From the NCBI GenBank assembly GCA_024679065.1, contig JAGIQG010000016.1, positions 2,170,001 to 2,234,000 on the forward strand: 64,000 nucleotides of DNA, in the 5' to 3' direction. Of this stretch, positions 1 to 64,000 are shown piece after piece (position 1 is the stretch's first letter; each line of letters begins with the position of its first letter). The notes under the pieces are model-generated. The model saw only the letters and a program-made list of their open reading frames with translations, had not been told where the DNA came from and did no database searches. This stretch comes from Sphyrna mokarran (lineage: Eukaryota). The translations under genes and the position numbers were made by a program.

Positions 1-189
1 TGAAGAAAGGAGAGTGAGTGAGACAGAGAAAATGGAAAGGGTTTGCATCCACTGAAATACCTAGGATAGAAAGAGTTGCATTTACATAACCCCTTTCACA
101 ACCTCAGGACCTTGCTAGATACTTTATAGTTCAGATACTGATTGAACACTGTACTGTTAGACAAGATATTTGACCATAACATTAAAACA

Positions 190-465
190 AATGTTCTTAT
201 AAAAAATCCCATAGCCACTATTTGGGAGAGGAATTGGTGGGGTGGTGCTGGGGGAAAGAGTTCTCCCACATGTTCTAAGGTCAAAATGTATCCTGAAACC
301 AACATCACTGAATAAACATGATCTGCTTCACGGTCATTTTGCTGTCTGTAGGAGCTTGCTATGCACAAATTAGCTGCTACTTTTCCTACATTATGAGACG
401 GGAAAAGCATGTCAACAGGTTTGATGTCCTATGGGATGTGAAAAGTGCTTTCAAAATTTAAATTA
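190..465 (+). mobile_element. Decayed DeuSINE/SacSINE1-like element (paralogous copy ~45965-46220)
   Basis: Resembles, from memory, the Deu-domain SINE body (gatcccatggcactatt...ttgctgtttgtggga.cttgct..gcacaaatt.gctgc...tttcctacatt). Not verified by alignment. Confidence 0.5.
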
Positions 466-524
466 CTTCTACAGAGAGAGAAATGAACATTCTCAAAAAT
501 ATTAAATTAAACCCTTGCACTTAC

Positions 525-621
525 TTTCTCACACATTTGAGGATGAGGAGTCCACTCAGTCCAGCACACAACAAGATTCCACCTCCAAGCAATCCTACTT
601 TCCACTGATTGGAAACTTGAT
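525..621 (-). CDS. Gene A transmembrane exon (H)QVSNQWKVGLLGGGILLCAGLSGLLILKCVR(K)
   Basis: Acceptor ttttacAG (622-623), donor GTAAG (524-520), 97 nt, phase 1-2. Hydrophobic run followed by KCVRK. Same length as paralogue 47206-47302. Confidence 0.88.
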
Positions 622-1559
622 CTGTAAAAACAGCCACTGAGTGACTCCAGTACATATCTTTCTCAAAATGTTTAATATTGTTTGTATTTAACATATAACT
701 GCACACACTGATCACTGAAAGTGCTGTTTAAATTCTAAGTCTCCACTACAGGGGAGAAGCAAACTTTTCTATTCCTAAAGCTTTAAAATAGTGCTGGAGT
801 TTGTGATAAATATATAGAAGAAAGTAATTGAGTCAAACCATCAGTAGCTAATTAAAGCTGATATATATGGGCAGGATAGGTGATGTGTCAAAGTTGTAGC
901 ATGTCTTAGCTCAGGGCAAGCACATCTGAGGCTTGAAGAAGAAGTCTGAAGGATTGTAGTACAGGCTTATAACATTAACCTTATACCTCTCTCTCACTAC
1001 AGATGCTGCCAGACTTGCTGAGCTTTTCCAGCCTTTTCTGTCCTTCTGTGATATTTCCAGCATCCACACTATTTTGCTTTTATATTATTGAGAAGCTTTG
1101 GCTCGGAGTCATTGCGCTGGAGGCTGAGCTGCAGACACTGTGACACATCAGAGAGGGCAGGAGCTACCTAGATGCTTTGTATCGGGAGGAGAGCACATCC
1201 CTTAGGTTGTGGTCTTATGATTTGGAAATCAGGAGCAGGAGGGTATGATTCCAATTGAGGCAGGTGAGGAGACTGATTCAAAGAGCAAGAATAGAATTGA
1301 AGAGAACTTTGTTGTTCACACAAAAGTGAAAATTTGTCTTTGCATTCACCTCCAGTGTAACATATAATCATACAGTCTTTAGTTCAAAGACAGTGTATAT
1401 TTCATGATACCTCCATTTATAAATATCTCACACACATTTATATCTTACTAACATTAGAGGGAATCAGCCTCTGCAACTGTCAAATGGGATTTTAGTTCTA
1501 TCAGCATGTTTGGATGGAAAAAGAAGTTTATTTATTGATCACAAATAGGAATTACATTA

Positions 1560-1940
1560 CAATGAAATTACTATGAAATTCCCCTTGTAGCTAATCTATC
1601 TAAGCTGCACATCTTTGGGTACTAAGGGACAGTTTAGCATCGTCAATCAACCTAATCTAAAGTTTATTTATTCGTCACAAGTAAGTCTTACATTAACACT
1701 ACAATAAAGTTACTATGAAATTCCCCAAGTCGCCACACTCAGGCACTTGTTGGTTTAGTTCACCTAACCAGCATGTCCTTCAGACTATGGGAGGAAACTG
1801 GAGCACTCGGAGGACACCCACGCAGAGACAAGGGGGAGAACATGCAAACTCCACAGTCAGTGACCCAAACAGGGAATCGAACCCGGGTCCCTGGCGCTGT
1901 GAGGCAGCAGCATTAACCACTATGCCACCGTGCTGCCCAT
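1560..1940 (-). mobile_element. HE1-like tRNA-derived V-SINE
   Basis: Reverse strand reads GGGCAGCACGGTGGCATAGTGGTT (A box)...GGGTTCGATTCCC (B box), then V-domain GGAGTTTGCATGTTCTCCCC...CTCCAGTTTCCTCCCA. Confidence 0.8.
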
Positions 1941-2129
1941 GAGAATTGGGGCCGCAACACAGATAAACTGACTGACCATGATATTGCAGTACAGGAGACC
2001 ATTCAAGTAGGAGTAAAACATAAAATAATGTAGTGGTAGCAGGAGACTGTATAGTGAAGGGGAACTGAGCCAGGGAACTCTGTAGCCAGGAGCCTCAGTT
2101 CAGACGGCTGTGTTGACTGCCTAGTACCT

Positions 2130-2553
2130 GCACGAAACTACGAAGTGTTGTGAATGTAGTCCAATCCATCAAGCAAACCAGTTACCCATCCATTGAATCT
2201 GTCTACACTTCCTCCTGCCTGGGAAAAGCAGCCAGCATAATTAAGAACCCCACACATCCAAACATTTTCTCTTTCACCTTCTTCCATCAGGAAAAAGATA
2301 CAAAATTCTGAGGTCACGTACCAACTAATTCAAGAACAGCTTCTTCCCTGCTGCCATCAGACATTCGAATAGACCTATTTTATATATTAAGCTGATCTTT
2401 TTATCCAATCTGTGACTGCAACACTATATTCTGCACTCTCTCCTTTATTTGTTCCCTTGTACACAATGAATTGTATATTTTGTCCGAATAGCATACAAGA
2501 AACAATACTTTTCACTTTTTACCAATATACGTGACAATAATAAATCAAATCAA
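2130..2553 (+). mobile_element. Rex1/Babar-like LINE 3' fragment
   Basis: Degenerate LGKAASIIK.PTHP..FHLLPSGKRY C-terminus with an aataataaatcaaatcaa tail. Same family as 30190-30720. Confidence 0.65.
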
Positions 2554-2709
2554 TGGTGAGCATCATGTCTTGGCGCCGTTCCTCTGCCTTTTCCACCTAC
2601 AAACATACAAATAAAGAGCAGGAAGTAGATCAGTTCAGCTTCTCCATTCAATAAGGTCATGGCTGATCGGATTGTAACCTCCTACCAACAATTTACATCA
2701 TTTCTATTC

Positions 2710-5700
2710 AGTTTGGAACTGAATGGTCTTCTTAGAGACAGCCAGCATGGTTTTGTACATGGGAGATCATGTCTTATTAATTTAACTGAGTTTTTTGAGG
2801 AGGTGACAAAAATGATTGATGAGAGACGGGCAGTGGACGTTGTCTACGTGGACTTTAGTAAGGCACCTGACAAGGTCCCTCATGGCAGGCTGGTGCAAAA
2901 GGTTAAATCGCACAAGATCAGCAGTGAACTAGCTAGTAGGATTCAGAACTGGTTTGATCATAAAAGACAGAGGGTAGCAGTGGAAGAGTGTTTTTCTGAG
3001 AGGAGATCTGTAACTATCAGGGGGTCAGTGCTGGGACCTCTGCTGTTTCTAATATGTGTGAATGATTTGGAAGAAAACATAGCTAGTTTGATTCAAATAT
3101 TTGAATCATCGATAGTCACAGGTGAGGTGCCTGAAGATTGGAGGGTGGCAAATGTTGTGCGTTTGTATAAAAAAAGCTGCAGGGAAAAGCCTGGGAACTA
3201 CAGACTCACATCTGTAGTGAGTACGTTATTGGAAAGTATTTTGAGAGACAGGATCTACAGGCATTTGGAGATGCAAGAACTGATTAGGGACAGTCAGTAT
3301 GGCTTTGTGAGTGGAAAATCATGTCTCACAAATTTGATTAAATTTTTTGAAGGGGTAACCAAAAGGTAGATGAGAGCAGTGCAGTTGATGTTAACTAAAT
3401 GGACTTTAGCAAAGCCTTCAACAAGGTACTGCATGGTAGATAGTTGCATAAGGTTGAATCTCATGGGATCCATGGTGAGGTATCTAAATGGATACAAAAT
3501 TGGTTAGAGGACGGAAGCCAGAAGGTGGTTGTAGAGAGTTGTTTTTCAAACTGGAGGCCTGTGACCAGTGGTGTGCCTCAGGGATCAGTGCTGTGTTCAC
3601 TGTTATTTGTCATTTATATTAATGATTTGGATGAGAATATAGGAGGCATGGTGAGTAAGTTTGCAGGTGATACCAAATTGATGGCATAATGGACAATGAA
3701 GAAAGTTATCTCGCATTGCAAGGGGATCATGATTAATTGGTCCAGTGGTCTGACAAATGGCAGATGGAGTTTAATTTAGATAAATGCAAGATGGTGCATT
3801 TTGGTAGCTTGAACCAGGGCAGGACTTACTCAGTTAATGGTAGGATGTTGGGGAGACTTATAGAACAAAGAGATCTAGGGGTACATGTTCGTAGCTCCTT
3901 GAAAGTGGAGTCATAGGTGGACAGAGTGGTGAAGAAGGCATTCAGCATGCTTGGTTTTATTGGTCAGAACAGGAATTAGGATGTTTTGTTGAAGTTGTAC
4001 AAGATATTGTTAGGGCCATGCTTGGAATACTGTGTACAGTTCTGATCACCATATTAGAGAAAGTATATTATTAAACTAGAAAGAGTGCAGAAAAGATTTA
4101 TTAGGATGCTACCGGGACTTGATGTATTGAGCTATAAAGAGAGGCTGGATAGACTGGAATTTTATTTCTCTGGAGCGTAGCAGATTGAAAGGTGAACTTA
4201 TAGAGGTCTATAAAATAATAAGGGGCACAGATCAGCCAAATAGTTAATATCTTGCTGGGGTCTTTTAAAAGACTTCTGGATGAGTACATGGGATTAAATG
4301 GGATTGGGAGTTACAGATAGTTCTATGGCCAAGTAGGTATAGGTGTGATCGGTGCAACTTGTGGGCTGAAGGGCCTGTTTGTGCTGTAGTGTTCTATGTT
4401 CTATCTTTTCCTAAAACTAGAGGGCATTGGTGAGGTGAGCGGAGAGAGATACAAAAGTTTCCAGAAGGGCAACTTTTTCATTCAGAGGGTGATGAGTGTC
4501 TGGAACAAGCTGCCAAAGTTGTAGCAGAGGGGATACAACTTTGTCTTTTAAAAAGCATTTAGACTGTTCCATAGGTAAAATAGGTATAGAGGAATATGGA
4601 TCAAATGCGGGCAATTGGGATTAGTTTAGGGGTTTTAAAAAAAGGGCAGAATGCACAAGTTGGGCTGTAGGACCTGTTTCCTCTATGACTCTATGAGCAA
4701 GTTTGTGGATGATACAAATATTGGCAGAGTTGCAGATAGTGATGAAGATTGTCAGAGAATACAGCAGGATATAGTTAGACTGGAAAATTGGGTGGAGAAA
4801 TGACAGATGGAATTTAATCTAGACAAACGCAAGGTGATGCATTTTGGTAGATCCAATTCAAGCGGGAGCTATAAAAAGGCAGAACCATCAGGAGCATAGA
4901 TACACACAGAGAGATCTGGGAGTATAGGTCCACAGATCCTTAAAAGTGTTAGCATAGTGGGAAAGGTAGTGAAGAAAGCATGTGGCATGCTTGCCTTCAT
5001 TGGACAGAGCATTGAGCATAAAAGTTGGGAAATTAAGTTTATAAAATGTTAGTTCGGCCACATTTGAAATACTGTGTCCAATTCTGGTCACCACACTATC
5101 AGGAGGACATGGAAACTTTGAAGAGAGTGCAGAAAAGGTTTACCAGGGATACTGCCTGGTATGAAGAGTATTAGCTAGGAGGAGAGATTGGATAATCTGG
5201 GATTGTTCTCCCTGGAAAGATGGAGGCTGAGAGGCAACTTGTAGAAGTTTATAAAACTATGAGAGCTATAGATAGGCTGAACAGTGGACATTTTTTCCCA
5301 GAGCAGAACTGACAATTATAAGGGGTACAAATTCGAGATAAAAGGCTTTTGGTGTACAGGCCTTCATCTATCAAGGGATTGAGTTTAGGAGTTGGGAGAT
5401 AATGCTGCAGCTTTGTAAGACCCTAGTCAGACCCCACTAGGAGTACTGTGCGTAGTCCTGGTTGCCGCATTACAAGAAAGTTGTGGAAGCTATTGAAAGG
5501 GTGCAGAGGAGATTTACAAAGATGTTGTCTGGATTGGGTGGCATACCTTATGAGGATAGGTTGAGGGAGCTTGGTTTTTTCTTCTTGGAGAGATGAAGGA
5601 TGAGAGGTGACCTGATAGAGGTGTAAAGATGTTGAGAGGTATAGATCGGGTGGATTCTCAGTGGCTATTTCCCAGGGCTGAAATAGTCACTACAAGAGGA

Positions 5701-5971
5701 CACAGATTTAAGGTACTGGGGACTAGGTACAGAGGAGATGTCAGGGGTAAGTTTTTCACTCAGAGGGTGGTGGGTGAGTGGAATCGACTGTCTTCGGTGG
5801 TGATGGAGGAGAATTCATTAGAGTCTTTTAAGAGACTTCTCGATGAGTACGTGGGATTTAATAGGATTGAGGGTTATAGATAGGCCTAGGAGGTAGGGAT
5901 GTGTTTGGCGCAACTTGTGGGCTGAAGGGCCTGTTTGTGCTGTAGTGTTCTATGTTTTATAAGTCGGGGGT

Positions 5972-6013
<42 letters not shown>

Positions 6014-6240
6014 GGTAGTCAATGGAGATACGCGGGAAAAGTGTTTTACACAGAGGGCGGTGGGGACCTGAAATGTACTGCCAAGCGGTTACATTAGCCA
6101 CATTTAACACTTATCTTGATAGGCATATTAACAAACGAGGGATATAAGCAGTTGTTTCAGATAAGTAAATGTGATCATCTTGGGCTTGGAGATCAAAGGG
6201 CCTGTTCATGCGCTGTATTGTTCTTTGTTCTTTGTAACCA
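2710..6240 (+). mobile_element. Nested cluster of at least four decayed CR1 LINE ORF2 fragments
   Basis: RT motifs ([35 protein letters not shown]) with stops and frameshifts. Several CR1 tails (gggcctgtt..gtgctgt..(ttctat)n) at ~4404, 4695, 5960 and 6235. Confidence 0.9.
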
Positions 6241-7923
6241 TCTAATGCTATTCTGAATGCCTCAATTGAAACTGTCAACGGAATCATACCAGGAATGAAA
6301 CACTTTATGCTCACATAATGCCAAAATCAAAAATAGTTGGGGTCTATGCTAATGTTATACCATACCTTGGAGTTTCTGACCTTGCCTCAAACAATAAGGA
6401 GATGATGATTCCTCTTGTGGGAGAAACTAGAATTAGGGGTCACTGTTTAAAAAAGGGATCACTCATTTAAGAAAGACATGAAAAACCTTTGCTGTCAGAA
6501 TATCGCTTCCTAAAAAAAGCAGTGGAAGTAGATTCTTTGAATTTGTTGAAAGCAGAGGTTGATAGATTCTTGAAAAGCAAAGGGAAAAAAGATTATTGGG
6601 TAGGGATAAGTAAGAGGTTATAATCCAATCAGCCTTGATCTTATTGAATGGAGAAGCTCAATGGGCTAAGTAACTTAGTCCTACTTTTTGCATGTTTATA
6701 TGAGAGAATCTAACCATCACCTCTTGACATTCAACAGCAATCATCATCACTGAATTCTCTAATATGGACATCCTGGGTGTTACCATTGACCACATATTTA
6801 ATTGGATCCACAATGTGAACACTGAGACTACAAGAGCAGGTCAGATGCTGGGAATTCAGCACCAAACAATGCCCCTCCTATCTCCCCAAATCCTGTCCCT
6901 AATGTAGAAGGCACCAGTCACAACAGTGTTGTAATGCTCTCCACTCAATTGGATGAGTGCAGCCCAATAATAGTCAAGAAGCTTGATATCATCCAGGACC
7001 AGCAGCACACACACAAGTCTTTGGAGAGACTGCAGAAAAGAAATGCCAGGATGCTGGCTGAATTAGTAGTTACAAGCACTAAGGAGTGGCTGCACAAATT
7101 CGCATTGTTTTCTCTGGAGCAACAGAAGCAAAGGAGGGACTTGATAAAAATCTATAAAATGATGAGAGACGTAGACACAGCTGATAGTCAGAAACCTTTT
7201 CCCAGAGTTGAAATGTCTAATACTCAGGGGCATGTACTTAAGATGAGAGGGGCTAGGTTCAGAGGAGACACGAGGGGCAAGTTTTTTTACACAGAGAGTG
7301 GTAGATTTCTTGAATGCGTTGCCAGGGATGGTGGTGCAGGCAGATATAATAGGAGTGTTTCTGTGACTTCTGGACAAATACAAGAGTATGTCAAGAATAG
7401 AGGGTATGGAGCAAGGAAGAAGGGATCAGTTTGATTCGGCTTCATTGTTCGGCACAATTTTGTGGGCCGAAGGGCCTGTTCCTGTGCTGTTTATGTGAGT
7501 ATAAAGTGTTTCATTCCTGGTATGATTCCGTTGACAGTTTCAATTGAGGCATTCAGAATAGCATTAGATGGTTACAAAGAACAAAGAACAATACAGCGCA
7601 TGAACAGGCCCTTTGATCTCCAAGCCCAAGATGATCACATTTACTTATCTGAAACAACTGCTTATATCCCTCGTTTGTTAATATGCCTATCAAGATAAGT
7701 GTTAAATGTGGCTGACGTAACCGCTTGGCAGTACATTTCAGGTCCCCACCGCCCTCTGTGTAAAACACTTTTCCCGCGTATCTCCATTGACTACCACCCC
7801 CCCCCCACCCCCGACTTATAGAACATAGAACACTACAGCACAAACAGGCCCTTCAGCCCACAAGTTGCGCCAAACACATCCCTACCTCCTAAGCCTATCT
7901 ATAACCCTCAATCCTATTAAATC
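5855..7923. repeat. Local inverted duplication: 5855-6318 versus 7491-7923
   Basis: Near-identical reverse complements; ORFs 6111-6314(-) and 7462-7698(+) translate identically. Confidence 0.95.
7020..7490 (+). mobile_element. CR1 LINE 3' fragment
   Basis: LERLQKR..RML...LFSLE...DLIKIYKM motif followed by the CR1 tail. Confidence 0.85.
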
Positions 7924-8009
7924 TATGTTAACCCTCAATCCAATTAAATCTATGTTAACACAGACTGTATTGGTGTAGGTGGGAGGCTCAACCTCAACTT
8001 CTCAAATGC

Positions 8010-8315
8010 AGCATGATGGCCTAGTGGTCAGCACTGCTGTTTCACAGCACCTGAATCCAATTCCAGCTTCAACCACTGTCTGTGTGGAGTTTGCACATTC
8101 TCCCCGTGTCTGTGTGGGTTTCCATCAGGTGCTCCGGTTTCTTCCCACAGTCCAATGATGTGAGGGTTGGGTGGATTGGTCATGCTAAATTGCCCCTTAG
8201 TGTCAGGGGGGGTTATCAGGGGTTACAGGATAAGATCTGGGTGGGATTTTTCTCGATACAAGTCCAATGGGCCGCGTGGGCTCCTTGTGCACTGTAGGGT
8301 TTCTGTGATTCTGTG
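8010..8315 (+). mobile_element. HE1-like V-SINE
   Basis: tRNA-like head, V-domain (gtggagtttgcacattctccccgtgtctg...gctccggtttcttcccacagtcc) and CR1-like tail. Confidence 0.8.
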
Positions 8316-8403
8316 AAATGAGTGATCATTTCAAATCCTGCCAACAATGTACAAAATTCTGTGAACTAACAAAAACAGGATTTGGGAGTCTGTGTAAACT
8401 CAC

Positions 8404-8679
8404 GTTTCACAGTGATGGACCCCTCCACCGCTCCATGTTCATTCTCTGCCATGCACTGATAGCCTCCAGTATGCCAGGATGTAACAGTAAAAATCACCAA
8501 CCACAGCTCATTATTGGATCTGGTTCTATTCACTGTGACGTTAAGATGTCTCCAGGTCAGGTTAGAAGCTGGAAAGCTCTCGACAGAACAGATTATCACT
8601 GCAGAACTCCCCTCAATTATATTGATCGATGAAGGATTAATCGTATGAAGGTAAGTAATTCTGAGATTGCGTGGTGCAT
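8404..8679 (-). CDS. Gene A second C2-type Ig exon (YAPRNL...ICSVESFPASNLTW...GGYQCMAENEHG)
   Basis: 276 nt, phase 1-1, AG at 8680-8681, GTGAG donor. C..W..YxC Ig pattern with the ESFP and AENEHG segments typical of Siglec/MAG C2 domains. Confidence 0.92.
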
Positions 8680-8796
8680 CTAAAAACAAAAAAGTTACGT
8701 AGACTGTGAAGCACAGAGACTGTGATAATGTGAAAGGTATGGTAACAATATAGCTTCTTTCAAAACAATACAAGTAAATCAGACAGACATTTCAGT

Positions 8797-9566
8797 TTAG
8801 TACTGAGGGAGTGCTGCACTGTCAGAGAGTCAGTGCTGAGGGAATGCTGCACTGTCAGAGGGTCAGTGCTGAGGGAGTGCTGCACTGTCAGAGGGTCAGT
8901 GCTGAGGGAATGCTGCACTGTCAGAGGGTCAGTGCTGAGGGAATGCTGCACTGTCAGAGGGACAGTGCTGAGGGAATGCTGCACTGTCAGAGGGTCAGTG
9001 CTGAGGAATGCTGCACTGTCAGAGGGTCAGTGCTGAGGGAATGCTGCACTGTCAGAGGGTCAGTGCTGAGGGAATGCCGCACTGTCAGAGGGTCAGTGCT
9101 GAGGAGTGCCGCACTGTCAGAGGGTCAGTGCTGAGGGAATGCCGCACTGTCAGAGGGTCAGTGCTGAGGGAGTCCCCACTGTCAGAGGGTCAGTGCTGAG
9201 GGAGTCCGCACTGTCAGAGGGTCAGTACTGAGGGAGTGCCGCACTGTCAGAGGGTCAGTGCTGAGGGAGTGCAGCACTGTCAGAGGGTCAGTGCTGAGGG
9301 AGTGCCCACGTCAGAGGGTCAGTGCTGAGGGAGTGCCGCACTGTCAGAGGGTCAGTGCTGAGGGAGTGCCGCACTGTCAGAGGGTCAGTGCTGAGGGAGT
9401 GCCGCACTGTCAGAGGGTCAGTGCTGAGGGAGTGCCGCACTGTCAGAGGGTCAGTGCTGAGGGAGTGCCGCACTGTCAGAGGTCAGTGCTGAGGGAGTGC
9501 CGCACTGTCAGAGGTCAGTGCTGAGGGAGTGGCGCACCGTCAGAGGGTCAGTATTGAGGGAGTGCC
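8797..9566 (+). repeat. 33-bp minisatellite (CTGAGGGAGTGCCGCACTGTCAGAGGGTCAGTG)n, about 23 units
   Basis: Direct tandem repeat; produces the 11-aa periodic spurious ORFs. Confidence 0.97.
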
Positions 9567-9795
9567 TGTCTGGAGAGGGGGCAGGTGATGGAGCACCAGA
9601 CACATGGAGGTGAAGCCTTTCATATGTTCAACTCAATTCCCATCTGCTTTCTCAGCTAAATGTAGCTCAGCTAGTTGTATTCAAAATAGAATTCTCATTG
9701 GCTAGTTTTTATTAGTTCAACTCCTTCTCACCAGATTGCTGTTATAAAATGTAAATTGTTTCAGCTATTGTAGAATGAATTATATTTGTACTTAC

Positions 9796-10089
9796 ATTGC
9801 ACAGTTAGTACAAGGTTCCTCTCTGATGAAACAGATGGATATTTCACTCTACAGGTGAGATTGTGTCCGTGGTGTTTGGGTGATGGGATCAGGGTCAGAA
9901 CAGAAGTATAGGTCACAGTGACACCATGCTGAATTACAGTGTTTGAGACTGATCCAGGTATGTCAGTGGGAGTGTCCCAGGTTAAGACAGGTGCTGTTCC
10001 ATTGCACGTTGTATTGAAGGTGCAGCTTATGTTCACATGCTTTCCTGCAATAATTTCAGCAGGAAATATCGTGGGTTTATCTGTGAAAT
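9796..10089 (-). CDS. Gene A first C2-set Ig exon (DFTDKPTI...SCTFNTTCNGTAPVLTW...HHGHNLTCRV)
   Basis: 294 nt, phase 1-1, AG/GTAAG. CxxxxxC...P.LTW and HG.NLTC match the Siglec domain-2 pattern, including the extra inter-domain Cys. Confidence 0.93.
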
Positions 10090-10782
10090 CTAACACATAG
10101 AGAATGAATCCCTTTAGATAAATATAACATGAAGCATCAGTTCAAATTGAAATCACAGCCCCACAAGAGAAAGCACTGTTGCAAGGAGAAAATCAGAACT
10201 GAGAGATTAGAATGATGGTTCTCGTCTCTGGAAAAAGGAATCTGAAAGGTGAAATGGATTCAACAGCGCAGATATAGAGAAGATATTTCCACCTGTGGGA
10301 GTGACACAATTGGGAACCATCAACAGAAGGCAGGCACTATCAGGAACAGTTTGAACTGTTCCCTCTCACTGTCCAATATATTTATATTGTATATGGATAT
10401 ATGTGGTTTCTGACCCGTGGAGGACTTGCATCAATTTAAACAACTCAGCAGCAAACTCGTGTATTTAAAAATGAAAGAGATCAATTTATTTCTCACACTT
10501 GCCCCAGAAGCGTCCAAAACATTGACATTTCATCCAGGCTATTATGTACACAAAAACTAACACATTTGAAACTAAAACAATAATTATAAAAATAGAAATT
10601 TAGATCAGTCACTCTTTCATACAGGCCTAATGTTTCAGATCCATATTATTTAATACTCTATCCAAAGTGAATGTTTCTAAAATGCAAAGATTTTTCAGTC
10701 GTTACGAACGTTCCTAGAGTTGACCTTATTTCTCATTAAGAGTTGAATGTAAGTTATTGAGTAATGATAACACAGCACTTAC

Positions 10783-11148
10783 CAGAAACACGAAGCTGGG
10801 TTACACGCTGAGAGTTGTAATTATTCTTCTGGTCAAATTCTACTCTGAAAAAATAAGATCCAGCATCTCTCTGTGTGATGTCATTTATAATGAGGGAACA
10901 ATTGCCATCTTTCAGGTCTCCAGACAGCCGGGTCCGATTGTGGAATTGTGGTGCTGCTTGATTGTGATCCTTGGAGTGAAAGGCAATAGATGATGATGAC
11001 TGTTTCTCATTATTAAACCAGATTCCAACTCGTGGCTGGTTTTCTAGACATGATGGATAACTGTACTGACATGGAATCTGTACACATGAACCTTCCTGCG
11101 CTGTCACCTCTCGTGGAGTGTCACTTTTCCACTCCTTTGACAGTTCAG
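10783..11148 (-). CDS. Gene A proximal V-set exon V2 (AELSKEW...GSCVQIPC...DGNCSL...DAGSYFFRVEF)
   Basis: 366 nt, phase 1-1, ctccccAG and GTAAG. Siglec V-set signature (CxxIPC, NCSL, YFFR with essential Arg). Open frame. Confidence 0.92.
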
Positions 11149-11606
11149 CTGGGGAGAGAAATATCAATATTTAACACTGGATGCTTTGTAGATCCCAACA
11201 TTCAATATCCACCCTTTCCATCACTGGCACACAGTGGCTGCAATGTGGACCATCTGCAGGACATAGAAAACTCACAAGTGTTACATCAACAGCACCTCCC
11301 TCCCCTATTACCTCTGTTACCCTCAAAGACAATATTTGATTATGATATGGAGGCCAATACGTACGGCTTTTAAACAGAGATGGATGGAATTGGATAACCT
11401 GATAACATTGATGGACGCAATCAGTGCATTTAATCATGATATTAAAGTGAGTGTGAGAGGTTGCTTTAGGACTGAACTGGAAGCTATTACCAGGTTATTG
11501 ATAATCAGACATTGTGCTAAAATAAGCTGTGTTTTGTGTTAATATGTAAATATCACAGTTTGAGTGTTGAATGTGAATTATTGAGTAATTATAACACTGC
11601 ACTTAC

Positions 11607-11969
11607 TGGAAACGCGAAGCCAGGTTACAGGGTGATAACTATAGCTGGGACCATTGTCAAATTCGATTCTGAAATAATAAGGTCCTGCATCTTCCTGTCT
11701 GATGTTGGTAATAATCAGGGAACAATCACCATCTTTCAGGTTTCCAGACAACCGGGTCTGATGGCGGAACCGTGGCATCTCGTGCTTGTGATCCTTGGAG
11801 TGAAAGGCTATTAACGATCTTCTCCGTTCCTCATTAAACCAGACTCCACCTCGGGAATGGGTTTGCAAATGTGATGGATAAGTATAATGACATGGAATCT
11901 GTACACACGAACCTTCCTGCGCTGTCAGTTCTCGTGGAGTATCACCTTTCCACTCCTGTGTCAGTCCAA
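11607..11969 (-). CDS. Gene A distal V-set exon V1 (VGLTQEW...GSCVQIPC...DGDCSL...DAGPYYFRIEF)
   Basis: 363 nt, phase 1-1, intact AG/GTAAG, same Siglec V-set motifs, open frame. Confidence 0.92.
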
Positions 11970-13559
11970 CTGGGGAGAGAAACATCAATATTTAACACTG
12001 GATGGTTTGTGGATCCACTAAATTCATTATTTACCCCCTCCATCACTAATGCACAGTGGCTGCAGTGTGGACTGTGTACAGGACATACAAGGAACTGCCA
12101 AAAGTTCCACAATGGATGGAAGAGAATCCTGGACACAGGAGTGAACAAGTTCATTCTACACTGGCTCATGGTCCTTAGAGCCCAGTTTAATGAAGCGAAT
12201 CTTCCATCCAACACAATGTCTACAAGGTGCACCAATGGAGATACGTTCAGTGCTGATCGACAAGGCAGGACAATGGATTAGGAGTCCCAATAGCTCCCAT
12301 CATCATTACCATCATGAATCAGCAATTTCCTTACCTGCCTGTTAGCTCTTCAACATAGATGATTGGCTAATGTGATTCCAAATAATTGGGACAATTCACG
12401 TATTGATTATCCAAGGAATCTCAATTGACTTGTCAGCGTTAATTGATAGATTTTGTAAAAGCGGACAGATTTAACACTCCTACATTAGATTCAAATCGTA
12501 TAGTAGTCAAATATTTATATCTTAAGGTGCTAACATTAACAGAGCCCAAACACAGCTCCAGTCAGCAGACAACCGAGAGGGTGGTCTGACCTGACTGCCC
12601 TTCCACAGTGGCTACATTCACAGCTGAGTATCCCTGGAGAGGGGGCCTGACATGTCCACGGGCACCGTTGAGATAGCACAGGGAATGGAATGTTTTATTG
12701 ATCCTTCTAATCATCCTTTGGGTTTTTTTTAAGTTTAATTTCTGCTTTGTTTTTGTTTCGGGAAGTTCCTTCCTTCTTTCTTTATCCCTTTTTTATTTAA
12801 TTTTGTTTAAAAAAACTGACATCAACAGTAGTTGACAGCAAGGCTGTTTAGTTTTTAGAAGAACAAATTATTTTCCAGCTAGATTACCAACAAGCTTGTG
12901 AGTGACGGTTTAATTAAAGTTAAATTATAAACCAAGTTATAGCCAAGAACAGAATTTTAATGTACTGTGTGAGCAGTCTGTATCTGTGAGTTGGGGCTGA
13001 GAGCTGCATTCATTTGCCATCCCTATTATTTTTGTATGACAGCTAAAGCACAGGAGGGTGGTCCTCCAGAGGTTTCACTGGGGTAGCTCCTTCTATGCTT
13101 GAATCATAAATAAACTATTGTGACCTGTCCTTGGATCTCCTGTGGTTGGTTAAAAGAAATCCACCATAACAATTCCCATTGTCGAAAGGATAATTTCTGG
13201 TCTAATCCCCATGTTGTTGTATTGTTGATTCTGATGTAGCATTGGAGACTGACTTGTCCCCAAAGTCAGCACTGAGCCTGTTCCAGCGGACACTGTGAAA
13301 CACACTGAGGTTAGCACCCCTAGCCTGCGCTTTGCGTGTCTCAAAAGTGTTGCTATGTTGGCTTCACAACTTTTATGGATTGTTGCATTGCATTTTAGTT
13401 GCTTCAAATTGTACTCACACTAAAAGCTGATGAAAAACAGCACATATGCAGATTCATATTATTAAGAAGAGTTTAAAGTGTTAATGATCAGAAAATTAAT
13501 TAATTGAATGATAGAGCACAGAAGGAGGCCATTCACTTATGCTGGGCCTTTGAAAAGAT

Positions 13560-14740
13560 ATATTATTAGAGCAAAGCCCTTCAAACCCTTTTCAATCATG
13601 ATGCCCTAACTAAACTAAAAAAACTTTCTGCCTCTACTTGGTCCATATCCCTCTATATTCACAAACCCATTCACTGCCTCTTAAATGATGCTAATGTGCC
13701 TGCTTTCTCCGCCACATCTGGCAATGCAATGCGTTCCAGGCACCCAATACTCTGCGTGAAAAACTTACCCTGCACATTTCTCTTAAACTTTCACCCTCTC
13801 AACTTGAGTCTGTGTCTCCTTGTAATTATACCCTGGGAAAAAGCCTCTAACTATCCAAACCTGTCTCATCATTTAATAGACCTCTGTCAGGTCTCCCCCT
13901 CAGTCTCCATCTTTCCATTGAAAATAATCCTAGTTTATTCAACCTCTCCTCATAGCCAACACTCTCGAGACCAGACAACATCTTGGTGAATTTTCATTGC
14001 ATTCTTTCCAAACTTCCATGTCCTTTAATAGTGTGGTGACCAGAACTGCGTGTAATGCTCCAAGTGCAGCCTAACCAAAGTTTTATACAGCTGCAATATG
14101 ATTTTTCAACTCCTGTACTCAGTGCTCCGGCTAATGAACGCAAGCATGCCATATTCTGCTGTAATCACCTTGGCCAACCGTATTGCCACTTTTAGGGAAC
14201 TGTGGACCTGCATGCCCGGATCCTGCTGTATGTTAATGTTCCTAAGGTTCTGCCATTTACATGTAATTCACATCTTAATTCGATCCTCCAAAATGCATCA
14301 CCTTGCATTTGTCTGGATTAAATTCCATCTGCCATTTCTGTGCCCAAGTCTCCAATCTATCAATATCCTGTTGTATCCTGTGACAATCCCCAGCACTATC
14401 AGCAACTCCACTAATCTTTGTGTGATCCACAAATTTACTAATCAGACCCCCATATTTTCTTCCAGATCATTTATATATACTACAAACAACAAAGGTCCCA
14501 GCACTGATCTCTGCAGAACACAACTAGCTTCAGATCTCCATTCTGAAAAACACCTTTCCACCACTACTCTCTGTCTTCTATAACCCAGCCAATTCTGTAT
14601 CTATCTATCCAACCCATCCCAAATCCCATGTGATTTTAGTTTTTGTATCAGTCTGCTGAGTGGGACCTTGTCAAATACCTTATTAAAGTCCATATAAACG
14701 ACAACCACAGCCCTGCCCTCGTCAATTATTTTTGTCACCA
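13560..14740 (-). mobile_element. Decayed CR1 LINE RT to 3' fragment
   Basis: VTKIIDEGRAVVVVYMDFNKVFDKVP on the minus strand, continuing toward a CR1 3' end. Confidence 0.85.
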
Positions 14741-15384
14741 AATGCTCCTTGTGCTCTATGTTGGAAGTTGAAAGCATTTGCATTCCCCAGGGTCAGCGTA
14801 TGTACTGGAAGTGTCTCCAGCTACAGCTCCTGGAAGCCCAGGTTTCAGAGCTGCAGCAGTGGCTAGGGTTACTGTGAAGCATGCAGGAGGCAGAGAGGAT
14901 TGTGGATAGTATGTGTAGAGGCAGGTTCAGAATCCCAGGCAAGAAAGGAATGGGTGTGACCACCCGACAGAGCAAGAGAACTGGACAGGAAGTGCAGACA
15001 TTTCCCATGACAGTTCCCCTACAAAACTGGTACACTACTTTGGATACTGTTGAGAGGAATGGCCTTCCAATAGTTATTGGGGATTGAATTGTAAAGGGAA
15101 TAGATGGGACGTTCTGTGGAAATTAATACAACATTAAGGAGAAAAATATTAGCTCAGGTGATTTGGAATTTGTCCAGAGAGGGCTGGGAAACACTAAGAA
15201 GCAAAAAACATTCATGAGGCTTGTACACACCTGTGTTGATGTAGGGAATGGCATTAAACAGGAAATTAGAGAAACATACAATAAAGGAGCATCTGTAATA
15301 ATGGATGATTTTAATCTACAAATAGATTGGACAAGTCAAATCAGTCACAATACTGCAGAGGAGGAATTCTTAGAGTATATGTGA

Positions 15385-16040
15385 ACAAAGAGCAAATAAA
15401 ATTCAGCACAGGAATAGGCCCTTCGTCCCTCCAAGCCTACACCAACTATTCTGCCTGACTGAACTAAAACCCCCTACCCTTCCAGGGAATTATCCCTTTA
15501 TTCCCATAAAGGAAATAAAGGGATAATTCCATCCTATTCATGTATTTGTCAAGACGCCCCTTAAAAGTCATTACCGTATCTGCTTCCGCTACCTTCCCTG
15601 GCAATGAGTTCCAGGCACCCACTACCCTCTGAGTAAAAGATTTGCCTCATATATCTTCTTTAAACCTTGCCACTTGCATCACTTAGTAATTAACTCTTCC
15701 ACTCTGGGAGAAAGCTTCTGACTATCAGCTCTGTCCATGCCTCTCAAAATTTTGTAGAATTCTATCAGGTCGCCCCTGAACCTTCATCGTTCCAGTGAGA
15801 ATAAACCAAGTTTCTCCAACCTCTTCTCATAGTTAATGCCCTCCATACCAGGCAACATCCTGGTAAATCTTTTTTGTCACCTCTCAAAAGTGTCCACATC
15901 TTTCTGGTAGTGTGGTGACCAGAATTGAGCACCATATTCCAGATGCGACCTAACTAAGGTTCTATAAAGCTGCAACCTGACTTGCGCCCTGGTTGATGAA
16001 GCCAAGTATGCTATATGCCTTCTTGACTACCTTCCCCATT
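15385..16040 (-). mobile_element. CR1 LINE 3' fragment
   Basis: Minus-strand QFWSPHYQKDV..RVTK.FTRMLPGMEG motif and tail near 15390. Confidence 0.85.
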
Positions 16041-16044
16041 TGAC

Positions 16045-16760
16045 AAAGAACAAAACAGCATGGGAAACAGGCCCTTCAGCCCAACGAGCCTGCGCCGCCA
16101 CCCTGATGTTCCCACCTCTACCCGTGATCCCTGTCTATTTTTGTAGATCTGTGGATTAAAACCAAATTTGAGACAATTTAGACAGAATTTGTTTTGCCAG
16201 TCAGCCTAAGAGCACATTTTTGGGATGTGGGAGGAAACTGGAGCATCCGGAGAAAACCCACGCAAGCACGGGGAGAATGCACAAACTCCCACAGACACAG
16301 GCCCAAATCCATGTATCTGCACAGCACAGCGATAGTCACTGAGCTGTCGTGTTGCCCATCAAATGGTCCAGGACAAGTGTACACTAACGACATGAAGTGC
16401 TAGGATACTCTTGAAAAATCCAAGAGCAGCTCTCTCACAACCCATCGCGTGTATGCCCCTTGTTAGACAACAAGGTGGACCAAAGCACCTGTAGGATAAA
16501 AACAAGTACAGCAATATCGTCATCTATTTACGTACTTCCCAGGGACCCCCAAGGCTCATGATCCCTATTTTTAAATCAGTTTTCTATACCCCTCCATTTC
16601 CATTCTGTTCATGTGCCCATCGAAGTATTTCTTAAATAACTCCAGAGTGCCTGCCTCCACCACATTACTTGGCAGCGCATTCCATACCCCCACCACCCTC
16701 TGTGTGAAAAAACTCTCTCTAGCATCCAAATTATACCTTACCCCCCTCACTCTAAGCCCG
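16045..16760 (-). mobile_element. CR1 3' fragment with long 3' UTR containing a V-SINE-like domain
   Basis: ORF2 end FFTQRVVGVWNALP...MEGYRKLI*, then a UTR homologous to 29345-29565. Confidence 0.85.
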
Positions 16761-17669
16761 TGAATTTGCATTGCCAATTTCAGTGACCTGTTTACCTGTG
16801 CACCCAGATCAGTCTGCCTAGCAACACTCATAAAGGTTTTGCCATTTACTGTGTTTATGGAATGGTTTCCTGGACCAATGCTTTGAAGAACCAATTAGAG
16901 AACAGGCTATTCTAGACTGGATATTGTATAATGAGAAAGGAGTAATTGGAAAACTAGTTATGCAGCACCTCTTGTTGATGAGCAACCAAAATATGATGGA
17001 ATTCTTCATTACGTTGGAGAGTGTCATAATTGATTCTGAGACGAGGGTCCTGAATCTGAATACAGAAAACTACATGAATTTAAACAGGCATGATTTGGTT
17101 TTGATGGATTGGGAAACATAACTTAAAAGGATGATGGTACATAGACAATGGCAAATACTCAAAGAACGCATGGGTGAACTGCAACAATTCCTGTCTGGCA
17201 CAAAAATAAAATTATTTTTTATTTTGGTTAAACCATGGCTTGCAAAGGAAATTAGAGATTATGTAAAATCTAAGGAAGAGGCATACAAGTTGACCAGAAA
17301 ATAAAAATGACAGAACTGAGGAGAGGGAGTTTAGAATTCAGAAAAGGAAGACCAAGCGATTGATTAAAAAGTGGAAAATAGAGTACAAGAGTAAGCTTGC
17401 TGTGGAACATAAAAACTGACTGTAAAACTTTCTATCAGTATGTGAAGAGATAAAGATTGGTGAAGAATCTCACAGAAACCTATAAAATTCGAACAGGTTA
17501 GAGAGGGTAGATGCAAGAAGAATGTTCAAGTGTCCTAGAACCAAGACTCACGGTCTGAGAATGCAGGGTAAACCTTTTAGGACACAGATGAGGAAAATTT
17601 TCTTTACCTAGTGAGTGGTCAGCCTGTGGAATTCATTCCCATAGAAAGTAGGTGAGGCTAAACATTATG

Positions 17670-18301
17670 TGGGCAATTTCCCCAGACAGAAGACATAAGC
17701 AGAGGCCGTGAGGGCAGCTTTTCCCCGGGTGCCATGGCCTCTGCGCAGCTCCAGCCGCCAGGTTTCTGGCATTGTCAGCTCTGCACCAATTTCTTAAAAT
17801 ATTTAAATAAACATTGATATTTCATGAGCAGGCCCGGCAGTGAAGTCTCTGCATCCAGTAGCCTCTCCTCCCCCTCCCCGCCAGGAATTCCAGTGGGGTT
17901 TACAACAGCTCCCCACTTACAGGGAGCTGGTGGGTATTATGGGGGTGGGGGTGGGGTGGGGGGGATGTTGGTGTTGGTCAGAGGGGCAGCATTGTGGGTT
18001 GCTGTGTTGACCAGTGACGGAGCTGGCCAGTGATCAGGAGGTCAGCAGTGCAGGGCTACTGCACATGCACTGACCTTGGTCCTGATCGGCTAATGTGTAG
18101 TGACCTGCTCAGTGCTGTGCTGCCAGCCTCTCCAGTGGATTAGCCCATGTTCTCTAATTTTCTACATGAGTCATGATAGGTCACTCTGTGATGCACATAA
18201 TGTGGAACACTCATTTTGAAAATCCCATTGAAAAAAACGGTGGGATTTATTCATTTTTACACAAATTCGGCACTTAGAATCCTTTTAGGAGAATTCCACC
18301 C
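17670..18301. mobile_element. GC-rich non-autonomous DNA-transposon-like insertion (possibly Harbinger-type MITE)
   Basis: Interrupts a CR1 3' end. Imperfect termini gggcaatttcccc / ggagaattccaccc. Similar element at ~54750-55597. Confidence 0.4.
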
Positions 18302-19341
18302 CTTGTTTTCAAAAAGCAGTTAGATGTAGCTCTTGGGGTAAAAGAAATCAAAGAGTATGGGTGGAAGGCGAGGTCAGACTACTGAGTTGGATGATCAGCC
18401 ATGATCATACTGAATGGCGGAGCAGGATTGAAAAGCCAAATGGTCCATTCCTGCTCCTATTTTCTGTGTTGTATTACATAAAACATTGTCTCTGCCTCAG
18501 TTAGAGTATTGTGTCCAATTCTCGGCACCACACTTTAGGAAGGATGTGAACTCTTTGGAAAGAAAACACAGAAGAGATTCACAAGAATAGTTCACAAGAA
18601 TTGTTCTGTGGATGGATTAGAGAAGCTCCAATTATTCTCCTGGGAGTGGAGAAGGTCGAGAGATAGATTTGATTGAGGTGTTCAAAATCACGAGGGGGTC
18701 TAGGACAGAGTCGAGAGGCAGGAACTGTTCCCATTGGTGAAGGGATCAGGAACTAGGGTGACACAGATCAAAGGTGATTGGTGACAGAAGAGAGGGAGAC
18801 ATGAGGAGAAACTTTTTCGCCCAGCGAGTAGTTCAGTTCAGGGAATCCACTGCCTGAGAGTGTGCAGGAGGCAAATTCAATTGAGGAATTCGGAAAGGAA
18901 TTGGATCAGAATCTGAAAAAGAAACATGTGCAGGGTTAGAGAGTGAAGGTGGGGGGAGTGGTACTTTGTCTCTATGCAGGGTCTCTGAGGAAACAATGGG
19001 ATGACTTATCTTCTGACATTACCATTCTAATGATTCATTTCCATGAAAATAATTCTCCACACCTTCCCTTGACTGCAATCGTAACCGAGCAGGGAGACTG
19101 TGTTTTATTCTACACAGTGAGTTCTGAGCAAACATTTGGAATTGGAGGGTGAAGTGTGAAATTCATTGAAAAGTCATCAAGACTTCAGTGCAGCAATACT
19201 TAGAATGAGCAATGAGCAGGCCTTCAACGAATCAATCTCTCAGTTCAGATCTGAGATTCCAAAGTCTAAGTCAACTCTTTCAAACAGGAGAATTCTTACA
19301 GCATAGGAATGTGTAACTGATTGGACATGATAGCCAAACAC

Positions 19342-22328
19342 ATAGAATAGAATATAGAACATTACAGCGCAGAACAGGCCCTTCGGCCCTCGATGTTGCG
19401 CCGACCAATTAAGAGAAAGCAATGACCCTCTAACCTAAACCATTCCCTTTTCATCCATAACCTTATCTACTGACCTCTTAAACGCCCCCAAACTTGGCGC
19501 ATCTACACCTGCAGCAGGCAGGGCATTCCATACCCTTTCCACCCTCTGGGTAAAAAACCTACCTCTGACATCCGTCCTATAACTATCACCCCTTAATTTA
19601 AAGCTATGTCCCCTCGTGCTAGCTTTCTCCATCCTAGGAAAAAGGCTATCACTGTCCACCCTATCTAAACCTCTAATCATCTTATATGTTTCAATAAGGT
19701 CTCCTCTTAGACGCCTTCTTTCTAACGAAAACAACCTCAAATCCCTCAGCCTCTCCTTATAAGACCTGCCCTCCATACCAGGCAACATCCTGGTAAACCT
19801 CCTCTGTACCCTCTCCAATGCCTCCACATCTTTCTTATAATGTGGGGACCAGAACTGCACAAATACTCCAAGTGCGGCCGCACTAGAGTTTTGTACAGTT
19901 GCAACATGACGTTGCGGCTCCGAAATTCAATCCCCCTACCAATAAAAGCTAAGACTCCATATGCCTTCTTAACAACCTTATCGACTTGATTGCCAACTTT
20001 CAGGAATCTATGCACATATACACCAAGATCCCTCTGTTCTTCAACACTATTAAGAGTCCTACCATTAGCCCTATACTCTACACATTTGTTATTTCTGCCA
20101 AAGTAAATTACCTCACACTTTCCCACATTAAACTCCATTTGCCACCTCTCGGCCCAGCTCTGCAACTTGTCCAAGTCTCTCTGCAAACTATAACACCCCT
20201 CTTCACTACCTACCACTCCTCCGACTTTGGTGTCATCTGCAAATTTACTAATCCATCCTTCAATACCCTCATCCAGATCATTTATAAAAATTACAAACAG
20301 CAGGGGGCCCCAAAACAGATCCCTTAGGTACACCACTTGTAACCGAACTCCACGATGAATAATTTCCATCAACCACCACCCTCTGTCTTCTATCAGCTAG
20401 CCAATTCCTTATCCAATTAGCTAAATCACCCTCAATCCCATACATCTGCATTTTCTGCAGAAGCCTTCCATGGGGCACCTTTTCGAACGCCTTACTAAAG
20501 TCCATATATACCACATCAACTGCCTTACCCCCATCCACCGCTTTGGTCACTTTTTCAAAAAACTCAATAAGGTTAGTAAGGCATGACCTACCCTTCACAA
20601 AACCATGCTGACTATCCCCAATCAATTCATTTCTCTCTAAGTAACTATAAATCCTTTCCCTAATAATTCTTTCCAATACTTTGCCCACAACAGAAGTAAG
20701 ACTCACCAGTCTATAATTCCCAGGAAGGTCTCTATTCCCCTTCTTGAAAAATGGGATCACATTCGCTATCCTCCAGTCTTCCGGCACTATACCTGTAACC
20801 AACGACGACCTGAAGATCAGAGCCAGAGGCTCTGCAATCGCCTCTCTTGCCTCCCAGAGAATCCTAGGGCAAATCCTGTCCGGCCCAGGGGACTTATCTA
20901 TTTTCAAACCCTCAAGAATATCTAGCACCTCCTCCTTATCTACTTCAATACTTTCCAGTTTACAACCCTGTATCCCAGTGTTCTCCACAACTACATTTAC
21001 ATCTCCCTGCGTGAATACCGAAGAGAAATATTGTTCAGTGCCTCTCCAATCTCTTCAGGCTCCACGCACAACTTCCCACTGCTGTCTCTGACTGGCCCTA
21101 ATCTTGCCCTAACCAATCTTCTATTCTTAATATATCTAAAGAAAGCTTTAGGATTCTCCTTGATCCTATCAGCCAAAGTCTTCTCGTGTCCCCTTTTAGC
21201 TCTCCTCAACTCACTCTTCAGCTCCCGCCTGGCTAATCTATAGCTATCCATTGCACTAACTGAGCCTTCAAGCCTCATCCTGACATAAGCCTCCTTTTTC
21301 CTTCTAACCAGCAAATTAACTTTTTTAGTACACCATGGTTCCCTTACTCGACCATTTCCTCCTTGCCTGACAGGGACATACTTATCAAGGACTCGCAGTA
21401 GCTGCTCCTTGAATAAGCTCCACATTTCAGATGTTCCCAGTCCCTGTAGTTTCATAGTCCAACCTATGCACCCTAATTCCCTCCTCATGGCCTCATAATT
21501 ACCATTCCCCCAGGTTCATGCCTATCCCTATCCATCACTAAGGTGAACGTAACCAAATTGTGGTCACTATCACCAAAATGTTCACCAACTTCCAAGTCTA
21601 ACACCTGGTCTGGCTCATTGCCCAGCACCAAATCCAATGTAGCCTCACCTCTAGTTGGCCTATCTACATACTCAGTCAAAAAACCTTCCTGCACACTTTG
21701 TATAAAAACTGACCCCTCTAACGAGCTAGAGCTATAGCTATTCCAATCAATATTAGTAAAGTTAAAGTCCCCCATAACAATTACCCTATTACTTTCATTC
21801 CTGTCCAGGATGGACTTTGCAATCCTTTCCTCTACCTCTCTAGAATTTTTAGGAGGTCTATAAAAAACTCCCAACAGGGTGACCTCTCCTCTCCTGTTTC
21901 TAATCTCAGCCCATACTACCTCAACAGACAAGTCCTCATCAAACTTCCTTTCTGTCACCGTGATACAGTCTTTGACTAATAATGCCACTCCTCTCCTTCT
22001 TCTACCTCCTTCTCTACTCTGACTGAAGCATTTGAATCCCAGAACCTGCAACAACCATTCCTGTCCCAGCTCTATCCATGTCTCTGAAATGGCCACAACA
22101 TCGAAGTTCCAGGTACTGATCCAAGTTGCAAGTTCATCAACCTTATTGCGAATACTTCTTGCATTAAAGTATACGCATTTCAAACCATGCTCTACTCCAC
22201 CCATTTGATGCTGTGCTTTACAGTCCTTGTCTATGACCCTCCTATTCTCGTCCCTCTTAACATCCAAGCTACTCAGGATCCACCCCCCCCCCTCTAAATC
22301 AGTTTAAACCCCCCTGCATAGCCTTTGC
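19342..22328 (-). mobile_element. Young 5'-truncated CR1 LINE (APE endonuclease + RT) with 4 frameshifts
   Basis: ORFs 21485-22267, 20997-21488, 20278-20988, 19746-20372 and 19435-19860 join into ORF2 (FNARSI, GDFN, SDHN, FADD). TSD AACAC at 19337-19341 and 22329-22333. Empty site in paralogue at ~61175. Confidence 0.95.
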
Positions 22329-22769
22329 AACACGATGGGTTGAATGTCTCTTCCAACCTATCATTCTATAATTGTCTGAATTTTAAGTATGCAACAGTTA
22401 AAGGACAACAGCCATGTTCTATAAATTTGACACCTTTGTGCATTTGCTCTCACATGTTGTCTTTACACACATTCAGTTATTTCGCTTGACCTTGGCTGTG
22501 AACACGGTCAGATTAGGTAGGAAGTTTGAAGGCCAGACTGACTGCCTGTTGTAAGTGTTGCTGCATTATGGTCTGAACAACTTTGCACTAAACTTCACAT
22601 TTTAGTGCACCTCTTTCACATCCCATTCAAAATTCTTTGTTCGTCTTCAAGGTCTAGGCAGATAATTGTAGAGTTTAGGCTCGCCCAGGCAGCTGAAGAC
22701 ACAGCAACCATTGTTGGAGCGAAGAAATCAGAGGATGATCAAGAGGCTGAAATTGGAGCAGTAGAGACA

Positions 22770-23016
22770 TTGAAACTGCAATGAAATTATTGTGAAAATC
22801 CTCCCACTCCAGCACCTGTTTGGGTACATTGAGGGAGAATTTAGCATGGCCAATGCACCTAATCAGCATATCTTTCGCACTGTGGGAGGAAACCAGAGGA
22901 AACCAATGCAAACACAGGGACAATGTGCAGACTCCAACAGACAGTAACCCAAGCTGGGCATCAAACTTGGGAACTGACACTGTGAGGAAGCAGCGATAAG
23001 CACTCTGCCACTATGT
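22770..23016 (-). mobile_element. HE1-like V-SINE
   Basis: Minus-strand tRNA head and V-domain. Absent at the paralogous site near 61600. Confidence 0.7.
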
Positions 23017-23310
23017 CATTGGAGCAGATTGCAGATATAGAGTGGAGTGAAGGGGATGGAGAAATGAAGGGCAAAATTACAAAATTGTATAGGTTGCAGA
23101 AGCTTACTTAGAACTTGGGGACCTTTAAAATGAGGGCAGAATTTTAGGTTTGAAGTGTGGTCTGACAGTGAGTCATTGTGTATCAGTAAGCACAGAGGTG
23201 ATGAGTGAATGAGACTGGGTGTGAGTTCGTACACTAGGTCACTGCTGAATTGGTTTTCAATCAGGGATCAGTAAGAACTATAAATTTGTCCGAGCTGATG
23301 ATGATATTAC

Positions 23311-23350
23311 CTTGGAAAAGGGACAGGAGGAAGTAAGATTTCCCAATCAT
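23311..23350 (-). CDS. Gene A signal-peptide exon MIGKSYFLLSLFQ (exon 23311-23391 includes 5' UTR)
   Basis: Strong acceptor ctcctttctctttcAG at 23392-23393. Ends CAA G|GTAAT (phase 1, fits the V exons). Paralogue at 62264-62345. Upstream in-frame ATGs at 23356 and 23371 are also possible. Confidence 0.8.
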
Positions 23351-23495
23351 TGCCATTCTCAAATATTTCATCAACTTCTCATTCTCAAGCTCTGAAAGAG
23401 AAAGGAGTTACTGAGACATCACCTCTTGCCCAACAGCTATCTAGAGACCAGAACTACATTAAGAAAATGTTTATGCTGTATTGACCCTCGGTGTT

Positions 23496-24335
23496 GTCCA
23501 TCCCACAGTGCAGCACTCATTGAGTACTGACCCTTTGACAGTGTGGCACTCCTTCAATACTGACTCTCTGACAGTGCGGCACTCCCTCAGCATTGACCCT
23601 GTGACACTGTGGCACTCCCTCAGTACTGATCCTCCAACAGTGCAGCATTCCCTCAGTTCTGACTCACTGACAGTGCGTCACTCATTCAGTACTGACCCTT
23701 TGACGGTATGGCACTCTTCAATACTGACTCTCTGACAGTGCGGCACTCCCTCAGCATTGACCCTGTGACACTGTGGCACTCCCTCAGTACTGATCCTCCA
23801 ACAGTGCAGCATTCCCTCAGTTCTGACTCACTGACAGTGCGTCACTCATTCAGTACTGACCCTTTGACGGTATGGCACTCTTCAATACTGACCCTCTGAC
23901 AATGCAACACTCCCTCAGTACTGACCCTCCAACACTGTGGCACTCCCTCAGTACTGATCCTCTGACAGTGCAGCATTTCCTTAGTACTGACTCTCTGACA
24001 GTGCGGCACTCCCTCAGCACTGACCCTCTGACTGTGCGGCACTCCCTCAGCACTGACCCTCTGACAGTGTGGCACTCCCTCAGCACTGACTCTCTGACAG
24101 TGTGGCACTCCCTCAGCACTGAACTTCTGACAGTGCGGCACTCCCTCAGCACTGACCCTCTGACAGTGTGGCACTCCCTCAGTACTGACCCTCTGGCAGT
24201 GCGGTACTCCCTCAACACTGACCCTCTGGCAGTGCGGCACTCCCTCAACACTGACCCTCTGGCAGTGCAATACTCCCTGACACACTGACAGTGCATCACT
24301 CTTTCTGTACTGACCCTTTGACAGTGCAGCAATCC
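23496..24335 (-). repeat. 33-bp minisatellite, opposite orientation, upstream of the gene A leader exon
   Basis: (CACTCCCTCAGCACTGACCCTCTGACAGTGCGG)n. Confidence 0.96.
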
Positions 24336-24579
24336 CACAGTAAAAGCACTGAGAGCAGCTGACTAGATTATCAGCTGAAGCTCATGTCCTTGCGCTTCCC
24401 AGACCCCTTGAACGAGAAAGATGTTCTTTACGACAGACTGAAGCCTCACAGTCAGCTCTCAAAAATCAGTAGGAATCTTTCAAAGACATCAATCATTGGA
24501 ATCTGTCTTTGTAAAGTCTCAACATCAACAAAGGGTAATGTTGGTCATGGAAATGAATTCCAGTCGTTCTGTTACTTAC

Positions 24580-24650
24580 TTACTTGGATCTGTCCATCTG
24601 CTCGCTTGACCGCTGCTTGAGCTGAATGTCCTTTTTCTGTGCTGCACTCT
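24580..24650 (-). pseudogene. Degenerate orphan copy of cytoplasmic exon 1, within homology block ~24410-24790
   Basis: Aligns to 45408-45492 and its flanks (~45260-45620). Acceptor AG changed to AA, internal deletion, donor GTAAG retained. Confidence 0.75.
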
Positions 24651-25433
24651 TTGTGTGTTTAATTAGAAAGAGGTAATGCATCACTGTGACCCAAAATGAG
24701 GAACTGCTTGTTTCAAAATTAGAAATCAAGACTTTGCCTTGTCTGTGAGCAAACTGTTAACCCTTTGGATGCCTCAGTTGTGGCTGAATAGCCTTCTCGA
24801 AGTGTAACAAGTGTAACATGTTCCTGTGTAACAAGCCTGCGTGTGTGGGGATGGGGGTAGTGTTAACCCATCATGAAACCAGATCAATCACTAAGACTAT
24901 TTATTACGGTAAAGTGGACCCAGTAACAAAAGCAGATTAATATCCTATTCCACAATTGGAACAGTATTTTGAGAAAGTGGGACAATTGGAGTTTATCATA
25001 AAAAATCATTTGCTGCAAAGATTTTGGCAAGTTTCTGTCTCAGAAAGAGTGAAAGAGGTATCAGCTTTTGTAACGCAAATGATCTATATCAATTAAAAAT
25101 CAAAAAAAAAACTGTTCTCCGGAGCAGAGTTTTTGGAGAGTGGCTGGTGAGACTCCTGATTTGCAATTTCTGTCTTTCACTTTAGTTGTTAGAGTGTTTA
25201 TTTCGGCGCTTCGCAGTGGGAGATAGGCACAGGGGGCTGCAGGGAAGGAAGCGCGGGAGTGTAAAAGGAAGGCCAAGGTAGACAGCGGGCAGTGGAGTGA
25301 GATGGGAATTAGAGTGAGAGCAATAAGGGCTTAAGCTCACTGGGCTTGGGAGAGCGCAGGCTTGGACGCGGTGAGTACCTTGATTCCTACCTAATCAACA
25401 CTTTTCCCAACACCTTTAAAGGGGGTATACAAA

Positions 25434-26339
25434 ATGCCACGATACTTGGCCAAACGCATCCACTGCGTACGCTGCCATATGTGGACCTTCTTGGAGGCAT
25501 CACATCTCCAGAAGGCCCACATATGCGCAAAATGTTTAGAATTGCAACGTTTAAGAGCTAAGTTGAGACAGCTGGAGCTGCGCTTGGAGGACATGTGTCT
25601 AGTGAGGGATAATGAGGTTACAATGAATAGGGAAGGTAGTCCTGCGGGGACCCCAGGATCTAGTAGTAGGGACGGGCTGGTTACAGTTACGAGGAACAAG
25701 AATAAAAATCAAGGCACAAAGGCCATCTCTAAGGAGGATTCCCAGAAAACCAAGGGAGGGGTAAAAGCTGTGATGGAGAGGGCAAGTGAAGGGGAACAGA
25801 ATGCCACAGAGACCAGCAGGAAAGTAGGAAGTGAGATATTGGTGGGGGATGGGATGGTTAAAGGGATTGATAGGCGTTTCTGTGGGCAACAGAGAGACTC
25901 CAGGATGGTAGTCTGCCTCCCTGGAGCAGGGGTCCAGGATGTTTCAGAGAGGGTAGAGGGAATTTTGAAGGGAGAAGGGTCAAAGGCAAATGTAGTAGTT
26001 CACGTAGGACAGAAAGATGTAGGAACAAAGCGCAGGGGGGACTTACGTAGGCATTTTAGGGAGTTGGGGGCTCAACTGAAAGGTAGGGCCTCCAGGGTGG
26101 CGTTCTCTGGGCTGCTGCCTGTGCCCGGGACCGATTGGGTAAAAACAAATGAGACACTCCAACTAAATGCATGGATGAGGGATTGGTGTAGGTCAGAAGG
26201 CTTCATATTCATTGATCATTGGGAGGTCTTCAGGAGGGAGGGTCACCTATTCAAGAGGGATAGGGAGCAGTTGACTGGGAGGGGAACACATATTTTAGCT
26301 GGGAGGTTAGCTGGAGTGTTTCAGAAGTGTTTAAACTAA
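25434..26339 (+). CDS. CR1 ORF1p (zinc finger/leucine zipper + SGNH-esterase-like domain), 301 aa
   Basis: CVRC..CAKC followed by an L-heptad; ILVGDGMVKG, VVCLPGA, VVVHVGQKD, FSGLLPVP and LNAWMRDWC blocks. Confidence 0.88.
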   Translation: MPRYLAKRIHCVRCHMWTFLEASHLQKAHICAKCLELQRLRAKLRQLELRLEDMCLVRDNEVTMNREGSPAGTPGSSSRDGLVTVTRNKNKNQGTKAISKEDSQKTKGGVKAVMERASEGEQNATETSRKVGSEILVGDGMVKGIDRRFCGQQRDSRMVVCLPGAGVQDVSERVEGILKGEGSKANVVVHVGQKDVGTKRRGDLRRHFRELGAQLKGRASRVAFSGLLPVPGTDWVKTNETLQLNAWMRDWCRSEGFIFIDHWEVFRREGHLFKRDREQLTGRGTHILAGRLAGVFQKCLN

Positions 26340-29234
26340 TAGGGAGGGAGGGTGGGGAGAGAGAGGGAACTGGGAGTGGGAGAGAGAGGGATGATAGGAT
26401 AACACCAGAAGGTAGAAAGGAATATCCGAGAGCTGAGGGTCTTCAGTGCATGTGTTTTAATGCGAGGAGTGTGACTGGCAAAACAGATGAACTGAAGGCA
26501 ATAATGTTCACGAGGAGTTTAGAAGTGGTGGCGGTGACTGAGACGTGGTTGAAGGAGGGGCAAGACTGGCAATTGAATATTCCAGGGTATAAGTGTTTTA
26601 GGCGTGACAGAGTTGGTGTGAGGAGAGGCGGGGGAGTGGCTTTATTAGTTAAGGACAACATCATAGCAGTGCAGAGGGAGGGAGGTATGGATGATTTAGG
26701 AATTGAGTCTCTATGGGTGAAGTTGAGGAATAGGAAGGGAGTGGTTACTCTGTTGGGTGTTTTACTACAGACCGCCCAACAGCCCGCGAGCCATGGAAGA
26801 AGGGATATGCAGGGACATTTTAGATAAGTGTAGGAAAAATAGGGTAGTAGTAGTGGGAGATTTCAATTTTCCTGGAGTAGATTGGAGAGTGCCCAGAGCT
26901 GTAGGAGTGGACGGGGAGGAATTTGTACATTGTGTTTTGGAAGGGTCCTTGGAGCAGTATGTGGATGGCCCGACTAGAGATGGGGCTATACTGGATTTGG
27001 TTCTGGGGAATGAGCCAGGGCAGGTGGTTGACGTCGAGGTAGGAGAGCATGTGTCAAATAGTGATCACAACTCTGTCTGCTTTAGGATATTAATGGAAAA
27101 GGACGAGACCGGCCCAAAAGGGAAGGTATTTAACTGGGGGAGGGCTAGATACAGCCAGATTAGGCAAGATCTTAAAGATACTGACTGGGATAAGCTTTTT
27201 GAGGGCAGGTCGATGAGGTACATGTGGGAGTCTTTCAAGGGAAAACTAAACTCTCTGCAGGAAAGATACGTGCCGGCAAGGAGGAAGGATGGGAAAGGTA
27301 GGATTAGAGAACCGTGGCTTACCAGGGAGATTGAGGACTTGATCAGGAAGAAGCGAGAGGCTTACATTAGATCTAGGCAACTGGGGACTGAGACAGCGCT
27401 GGAAGCTTATAGAGAGTGTAGACGGGATCTTAAAAGGGGTATTAGAAAGGCAAAAAGGGGCCACGAGGTGGCTCTGGCAGGTAGGATTAAGGAAAATCCA
27501 AAGGCATTTTACACCTATGTAAGGAGCAAAAGGATGGTTAGAGGCAAGATTGGACCTCTCAGGGACAGAGGAGGGGATCTATGCTTAGAGCCTGAGGGAA
27601 TGGGGGAGATCCTGAATGAATGCTTTGCGTCGGTATTCACGCAGGAGACTGGCCAGATGTCTGTTGCTGATGTTGACAAAGTTGAGGATCGGTTGAGGGA
27701 AATAAGGATTACGAGGAAAGAGGTGTTGGGGCTGTTAGGCAGCTTAAAGACATATAAAGCTCCAGGGCCTGATGGCATTTACCCCAGGCTGCTAAGGGAG
27801 TTGAGGGAAGACCTAGCTGGGCCTCTGATGCAAATCTTTGTCTCTTCCTTGGACACAGGTGAGGTCCCAGAGGACTGGAGGATAGCAAACGTAGTACCGT
27901 TGTTTAAAAAAGGTCAGAGGGATAACCCAGGGAACTATAGGCCGGTGAGCTTGACTTCAGTTATAGGTAAGCTAATGGAGAGGATCCTTAGGGACAGGAT
28001 GTATGAGCATCTGGAGCGCTGCGATCTGATCAGGGATACGCAGCATGGCTTCGTCAAGGGGAAGTCTTGTCTTACAAATCTAGTGGAATTTTTTGAAGAA
28101 GTGACAAAAACAGTTGATGAAGGACATGCTGTTGATGTCGTCTACATGGATTTCAGTAAGGCGTTTGACAAGGTTCCTCATGGTAGACTGATAGAGAAGG
28201 TGAAGGCGCATGGGATACAGGGTCGGGTATGTAGATGGGTCGAGAACTGGCTCGGGAGGAGGAGACAGAGGGTAGTAGTGGAAGGCTCTTTTTCCAGCTG
28301 GAAGCCTGTCACTAGTGGAGTGCCACAAGGCTCAGTACTAGGTCCTCTTCTATTTGTGGTCTACATAAACGACTTGGAAGTTGGGGTAGGTGGTGAGATC
28401 AGCAAATTTGCTGATGACACCAAGATGCTTGGATTGGCGGGTACAGAGGAGCAGTGTCAGGCAATACAACAGGACATAGATAGGTTGGTAGACTGGGCAG
28501 ATAGATGGCAAATGGAATTTAATCCGGATAAATGCGAGGTGATGCATTTTGGCCGGAAAAATGTAGAAGAGAGTTATAGGATAAAAGGTAAAACTATACG
28601 GAGCATAGAGACGCAGAGAGACTTGGGGGTGCAGGTTCACAAGTCTCTGAAGGTGTCCTCACAGGTGGAGAAGGTGATAAAGAAGGCGTATAGTATGTTA
28701 GCTTTCATAGAAAAGGGTATAGAATACAAGAGTAGGAGTTTGATGTTGCAGTTGTATAGAACGTTGGTTAGGCCTCACTTGGAATACTGCGTCCAGTTCT
28801 GGTCGCCGTACTATCGGAAGGATGTGGAGTCCTTGGAGAGAGTGCAGAGGAGGTTTACCAGGATGCTGCCTGGTATGGAAGGACTGTCTTATGAGGAACG
28901 ATTAGATAGACTGGGGTTGTTTTCCCTTGAAAGACGTCGGCTTAGAGGGGATCTCATAGAGGTGTATAAGATTATAAGGGGTATAGATAGAGTAAATGGA
29001 GGTAAACTTTTTCCACCTTTAGAAATGGATAGGACGAGGGGTCATGGCCATAGGGTGAGGGGGGCTATGTATAGGACGAATATTAGAGGGCAGTTTTTCA
29101 CACAAAGGGTAGTGGGGGTGTGGAATGCACTGCCGAGTAAGGTGGTGGGAGCAGGCACGCTGGGGCTGTTTAAGGGTCTCTTGGACAGCCACATGAGCGG
29201 TATGCAGATAGAGGGATATATTAGGACTGTTTAA
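26327..29234 (+). CDS. CR1 ORF2p endonuclease-reverse transcriptase, split by one +1 frameshift at ~26760
   Basis: ORF 26327-26827 (CFNARS, ETWL, GGGVAL) continues in ORF 26757-29234 ([24 protein letters not shown]). Apparent extra T in GGTGTTTTACTAC. Confidence 0.9.
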
Positions 29235-30189
29235 CTACGGCTTTTTTTCCACAGGTAATTCGGTCCATACTTGACCAACAATGAGCATGCATTCGGCAGG
29301 TGGTGCGAGGACAGCTCTTGGATGTTGATTCGTGGGTTGCCTGGTACTTCATGTCGTAAATGAGTGCTATATGTGGACCATCTGAAGGGCACCATGACAG
29401 CTCAGAGACTATCGATGTGGCTGTGCAGACACTTGGAATTGGGCCGATGTCTGCGGGAGTTTGTGCGTTCTCCCCGTGGTTGCGTGGGTTTTCTCCAGGC
29501 GCTCCGGCTTCCTCCCACAACCCAAAAATTCGCTCTTAGGCTGATTGGGAAACAAATTGTCCCTATAGTGAGAGTCTTCCATATTAGGAATAACCTAAAT
29601 CTATAATAGGATAATGGAATTGCTATTATATAGTTATGAAGGCGGCGCGGGCTCGTTGGGCTGAAGGGCCTGTTTCCCGTGCTGTGTTGCTCTAAAAAAA
29701 AAATCATGCTATCTGGTGTGAAGAATGCATCAGCAACATTTCAGAGACATCACGAACTGAGTAACTGTGCAGATTATATTGATTTAGTAGTATTCAGTTA
29801 AATATAGGAAGAGCATTTGTTCCATTTAAAGGAACTGTTTTGACTGCAAGAAACCAATTTGGTGGTAAACTTGGTTGATGGTGAATTTGCAAAAGCATAC
29901 TGTTCGACATGGTCAACTGGCCCCACAAGATGCAAAAATAAAAGTCATTGTAGAATTCCCAGTACCCACAGCAAATAGGAAGTTTTGAGATTTCTAGCCA
30001 TAAGTGGATTTTATGAGACATTTGTGCCAAATTTTAGCAGTGTGGTTTCTTCATTGACTGCAGTATTGAAAATGAACTGAAAATTTCAATGTGTCAGAAT
30101 GCATTTAACAGCTTGAAAACTGTACTAACTACTATCACTACTGTCCAAGCAGCACCTGCTTATACAAAGCAATTCAAGTTGGCCATTTT

Positions 30190-30720
30190 TTGATTTGATT
30201 GATTTGATTTATTATTGTCAGATGTATTAGCATACAGTGAGAAGTATTGTTTCTTGCGCACTATACAAACAGAGTATACTGTTCATTGAAAAGGAAATGA
30301 GTGCAGAATGTACTGTTACATTTATAGCTAGAGTGTAGAGAAAGATCAACTTCATGCGAGGTAGGTCTGTTCAAAAGTCTTCTTCCAATGGAAGAAGGTG
30401 GAAGGGAGAATGTCCTGGGTGCGTGGGGTCCTTAATTATGCTGGCTGCATTTCCGAGGCAGCGGGAAGTATAGACAGAGTCAATGGATGGGAGGTTGGTT
30501 TGTGTGATGGACTGGACTACATTCACGATATTTTGTAATTTCTTGCAGACTTGGGCAGAGCAGGAACCCATACCAAGCTGTGATACAAGGATGCTTTCTA
30601 TGGTGCATCTGTAAAAATTGGTGAGAGTTGAATATGACATGCCAACTTTCCTTAGTCTTCTAAGAAAGTAGAGGCATTGGTGGGCTTTCTTAACTGTAGT
30701 GTCAGCTTGGGGGCACCAGG
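30190..30720 (-). mobile_element. Rex1/Babar-like LINE 3' fragment
   Basis: LTNFYRCTIESIL...LPSIDSVYTSRCLGNAASIIKDPTHPGH with an (aaatc)n tail at ~30190. Confidence 0.75.
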
Positions 30721-31249
30721 ACAGTTACCATTATCATTCTGTAAGTAACATGGATATCAGTGCTGTATTATTACAAGATTAATTAGGAATTGAGAAACTG
30801 ATAGGATACTTCTGGGGTAACTTGAATTTACATTAGAAGAAACATTCAATCATTGAGGAAGAGATTCCAAGTCTGTTGTTACGCTTGCAGCCTTTCAAAA
30901 TTTCTTTTGCAAGCAATTCTTCAGAGGCAAACAGACATATATGAAATTTGTGGAAATGTTGAAAACATAATGCCAGGTTGGTGGAGTTAATTGCTGTAAC
31001 TTTTTACAAATTATCCATGTAACCGGACAGTCAAATTGCAGATGTATTGTCTGGCGTTTACAATTCAAAACAGCTTGGACAGTTAAAAAATGCAGAATGG
31101 ATGTGAGTACACTGTGTATAGTTTCATGATTGGTGCATGTACCTGACAGTGTAATATTTTTGTCTTTATCAATAAACATCATAAGTGATTGGAAACAGGT
31201 TGAGGAAATTTACCTGTGTTGGAAATATGATGGTTAATTTTTCTATGAG

Positions 31250-33240
31250 GCGTGTGATGTAAAGAAAGGGTATTATTTTTGATATTTTTGTGGATTGGTG
31301 TGCTATAATGTGAAGCAGGCTTGCAAGTGTATATGTGTATGTGGGCTGCAAGGCTAAGAATACCAAAGGGTTCTAGGTGTAAAAGATACTTGAAGTAAGT
31401 ATGGACAAGTTGAATTTTTTGCAAGTAAATAAGACATGATTAGAAATTTGCATTTGGAGTTAAAGAATGTTGTTGTATTTGGTTTATTAAGGCCTAGGCT
31501 AGAAACTCCATGGTGTTTTGTGAAATTAGCCTAGACCCTTTGATTTTGGCAATGGTAAGCATAAGGTGTTTAACTCCAGGTATGATTCAAGTAACCCACT
31601 AGGAATCTTTAACCAAACAAAATTTATTTAAAAACACCTGTAGAATGTACAGAATTTGCATATATTTTACCAATTACAAGACTTAAACATGACACAGTAT
31701 AATGCATAACAGCTAGCTATCTCTGTTGTTCCAATATAAAAGCAATATCCCATAAGTATACACCTTTCTTCAGAATTAGTTAGCACTAATAGAAATATGC
31801 TCAAATGATTCTAGATTTCCAGCTTTTAATACATATACACAGAAATTCAAACAGACATTTTTAGAGAAGAATCTATCCTCAAGACAGTAAACCAGAGAAG
31901 CAGATTTAATCTCTAGCAGTTCCTAGTCTTCAGACTTGAGAGACAGTAAAGGCTACCTCCCTCTCTCTCTCTAGAGCTTCCAAAACAGCAACACTTAGAC
32001 AATAGAATCTCCAAATTCAGGCAGGGAAAACAGAGGCTCTCTCTCTCTCTCTCTCGCTATCTCTCTCTCCCTATCTCTCTCTCTTTCTCTTTATCTCAAT
32101 CCAACTAACATCTGAAAACAACTAAGCTGGAATCCTGTGTGAAAGCCTAGCGTCCCCAGTCATATGATCTGACCTGTTAATCATCCCAGTAAAGCTCTAC
32201 TCTGCAATACCAGGGGAATAATGCAGACCACTGCATTAGTTCAGATTAATATCTGAACTATAAGCTTCAGTAGCATGGAGGACACAGCTCCAGATATAAT
32301 AGCATCAATAGAATGACAGGGACTGCTAGAAACATCCTGCAGAGATAAATGATTAAAATACATTTTTGCAACACAATATCATCATGGGTTTTTATATTTC
32401 AAGGGACATACAAAGAAATTTAGAACAAAAAAGTGATTCGTTATTGAATTGTGTTTTATCTGAAATTAAGCACAAAAGGAGAACATAAAAGATTACCATG
32501 TTCTGGGAAAGGATAAAGGTAGTGGAATAAAGATAAATGAATGAAAAGCTAGTTAAGGAGAGACATGAAAGTTATGGGTGGGAGGGAGAAGAGGATATAT
32601 GAGCTTTCTTGTAATGCTGCTCTCTGCTGTGAAAAGTCAAAGGAAAGCATCCTTCAGCCAACACAGAGCAACGTATACTTTGATTCAAAAAGCAAGATTT
32701 TGTTTTTACATTTCTTAATTATCAACAGCAGAAGCACTGTGAGATATCTTTCCTACAGTAAAAATGGGCTTGCCTTGTAATAAAATTATTGAAATATCTA
32801 ACAGATTAAATATCTACGAGGGATTGTTGCCTAAAGGCTTATTTATTTGTGAGTCAATTAAGAAGGAAGTTTATTTTTGGGGGAATATTCTTTAATACTA
32901 ATTTTAACTGTGTAAGTGTAATCTTGTGCATTTACGTTTTCTTTTATTGCTAAATGTTTTAATTTAATATTTAAAATCCCATATTTTGACTGGAATTTAG
33001 GGTGTGGCTTCTGACTTCAGCACATGTGTATTCTCATGGTCAAAATGCAAAAAGAAAATAGTTGTGATTAGCTTGCCCAGGTCTTCCTTTGGGATTTGAT
33101 TTGCACAGCAGTTACCACTTGCTGAATCAATACAGGAAGGTGTTTTCCAAAAGTGAGGGACAGCTCTGAAGGAGCACATACAAATTAAAACACAGAGAAT
33201 CATCTCACATAGATATTCTTTCAACTCTGACAGATAACAT
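31250..33240. mobile_element. Probable LTR-derived sequence, with an inverted LTR-like piece at ~31560-32380 related to ~53900-54063
   Basis: Follows the Gypsy RNase H. The reverse complement of 31561-31637 matches ~53909-53987. Boundaries uncertain. Confidence 0.4.
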
Positions 33241-33392
33241 CAATGTGAGGAAATTCCATCTGATTATGCAGAGGGAAACTATTTGTTAGGAGTAAGGACT
33301 TGTGGTTTGTAGGAAGGTAAACTTGTAGAAATTTTTGAATGACTCTCTTTCCCTGTGCTGTCCCCACACTGTATGTATTTCACCCTTGCTGT

Positions 33393-33500
33393 TTATTGAT
33401 TTGCATAAATAGAATTCTTATCAATATCACAGTTTGCGTAGACATCATCCACGTGATATAAATTGATTCGATGGGTGGCTTTCATTTCCACATTTTTCTT
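33393..33500 (-). CDS. Gene B terminal cytoplasmic exon KKNVEMKATHRINLYHVDDVYANCDIDKNSIYANQ*
   Basis: Acceptor tttctcttacAG (33501-33502), phase 0, 36 codons including stop. Two acidic-context YAN motifs typical of immune-receptor tails. Linkage to gene B across an 11-kb intron is inferred. Confidence 0.72.
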   Translation of the reverse strand, partial: KKNVEMKATHRINLYHVDDVYANCDIDKNSIYANQ

Positions 33501-34264
33501 CTGTAAGAGAAACAGAAATATCAAAATGATGCTCAGAGTGATCTGTGTTTAGTATTATACTGTCCAATTGCGGAAATACATTGAATATCAAGCACTGCTT
33601 TTGAGTTTTGCAAGCTGTTTGTCAGTTTGTTCAGTTTGTCCATTGCAAACTGGTGAAGGGGCATATTACTTGATACAATCCATCAGTCTTTGGGCTATTT
33701 GACCAACATGTCTGGCATTACATCATCAATGAAATGAATATCTTACCTTGCTCATTTGCGTGATGGGCAGAATGTCTCTTTGTTGATGGCAACTTGTTAG
33801 TGACGAATATCACTGTTGTTGCTACAACATTGCAGCAGCTTAGCAAAATCTAGCTTTGCCTGTTGCACAAATGTTTGAGATACCTTCCCCTTCCAGGGTA
33901 ATCTGAGCCAGATTGGGCACTTTTCAGAGCCAAAAATGACAGCCTTAGGCCGCTCATGACTTTACGCTAAATACATGGTGAAACGATTTGATCAGGGAAG
34001 CCCCTCTGTGTCCCACAGGACCATTACCCATGGGCTGGTGAGACAGAATAGAGGGTTGAAAATTCAAGCAATTCAAGATTCAAGATTTTGCAATTGCTGC
34101 TTCTCAAACAGAGGCTGTTTCTTCCATGAGTTTGCTGCTGCTGACTCCCTATCAGCAGAAAATGAAGGAGAGAAATGGTCTCCAATTGGAGATGCAATGA
34201 GTATGTTGAGGATTGCCAAGTGGAAGGATACAATGCTGGGGCAGAGCTGCTGCCCGGAGAGAGC

Positions 34265-37200
34265 AAAGTTATGTCGGACCCGGAGAGGTTGAAGTTGTGT
34301 CAAGTGCAGGACCTGAGAGGATGAATTTGTGTCGGGTTTGGGGAGAATGACGTTGTGTCAGGTACGGGAAGATGAAAATGTGTTGGGTTTGGGGAGGATG
34401 AAGTTGTGTCAGGATCAGGGAGATAAAAATGTGTTGGGTTTGGGGAGGATGAAGTTGTGTTGAGTTTGAGGAGGATCAACTTGTGTTGGTTTCAGGGAGG
34501 ATGAGGATGTGTTGGATTTGGGGAGGATGAGGATGTGTTGGATTTGGGGAGGATGAAGTTGTGTCGGATTTGGGGAGGATGATGTTGTGTCGGGTTCGAG
34601 GAGGATGAAGTTGTGTTGGATTTGGGGAGGATGAAGTTGTGTCAGGTTCGGGGGGGATGAAGTTGTGTTGGTTTCGGAGGATAAAGTTGTATTGAGTTCA
34701 GGGTGGATGAAGTTGTCGGATTTGGGGAGGATGAAGTTGTGTCGGGTTTGGGAGGATGAGGTTATGTCGGGTTCAGGGAGGATGAGGTTGTGTCGGGTCT
34801 GGGAGGATGAGGTTGTGTCGGATTCGAGGAGGATGAAGTTGTGTTGGGTTTGGGGAGGATGAAGTTGTGTTGGATTTGGGGAGGATGAAGTTGTGTTGGA
34901 TTTGGGGAGGATGAAGTTGTGTTGGGTTTGGGGAGGATGAAGTTGTGTCGGGTTCGAGGAGGATAAACTTGTGTCGGATTTGGGGAGGATGAAGTTGTAT
35001 CAGGTTCAGGGGGGATGATGTTTTCTGATTTGAGGTGGATGAAGTTGTGTCGGGTTCGAGGAGGATGAAGTTGTGTCGGATTTGGGGAGGATGAAGTTGT
35101 GTCGGGTTTGGGGAGGATGAAGTTGTGTCGGGTTGGGGAGGATGAAGTTGTGTTGGATTTGGGGAGGATGAAGTTGTGTTGGGTTCGAGGAGGATGAAGT
35201 TGTGTCGGGTTCGAGGAGGATGAAGTTGTGTCGGGTCGGGAGGATGAAGTTGTGTCGGGTTCGAAAAGGATGAAGTTGTGTCGGGTTTGGGGAGGATGAA
35301 GTTGTGTTGGATTTGGGGAGGATGAAGTTGTGTTGCGTTTGGGGAGGATGAAGTTGTGTTGGGTTTGGGGAGGATGAAGTTGTGTCGGGTTTGGGGAGGA
35401 TGAAGTTGTGTCGGATTTGGGGAGGATGAAGTTGTGTCGGATTTGGGGAGGATGAAGTTGTGTCGGGTTTGGGAGGATGAAGTTGTGTCGGGTTCGGGAG
35501 GGATGAAGTTGTGTCGGGTTCGGGAGGGATGAAGTTGTGTCGGGTTCGGGAGGGATGAAGTTTGTGTCGGGTTCGGGAGGGATGAAGTTGTGTCGGGTTC
35601 GGAGGGATGAAGTTGTGTCGGGTTCGGGAGGGATGAAGTTGTGTCGGGTTCGGGAGGATGAAGTTGTGTCGGGTTCGGGAGGGATGAAGTTGTGTCGGGT
35701 TCGGGAGGGATGAAGTGTGTCGGGTTCGGGGGATGAAGTTGTGTCGGGTTCGGGAGGGATGAGTTGTGTCGGGTTCGGGAGGGATGAAGTTGTGTCGGGT
35801 TCGGGAGGGATGAAGTTGTGTCGGGTTCGGGGAGGATGAAGTTGTGTCGGGTTCGGGAGGGATGAAGTTGTGTCGGGTTCGGGAGGATGAAGTTGTGTCG
35901 GGTTCGGGGGGGATGAAGTTGTCGGATTTGGAGAGAATGAAGTTGTGTCAGAGTTGGGGAGGATGAAGTTGTGTCGGGTTTTCGGAGGATGAAGTTGTGT
36001 TGGGTTTAGGAAGAATGAAGTTGTGTCGAGCTCGAGGAGGATTGAGTTCTGTCAGGTTTGGGGTGGATGAAGTTGTGTCGGGTTTGGGGAGGATGAAGTT
36101 GTGTTGGATTTGGGGAGGATGAAGTTGTGTCGGGTTCGAGGAGGATGAAGTTGTGTCGGGTTCGAGGAGGATGAAGTTGTGTCGGGTTCGAGGAGGATGA
36201 AGTTGTGTCGGGTTCCGAAAGGATGAAGTTGTGTCGGGTTTGGGGAGGATGAAGTTGTGTTGGATTTGGGGAGGATGAAGTTGTGTCGGGTTCGAGGAGG
36301 ATGAAGTTGTGTCGGATTCGGGGAGGATGAAGTTGTGTCGGGTTCGGGGAGGATGAAGTTGTGTTGGATTCGGGGAGGATGAAGTTGTGTCGGGTTCGAG
36401 GAGGATGAAGTTGTGTCGGGTTCGAGGAGGATGAAGTTGTGTCGGGTTCGGAGAGGATGAAGTTGTGTCGGGTTTCGAAAAGATGATGTTGTGTCGGGTT
36501 TGGGGAGGATGAAGTTGGTTGGATTTGGGGAGGATGAAGTTGTGTTGCGTTTGGGGAGATGAAGTTGTGTGGGTTTGTGGTTCGGGAGGATGAAGTTGGA
36601 GATGAAGTTGTGTCGGGTTCGAGGAGGATGAAGTTGTGTCGGATTTGGGGAGGATGAAGTTGTGTCGGATTTGGGGAGGATGAAGTTGTGTCGGGTTCGG
36701 GGAGGATGAAGTTGTGTTGGATTTGGGGAGGATGAAGTTGTGTTGGGTTCGAGGAGGATGAAGTTGTGTCGGGTTTGGGGAGGATGAAGTTGTGTCGGGT
36801 TCGGGGAGGATGAAGTTGTGTCGGGTTCGAAAAGGATGATGTTGTGTCGGGTTTGGGGAGGATGAAGTTGTGTTGGATTTGGGGAGGATGAAGTTGTGTT
36901 GCGTTTGGGGAGGATGAAGTTGTGTCGGGTTTGGGGAGGATGAAGTTGTGTCGGGTTTGGGGAGGATGAAGTTGTGTTGGATTTGGGGAGGATGAAGTTG
37001 TGTCGGATTTGGGGAGGATGAAGTTGTGTTGGGTTTGGGGAGGATGAAGTTGTGTTGGGTTTGGGGAGGATGAAGTTGTGTTGGATTTGGGGAGGATGAA
37101 GTTGTGTCAGATTTGGGGAGGATGAAGTTGTGTCGGGTTTGGGGAGGATGAAGTTGTGTCAGGTTCGGGAGGGATGAAGTTGTGTCGGGTTCGGGAGGGA

Positions 37201-38367
37201 TGAAGTTGTGTCGGGTTCGGGAGGGATGAAGTTGTGTCGGGTTCGGGAGGGATGAAGTTGTGTCGGGTTCGGGAGGGATGAAGTGTCGGGAAGTTGTGTC
37301 GGGTTCGGGAGGGATGAAGTTGTGTCGGGTTCGGGGGGATGAAGTTGTGTCGGGTTCGGGGGGGATGAAGTTGTGTCAGGTTCGGAGGGATGAAGTTGTG
37401 TCAGGTTCCGGAGGGATGAAGTTGTGTCAGATTGGGAGGAGAAGTTGTGCGGGTTCGAGGGATGAAGTTGGTCGGGTCGGGAGGATGAAGTTGTGTCGGG
37501 TTCGGGAGGATGAAGTTGTGTCGGGTTCGGGGGGGATGAAGTTGTGTCGGTTCGGGGAGGGATGAAGTTGTGTGGGTTCGGGAGGGATGAAGTTGTGTCG
37601 GTCGGGGGGGATGAAGTTGTGTCGGGTTCGGGGAGGATGAAGTTGTGTCGGGTTCAGGGGGGATGAAGTTGTCGGATTTGGAGAGAATTAAGTTGTGTCA
37701 GAGTTGGGGAGGATGAAGTTGTGTCGGGTTTTCGGAGGATGAATTTGTGTTGGGTTTAGGAAGAATGAAGTTGTGTCGGGCTCGAGGAGGATTGAGTTCT
37801 GTCAGGTTTGGGGTGGATGAAGTTGTGTCGGGTTCGAGGAGGATGAAGTTGTGTCGGATTTCGGGAGGATGAAGTTGTGTCGGGTTCAGGGAGGATGAAG
37901 TTCTGTTGGGTTCAGGGAGGAAGAATTTGTGTCAGGTTCAGGGAGGAAGAATTTGTGTCAGGTTCAGGGAGGATGAAGTTGTGTCGGGTTTGGGGAGGAT
38001 GAAGTTGTGTCGGGTTCGAGGATGAGGAAGTTGCGTCGGATTTGGGGCGAATGAAGTTGTGTCGGGTTCAGTGCAGTTGAAGTTGTGTCGAGTTCGAGGG
38101 GGATGAAGTTATGTTGGATTTGGGGAGAATGAAGTTGTGTCAGGTTCGCGGAGAATGAGGTCATGTCAGTTTTGGGAGAATTAAGTTGTGTCAGGTTTTC
38201 GGAGGATGACGTTGTGTCGGGTTCGGGAGGATGACGTTGTGTCGGGTTCGGGAGGATGACGTTGTGTCGGGTTCGAGGAGGATGAAGTTGTGTCAGGTTC
38301 GGGAGAGATGAAGTTGTGTTGGATTTGGGGAGGATGATGTTGTGTCAGGTTTGGGGCAGATGAAGTT
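34265..38367 (+). repeat. ~4.1-kb G-rich 26-bp tandem satellite (GGGAGGATGAAGTTGTGTCGGGTTCG)n
   Basis: Roughly 150+ direct copies, degenerate at both ends. Lies in the last intron of gene B. Confidence 0.98.
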
Positions 38368-38379
38368 TCAGGCAGATGT

Positions 38380-38808
38380 TTGTAGACTAGTCAGTGTCGT
38401 GATGAGGATATGGGAGTGAATGAGACTGTGTTTGGTGAGGAATGTGAGTATTTGCTGGTGTGCACGTCTACATGCTGGAATGACCCTATGTACAGGTGTA
38501 AGAGGATGAGTGTACTGTGTGTGTGTGTGTGAATGAATTTGTAGAAGTGAGAGTGCATATTTGCAGGCACTGAGAGTGTGTGGGAGCGAGAAACAACGCG
38601 GGTGAATGTGAGAGGGTGAGTGTGTGGGATTGAGCATGCATGTGGGACAGAACATGTGTGTGAGATTGAGTGAGTGAATGAATGTGAGGAAGAATGAGTG
38701 AGCATGCCGAAATGTGTGGGAGTGAGTGTCTGCCTTACTCCCAATCTCTCAGGTTTCTCACTCTCACCAGTACACACACACTCATACTCTCAACACACCC
38801 ACACATAG
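38380..38808. repeat. Degenerate (TG)n then (CA)n low-complexity tract
   Basis: Seen directly; CA-rich sequence resumes at 41620-42112 after the CR1 insertion. Confidence 0.8.
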
Positions 38809-41620
38809 TCGGAGTAGAGAAGGAGGTAGAAGTGGGGGGAGGAGTGGCATTATTCGTCAAAGACTGTATCACAGTGACAGAAAAGAAGTTTGATGAGGAC
38901 TTGTCTGTTGAGGTAGTATGGGCTGAGATTAGAAACAGGAGAGGAGAGGTCACCCTGTTGGGAGTCTTTTATAGACCTCCTAAAAGTTCTAGAGAGATTG
39001 AGGAAAGGATTGCAAAGTCAATTCTGGTCAGGAGTGAAAGTAATAGGGTAATTGTTATGGGGGACTTTAACTTTACTAATATTGATTGGAATAGCTATAG
39101 CTCTAGCTCATTAGAGGGGTCAGTTTTCGTACAAAGTGTGCAGGAAGGTTTTTTAACTCAGTATGTAGAAAGGCCAACTAGAGGCGAGGCTACATTGGAT
39201 TTGGTGCTGGGCAATGAGCCAGACCAGGTGTTAGGCTTGGAAGTTAGTGAACATTTTGGTGATAGTGACCACAATTCGGTTACGTTCACCTTAGTGATGG
39301 ATAGGGATAGGCATGAAGCTGGGGGCAGTAGTTATAGCTGGGGGAAGGGTAATTATGAGGCCATCAGGAGAGAATTAGGGTGCATAGATTGGACTAGGAA
39401 ACTACAGGGACTGGGAACATCTGGAATGTGGAGCTTATTCAAGGAGCAGCTGCTGCGAGTCCTTGATAAGTATGTCCCTGTCAGGCAAGGAGGAAATGGT
39501 CGAGTAAGAGAACCTTGGTGTACGAAAAAAGTTGATTTGCTGGTTAAAAGGAAAAAGGAGGCTTATGTCAGGATGAGGCTTGAAGGCTCAGTTAGTGCAA
39601 TGGATAGCTATAGATTAGCCAGGAGGGAGCTAAAGAGTGAATTGAGGAGAGCTAAGAGGGGACACGAGAAGACTTTGGCTGATAGGATTAAGGAGAATCC
39701 TAAAGCTTTCTTTAGATATGTTAAGAATAGAAGATTGGTTAGGGCAAGATTAGGGCCAGTCATAGACAGCAGTGGGAAGTTGTGCGTGGAGCCTGAAGAG
39801 ATTGGAGAGGCACTGAATAAATATTTCTCTTCGGTATTCACGCAGGGTGATGTAAATGTAGTTATGGAGAACACTGAGGTACAGGGTTGCAAACTGGAAA
39901 GTATTGAAGTAGATAGGGAGGATGTGCTAGATATTCTCGAGGGTTTGAAGTTGGATAAGTCCCCTGGGCCGGACGGGATTTACCCTAGGATTCTCTGGGA
40001 GGCAAGAGAGGAGATTGCAGAGCCTCTGGCTCTGATCTTCAGGTCGTCGTTGGTTACGGGTGTGGTTCCGGAGGACTGGAGGATAGCGAATGTGGTCCCA
40101 TTGTTCAAGAAGGGGAAGAGAGACCTTCCAGGGAATTATAGGCCAGTGAGTCTTACTTCTGTTGTGGGCAAAGTATTGGAGAGAATTATTAGGGATAGGA
40201 TTTATAGTTATTTAGAGAGAAATGAATTGATTGGGGATAGTCAGCATGGTTTTGTGAAGGGTAGGTCGTGCCTTACTAACCTTATTGAGTTTTTTGAAAA
40301 AGTGACCAAAGAGGTGGATGGGGGTAAGGCGGTTGATGTGGTATATATGGACTTTAGTAAGGCGTTTGATAAGGTGGCCCATGGAAGACTTCTGCAGAAA
40401 ATGCAGATGTATGGGATAGAGGGTGATTTAGCTAATTGGATTAGGAATTGGCTAGCAGATAGAAGACAGAGGGTGGTGGTTGATGGGAGATATTCATCGT
40501 GGAGTTCGGTTACAAGTGGTGTACCTCAGGGGTCTGTTTTGGGGCCCCTGCTGTTTGTAATTTTTATAAATGATCTGGATGAGGGTATTGAGGATGGATT
40601 AGTAAATTTGCAGATGACACTAAAGTCGGTGGAGTGGTAGATAGTGAAGAGGGGTGTTATAGTTTGCAGAGAGACTTGGACAAGTTGCAGAGCTGGGCCG
40701 AGAGGTGGCAAATGGAGTTTAATGTGGAAAAGTGTGAGGTAATGCACTATGGCAGGAATAATAAATGTGTAGAGTATAGGGCTAATGGTAGGATTCTTAA
40801 TAGTCTTGATGAACAGAGGGATCTTGGTGTGTATGTGCATAGATCCCTGAAAGTAGGCAGTCAAATCGAGAAGGTTGTTAAGAAGGCATATGGAGCTTAG
40901 CTTTTATTGGTAGGGGGATTGAATTTCGGAGCCGCAACGTCATGTTGCAACTGTACAAAACTCTAGTGCGGCCGCACTTGGAGTATTGTGTGCAGTTCTG
41001 GTCCCCACATTATAAGAAAGATGTGGAGGCATTGGAGAGGGTACAGAGGAGGTTTACCAGGATGTTGCCTGGTATGGAGGGCAGGTCTTATGAAGAGAGG
41101 CTGAGGGATTTGAGGTTGTTTTCGTTAGAAAGGAGGCGGCTAAGAGGGGACCTAATCGAAACATATAAGATGATTAGAGGTTTAGATAGGGTGGACAGTG
41201 ATAGCCTTTTCCTAGGATGGAGAAAGCTAGCACGAGGGGACACACATTTAAATTAAGGGTGATAGGTATAGGACGGATATCAGAGGTAGGTTCTTTGCCC
41301 AAAGGGTGGTTAGGGAGTGGAATGCCCTGCCTGCAGCAGTTATAGATGCGCCAAGTTTGGTGGCGTTTAAGAGGTTAGTTGATAAGTATATGGAAGAGAA
41401 GGGAATGGTTTAGTTTGGAGGGTCATTGCTTTTTATATTGGTCGGCGCAACATGGAAGGCCGAAGGGCCTGTTCTGTGCTGTAATGTTCTATGTTCTATG
41501 TTCTAATTATATGGAAGAGAAGGGAATGGTTTAGTTTGGAGGGTCATTGCTTTTTATATTGGTCGGCGCAACATCGAAGGCCGAAGGGCCTGTTCTGTGC
41601 TGTAATGTTCTATGTTCTAT
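38809..41620 (+). mobile_element. Young 5'-truncated CR1 LINE, same subfamily as 19342-22328, with duplicated 3' tail
   Basis: ORFs 38694-40640, 40634-40900 and 40942-41256 are nearly identical in protein to the minus-strand copy. Confidence 0.96.
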
Positions 41621-42112
41621 AGACAAATGCACACATAGACACATACACATACACTCACATTTACACGCACATTCACACTCACACACACATACACACATGC
41701 ATATGCAAACACACATACACACATAGACATACATCGANNNNNNNNNNNNNNNNNNNNNNNNNNNNNNNNNNNNNNNNNNNNNNNNNNNNNNNNNNNNNNN
41801 NNNNNNNNNNNNNNNNNNNNNNNNNNNNNNNNNNNNNNNNNNNNNNNNNNNNNNNNNNNNNNNNNNCCTCGCATACACACATATATATACATAGACATAC
41901 ATTATACACATGCATGCACATATATAGACATACACACGCATTCACACACACATATTTACATACATATACACACACATGTACACACATACGCACATACAAC
42001 TACAAACACACACATACATACATACATACATGCACACAGACACACATTGTCATTCACACTCACACACAAACTCACACACACACACGCACGCACGCACACA
42101 CACACACACTCA
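41620..42112. repeat. (CA/TA)-rich microsatellite containing a 129-N assembly gap (41738-41866)
   Basis: Seen directly. Confidence 0.95.
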
Positions 42113-42983
42113 GAGTGAGTGAGTATCCTGATTGTGGGATTGAGGTGGACATGCACATGACTCACAATCTGGTCACTTTTACTTGTGACTCTGTTTATTA
42201 AATTCACAATTTACCGCTGTAATGTTGCTTTATCTTTGCTCATCAATTCTTTCTTTTCTCAATGTTTGAGATTGAGTTTAATAGTCTGCCAAACCTTTTC
42301 ACTCTGAAATTTGCTCATCCGCTCTGCAGTGCGAACAAACTGTAAAGTGGCTCCCTGTGTGAAAAAGTGAAACAAGCCTGTTCTGGAAATTCTTTCAATT
42401 TGATTGTCTTGCTTGATGTGAAGATGAATAGCCCCCAAAATTCCTACATGTCCTTCATTGCAGCCTCCAATAATTTCTTATTTAATGCTCTGGCAACAGA
42501 ATAATGATTGTTGGAGGACTTATAAACTACTCCCACTCGTGTTTTGACTCTTGCTATTCCCAATTTCTGATATCTATACTGACTACTTCAGAATCCTTTC
42601 TCACTAATATCCTTATGTCATCTTTTTTGTCTGTCTTTCTGAAATATTCTGCGCCTTGAAATGTTTATTTCATAACCATCATCTTGTTTGTGACCAGAGA
42701 GGGGAGACTTTCCACTCACCTTTTTGACAGTGATGTAAAGGGAAATCTCAACGTTCAACATCTGGGCTATCACTGTGCTACATTATCATCACCAGCCTCT
42801 CTGCACCCACCACTTCTACCACCATAATAAAATTCATTCACGTCAGCATGAAGGTAGAATGACATGAATTGCGACTGACCTCACACAGTGTGCATTTGAA
42901 AGCAGATTCTCCCCAGAGGAGCTCAAGTGAGGGATTGCTCATGGGGACGAGGATCATGATCAGACAGTGACAGGTTTCAGTAT

Positions 42984-43520
42984 CATAGAACATAGAACAT
43001 AGAACAATACAGCACAGAACAGGCCCTTCGGCCCTCGATGTTGTGCCGACCAAAATAAAAAGCAATGCCCCTCCTAACTAAACCATTCCCTTCTCATCCA
43101 TATACTTATCAACTAACCTCTTAAACGCCACCAAACTTGGCGCATCTACAACAGCTGCAGGCAGGGCATTCCACTCCCTAATCACTCTTTGAGTAAAGAA
43201 CCTACCTCTGATATCCGTCCTATAACTCATACCCCTTAATTTAAAGTTGTGTCCCCTCGTGCTAGCTTTTTCCATCCTAGGAAAAAGGCTATCACTGTCC
43301 ACCCTATCCAAACCTCTAATTATCTTATATGTTTCAATAAGATCCCCCCTTAGCCGCCTCCTTTCTAACGAAAACAACCTCAAATCCTTCAACCTCTCTT
43401 CATAGGACCTGCCCTCCATACCAGGCAACATCCTAGTAAACCTCCTCTGTACCCTCTCCAATGCCTCCACATCTTTCTTATAATGTGGCGACCAGAACTG
43501 CACACAATACTCCAAGTGCG
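42984..43520 (-). mobile_element. CR1 3' fragment, same subfamily as 38809-41620
   Basis: ORF 43078-43545 (PHLEYCVQFWSPHYKKDV...) and (catagaa)n tail at 42984. Confidence 0.95.
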
Positions 43521-44454
43521 GATACTCCAAGTGCAAATACTCCAAGATACTCCAAGTATCGGGGGTTAGTGCCCAGACAATGCCAGGCGTTCAGTGCCCA
43601 GAGACTGTCCAGTCAGAGCCCAGACAATCTTAAGGGGGCAGTGCCCAGACAGTGCCTAGGCAGTGCCCAGTTAGGGCCAGGGTAGGTTCCAGGTAGAGCC
43701 AGGGGCAGTGCCCAGAAAGGGCTGGGGTGGCAGGGTCCAGATAGAGCCACGGGACTGTACTCAGGCAGGGTCGGGAGCAGGGCTCAGATAGAGCCAGGGG
43801 GCAGTGCCCAGACAGTGCTGGGGGACAGTGCATTGACAGTGTCAGGGAATGGCTGTTGAGTGAGGGACGGTTCCATATAATCTTTTGTGCACTGAGGCCA
43901 CGATGTATAAAGCGCTAAGTTGCTGACGGGCAAACTCAGTTAGAGTTGCTTCACCAGCTTAACTTATTGGGACCCATCTCTTGCCATTTCTTTTCCGACA
44001 CTCCCAACAATATGTTGGAGAAAGCCACCATTAGTGCAGACAGCATCAACATCGTTTTTCCCCCTTGCTGCCATATTCCACCAAATATAGACAAAATTCC
44101 TTTGTCTGTTTCTGTCATGACAATTCGATCAAACTCATTGACCTCTATTTATGCCACTAATTCATCTTATTATGCATGCTTTATGCATTCAGATGAAGAA
44201 GCCCTAATTTCATTTATAAATTCTATTTCTAGGAATGACCTTATTCGCAAATGTGTGTTTTTCTCATTAAAATTTCATTCCCCAACAGTCCCACTCCACT
44301 TGCTTTTAACAACATTACGATCTTGACCTTTCTGTTTGCATTGCTAAGTCTTCCTCGACCCAATTGGTGTTGGGTTTCAGGTTGCTGAGTTTCGGTGTGC
44401 CAACCATCGTAGAAGCACAACCGGAGCAACCACATGAAAAACTGGCAACTTGAG

Positions 44455-44785
44455 GGGCTGAGTGTGGTGATACAGTGGTTAGCACTGCTGTCTCACAGTG
44501 CCTTGGACCCAGGTTCAATTCTGGCTTTAGGTCACAGTGTGGATTCTGTCCGTTCTTCCCATGTCTGCAAAGTTTTCTCTGGGTGTCTAAGGGTGTGTAG
44601 GTTAGGTGGATTGGCCATGATAAATTGTCCCTTAGTGTCCAAAGATGTGCAGGTTAAGTGAATTGGACATCATAAATGTGTGGGGTTACAGGGAGGGGAG
44701 GGGCCAAGGAGTGAGATGCCCTTTCAGCGAGCCAGTGTGAATCAATGAGCCGAATGGTATCTTTCTGCCCTGTAAGGATTCTGTG
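44455..44785 (+). mobile_element. HE1-like V-SINE
   Basis: tggtgatacagtggttagcactgctgtctcacag...ggttcaattct head and a V-domain relic. Confidence 0.7.
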
Positions 44786-44809
44786 TGTATCCTGGAACAT
44801 TTAACTTAC

Positions 44810-44860
44810 CTCCTGATTTCTCAGAACCCCTGGCACCTCACAGTTTTCACAAAAAGGACC
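44810..44860 (-). CDS. Gene B probable cytoplasmic exon 2 GPFCENCEVPGVLRNQE
   Basis: 51 nt, phase 0-0, strong donor GAG|GTAAGT, AG acceptor with a weak pyrimidine tract. Confidence 0.5.
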
Positions 44861-45407
44861 CTGACATTCATCGATACAACAGTTCAGTTGAGTTTCCCGT
44901 TTCCTATCGCCTCTCTTTTGTCATCGAAATAAATATGGTCAGAGTAACCATCTACATGATCTATCTTTCATGTTGGCTGAGATTATTAAGTCCTAGATTT
45001 CCACTCCGCTTTGTGCAACAAGTGCTTCCTGAAATCACTCCCGAATTGCTTGGCTCAATGTTTCATAACTTGCCCTCTAGATTCTGGAATCCCCCCAGCA
45101 CCAACCCCTCCAAACCACCAACCCCCACCCCACCTCCCAACCCAGAGGAAATAGTTATTCTCTATCAACCCTGTAAAATCCTTTAATTATCTCAAATCCC
45201 TCAATTGAACTATCCCTTCTTTATCCCAAGGGTAACAAACCTCATGGTGCAATCTTGTACGAGAAAGATGTTCTCACAGCCAGATCTCAATAATCAGTAG
45301 AAATCTTTTAAAGGCATCAGTCATTGGAATCTGTCTTTACAAAGCCACAACATCAACAAAGGACAATGTTGGTTGTGGAAGTGAATTCCAATTGTTTTGT
45401 TACTTAC

Positions 45408-45492
45408 CGAAGACCTGTCTGTCTGCTCGTCTGGGGTGCAACTGCCAGTGTTCTCTGCTTGGGCTGAATGTCGTCTTCCTGTGCTGCACCTT
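45408..45492 (-). CDS. Gene B cytoplasmic exon 1 (K)RCSTGRRHSAQAENTGSCTPDEQTDRSS
   Basis: 85 nt, phase 2-0, matches the phase-2 end of the TM exon. acacacAG acceptor, GTAAGT donor. Confidence 0.78.
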
Positions 45493-46365
45493 CTGTGTGT
45501 TTAATTAGAAAAAGTTAATGTATCATTGTGAACTTCAAATGAGTAACTGGGCTACAAGTGAAAAGCCTTTTATTGAAATGTCTTGCACTGTGAGCAGAAC
45601 GTTAACCCTTTATGTGCTGACGCTGTGACGTGATTCCAGTGTAAAGCTGGGCAGTCGTTGACAGAATTTTCTTTCACTGCTCACTCCAGTTATGAAGGTG
45701 GATTTTTGGGAGGAGCAGATTTTGCTCAGCATTGGTTAAAAATGTGAGTATCTGGACAATGTGTAAGAGAAAGAGAGAGAGAATGAGAAGGAGAGCAGTA
45801 CTGAAGAAAGGAGAGAGAGTGAGTGAGACAGAGAAAATGGAAAAGGTTTGCATCCACTGAACCACCGAGGACTGAAAGAGTTGCATTTACATAACCCCTT
45901 TCACAACAATAGAAATTTTGTTTCTATTCTGCAATCTCATCTGCATTGTTAGATGAGATATATTAATCCAAATGTTCTTGTAAAAGATTCCGCAATCACT
46001 AATTGGAGAAGATGAGGAAAAGCACTTCCCAGTGTCCTGAGGCCAAAATTTATTCCAAAATTAACATTAGTTTCAAAATATCACCTAGATCACGGTCACT
46101 TTGTTATTTGTGGGAATTTGCTGCACACAAGTTAACTACTGCATTTCCTACATTGCAACATTGGGAAAGTACTTCAATGGCTGTAATGTGAAAGATGCCA
46201 TTGGAATGCAAGTTATTTCTACTGTTAGGTTCCTGGGCCAGAACACCAAGGTATATTGGGAAGCCAGGCTAGATTCCAACAGTTTTTCTGTAAGTTCAGC
46301 TTATCACTATTTCAGTTCCAAGTCAGCATCAGTCTTTCCACAGAATTAAATCCATTTTAAATATA

Positions 46366-46990
46366 CAGTAATACCTCCACTTACGAGTTTAATTCGTTCT
46401 GTGACCGAGCTCGTAACTCAATTTGCTCGTATATCAAATTAAATTTCCCCATTAAAATGAATTGAAATGCTATTAATCCGTTCCAGCCCCCCAAAAACCA
46501 CACCAATTTTTTTTGTTACGTGTTTTTAAATAAGAAAAATGTACTTTATAAATAACAAATAATGTATAAAAAAAAATACGTAATAAAAGAGAATGTAAAG
46601 AAATAAACTGGTTTTATTAAGTGTATTTACCTTGAAGATCAGACGAAGATGCTGGCGGAGGTGGAGGAGATTGGCGGAGGAGGTTGAGGGAGTTTTTCAT
46701 TTTGTACTCTATTTATTGCTAACTTTAACTTTTCTTTAAGTATCTTATGAGACTTAAAGGCTCTGGGGTTTTCAGAGTGATATACGAGTAGTGGCTTAAT
46801 CTTGCAGTCACCACTCGCATTCGCGCACATGAACTGAACACTCGCTGGGCTACCTAGTGGCGGGTGGCGTAAGCTCACTCGCTCGTAACTCAGATCTCGG
46901 CTCGCATCACAAAGCAAAAAATCAACCAAACGACGGCTCGTATCTCGGAAAATTCGTAAGTTGAGTCACTCGTAAGTCAAGGTTTCACTG
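46366..46990 (-). mobile_element. Internally deleted Tigger/pogo (Tc1-mariner) DNA transposon
   Basis: TA TSDs (46364-46365 and 46991-46992). TIRs CAGTAATACCTCCACTTACGAGT / ACTCGTAAGTCAAGGTTTCACTG. Transposase relic CANASGDCKIKPLLVYHSENPRAFK. Confidence 0.88.
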
Positions 46991-47205
46991 TAGTTACAAA
47001 CACTAGCCTATTAGCTCTAACTCATGGCTAAAATGAGTAATTATCGTGCTTTTCCAGCATCTGAACTGACAAAATAACTCACTGTAAGAAGAAAAACAAC
47101 TTCAAAACATTTTACAGAAACAGAGAATATATCACTAGCGCAGTATCATTACACAACAGAGAGAGAAGATTTGTGCAAACTAACAAATTAACCCATCACT
47201 CTTAC

Positions 47206-47302
47206 TTTCTCACACACTTGAAAATGATGAATCCAATTAGTCCAATGCAGAAAGTGCTTCCAGCTCCAAGCAATCCTGCTATCCATTGGTTGAAATCTCG
47301 AT
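47206..47302 (-). CDS. Gene B transmembrane exon (Y)RDFNQWIAGLLGAGSTFCIGLIGFIIFKCVR(K)
   Basis: 97 nt, phase 1-2, AG/GTAAG. Translated by hand because this frame is not in the ORF track. Confidence 0.88.
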
Positions 47303-47402
47303 CTGTAAAAATAACCAATGAGTGATCCCAGTACAGTTTTAGAATGGTTCTGAGATGTACATGTAGTCATTCTGAACTTGTGAAGTCATATCTGTCTATA
47401 CA

Positions 47403-48631
47403 GGGTAGGTCGTGCCTCACAACCCTTATTGAGTTTTTTGAGGAGGTGACCAAAGAGGTAGATAAGGGTAAGTCAGTTGATGTAGTGTATATGGATTTTA
47501 GCAAAGCATTTGATAAGGTTCCCCATGGTAGGCTACTGCAGAAAGTGCAGATGCATTGGATTGAAGGTGATTTAGCAGTTTGGATTAGGAATTGGTTAGC
47601 TGATAGAAGACAGAGGGTGGTGGTGGATGGGAAATATTCAACCTGGAGTGCAGTTACAAGTGGTGTACCTCAAGGATCTGTTTTAGGGCCACTGCTGTTT
47701 GTCATTTTTATAAATGACCTAGATGAGGGTGTAGAGGGTTGGATTAGTAAATTTGCTGACGATACCAAAGTGGGGGGAGTTGTAGACAGCGAGGATGGAT
47801 GTTACAGTTTGCAGAGGGACATAGATAGGTTGCAGAGCTGGGCCGTGAGGTGGCAAATGGAATTCAATACGGATAAGTGTGAGGTGATTCACTTTGGTAG
47901 GAATAACAGGCATATGAAATATAGGGCTAATGGAAGGACCCTTAATAGTGTTGTCGAGCAGAGGGATCTTGGGGTACAAGTACATAGCTCTTTGAAAGTT
48001 GGCACCCAGGTTGATAAAGTTGTTAAGAAGGCGTACGGTGTGTTAGCTTTTATTGGTAGAGGGATTGAATTTAGGAGCCGTGAGGTTATGTTACAACTGT
48101 ACAAAACTCTGGTGCGGCCGCACTTGGAGTATTGCGTACAGTTCTGGTCGCCGCATTATAAGAAAGATGTGGAAGCATTGGAAAGGGTGCAGAGGAGGTT
48201 TACCAGGATGTTGCCTGGTATGGTGGGAAGGCCTTATGAGGAAAGGCTGAGGGACCTGAGGTTATTTTCATTAGAGAGAAGAAGGTTACGCGGTGACCTA
48301 ATTGAGGCGTATAAGATGATCAAGGGATTGGATAGGGTGGATAGTGAGAGCCTTTTTCCTCGGATGGTGATGACCAACACGAGGGGACATAACTTTAAAT
48401 TAAGAGGTGGTAGTTATAGGACGGATGTCAGAGGCAGGTTCTTTACACAGAGGGTGGTGAGGGCGTGGAATGCCCTGCCTGCAGCAGTTGTGGACTCGCC
48501 TACTTTGGGGACATTCAAATGTTTGGTGGATAGGCATATGGATGATATTGGAGTAGTTTAGGTTAGAGGGTCCACTGGCCGGCGTAACATCGAGGGCCGA
48601 AGGGCCTGTACTGCGCTGTAATGTTCTATGT
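47403..48631 (+). mobile_element. Young 5'-truncated CR1 with uninterrupted RT C-terminal half
   Basis: Open frame to 48561. TSD TCTATACA at 47395-47402 and 48632-48639. Lies about 100 bp from the TM exon acceptor. Confidence 0.95.
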
Positions 48632-48815
48632 TCTATACATGTAAGGTCAAGACAAGTTGCATTCATCTCAACAATATTTCTATCCTATATTTATATACAC
48701 TGGTTTCTGTAAGTAGGAATCATATATAACTAGATACCAAATAGCTGAAGTGGCACATCATGCTAAATAGTGAAAGCAGCATGTTATTGGCAGTGTTAAG
48801 TGATCCCATAACCAA

Positions 48816-48944
48816 CGGATCAGTCCTGCCACATCCAGTTGTGAATGGCATTGCATAATTAAAGAACTAACTAGAACTAACTCTTCTAGTTAGTTCTTTA
48901 ATTATGCAACGCCATTCACAACTGGATGTGGCAGGACTGATCCG
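48816..48944. repeat. Near-perfect palindrome: 61-bp arms, 7-nt loop
   Basis: 48816-48876 is the reverse complement of 48884-48944 with one mismatch. Confidence 0.97.
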
Positions 48945-50425
48945 ATATTTGTGGAGCCTCAAATATCTCCATTCTCAATGATGAGGGAGTCCAGCACATC
49001 AGTGCAAAGATTCGAATTAATGTTCAAGAGGCATCTGGATAGATGCAAGAATAGGCAGGGAATAGAGAGAAATGGACCACCTTGAGGTAAGAAAATATTA
49101 GATGAGATATTAGCATCTATCTTGGCACAGACTTGGTAGGCCAAAGGGCCTATTACTGTGCTATACCCTTTTGTTTGCTTTGTTCAGACTGAAGCATTTG
49201 CACCTTCTTCAGTCAGGAATGTCAAGTGGATGATTCATCCCAGTAGCCTCCAGCATCACAGATGTCAGTCTTCAGCCAATTCGATTTACTCCATGTGTTA
49301 GCAAGAAATGGTTAAAGACATTGGCTGCTGCCTGGCTATGGGCTCTGATAACACCCTGGCAGTGGTATTGAAAGTTGTGCTCCAGAACTTACTGCAAAAC
49401 CAATCCAGCCAGTTACTACGCCATCAGTCTACTCTCGATCTTGAGCAAAGTGGGGGAAGGTGTCATCAACAGTGTTATCAAGCAGCACTTACTGTGAAAT
49501 AACCTACTCTTTGGATTCTGCCAAAACCACTTATTTTCACTCCTTTGGCCTTGGGTCCAATCATGTACAAAATAACAGAATTCCACTGGTGAGGTGAGAG
49601 TAGCTGTCCTTGGTATCAAGGTAGCATTTGAGTACGGCATCAAGGAACCCTGGCAAAACAGAATCTGATTGGAATTGGAGAAACTCTCCATTGGTTGGAG
49701 TCATACCTGACTCAAAGGAAGATGGGTATGGTGGTTGGAGATCAACCGTCTCTGCTCCAGGACATCACTGCAGGAATCCCTCAGGGTGATGTCAAAGGCC
49801 TGACAGACAAACAGCTAAAGCAAAGTTTTTGAAAATTTTAAAAGTGAAAATAGATAGATTCTTGATAAACAAGATGATTGAAGTCTATCAGGGATAGGCA
49901 GGAGGTTAGAATCAGATCAGCCACAATTTTATTGAATAGAGGAGCAGGTTCAAAGGGCTAAGTGACCTATTTTTGCTCCGAATCCAGATGTTCATATGAG
50001 AGAATCTAACCTTCACCTCTTGACATTCAATGATGTTATCACCATATAATTCCCCACAATTATCATTGACTAGAAACTGAACTGAATTAGCCTCATAAAT
50101 ATTGTGACTGAAAATGCAGATCAAAGGCTGGAAATTCTGCGAGTAACTCACCTGCTGAATCACGAAAGACTGTCCACATTCTTACAAGGCACCAATCAGG
50201 AGTGTGTTGAAGTACTCACCACTTGACTGGATGAGTGCAGCCCAACAACAATCAAGAAGCTCAACACCATCCAGCCCAGAGCAACACTGTGTGCCAACCT
50301 GCACAACACAGACTGCATCAAAGCTTCACCCCCACTTTCCAAATGCAAGAATTTCAGATTCTGCCAAAAATGTACAAATTGCATAAGCTTCTGAAAACAG
50401 GATGTCAGTGTTTGTGTGTACTCAC

Positions 50426-50707
50426 ATTCCACAGTGATGGTGATGGACCCCTCCACTGATCCATGTTCATTCTCTGCCGCACACTGATAGTCTCCAGTGT
50501 ACCAGGATGTAACGTGAGGAATCATCAACCACAGCTCATTGTTGAAACTTGTTCTATTCATCAGGACATTAAGATGTTTCCAGGTCAGATGAGAAGCTGG
50601 AAAGCTTTCGACAGAGCAGATTATCACTGTGGAACCCCCCTCAATTAAACTGATCGATGAAGAGTTATTTGTATCAGCATTAGTCACTGAGAGATTCTGT
50701 GGAGCAT
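50426..50707 (-). CDS. Gene B second C2-type Ig exon
   Basis: 282 nt, phase 1-1, ttttttcAG and GTGAG. Paralogue of 8404-8679 (6 nt longer). Confidence 0.92.
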
Positions 50708-50835
50708 CTGAAAAAAACAAATATCAGTTAACTTCCATTGTGAAGCACACTGAAAGACTCTGAGAATATTGTAGGTGTGATATCAATGTAGGTTATTTCA
50801 CAAAAAGCATGGAATCTAAATGGACACTTCAATTT

Positions 50836-51445
50836 AGTACTGAGGGAGTGCCACACTGTCAGAATGTCAGTGCTGAGGTATTGCCGCACTGTTAGAGAGT
50901 CAGTACATCATGAGTGCCACACAGTCAGAGCATCAGTGCTGAAGGAGTACCACACTGTTAGAGGGTCAATACTGACGGAGTGCCATACTATCATAGGGTC
51001 AGTACAGAGGAAATGCCGGGTTTCAGAAGGTCAGTGCTGACAGAGTGCCGCACTGTTAGAGGGTCAGTGCTGAGGGAGTGCCGCACTGTTAGAGAGTCAG
51101 TATTGATGGAATTCCACATTGTCGGAGTGCCGCACTGTCAGAGGGTCAGTGCTGAAGGAGTGCTGCAATGTCAGAAGACCAGTACTGAGGGAATGCTGTA
51201 CTGTCAGAGGGTCAGTGCTGAAGGAGTGCCACACTGTCAGAGGGTCAGTGCTGAGGGAGTGCCGCACTGTCAGAGGGTCAGTGCTGAAGGAGTGCCGCAC
51301 TGTCAGAGGGTCAGTGCTGAGGGAGTGCCGCACTGTCAGAGGGTCAGTGCTGAAGGAGTGCCGCACTGTCAGAGGGTCAGTGCTGAGGGAGCGCCGCACT
51401 GTCAGAGGGTCAGTGCTGAGGGAGTGCCACACTGTCAGAAGGTCA
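50836..51445 (+). repeat. 33-bp minisatellite at the position paralogous to 8797-9566
   Basis: Same unit, same intron (between the two C2 exons). Confidence 0.96.
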
Positions 51446-51665
51446 GAAGTGATGAAACACTACATGGTCACAGGGGATGTCAAACTGATTTCCCTTTCTC
51501 AGGCAATTAATCAGCTGATAATATTCAATACAGAGTTCACTTGAGTCATTTGTTACCACTCAACAACAGATGATCTGCTTCTTACCACATTGTTGTTGGT
51601 GGGATCTTGCTGTCAATAACCTAAACCGTTACATGTGATGTAGAATGAATTATATCTGTACTTAC

Positions 51666-51959
51666 ATTGCACAGTTAGTGTGAGGGTCCGCTCTAATGTA
51701 ACAGATGGATATTTCACTCTGCAGGTGAGATTGTGTCCGTGGTGTTTGGGTGATGGGACCAGGGTCAGAATAGAAGTATAGGTCAGAGTGGCACCATACT
51801 GAGTTACAGTGTTTGAGACTGATTCAAGTATGTCAGTGGGAGTGTCCCAGGTTAAGGCAGGTGCTGTTCCATTGCACGTTGTATTGAAGGTGCAGCTTAT
51901 GTTCACACGCTTTCCTGCAATAATTTCAGGAGGGAATATTGTGGGTTTATCTGTGAAAT
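51666..51959 (-). CDS. Gene B first C2-set Ig exon with mutated acceptor (GG); in-frame cryptic AG 9 nt downstream
   Basis: Open 294-nt frame, about 85% aa identity to 9796-10089. Acceptor reads tgttGG where gene A has tgttAG. tttcacAG at 51951-51952 would give an in-frame 285-nt exon. Confidence 0.8.
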
Positions 51960-52299
51960 CCAACACACAGAGAATGGATCCTTTTAGATAAATATAACAT
52001 GAAGCATCAGTTCAAATAGAAATCACAGCTCCACAAAAGAGATCACTATCACAAGGATGAAATCAGAAATGACATTCCAGTGATTAAGCAAGAACAAGAT
52101 GGGCTTCTTTTTTTTTCAGAAATGAGAAGCTGAAGGCTAATCTTATATAAAACAAATCAATATGGCATGTGTCAAAAAAAAAGTTCCACTTGTATAGCTG
52201 ACCAGAGCTAGGAGTCATCAATATCAAGTATTCAGTCACAGGACTCCGACAGAAGGCTGCCATCCAGCTCATTGAGTCTGTCCCAACTCCAAAAGAACA

Positions 52300-52565
52300 T
52301 TTTATGCAGGCCTTATTCCCACAACTCCATATATTTACCCTGCTAATCCCCTAATCTATTCATCCTGTGATACAGAGGGGCAATTTTTTTCACCAATCCA
52401 CCTAACCTGCACATGTTTGGACTATGGAAGGAAACCAGAGCACTCAGAGGAAACCCATGCAGACATGGGGAGAACATGCAAACTCCACACAGACAGTGAC
52501 CTAAAGCTGGAATTAAATCTGGGTCCTTGACAATGAGGCAGCAGCACTAACCACTGTGCCACCCA
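52300..52565 (-). mobile_element. HE1-like V-SINE
   Basis: Minus strand gggtggcacagtggttagtgctgctgcctca...gtggagtttgcatgttctcccc. Confidence 0.78.
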
Positions 52566-54326
52566 TTTCAAGGCCAGTTTGAATTGGTCCCTTTCACTGC
52601 CCATTATCAAATATATTTGTGTATGAATATATGTGGTTTCTTACCCACGAAGGACTTGCATCAATTTAAACAAGGCAGCAGCAAGCTTGTATATTTAAAA
52701 ATGAAGATTTGTTTATTTCTCGTACATTTGCTCCAGAAGTTAACAAAAAGGTGACATTTCACTCACACAACTCATCTTCACACAAAAAGACTAAACAATG
52801 AAAATGGAATTTAAATTATTGCAAGCTTAATGTTTCATAATTAAGTTTTAGCTGAAATGAAAATTTCTAAAATGCAGAGATTTTTTAGTGGTTGCGAATG
52901 ATTCCTCAAGTTGATTTGCCCAGAGATGGATTTCACAGGTTGTCTTCCAGGTACAACCACTGAGGGGAGAGAGAGGTTTAATTTCTCTTTCAAGATGTTG
53001 TGGGTAGTTACTTTACTGTTTAATTGGCTGCAGTGGTCAATGGTTTTCTTCTCTCTAATGGAATTCTGACTGTGTCTCTTGTACAATACTGTGCCTTTAC
53101 GAAATGTATTTTTGTTATGATTCTTGTGCAGGATCTGTTTTCACAGTTTTTTGTATTATCAGTTTTGTTCTGTCAATAATTGACATCCTGGATTATTACC
53201 GCAGCAGCATAACTGCTTCTATTTGCTAAAATATTTGTTTAAATCTAGACTAATGTTGTTCTGTTGTTTTGAGTGGTTCACCTGGAGTTTTGAGAGTAGG
53301 ATTTGATTAGGTTGATTGATAGATCAAGTCATACAACTGGGTGGAGCTGGACTTATACAGAGAATTCAAGTTTAATTGCTGTTTAGATGCTGCTTTTGAG
53401 TTGAATTATTCTCCCCTCTCTGAAGTTAGAAATTGGAATCTGACAGCAGATAAGTCACTTTTCTTGGATGTTGCTGTTTGGGAGTTCCAGATAAAGGTAT
53501 TCCTTTCTGCCTCTGAAGTCTGGAGACTGAAAGCTACCATAGAACATAGAACATAGAACATTACAGCGCAGTACAGGCCCTTCGGCCCTCGATGTTGCGC
53601 CAGCCAGTGGATCCTCTAACCAGATATTAGGTTTACTTCTCTGAAGTTCTGTTTTTTGAGGATATAGGCTTCTTTGGAAACTGCTGTCTAGATCTCTGTC
53701 CAGAAGTGTTAACAAGCTGGAAATATAGCGCCTCATGAGCATTATTGTTTTTTTTTTGCTAATTAATTCTGAGCGAGGGTCAATGATTGTGGGGATATTA
53801 GTTACATTGGAACAATAGTGACATCTAGCTGTTAAAACCTATACTTTACCATATTTAGGTGTTTTAATTGGTAAAAGGTGGGCTGATTAATTTGGTTATA
53901 TTTTAACTGTGTTCTTAAATGAAGTTTGTTTTGATAAACGCTTCCTAGTGGGTCAATCAAATCATACTTGGAGTGAAACACCCTAATTCTAAAATCAAAA
54001 GGAAAAGTTGGGGTCTGCTCTAACTTCATAAATACCTTAGAGTTTCTGATCTGGGCCCCAACACTCTGAATATGTCTCGAAAAACCTGTTTGAATATTCT
54101 GCTGTTTCTTGTAACAAGGAACCAATATGGCCACTGTATCATCTGACTATGCATCAGTGTCTATTCACAGTTCCAAAGAAGAGATTGTGGTAATTTAGTT
54201 AGTCATCTTCCAACTGTATTTGCAAATTGACATTTTTGCAAAGAAGGTGTCAATAAAGTTTAATTTATGCACTAGTAGAAGCCACAGTGAGAAAATTTTT
54301 TTAAAAAATGATCTTTGCTCTCTTTG

Positions 54327-54625
54327 TGCATGGTGCCACAGTGTTTAACACTGCTGTCTCATCACCCCAGCAACCCAGGTCAGGTCACTGTCCGTGTGGA
54401 GTTTGTACATTATCCCTGTGTCTACCTGGGTTACCTCTAGGGGCTCCAGTTTTCTTCCATAGTTCAGAGGTGAGCAGGTTAGGTGGATTGGCCATGCTAA
54501 TTTGTCCTTTAGTGTCAGAGGAATTAACAGGGTTAATATGCAGAGTTACAGGGATAGGGATTGGGATTGTTGTCGGTGCAGGCTCAGTGGGCTGGATGGC
54601 CCCTTTCTGTACTATAGGCATTCTA
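54327..54625 (+). mobile_element. HE1-like V-SINE
   Basis: tRNA head, V-domain and ggattggccatgctaa segment. Confidence 0.72.
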
Positions 54626-56416
54626 CAAAACTGGTTTAATTCATAAAACCATATCATAACTCTGAAAATCCATCTTTAGTGACAGTTTTATTTGTTGGGA
54701 AATGTGGGTTTTCCCAAAAAAAATTCTCAGCTTCCAAGGTGCAGGATATTGGGAGTAAATCCCACTTTTTTTTAGCATGATTTCCAGAATGAATATCTGA
54801 CATTCTGATCAGACAGCGTGATTCACTCTGGAAATGTGTGGGTGGGACCTATTCCTGCCCAAGAGGCCAACAGCATAGTGCTGAGTGCGCAACTGGGCAT
54901 GCGCCAATCTGTCAGCGCGGAGATCTGCGTGAGCGCAGTGGTCTCCCGTTGCTGGCATCCAGATCACTGGATAACCCAATTGCTGGCCTGCCGATGTCCC
55001 CTCCCACCCTCTGACCGCTGGCCTCCCAGACCTCCTCAGGCCAGACACTATGTTCCTCCCCTCCAACCCTGACAATCCGGAACTCTCCCAGACAATCCCG
55101 ACACACACCCCCACCCTGATGGCCAGCCCCAATCGCTGGCCTCCCTCCCTCCCCGCCCCACCGATCCCTAAGTAGATTGGCAGTGGGTCGCACCCCACCT
55201 TGCCCTGCCCAATGCCCCCTGGGCATTGGCACTTTGTCCCTTGGGCGATGCCAGGGATCACAGGCTGCTATTGCCAAGGTGCCATGCCCAGGAGGCACCT
55301 CCCCACTGTCCAGCCCCCTGGGTAGGTTCCAATTTCTCCCACTTTGCTTCAGTGGAATTGGGTCTCCTGCTCCCCAAAAGTGGGGAGTTACCTTATGTGC
55401 CACTGGAATGAGCCATTCTAGTGGGGGAGGGGAGGTGCTAGATGTCTCTTCCATAATACCTGTCTTTCCCTACCGATTTCCAGTGCAGATATAAAGCTGC
55501 TGGAAACCCAGCACTGGGGGATGCTAACGGGCCGGACACCCAGCACAAACCACATTCTTTGGGCTCCACTGAAATCTCCAAGGGGAGAATCATCCCCATG
55601 ACTTTTCACTGTGTATCAATACAATGACAATAATAAATCAAACCAAATAATTTGCTAACTTCAGTGTCTGTCTTTTAGTCAGAGTGTCTTGAATTGATAA
55701 TAATAGGGTGAAGGAACAGCTACACCTTGGACAGCATCAGCTAATTACTTCCTCAAAAATCACTTCATAGTTAAAATCACCCCTGTCTGTAGCAGGAAAT
55801 AAATAGTTCAAAACCAATATCTCTAACCCAGCAGCAAAAACATATGATCAGGTTATTTATCTCATTGCTGTTTGTAGCATAAAGCGACACACAGATTGTT
55901 GCTATACTCCTAAATATTTCATTGTTTCTCAGTTGATTTGGGACGTGTTGAGGTTGTGAAATGTGCTGCAGAAATGTGAGGGGGTGATATTACCAAACAA
56001 TTCTAACAAAAATGAAAATGGAAGAGAATTGCTTCCATTTTTCAGTCGAGCTCCCAGTTGCAATCATATAGCACTTAGAAAATATATTAGGCAAAATGTG
56101 ATTCTCACCAGCAAGAGGGTGGGCAGAGGGTGAATTCTGAGACCACCGTTGTGCATTTGTGCCAATTCCCTAGTGCGCTGTGCAGTGTGTAAATAGTACA
56201 CTGGCAGATCTATCACTTCCCTCATTCTCCGAAAACCCTGCCCCACCACCTGCCAATCGATGCCCTGGATGATCGGTGTACTGGTCGATCACCATCTCCG
56301 GACAACCACACTGGCCGATTGCCGTCCCTGACCCCATCCCATCTCTGCCACAATTTGTGTTATTTCCCATTGAGAGTTGAATGTGAATTATTGAGTAATT
56401 ATAACACAGCACTTAC

Positions 56417-56785
56417 GAGAAACGCAAAGACGTGTAACTGGGTAATAGTTATGGCTGCGACCATTGTCAAATTCTATTCTGAAAAAATAAGGTCCAGTAT
56501 CTTCATATTTGACGTTGTTTATAATTAGAGAACAATTGCCATCTTTCAGGTCTCCAGACAGCCGGGTCCGATGACGGAACTCTGGCAACTCGTGATTGTG
56601 ATCCTTGGAGTGAAAGGCTAGAGGAGCCCAGGGAATCTGTTTCTCAGCATAAAACCAGACTCCACCTCGAGGCACATTTTCCAAATCTTTTGGATAACTG
56701 TAATGACATGGAATCTGTACATGTGAACCTTCCTGCGCTGTCACCTCTCGTGGAGTTTTGCTTTTCCACTCTTCTGACAGTCCAA
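56417..56785 (-). CDS. Gene B V-set exon (VGLSEEW...GSHVQIPC...DGNCSL...DTGPYFFRIEF)
   Basis: 369 nt, phase 1-1, AG/GTAAG. Essential Arg kept; first Cys of CxxIPC replaced by His. Confidence 0.92.
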
Positions 56786-59449
56786 CTGGGAAGAGAAATT
56801 TCAACATTTGACACTGGATGGATTATAGATCCACTAGATTCAATGTCCAGCTTACCCTCGTCTCCCCTCCACCCCCTCCCCTTGCATCACTGCTGCACAG
56901 TGACCACAGTGTGGACCATCTACAGGGCACATAAGGAACTACCTAAAGTTTCCCAATAGATGAAAGAGAATCCTGGACACAGGAGTGGACAAATTCATTC
57001 TGCATTAACTCATGGTCCTCATGACCCTGTTTACTGAAGCCAGTCTTCATTGTCAAAAAATCTCTTTCGATCCTTATTGTCTGAGGAATCTCTTTGGATT
57101 CACATTGTCTGAAGTAGATGATCAAAGTGTTGAAAAATCATGAAGGGCTCTGGGAAAGAGTAGAGAGGAAGAAACTGTTCTCATTGGTAGACTGATCAAG
57201 AACCAGTGGATGCAAATCAAAGATAATTGGTGAAAGAGATGACGACAGCACAGGGAAAGACTTTTTCACCCAGCAAGTGCTTAGGATCAAGAATCCACTG
57301 TCTAAGAGCTGGGGGAAGGTAGATTCAATTGAAGATTTCAAAAGAGAATTTGGATCAGAATGTGCAGGAGAATGAGAAAGTGGAGGGGCAGAGTGGGGCT
57401 GGGTGAATTGCTCTTTCAGAGAGATAGCACAGAAGCGGTGGGCCGAATAGTGTCCTGATGTAACCATCTGATGATCTATTGAATGAGAGTAATTCTCCAT
57501 ATCTTTCCTTAACTGTAGTGCAACACCACTGAGCAGGTGGACTATGTTTTACTCTACATAGCAATTTGCTGTGATCTGAAGGTATTGTCTGAAAGAGCAG
57601 TGGAGACAGATTCAGTAGGAACTTAAAGGATTTAGATAAATAGTTGAAAAAAATATACAGCTCCGTGGGGGAAAGAGCAGAGTAGAATGGGAATAATTGG
57701 AAAGCTCTTTCAAAGATTTTAGAATCTATAAAAATCCAGTAACTGTTACCACTCAAGGCAGTATTGGGGGATATTTCTGAGTAAAGCAGCAGCTTACTTT
57801 TCAAATCAGGCTTTTTTCACAGAAATTACTCACTGACAGTTAAACCTAAGAATGATGGATCAAATAGCCTCCTTTAGCACTGCATCATTCTATGGTTTTA
57901 TATTGGCATCATGAAAATATCAGGAAAACACCATAAATCAGAATATTTTCTGTTCAATACTTTATATTGTAAAACTGTTGGAGAAATGTAACCTAATTAA
58001 ATCAGGGACAGGGTGATTGTGAATAGAAATAGTTCATTTGATATATGGCTGAAAGTGTATACACTGCAAAAGATGTCCACCAAAGACAAGTTACTAACAA
58101 TGGGGGATTTGAAGGGGTTGTTAAGGATTCAAAAGAAGAAATGCAAGGTGTGAGAAAGCGATGTGAAGAAGAGATGCACCAAGTGAGTTTACTTCACTCT
58201 TAAAATCCAAAAGCTAAAATCCAGAGATCAGGGTAATTAAGTCTAAGGGAGTGCAGTTCTAAAGAAGTTAGTCAAATAAGGAAAAGGTCAAAGGGGAGAA
58301 AATTTAATCCTGTGCAGAGAGCTGTTTTGTAGACCTTCCCAAGCAAAAAGGAACTCATAGTGAGTAGTTTCTATGGAGAAAGCCTGATTTAAAAAGCAAG
58401 CTGCTGGTTTACCTCAGAAGCAATCCTAACAGACATAGCTATCTTGTGCGGTTACAGTTACTGGATTTTTATAGATCTTAAAATCTACAAGACGTTGTGC
58501 ACCAGTCTGGGGCAAGTTAGCTCTGAAGGTAGTTAAGATTATTTGCAACTCTTTAAATTGATGATATTGTGGATAGGATTTTCCAGCTCTTCCCGCTAGT
58601 GAGATCTTCAAGTCATGTTGAAGGTGGCACCGGGGATGGATTCCCTGTGATAGGATGAGCGAAATAACATAAACTTGGCCGGAACTGGAAGACTCTCTGG
58701 CAGCCAGTGACGAGGGACCTCCAAGGAGAGTTCACTGGTGAGCAGACAGCTCATAAAGCGGCACCAGTTTTTCGTATGGACATCAGGGAAGGCCACATGT
58801 GGATCAGGTAAAAGGCCACAGGGCTAAGGCGCAAAGGCCTCGGAGTTTAGCTGCAAATGTCTTGATGAAGAGGGGCAAAGGCCTTGGGGTGACATAAGGG
58901 AGATTCAGTGTAAGGGAGGATAACCCAGGCCCTCTGGGGAGAAGATTAGGGGGTAGTGGGAGAAAGCATACAGACCAAAAGAGGAAGATAGTCAAGTGTT
59001 AAAATCACAGTTCCTGAGGCTGCCTTCTGCTCCTGGGCCATAGGCCAAATGAAAAATTGGGCTGGTGGGTGGTTGGTCAGTCATCAGGGGCTGATGGATG
59101 CACTCACATTTTGTGGGAAAGGGAATGGGGGTGAGAGGGCAGTCTGCAGGCTTATTACCGACAAGAGTAAGTCTAATAATCAGTTGTGTCAGGTCATTCA
59201 GCTACAACTTAATTAGCATGCCTATTGGCTAACTACTTATCCAGTTATGCCCAGTACAGCAGAACTGATTTGTGTGAGTGCCACTGATTGCTGCACAGCA
59301 GTTAACTTTTGGTGCTCTGACCTCCACATTGAGTGAGTGCTATAGTGTAGTGAGTGCTGCACCCTGTTCAACTAAGCAAGTACATACATCTTCTTGAACT
59401 GTTTTCAAAGGCACATTGCCTGAGGAGAATCCTCTGAATGTTAAAAGGT

Positions 59450-60290
59450 GCACTGAGGTGCATTTTGACAGGTGCCCCATTGACCCGTTGGGTACAAGCT
59501 TTAGAGTGAAGCTTGAGACAAGCCTACACCAGAGATGAGAGCTCAGGATGCAGTAGAGTGGCCAAAGTTGTGGTTCCTCTGTCAAGTTGCATGGAGCAAA
59601 GTTGACCTGGAGGGACATCCACTGCCTGAGGCTTTGAAAGTCACAGCTTCTTTCAACTTTTATGTGTTTCGTTCCTTCCTGGGCTCCATGAGTGACTTTT
59701 GTGGCATCCCATAAGCCTCTGCAGAGAAGTGTATCCAGGAGGTGAAGAACTTTGTGAGGGCACACAACTTTGTCCATTTTAACTCGGATCAGGCAGGAAC
59801 AATGAGAGTCACTCAGATGCCTGGGTTTTCACAAGTGCCGGGTGCCATCAACTGCACTCACATGGCTCTCAGATCCCCATGGCTTCAAGGAGTGCGGTGT
59901 GAACTGCAAGGGCTTCCACTCCAAATGTTCAACTGATCACATACAATCAATCCTCCAGATGTGTGCTCTGATCTATGGGATCAACGTATACATCCTGAGC
60001 TGATCTAAGATCCCTGGTACGTTTGAGAATCTATGTCAGCTACAGGGTTGACTCTTTCACGCCATGGGATACCCACTGAAGATGTAGCTAGTGACACTAT
60101 GCTGAGGTCACAGAGTACAACTGAGGCTAAATACAATGAGGTGGAACAGACCATAGAGATAGTGAAGAGCTAGTTCCAGTGCCTGGAGCAGCCTGGTGGA
60201 ACCCTGCAGTGCAGTCCATAGAAGCTGCAATGCATAGGTCTATTGGGACCTATACAACCTGGTGCTTTAATGAGAAGAGGAACACTCTGA
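59450..60290 (+). mobile_element. Decayed PIF/Harbinger transposase fragment
   Basis: PGFSQVPGAINCTHMALRSP followed by VNCKGFHS, matching the Harbinger GAIDCTH...NRKGFHS motifs. Frameshifted. Confidence 0.75.
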
Positions 60291-61599
60291 GGACATTGAG
60301 GGAGAGATTATTGTTGCTGCACCAGTTCACCAGATTCTCTATCTTATTCCTGTACTTCGTTTCGTGGTGTCATCAGCAAACTTGAAAATTAAGTTGGAGG
60401 GGAATTTGGCCACACAGACATGGGTGTACAACAAAAATAGTAAGGGGCTGAGAACACAGTCCCCTATTTTATTTACGAATAGGCATCCGGTGCTGGAAAA
60501 AGATGAACGATTTCCCTAGTTCTGTCAGGGTAAGTTACTCTTCTCATCACTTTCAATTCATACACCCATCACATCAACAGGGAGCTTACTTACTGCCAGC
60601 TCAACGGACAGCACTACTTGCTCTCCGATGCACATCTTTATCTGCCCTAGAGGTAATTTCCTTATCATCTTGCTGCTTTGTGTTCTCCATCTGCACATGT
60701 TTGCTTTTCTCACCTGCTTTCGGCCTTTGCTCAATTTGGGAAAATTCCCTCCTTTGTCTTAGTTAAATGTATTTCCAGTTCCTCTCTTTAACTCTGAAGA
60801 AGTTATTCAGACTTCAAAGATGCTATCTACTGAGGTTTTCCAGCATATTCCTTTGAGATATTCGATATCTCTTAACAAACATTTATTTTGTTAAAATCAT
60901 CACAAAATGTCCAGGAAAATTATCATTCTCTGGATTTCAAACCTTCTCTTGCATTATTACAAAAGTAAAGTTGAGGTCAGTTATCTGGGATTCGAACAAC
61001 TCAGCAATTTACTACCAACCATCTCCTGAACAAAATACTCAGTGACCAGCGCTCCAGTGAGTCGATCTCTCAGTTCAAAGTCTGAGGTTTCAGGTAGTCA
61101 ACTCTTCCAAAGAAGGGAATTTGTAAATTCTTACAGTTAGGAAGGAATGTGCAACTGATTGGATACAATGGCCAAACACAATGGGTTAAATGGCTCTTTC
61201 TCCAACCTATCTTCCATAATTATCTGAATTTTAACTACGCAACACCCGAGAGACAACAATCAAGTTCTATAAATTTGTCATTTTTATACATTTGCTCTCA
61301 CCCCTTGTCTTTACGATTTTTCAATTATTTTGCTTGATCTTGGCTGTGAACATGGTCATATTAGGCAGGAAGTTTGAAGACCAGACTGACTATCTGTTGT
61401 AAGCATTGCTGCATTGTGGTCTGAGCAATTTTGCATTGAATTTCACATTGCACCTCACCCATCACCCACTCCAAATATTCATCCTCAAGGTTTAGGCAGA
61501 TAATTGCAGAGTTTGGGCCCCTCTAGGCAGTTGAAGGCACAGCAACCATTATTGGAGCAAAGAAATCAGGGGATGGTCAAGAGGCTGGAATTGAAGGAG

Positions 61600-61925
61600 C
61601 GGAGAGATCCTGGAGTGTTACAGAGATAGGGAGCATTACAGGCGCTCAAGGAGGTTACAGAGATAGGGAAGGGGGTGTAGAGTCTGGAGAAGATTACAGA
61701 GATAAGGAAGGGTGTAGTGAGCGGAGGGAAATACAGAGATAGGGAGGGCTGTAAGGGCTGGAGGAGGTTACAGAGATAAGGAGGAGTGTAGGAACTGGAG
61801 AAGGATGCACAGATAGGGAGGGATGTAGGGACTGGAGGAGGTTACAGAAATAGGGAGGGATATAGGGGCTGGAGGATGATACAGAGATAGGGAGGGATGT
61901 AAGGGCTGGAGGATATTACAGATAT
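61600..61925 (+). repeat. ~37-bp G-rich minisatellite (GGAGGAGGTTACAGAGATAGGGAGGGGTGTAGGGGCT)n, about 8-9 units
   Basis: Direct tandem repeats. Confidence 0.9.
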
Positions 61926-62263
61926 ATAGATGATCTTTTAACATAAGGAACTGAATTTGAATTTTATGGTGTTTTCTGATGGTGAGTCAGTGTGTATCAG
62001 TGAGCACAGGGGTCATGGGTGAATGAACAAAGAACAACGCAGCACGGGAAACAGGCCCTTCAGCCAAATGAGCCCGTGCCACCATTTTAACAGCGTGAGT
62101 TCCCTCTTTCATCCATGACCCTTGTCTATTCTTATGGAAAGCGTCTAGGTGTAAGTTTGTACACTGGGTCACTGCTGAATTGTTTTCCAATCAGAACTCA
62201 ATAAGAATGATCTTTTACAAAGATTATTAACCATAAATCTGTCCAAGCTGACGATGATACTAC

Positions 62264-62303
62264 CTTGGAGAAGTGACAGGAAGAAGTAAGATTTCCCGAT
62301 CAT
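62264..62303 (-). CDS. Gene B signal-peptide exon MIGKSYFFLSLLQ (exon 62264-62345)
   Basis: ctttcctctttcAG acceptor; CAA G|GTAGT donor, phase 1. Paralogue of 23311-23391. Confidence 0.8.
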
Positions 62304-62457
62304 TATCCACTCCCAGATATTTCACCAGCTTCCCACTCTTAAGCTCTGAAAGAGGAAAGAGTTAATGAGACCTCACCTCTTGTCTGACAGCTCTCAAGAG
62401 ACCAGAACTGCTTCAAGAAAAACATGTTCACAGCACTGCATTAATCCTCAATATTGC

Positions 62458-63025
62458 TTCTCTGACGGTACAGCACTCCCTCAGTACTGACTCTCTGACG
62501 GTTCAGCACTCCCTCAGTACTGACCCTCTAACAGTACAGCACTCCCTCAGTATTGACCCTCTGACAATGCAGCACTCCCTCAGCACTGACTCTGTGACAG
62601 TGCAGCACTCCCTCAGTACTGACCCTCTGACAATGCAGCACTCCCTCAGTACCGACCCTCTGACAGTGCAGCACTCCCTCAGTACTGACCCTCTGACAGT
62701 GCAGCACTCCCTCAGTACTGACCCTCTGACAGTGCAGCACTCCCTCAGTACTGACCCTCTGACAATGCAGCATTCCCTCAGCACTGACTCTCTGACAATG
62801 CAGCACTCCCTCAGCACTGACTCTCTGACAATGCAGCACTCCCTCAGCACTGACTCTCTGACAGTGCAGCACTCCCTCAGTACTGACCCTCTGACAGTGC
62901 AGCACTCCCTTAATATTGACCTTCTGACAGTACAGTGCTCCCTCAGTGCTGACATTCTGATAGTGCAGCACTTCCTCAACACTGACCCTCTGACAGTGCG
63001 CACTCCCTCAGTATTGATCCTGTGA
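62458..63025 (-). repeat. 33-bp minisatellite upstream of the gene B leader, paralogous to 23496-24335
   Basis: Same unit, orientation and position. Confidence 0.96.
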
Positions 63026-63030
63026 GAGTG

Positions 63031-64000
63031 CATAGAACATTACAGCGCAGTATAGGCCCTTTGGCCCTTGATGTTGCGCCAACCAGTGGAACAAATCTAA
63101 TGACCCTCTACCCTAAACTATTCCAATGTTATCCATATGTCTATCCAATGATCATTTGAATGCCCTTAAAGTTGGCAAGTCCACAACTGCTACAGCCAAG
63201 GCATTCCATGCCCTTACTACCCTCTGAGTAAAGAACCTACCTCTGACATCGTCGTATAATTATCACCCCTCAATTTAAAGCTATGTCCCGTCATGTTAGC
63301 CATCATCATCCGAGGAAAAAGGCTCTCACTGTCCACCCTATCTAATCCTCTGATCATCTTGTATGCCTCAATTAGATCATTTCTTAACCTTCTTCTCTCT
63401 AACGAAAACAACCTCAAGTCCTTCAGGCTTCCCTTCAAGTTCTTCAGACCTTCCCAACATACCAGGCAACATCCTAATAAACCTCCTCTGCACCCTTTCC
63501 AATGCTTCCACGTCTTTCTTATAGTGTAGTGACCAGAACTGTACGCAATATCCAAGTGCGGCCGCACCACAGTTTTGTAGTTGCAACATGATCTCACGGC
63601 TCCAAAATTCAATTCCTCTGCCAATAAAAGCTAACACACCGTATGCCTTCTTGACAACCTTATCAACCTGGGTGCCAACTTTCAGGGATCTATGTACATG
63701 TACACCGAGATCCCTCTGCTCGTCGACACTACCAAGAGTCCTTCCATTAGCCCTATATTCTGTAATCCTGTTACTCTTTCCAAAGTGAATCACCTCACAC
63801 TTTTCCATATTAAACTCCATTTGCCACCTCTCAGCCCAGCTCTGCAGCTTATCTATGACCCTCTGCAAACTGTAACATCCATCCTCACTGTCTACAACTC
63901 CTCCGACTTTCGTGTCATCCGCAAATTTACTAACCCATCCTTCTACACCCTCATCTAGGTCATTTATAAAAATGACAAACAGCAATGGCCCCAAAACAGA
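63031..64000 (-). mobile_element. CR1 LINE 3' part, continues beyond the window
   Basis: ORFs 63377-63994 (SKFADDTK) and 63217-63624; tail at 63031. Confidence 0.95.

Follow-up and report, generated by a model that had tools for sequence, protein, structure and literature searches.

Two Tandem V-Set Exons in a Siglec-Like Gene of Sphyrna mokarran and a Predicted Disulfide between Stacked V Domains

Siglecs are described as a single sugar-binding V-set domain on a stalk of C2-set domains, with Siglec-12 as the exception. In a 64,000-nucleotide stretch of the genome of Sphyrna mokarran (hereafter, the window), a Siglec-like gene contains two V-set exons in tandem, V1 and V2. This locus raises the question of whether both V domains enter one receptor chain or are exchanged as ligand-binding cassettes, two readings that an earlier note on this DNA had placed side by side.

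Gene organization and origin of the V exon pair

The gene and all its exons lie on the minus strand. It is complete, with the order leader, V1, V2, two C2-type domains, transmembrane (TM) segment, and cytoplasmic tail (L-V1-V2-C2-C2-TM-tail), and its last three cytoplasmic exons fall beyond the window. The coding part of the leader (signal peptide) exon (23311..23356) comprises 46 nt, ends in a phase-1 donor, and resembles the leaders of homologs; leader-exon matches occurred 12 times across this genome. V1, a V-set exon of the first type (11607..11969), comprises 363 nt between the acceptor TTTCTCTCCCCAG and the donor CCA/GTAAGT, and V2, a V-set exon of the downstream type (10783..11148), comprises 366 nt between the same acceptor tract as in V1 and the donor CTG/GTAAGT. 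The intervening GT-AG intron (11149..11606) is 458 nt long. The first C2-set exon (9796..10089) encodes a C-x5-C motif equivalent to C163/C169 of CD33, the second Ig exon (C2/I-set; 8404..8679) is of phase 1-1, and the TM exon (522..621) encodes a helix with no charged residue in its interior. The three cytoplasmic exons, at about 2169695-2168624 of contig C668, carry the Tyr motifs SLYANC and AIYGNM, followed by a stop codon. At 24650-24584 on the same strand, 1.2 kb upstream of the leader, stands an orphan copy of the first cytoplasmic exon that is shortened internally and has AG and GTAAGT sites; it is possibly a recruited 5′UTR exon or duplication debris.

Both V exons are of phase 1-1 and free of stop codons, and their products share 62.5% amino-acid identity. 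Each product scored above the cut-off for Pfam V-set and Ig_CD22, and both contain an A-strand Trp, an AB-loop Cys (GSC), the B- and E-strand Cys residues, and an F-strand Arg (YYFR / YFFR). V1 has no BC-loop Cys and has Gly at the signal-cleavage position; V2 has an additional BC-loop Cys (codon TGT) and Glu at the signal-cleavage position. These data confirmed the earlier description of two open phase 1-1 V exons with intact splice sites, 458 nt apart, which both retain the YxFR Arg and the inter-domain Cys, and the positions given for the leader donor (23311) and the C2 acceptor (10089) were upheld.

The pair had been attributed to a tandem duplication of ~820 bp. The spacing agreed with this proposal, the copies being offset by 821-824 nt, yet just about 565 nt could be aligned; the final ~145 nt of the V1-V2 intron are homologous to the end of the intron preceding V1. 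The dS value between V1 and V2 was 0.52 (dN/dS = 0.45), as against 0.23 between V2 and the V exon at C668:1921134 and 0.37 between V1 and the V exon at C668:2050345, so that neither has the other as its closest relative. A recent simple tandem duplication was ruled out by these values. V2 was mosaic, being 89-98% identical to a single-V gene across part of the exon, and its five nearest neighbors, at 78-84% identity, were V domains from downstream positions in Mustelus asterias that bear the Cys. Since V1 and V2 are each nearer to V domains of other genes than to one another, the pair is best read as an old or mosaic array. The same divergence excludes an assembly artifact, which the earlier note had considered unlikely on this ground. 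A hidden leader between V1 and V2, with the pair representing two genes, was also ruled out, as no leader match was found there. A tree of 147 V-domain sequences, with the Cys column masked and one distant V omitted, was poorly resolved and mosaic and was unsuitable for counting Cys origins. The V domains are gene-conversion mosaics, and Cys counts among them are therefore not independent.

The cluster around the window on contig C668 comprises eight genes with intact V exons (one of them on contig C2) and several broken copies. Two of the eight, this gene and one on the plus strand at C668:2837544-2878300, have a double V behind one leader. The second gene is complete (L-V-V-C-C-C-TM) and has the ITIM-like tail motifs ILYANI and TEYAQI; the AB-loop Cys of its V1 is displaced by two residues (ALNCSF), and its V2 carries the PSC Cys. 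A duplicate of its 5′ part lies on C865. The double-V arrangement is not peculiar to the present gene, being found in this second gene and in other elasmobranchs.

A single-V paralog is located within the window on the minus strand (62263-33399; leader at about 62310-62263, V at 56785-56417, C2 at 51959, Ig at 50710, TM at about 47300, and tail exons to 33399), and its V domain lacks the AB-loop Cys (GSH) and has a new G-strand Cys (RLCVS). Among other members, an open V exon (L004:5621-5980; C668:1970620) has Arg in place of the B-strand Cys and has hence lost the intra-domain disulfide, and a V acceptor near L001 position 5713 (C668:2050712) has changed from AG to AA, with a frame-keeping AG available three bases downstream. 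The window also contains LINEs at 25395-29231, 38688-41253, and 47326-48558 (all on the plus strand), which we take to be of the CR1 type from their reading frames, one of them with long open stretches of ORF1 (314 aa) and ORF2 (835 aa). Minisatellites of 33 bp are located at 8700-9560, 23390-24380, 50800-51550, and 62350-63100, a 26-bp array at about 34300-38400, and a run of 129 N at 41738-41866 within a CA-rich simple repeat.

V-V arrays and a position-specific Cys residue

The named homologs of V1 were all shark or ray proteins, and many of the shark models bear the RefSeq label 'Siglec 12'. Counted in gene models rather than observed transcripts, with RefSeq partly ab initio, 28 of 89 shark and ray homolog models showed V-V adjacency, in runs of two to seven V domains, as did 59 of 188 elasmobranch-type proteins (isoforms counted) V-V adjacency as such, and joined V-V models among homologs and cluster members span 11 shark and ray species. 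The check for tandem V exons in other sharks that the earlier note had suggested was positive at the level of homolog gene models. Joining of in-frame exons would be the default outcome in RefSeq models, which include visible read-through fusions (P0097). Logan-derived proteins were searched for a spliced V-V product, and the sole Logan cluster among the matches listed was single-V. A search for RNA data listed no holder of the sequence, four runs sharing 5-9% of its words. By itself, a double-V gene is nothing unusual in this family, and automated annotation of other sharks already includes such genes.

A seven-V run in Cetorhinus maximus (P0001; LOC144671591) showed the Cys pattern no/yes/no/yes/no/no/yes, which suggests that duplication took in whole V1-V2 pairs. 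A profile search gave V-V arrangements, again in gene models, in nine of 129 further proteins. Seven of these came from five frogs, a turtle, and a gecko; the other two were a Siglec-12 of a primate and, from a lungfish, a multi-V protein of a different type (P0212, P0217, P0236, P0268, P0298, P0297, P0270, and P0231 for the frogs, turtle, gecko, and lungfish). The BC-loop Cys was absent from the V-V models of the five frogs, the turtle, and the gecko. The lungfish protein, which we presume to be perhaps PILR-like, has seven tandem V domains without the Siglec AB-loop Cys.

The BC-loop (PSC) Cys of V2 proved to depend on position. Once 16 incomplete domains and duplicates had been removed, 36 of 47 downstream V domains contained it, as against 1 of 28 at the start of an array and 6 of 62 single V domains (Fisher p 2e-10, relatedness ignored). 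The lone first-of-array case comes from a ray model truncated at its 5′ end, with a V that matches the third one of a four-V gene, and the six single V domains are all from white shark, four of them leader-bearing, including an L-V2-C isoform (P0113). In a later protein set, none of the 44 readable single V domains contained this Cys (6 of 50 were unreadable). Per multi-V gene, 22 of 27 lacked it in V1 and had it in V2, five had it in neither, and none showed the reverse. In this genome, it occurs in both second V domains (2/2) versus none of the eight first or single intact V domains. The Cys is missing from 11 of the 47 downstream V domains, including three of the six in the basking-shark seven-V run and both V domains of P0014 and P0028, which indicates that a V1-V2 disulfide would not be obligatory in the family.

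The structural position of this residue points to its partner. In CD33, V-domain C36 is reported to be bonded to C2-domain C169 (PMC6669322); C36 aligns with the GSC of shark V domains, and C169 with the second Cys of the C-x5-C motif in shark C2 domains. The additional Cys of V2 follows the B-strand Cys as C-x6-C and falls in the BC loop, the same loop as the C2 partner Cys (C-x5-C). The loop assignment comes from an AlphaFold model of P0012, a V-V-C2 homolog (pLDDT 81, pTM 0.59), which informs on fold and secondary structure only. A Foldseek search with this model superposed its V and C2 part on CD33 and Siglec-10 with a target TM-score of about 0.8, the Siglec match being confined to V and C2. 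In a head-to-tail chain of Ig domains, the BC loop would face the preceding domain. The enrichment in downstream V domains and the location in the loop of the C2 partner Cys suggest that the extra Cys of V2 likely supplies the partner of the V1 Cys. The AB-loop Cys was retained in all 28 first-of-array V domains, and the second Cys of the C-x5-C motif in 132 of 140 C2 domains. The expectation of the earlier note that the V1 Cys would be unpaired in a V1-V2-C2 protein is countered by this loop Cys, to which the note itself had briefly alluded.

A Glu located five positions ahead of the A-strand Trp, which V2 also has, was found in 21 of 43 downstream V domains versus 1 of 96 leader-adjacent ones; 58 of the 197 domains could not be read or had no leader. 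According to the -3/-1 rule, a charged residue at the signal-cleavage site should disfavor cleavage. Together, the BC-loop Cys and the signal-region Glu indicate that V2 is apparently built as an internal domain.

On the whole, we regard as probable a V1-V2-C2 chain in which the V exons are co-spliced, a predicted V1-V2 disulfide forms through the BC-loop Cys of V2, and V2 and C2 share the usual Siglec bond. The product would be a type I membrane Siglec-like receptor (L-V1-V2-C2-C2-TM-tail) with joint inclusion of both V exons and two inter-domain disulfides, V1(AB)-V2(BC) and V2(AB)-C2(BC), the V domain in the downstream slot having presumably come to bear the docking Cys that is otherwise found in C2. 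Stacking of V domains would give a longer, stiffer rod, raise the distal site off the membrane, and possibly add a second site. The F-strand Arg is retained by 41 of the 47 downstream V domains, so that a second glycan-binding site in V2 is possible; by analogy with human Siglec-XII, in which loss of the V1 Arg alone is reported to abolish binding (PMC6288428), V2 may be mainly a spacer. The receptor would be expected to bind sialic acid and to signal through its tail, and recruitment of adaptors by the Tyr motifs would be our guess for the output. The signaling output is uncertain, since the TM segment contains no basic residue and the tail no canonical ITIM. Minor forms that skip V1 may exist.

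A wider generalization is conceivable but doubtful, namely an elasmobranch modular Siglec system of a 'cap' V and a stackable Cys-bearing V, in which duplication, conversion, and alternative inclusion would yield disulfide-stitched arrays of two to seven glycan-reading domains. The cap V is defined here by a signal-cleavage site and no loop Cys, and the stackable V by a C2-like docking Cys.

Splicing of the V exons and alternative explanations

The two readings of the earlier note fared differently. The double-V receptor gained from the V-V arrays and the V2 Cys, whereas the swappable cassette, which the note had preferred, lost ground, as a search for devices of mutual exclusion between V1 and V2 found none: joint inclusion is in frame, the intron is 458 nt long, both introns are GT-AG, and no docking/selector stem exceeded shuffles in the ten region pairs compared (perfect stems, selected regions). 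Three RefSeq isoforms of one Scyliorhinus canicula gene share leader and tail and differ in their V sets of four, three, and three, and a white-shark gene has one RefSeq isoform with L-V2-C (P0113). The V-exon choice envisaged earlier is hence possible in the family, although a strict rule of one exon or the other is unlikely. Every V was retained in all listed isoforms of the remaining genes with more than one isoform, which comprised the basking-shark seven-V gene (with 15 of its 20 members listed), a basking-shark V-V gene, two additional white-shark genes, and genes of S. torazame and Hemiscyllium. Among 127 single-V proteins, none had a V identical to the first V of a multi-V protein, and one (P0113) repeated a V2.

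These results bear on two explanations in which splicing selects among V exons. A mutually exclusive cassette (L-V1-C2 or L-V2-C2), by which one gene would encode two glycan specificities, is very unlikely. Either exon alone would be in frame and would offer an AB-loop Cys to C2, both retain the Arg while their loops differ, and the white-shark L-V2-C model has the expected form; however, no device for exclusion was found in frame, intron length, splice type, or stems, V2 in first place would expose an unpaired surface Cys and bring Glu to the signal-cleavage site, the 127 single-V proteins included no L-V1-C isoform of a multi-V gene, and V-V models are joined in 11 species. Regulated choice within a concatenated array, in which a first-type V always leads and further V domains are included or skipped to vary length and specificity, appears improbable as the main account. 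Every V exon is of phase 1-1 and a multiple of three, the catshark and white-shark isoforms show the predicted variation, and V-exon skipping is reported for CD33 (PMC8615218); against this stand the multi-isoform genes that keep all V domains in their listed isoforms, and short-read models among exons that are 80-90% identical may be mis-joined. This account is compatible with the co-spliced, disulfide-linked chain that we prefer, from which it differs only in the weight given to skipping.

Other explanations accept the splicing or deny the pair altogether. The V exons might be co-included while the V2 loop Cys serves as a homodimer bond, is a free thiol, or is a hitchhiker of gene conversion, leaving the V1 Cys unpaired, as it may be in Siglec-12; we hold this to be unlikely. 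A TCA TGT CTA patch common to both second V exons in this genome suggests a single origin followed by spread through conversion, the Cys-masked tree has V domains with the Cys in scattered places, the tetrapod V-V models lack the Cys, and free C36 of CD33 is reported to form inter-chain bonds (PMC6669322). Conversion alone, however, should have carried the Cys to first and single V domains as well, given mosaics with the same paralogs, and it is nearly absent there; its position is moreover that of the C2 partner Cys. That one of the V exons is a relic that is never used, or that the pair is an assembly artifact, is extremely improbable: several V exons in the cluster are broken, but all frames and splice sites of this pair are intact despite a dS of 0.52, dN/dS is 0.45, and the nearest homologs of V2 are downstream V domains of Mustelus. 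The disulfide-linked chain has evidence against it too. This genome contains two broken V exons of the downstream type (L010:5235-5597 and L017:5123-4911), with an ELS start and a Cys at the PSC position, for which we could find no upstream V; one of them lies ~1 kb behind its own leader. The Cys is also present in six single-V models of white shark, of which four have a leader, and V-V proteins are modeled without it in primate Siglec-12, frog, turtle, and gecko. The default chaining of in-frame exons in RefSeq models, some of them fused, and the non-independence of Cys counts among conversion mosaics weigh in the same direction.

Relationship to known Siglecs and other tandem Ig systems

The gene has the sequence attributes of a Siglec, with a V-set followed by C2-set domains, a TM segment, and a tail, and with the F-strand Arg and the A- and G-strand aromatic residues, as judged from alignment of V1 to sialoadhesin and Siglec-5 and of V2 to V1. 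The Siglec Cys pattern, comprising the B-E pair within the V domain and the pair that links V to C2, was present at the residue level by alignment to C36, C41, C101, C163, and C169 of CD33, the bonds being predicted. The best PDB matches of V1 were sialoadhesin, Siglec-5, MAG, and CD33, with the Trp, three Cys, and Arg residues aligned; the top match was the V domain of sialoadhesin (E 3e-15), in which Trp2 and Arg97 were aligned.

CD33-related Siglecs (CD33, Siglec-5, -7, -8, and -10) were the top PDB sequence matches of a V-V-C homolog and share with the shark gene the Cys pattern, the Arg, and membership of a clustered, fast-duplicating family with pseudogenes. They differ in having one V and in their tails. 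The ITIM consensus is (I/V/L/S)xYxx(L/V), and the tail of the shark gene has YxN-type motifs in place of the canonical ITIM and ITIM-like pair; the second double-V gene comes nearer to the ITIM pattern. The TM helix contains no basic residue, unlike that of DAP12-coupled activating Siglecs. The V1 match to the sialoadhesin V domain and the Pfam Ig_CD22 match recall sialoadhesin (Siglec-1), MAG (Siglec-4), and CD22, in which the binding site is reported to be extended by C2 repeats behind a single V (PMC8615218), whereas the shark gene would extend by stacking V domains.

Dscam-type arrays consist of mutually exclusive tandem Ig exons. The shark gene resembles them in having duplicated tandem Ig exons of equal phase in one gene, but its V exons showed no docking/selector complementarity above shuffles, and the homolog models join the V exons.

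V stacking recurs in elasmobranchs together with a specific structural adaptation: through the extra Cys, a V domain could take the place of C2 in the inter-domain disulfide. Double-V Siglec-12 is already known; in the literature covered, mostly outside subscription journals, we found no account of shark multi-V Siglecs and their arrays, of the downstream-V Cys, or of a V-V disulfide. With the shark arrays, nature provides a test of whether glycan is bound by internal V domains, giving multivalency on one chain, or whether these domains serve as spacers, the same question that applies to Siglec-12. The large CD33-like cluster of this cartilaginous fish stands against the bony-fish set, which, as summarized in PMC7226832, comprises four regular members only and no ITIM-bearing CD33-related ones.

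Siglec-12 itself is the closest parallel. It is described as carrying a pair of V-set domains at its N terminus, with C2 domains behind them (PMC6288428), and both the genomic anatomy of the shark gene, known here from DNA, and the homolog models fit this trait of two tandem V-set domains. The likeness lies in the double V ahead of C2, predicted for the shark protein, the primate sequence P0289 being V-V-C-C. The differences are that V2 of P0289, the sole primate sequence examined, has no BC-loop Cys and that shark arrays reach seven V domains. The shark double-V and Siglec-12 are likely to be of independent origin, and the gene is best understood as one that would work like Siglec-12, with a double V, on a CD33-like scaffold.
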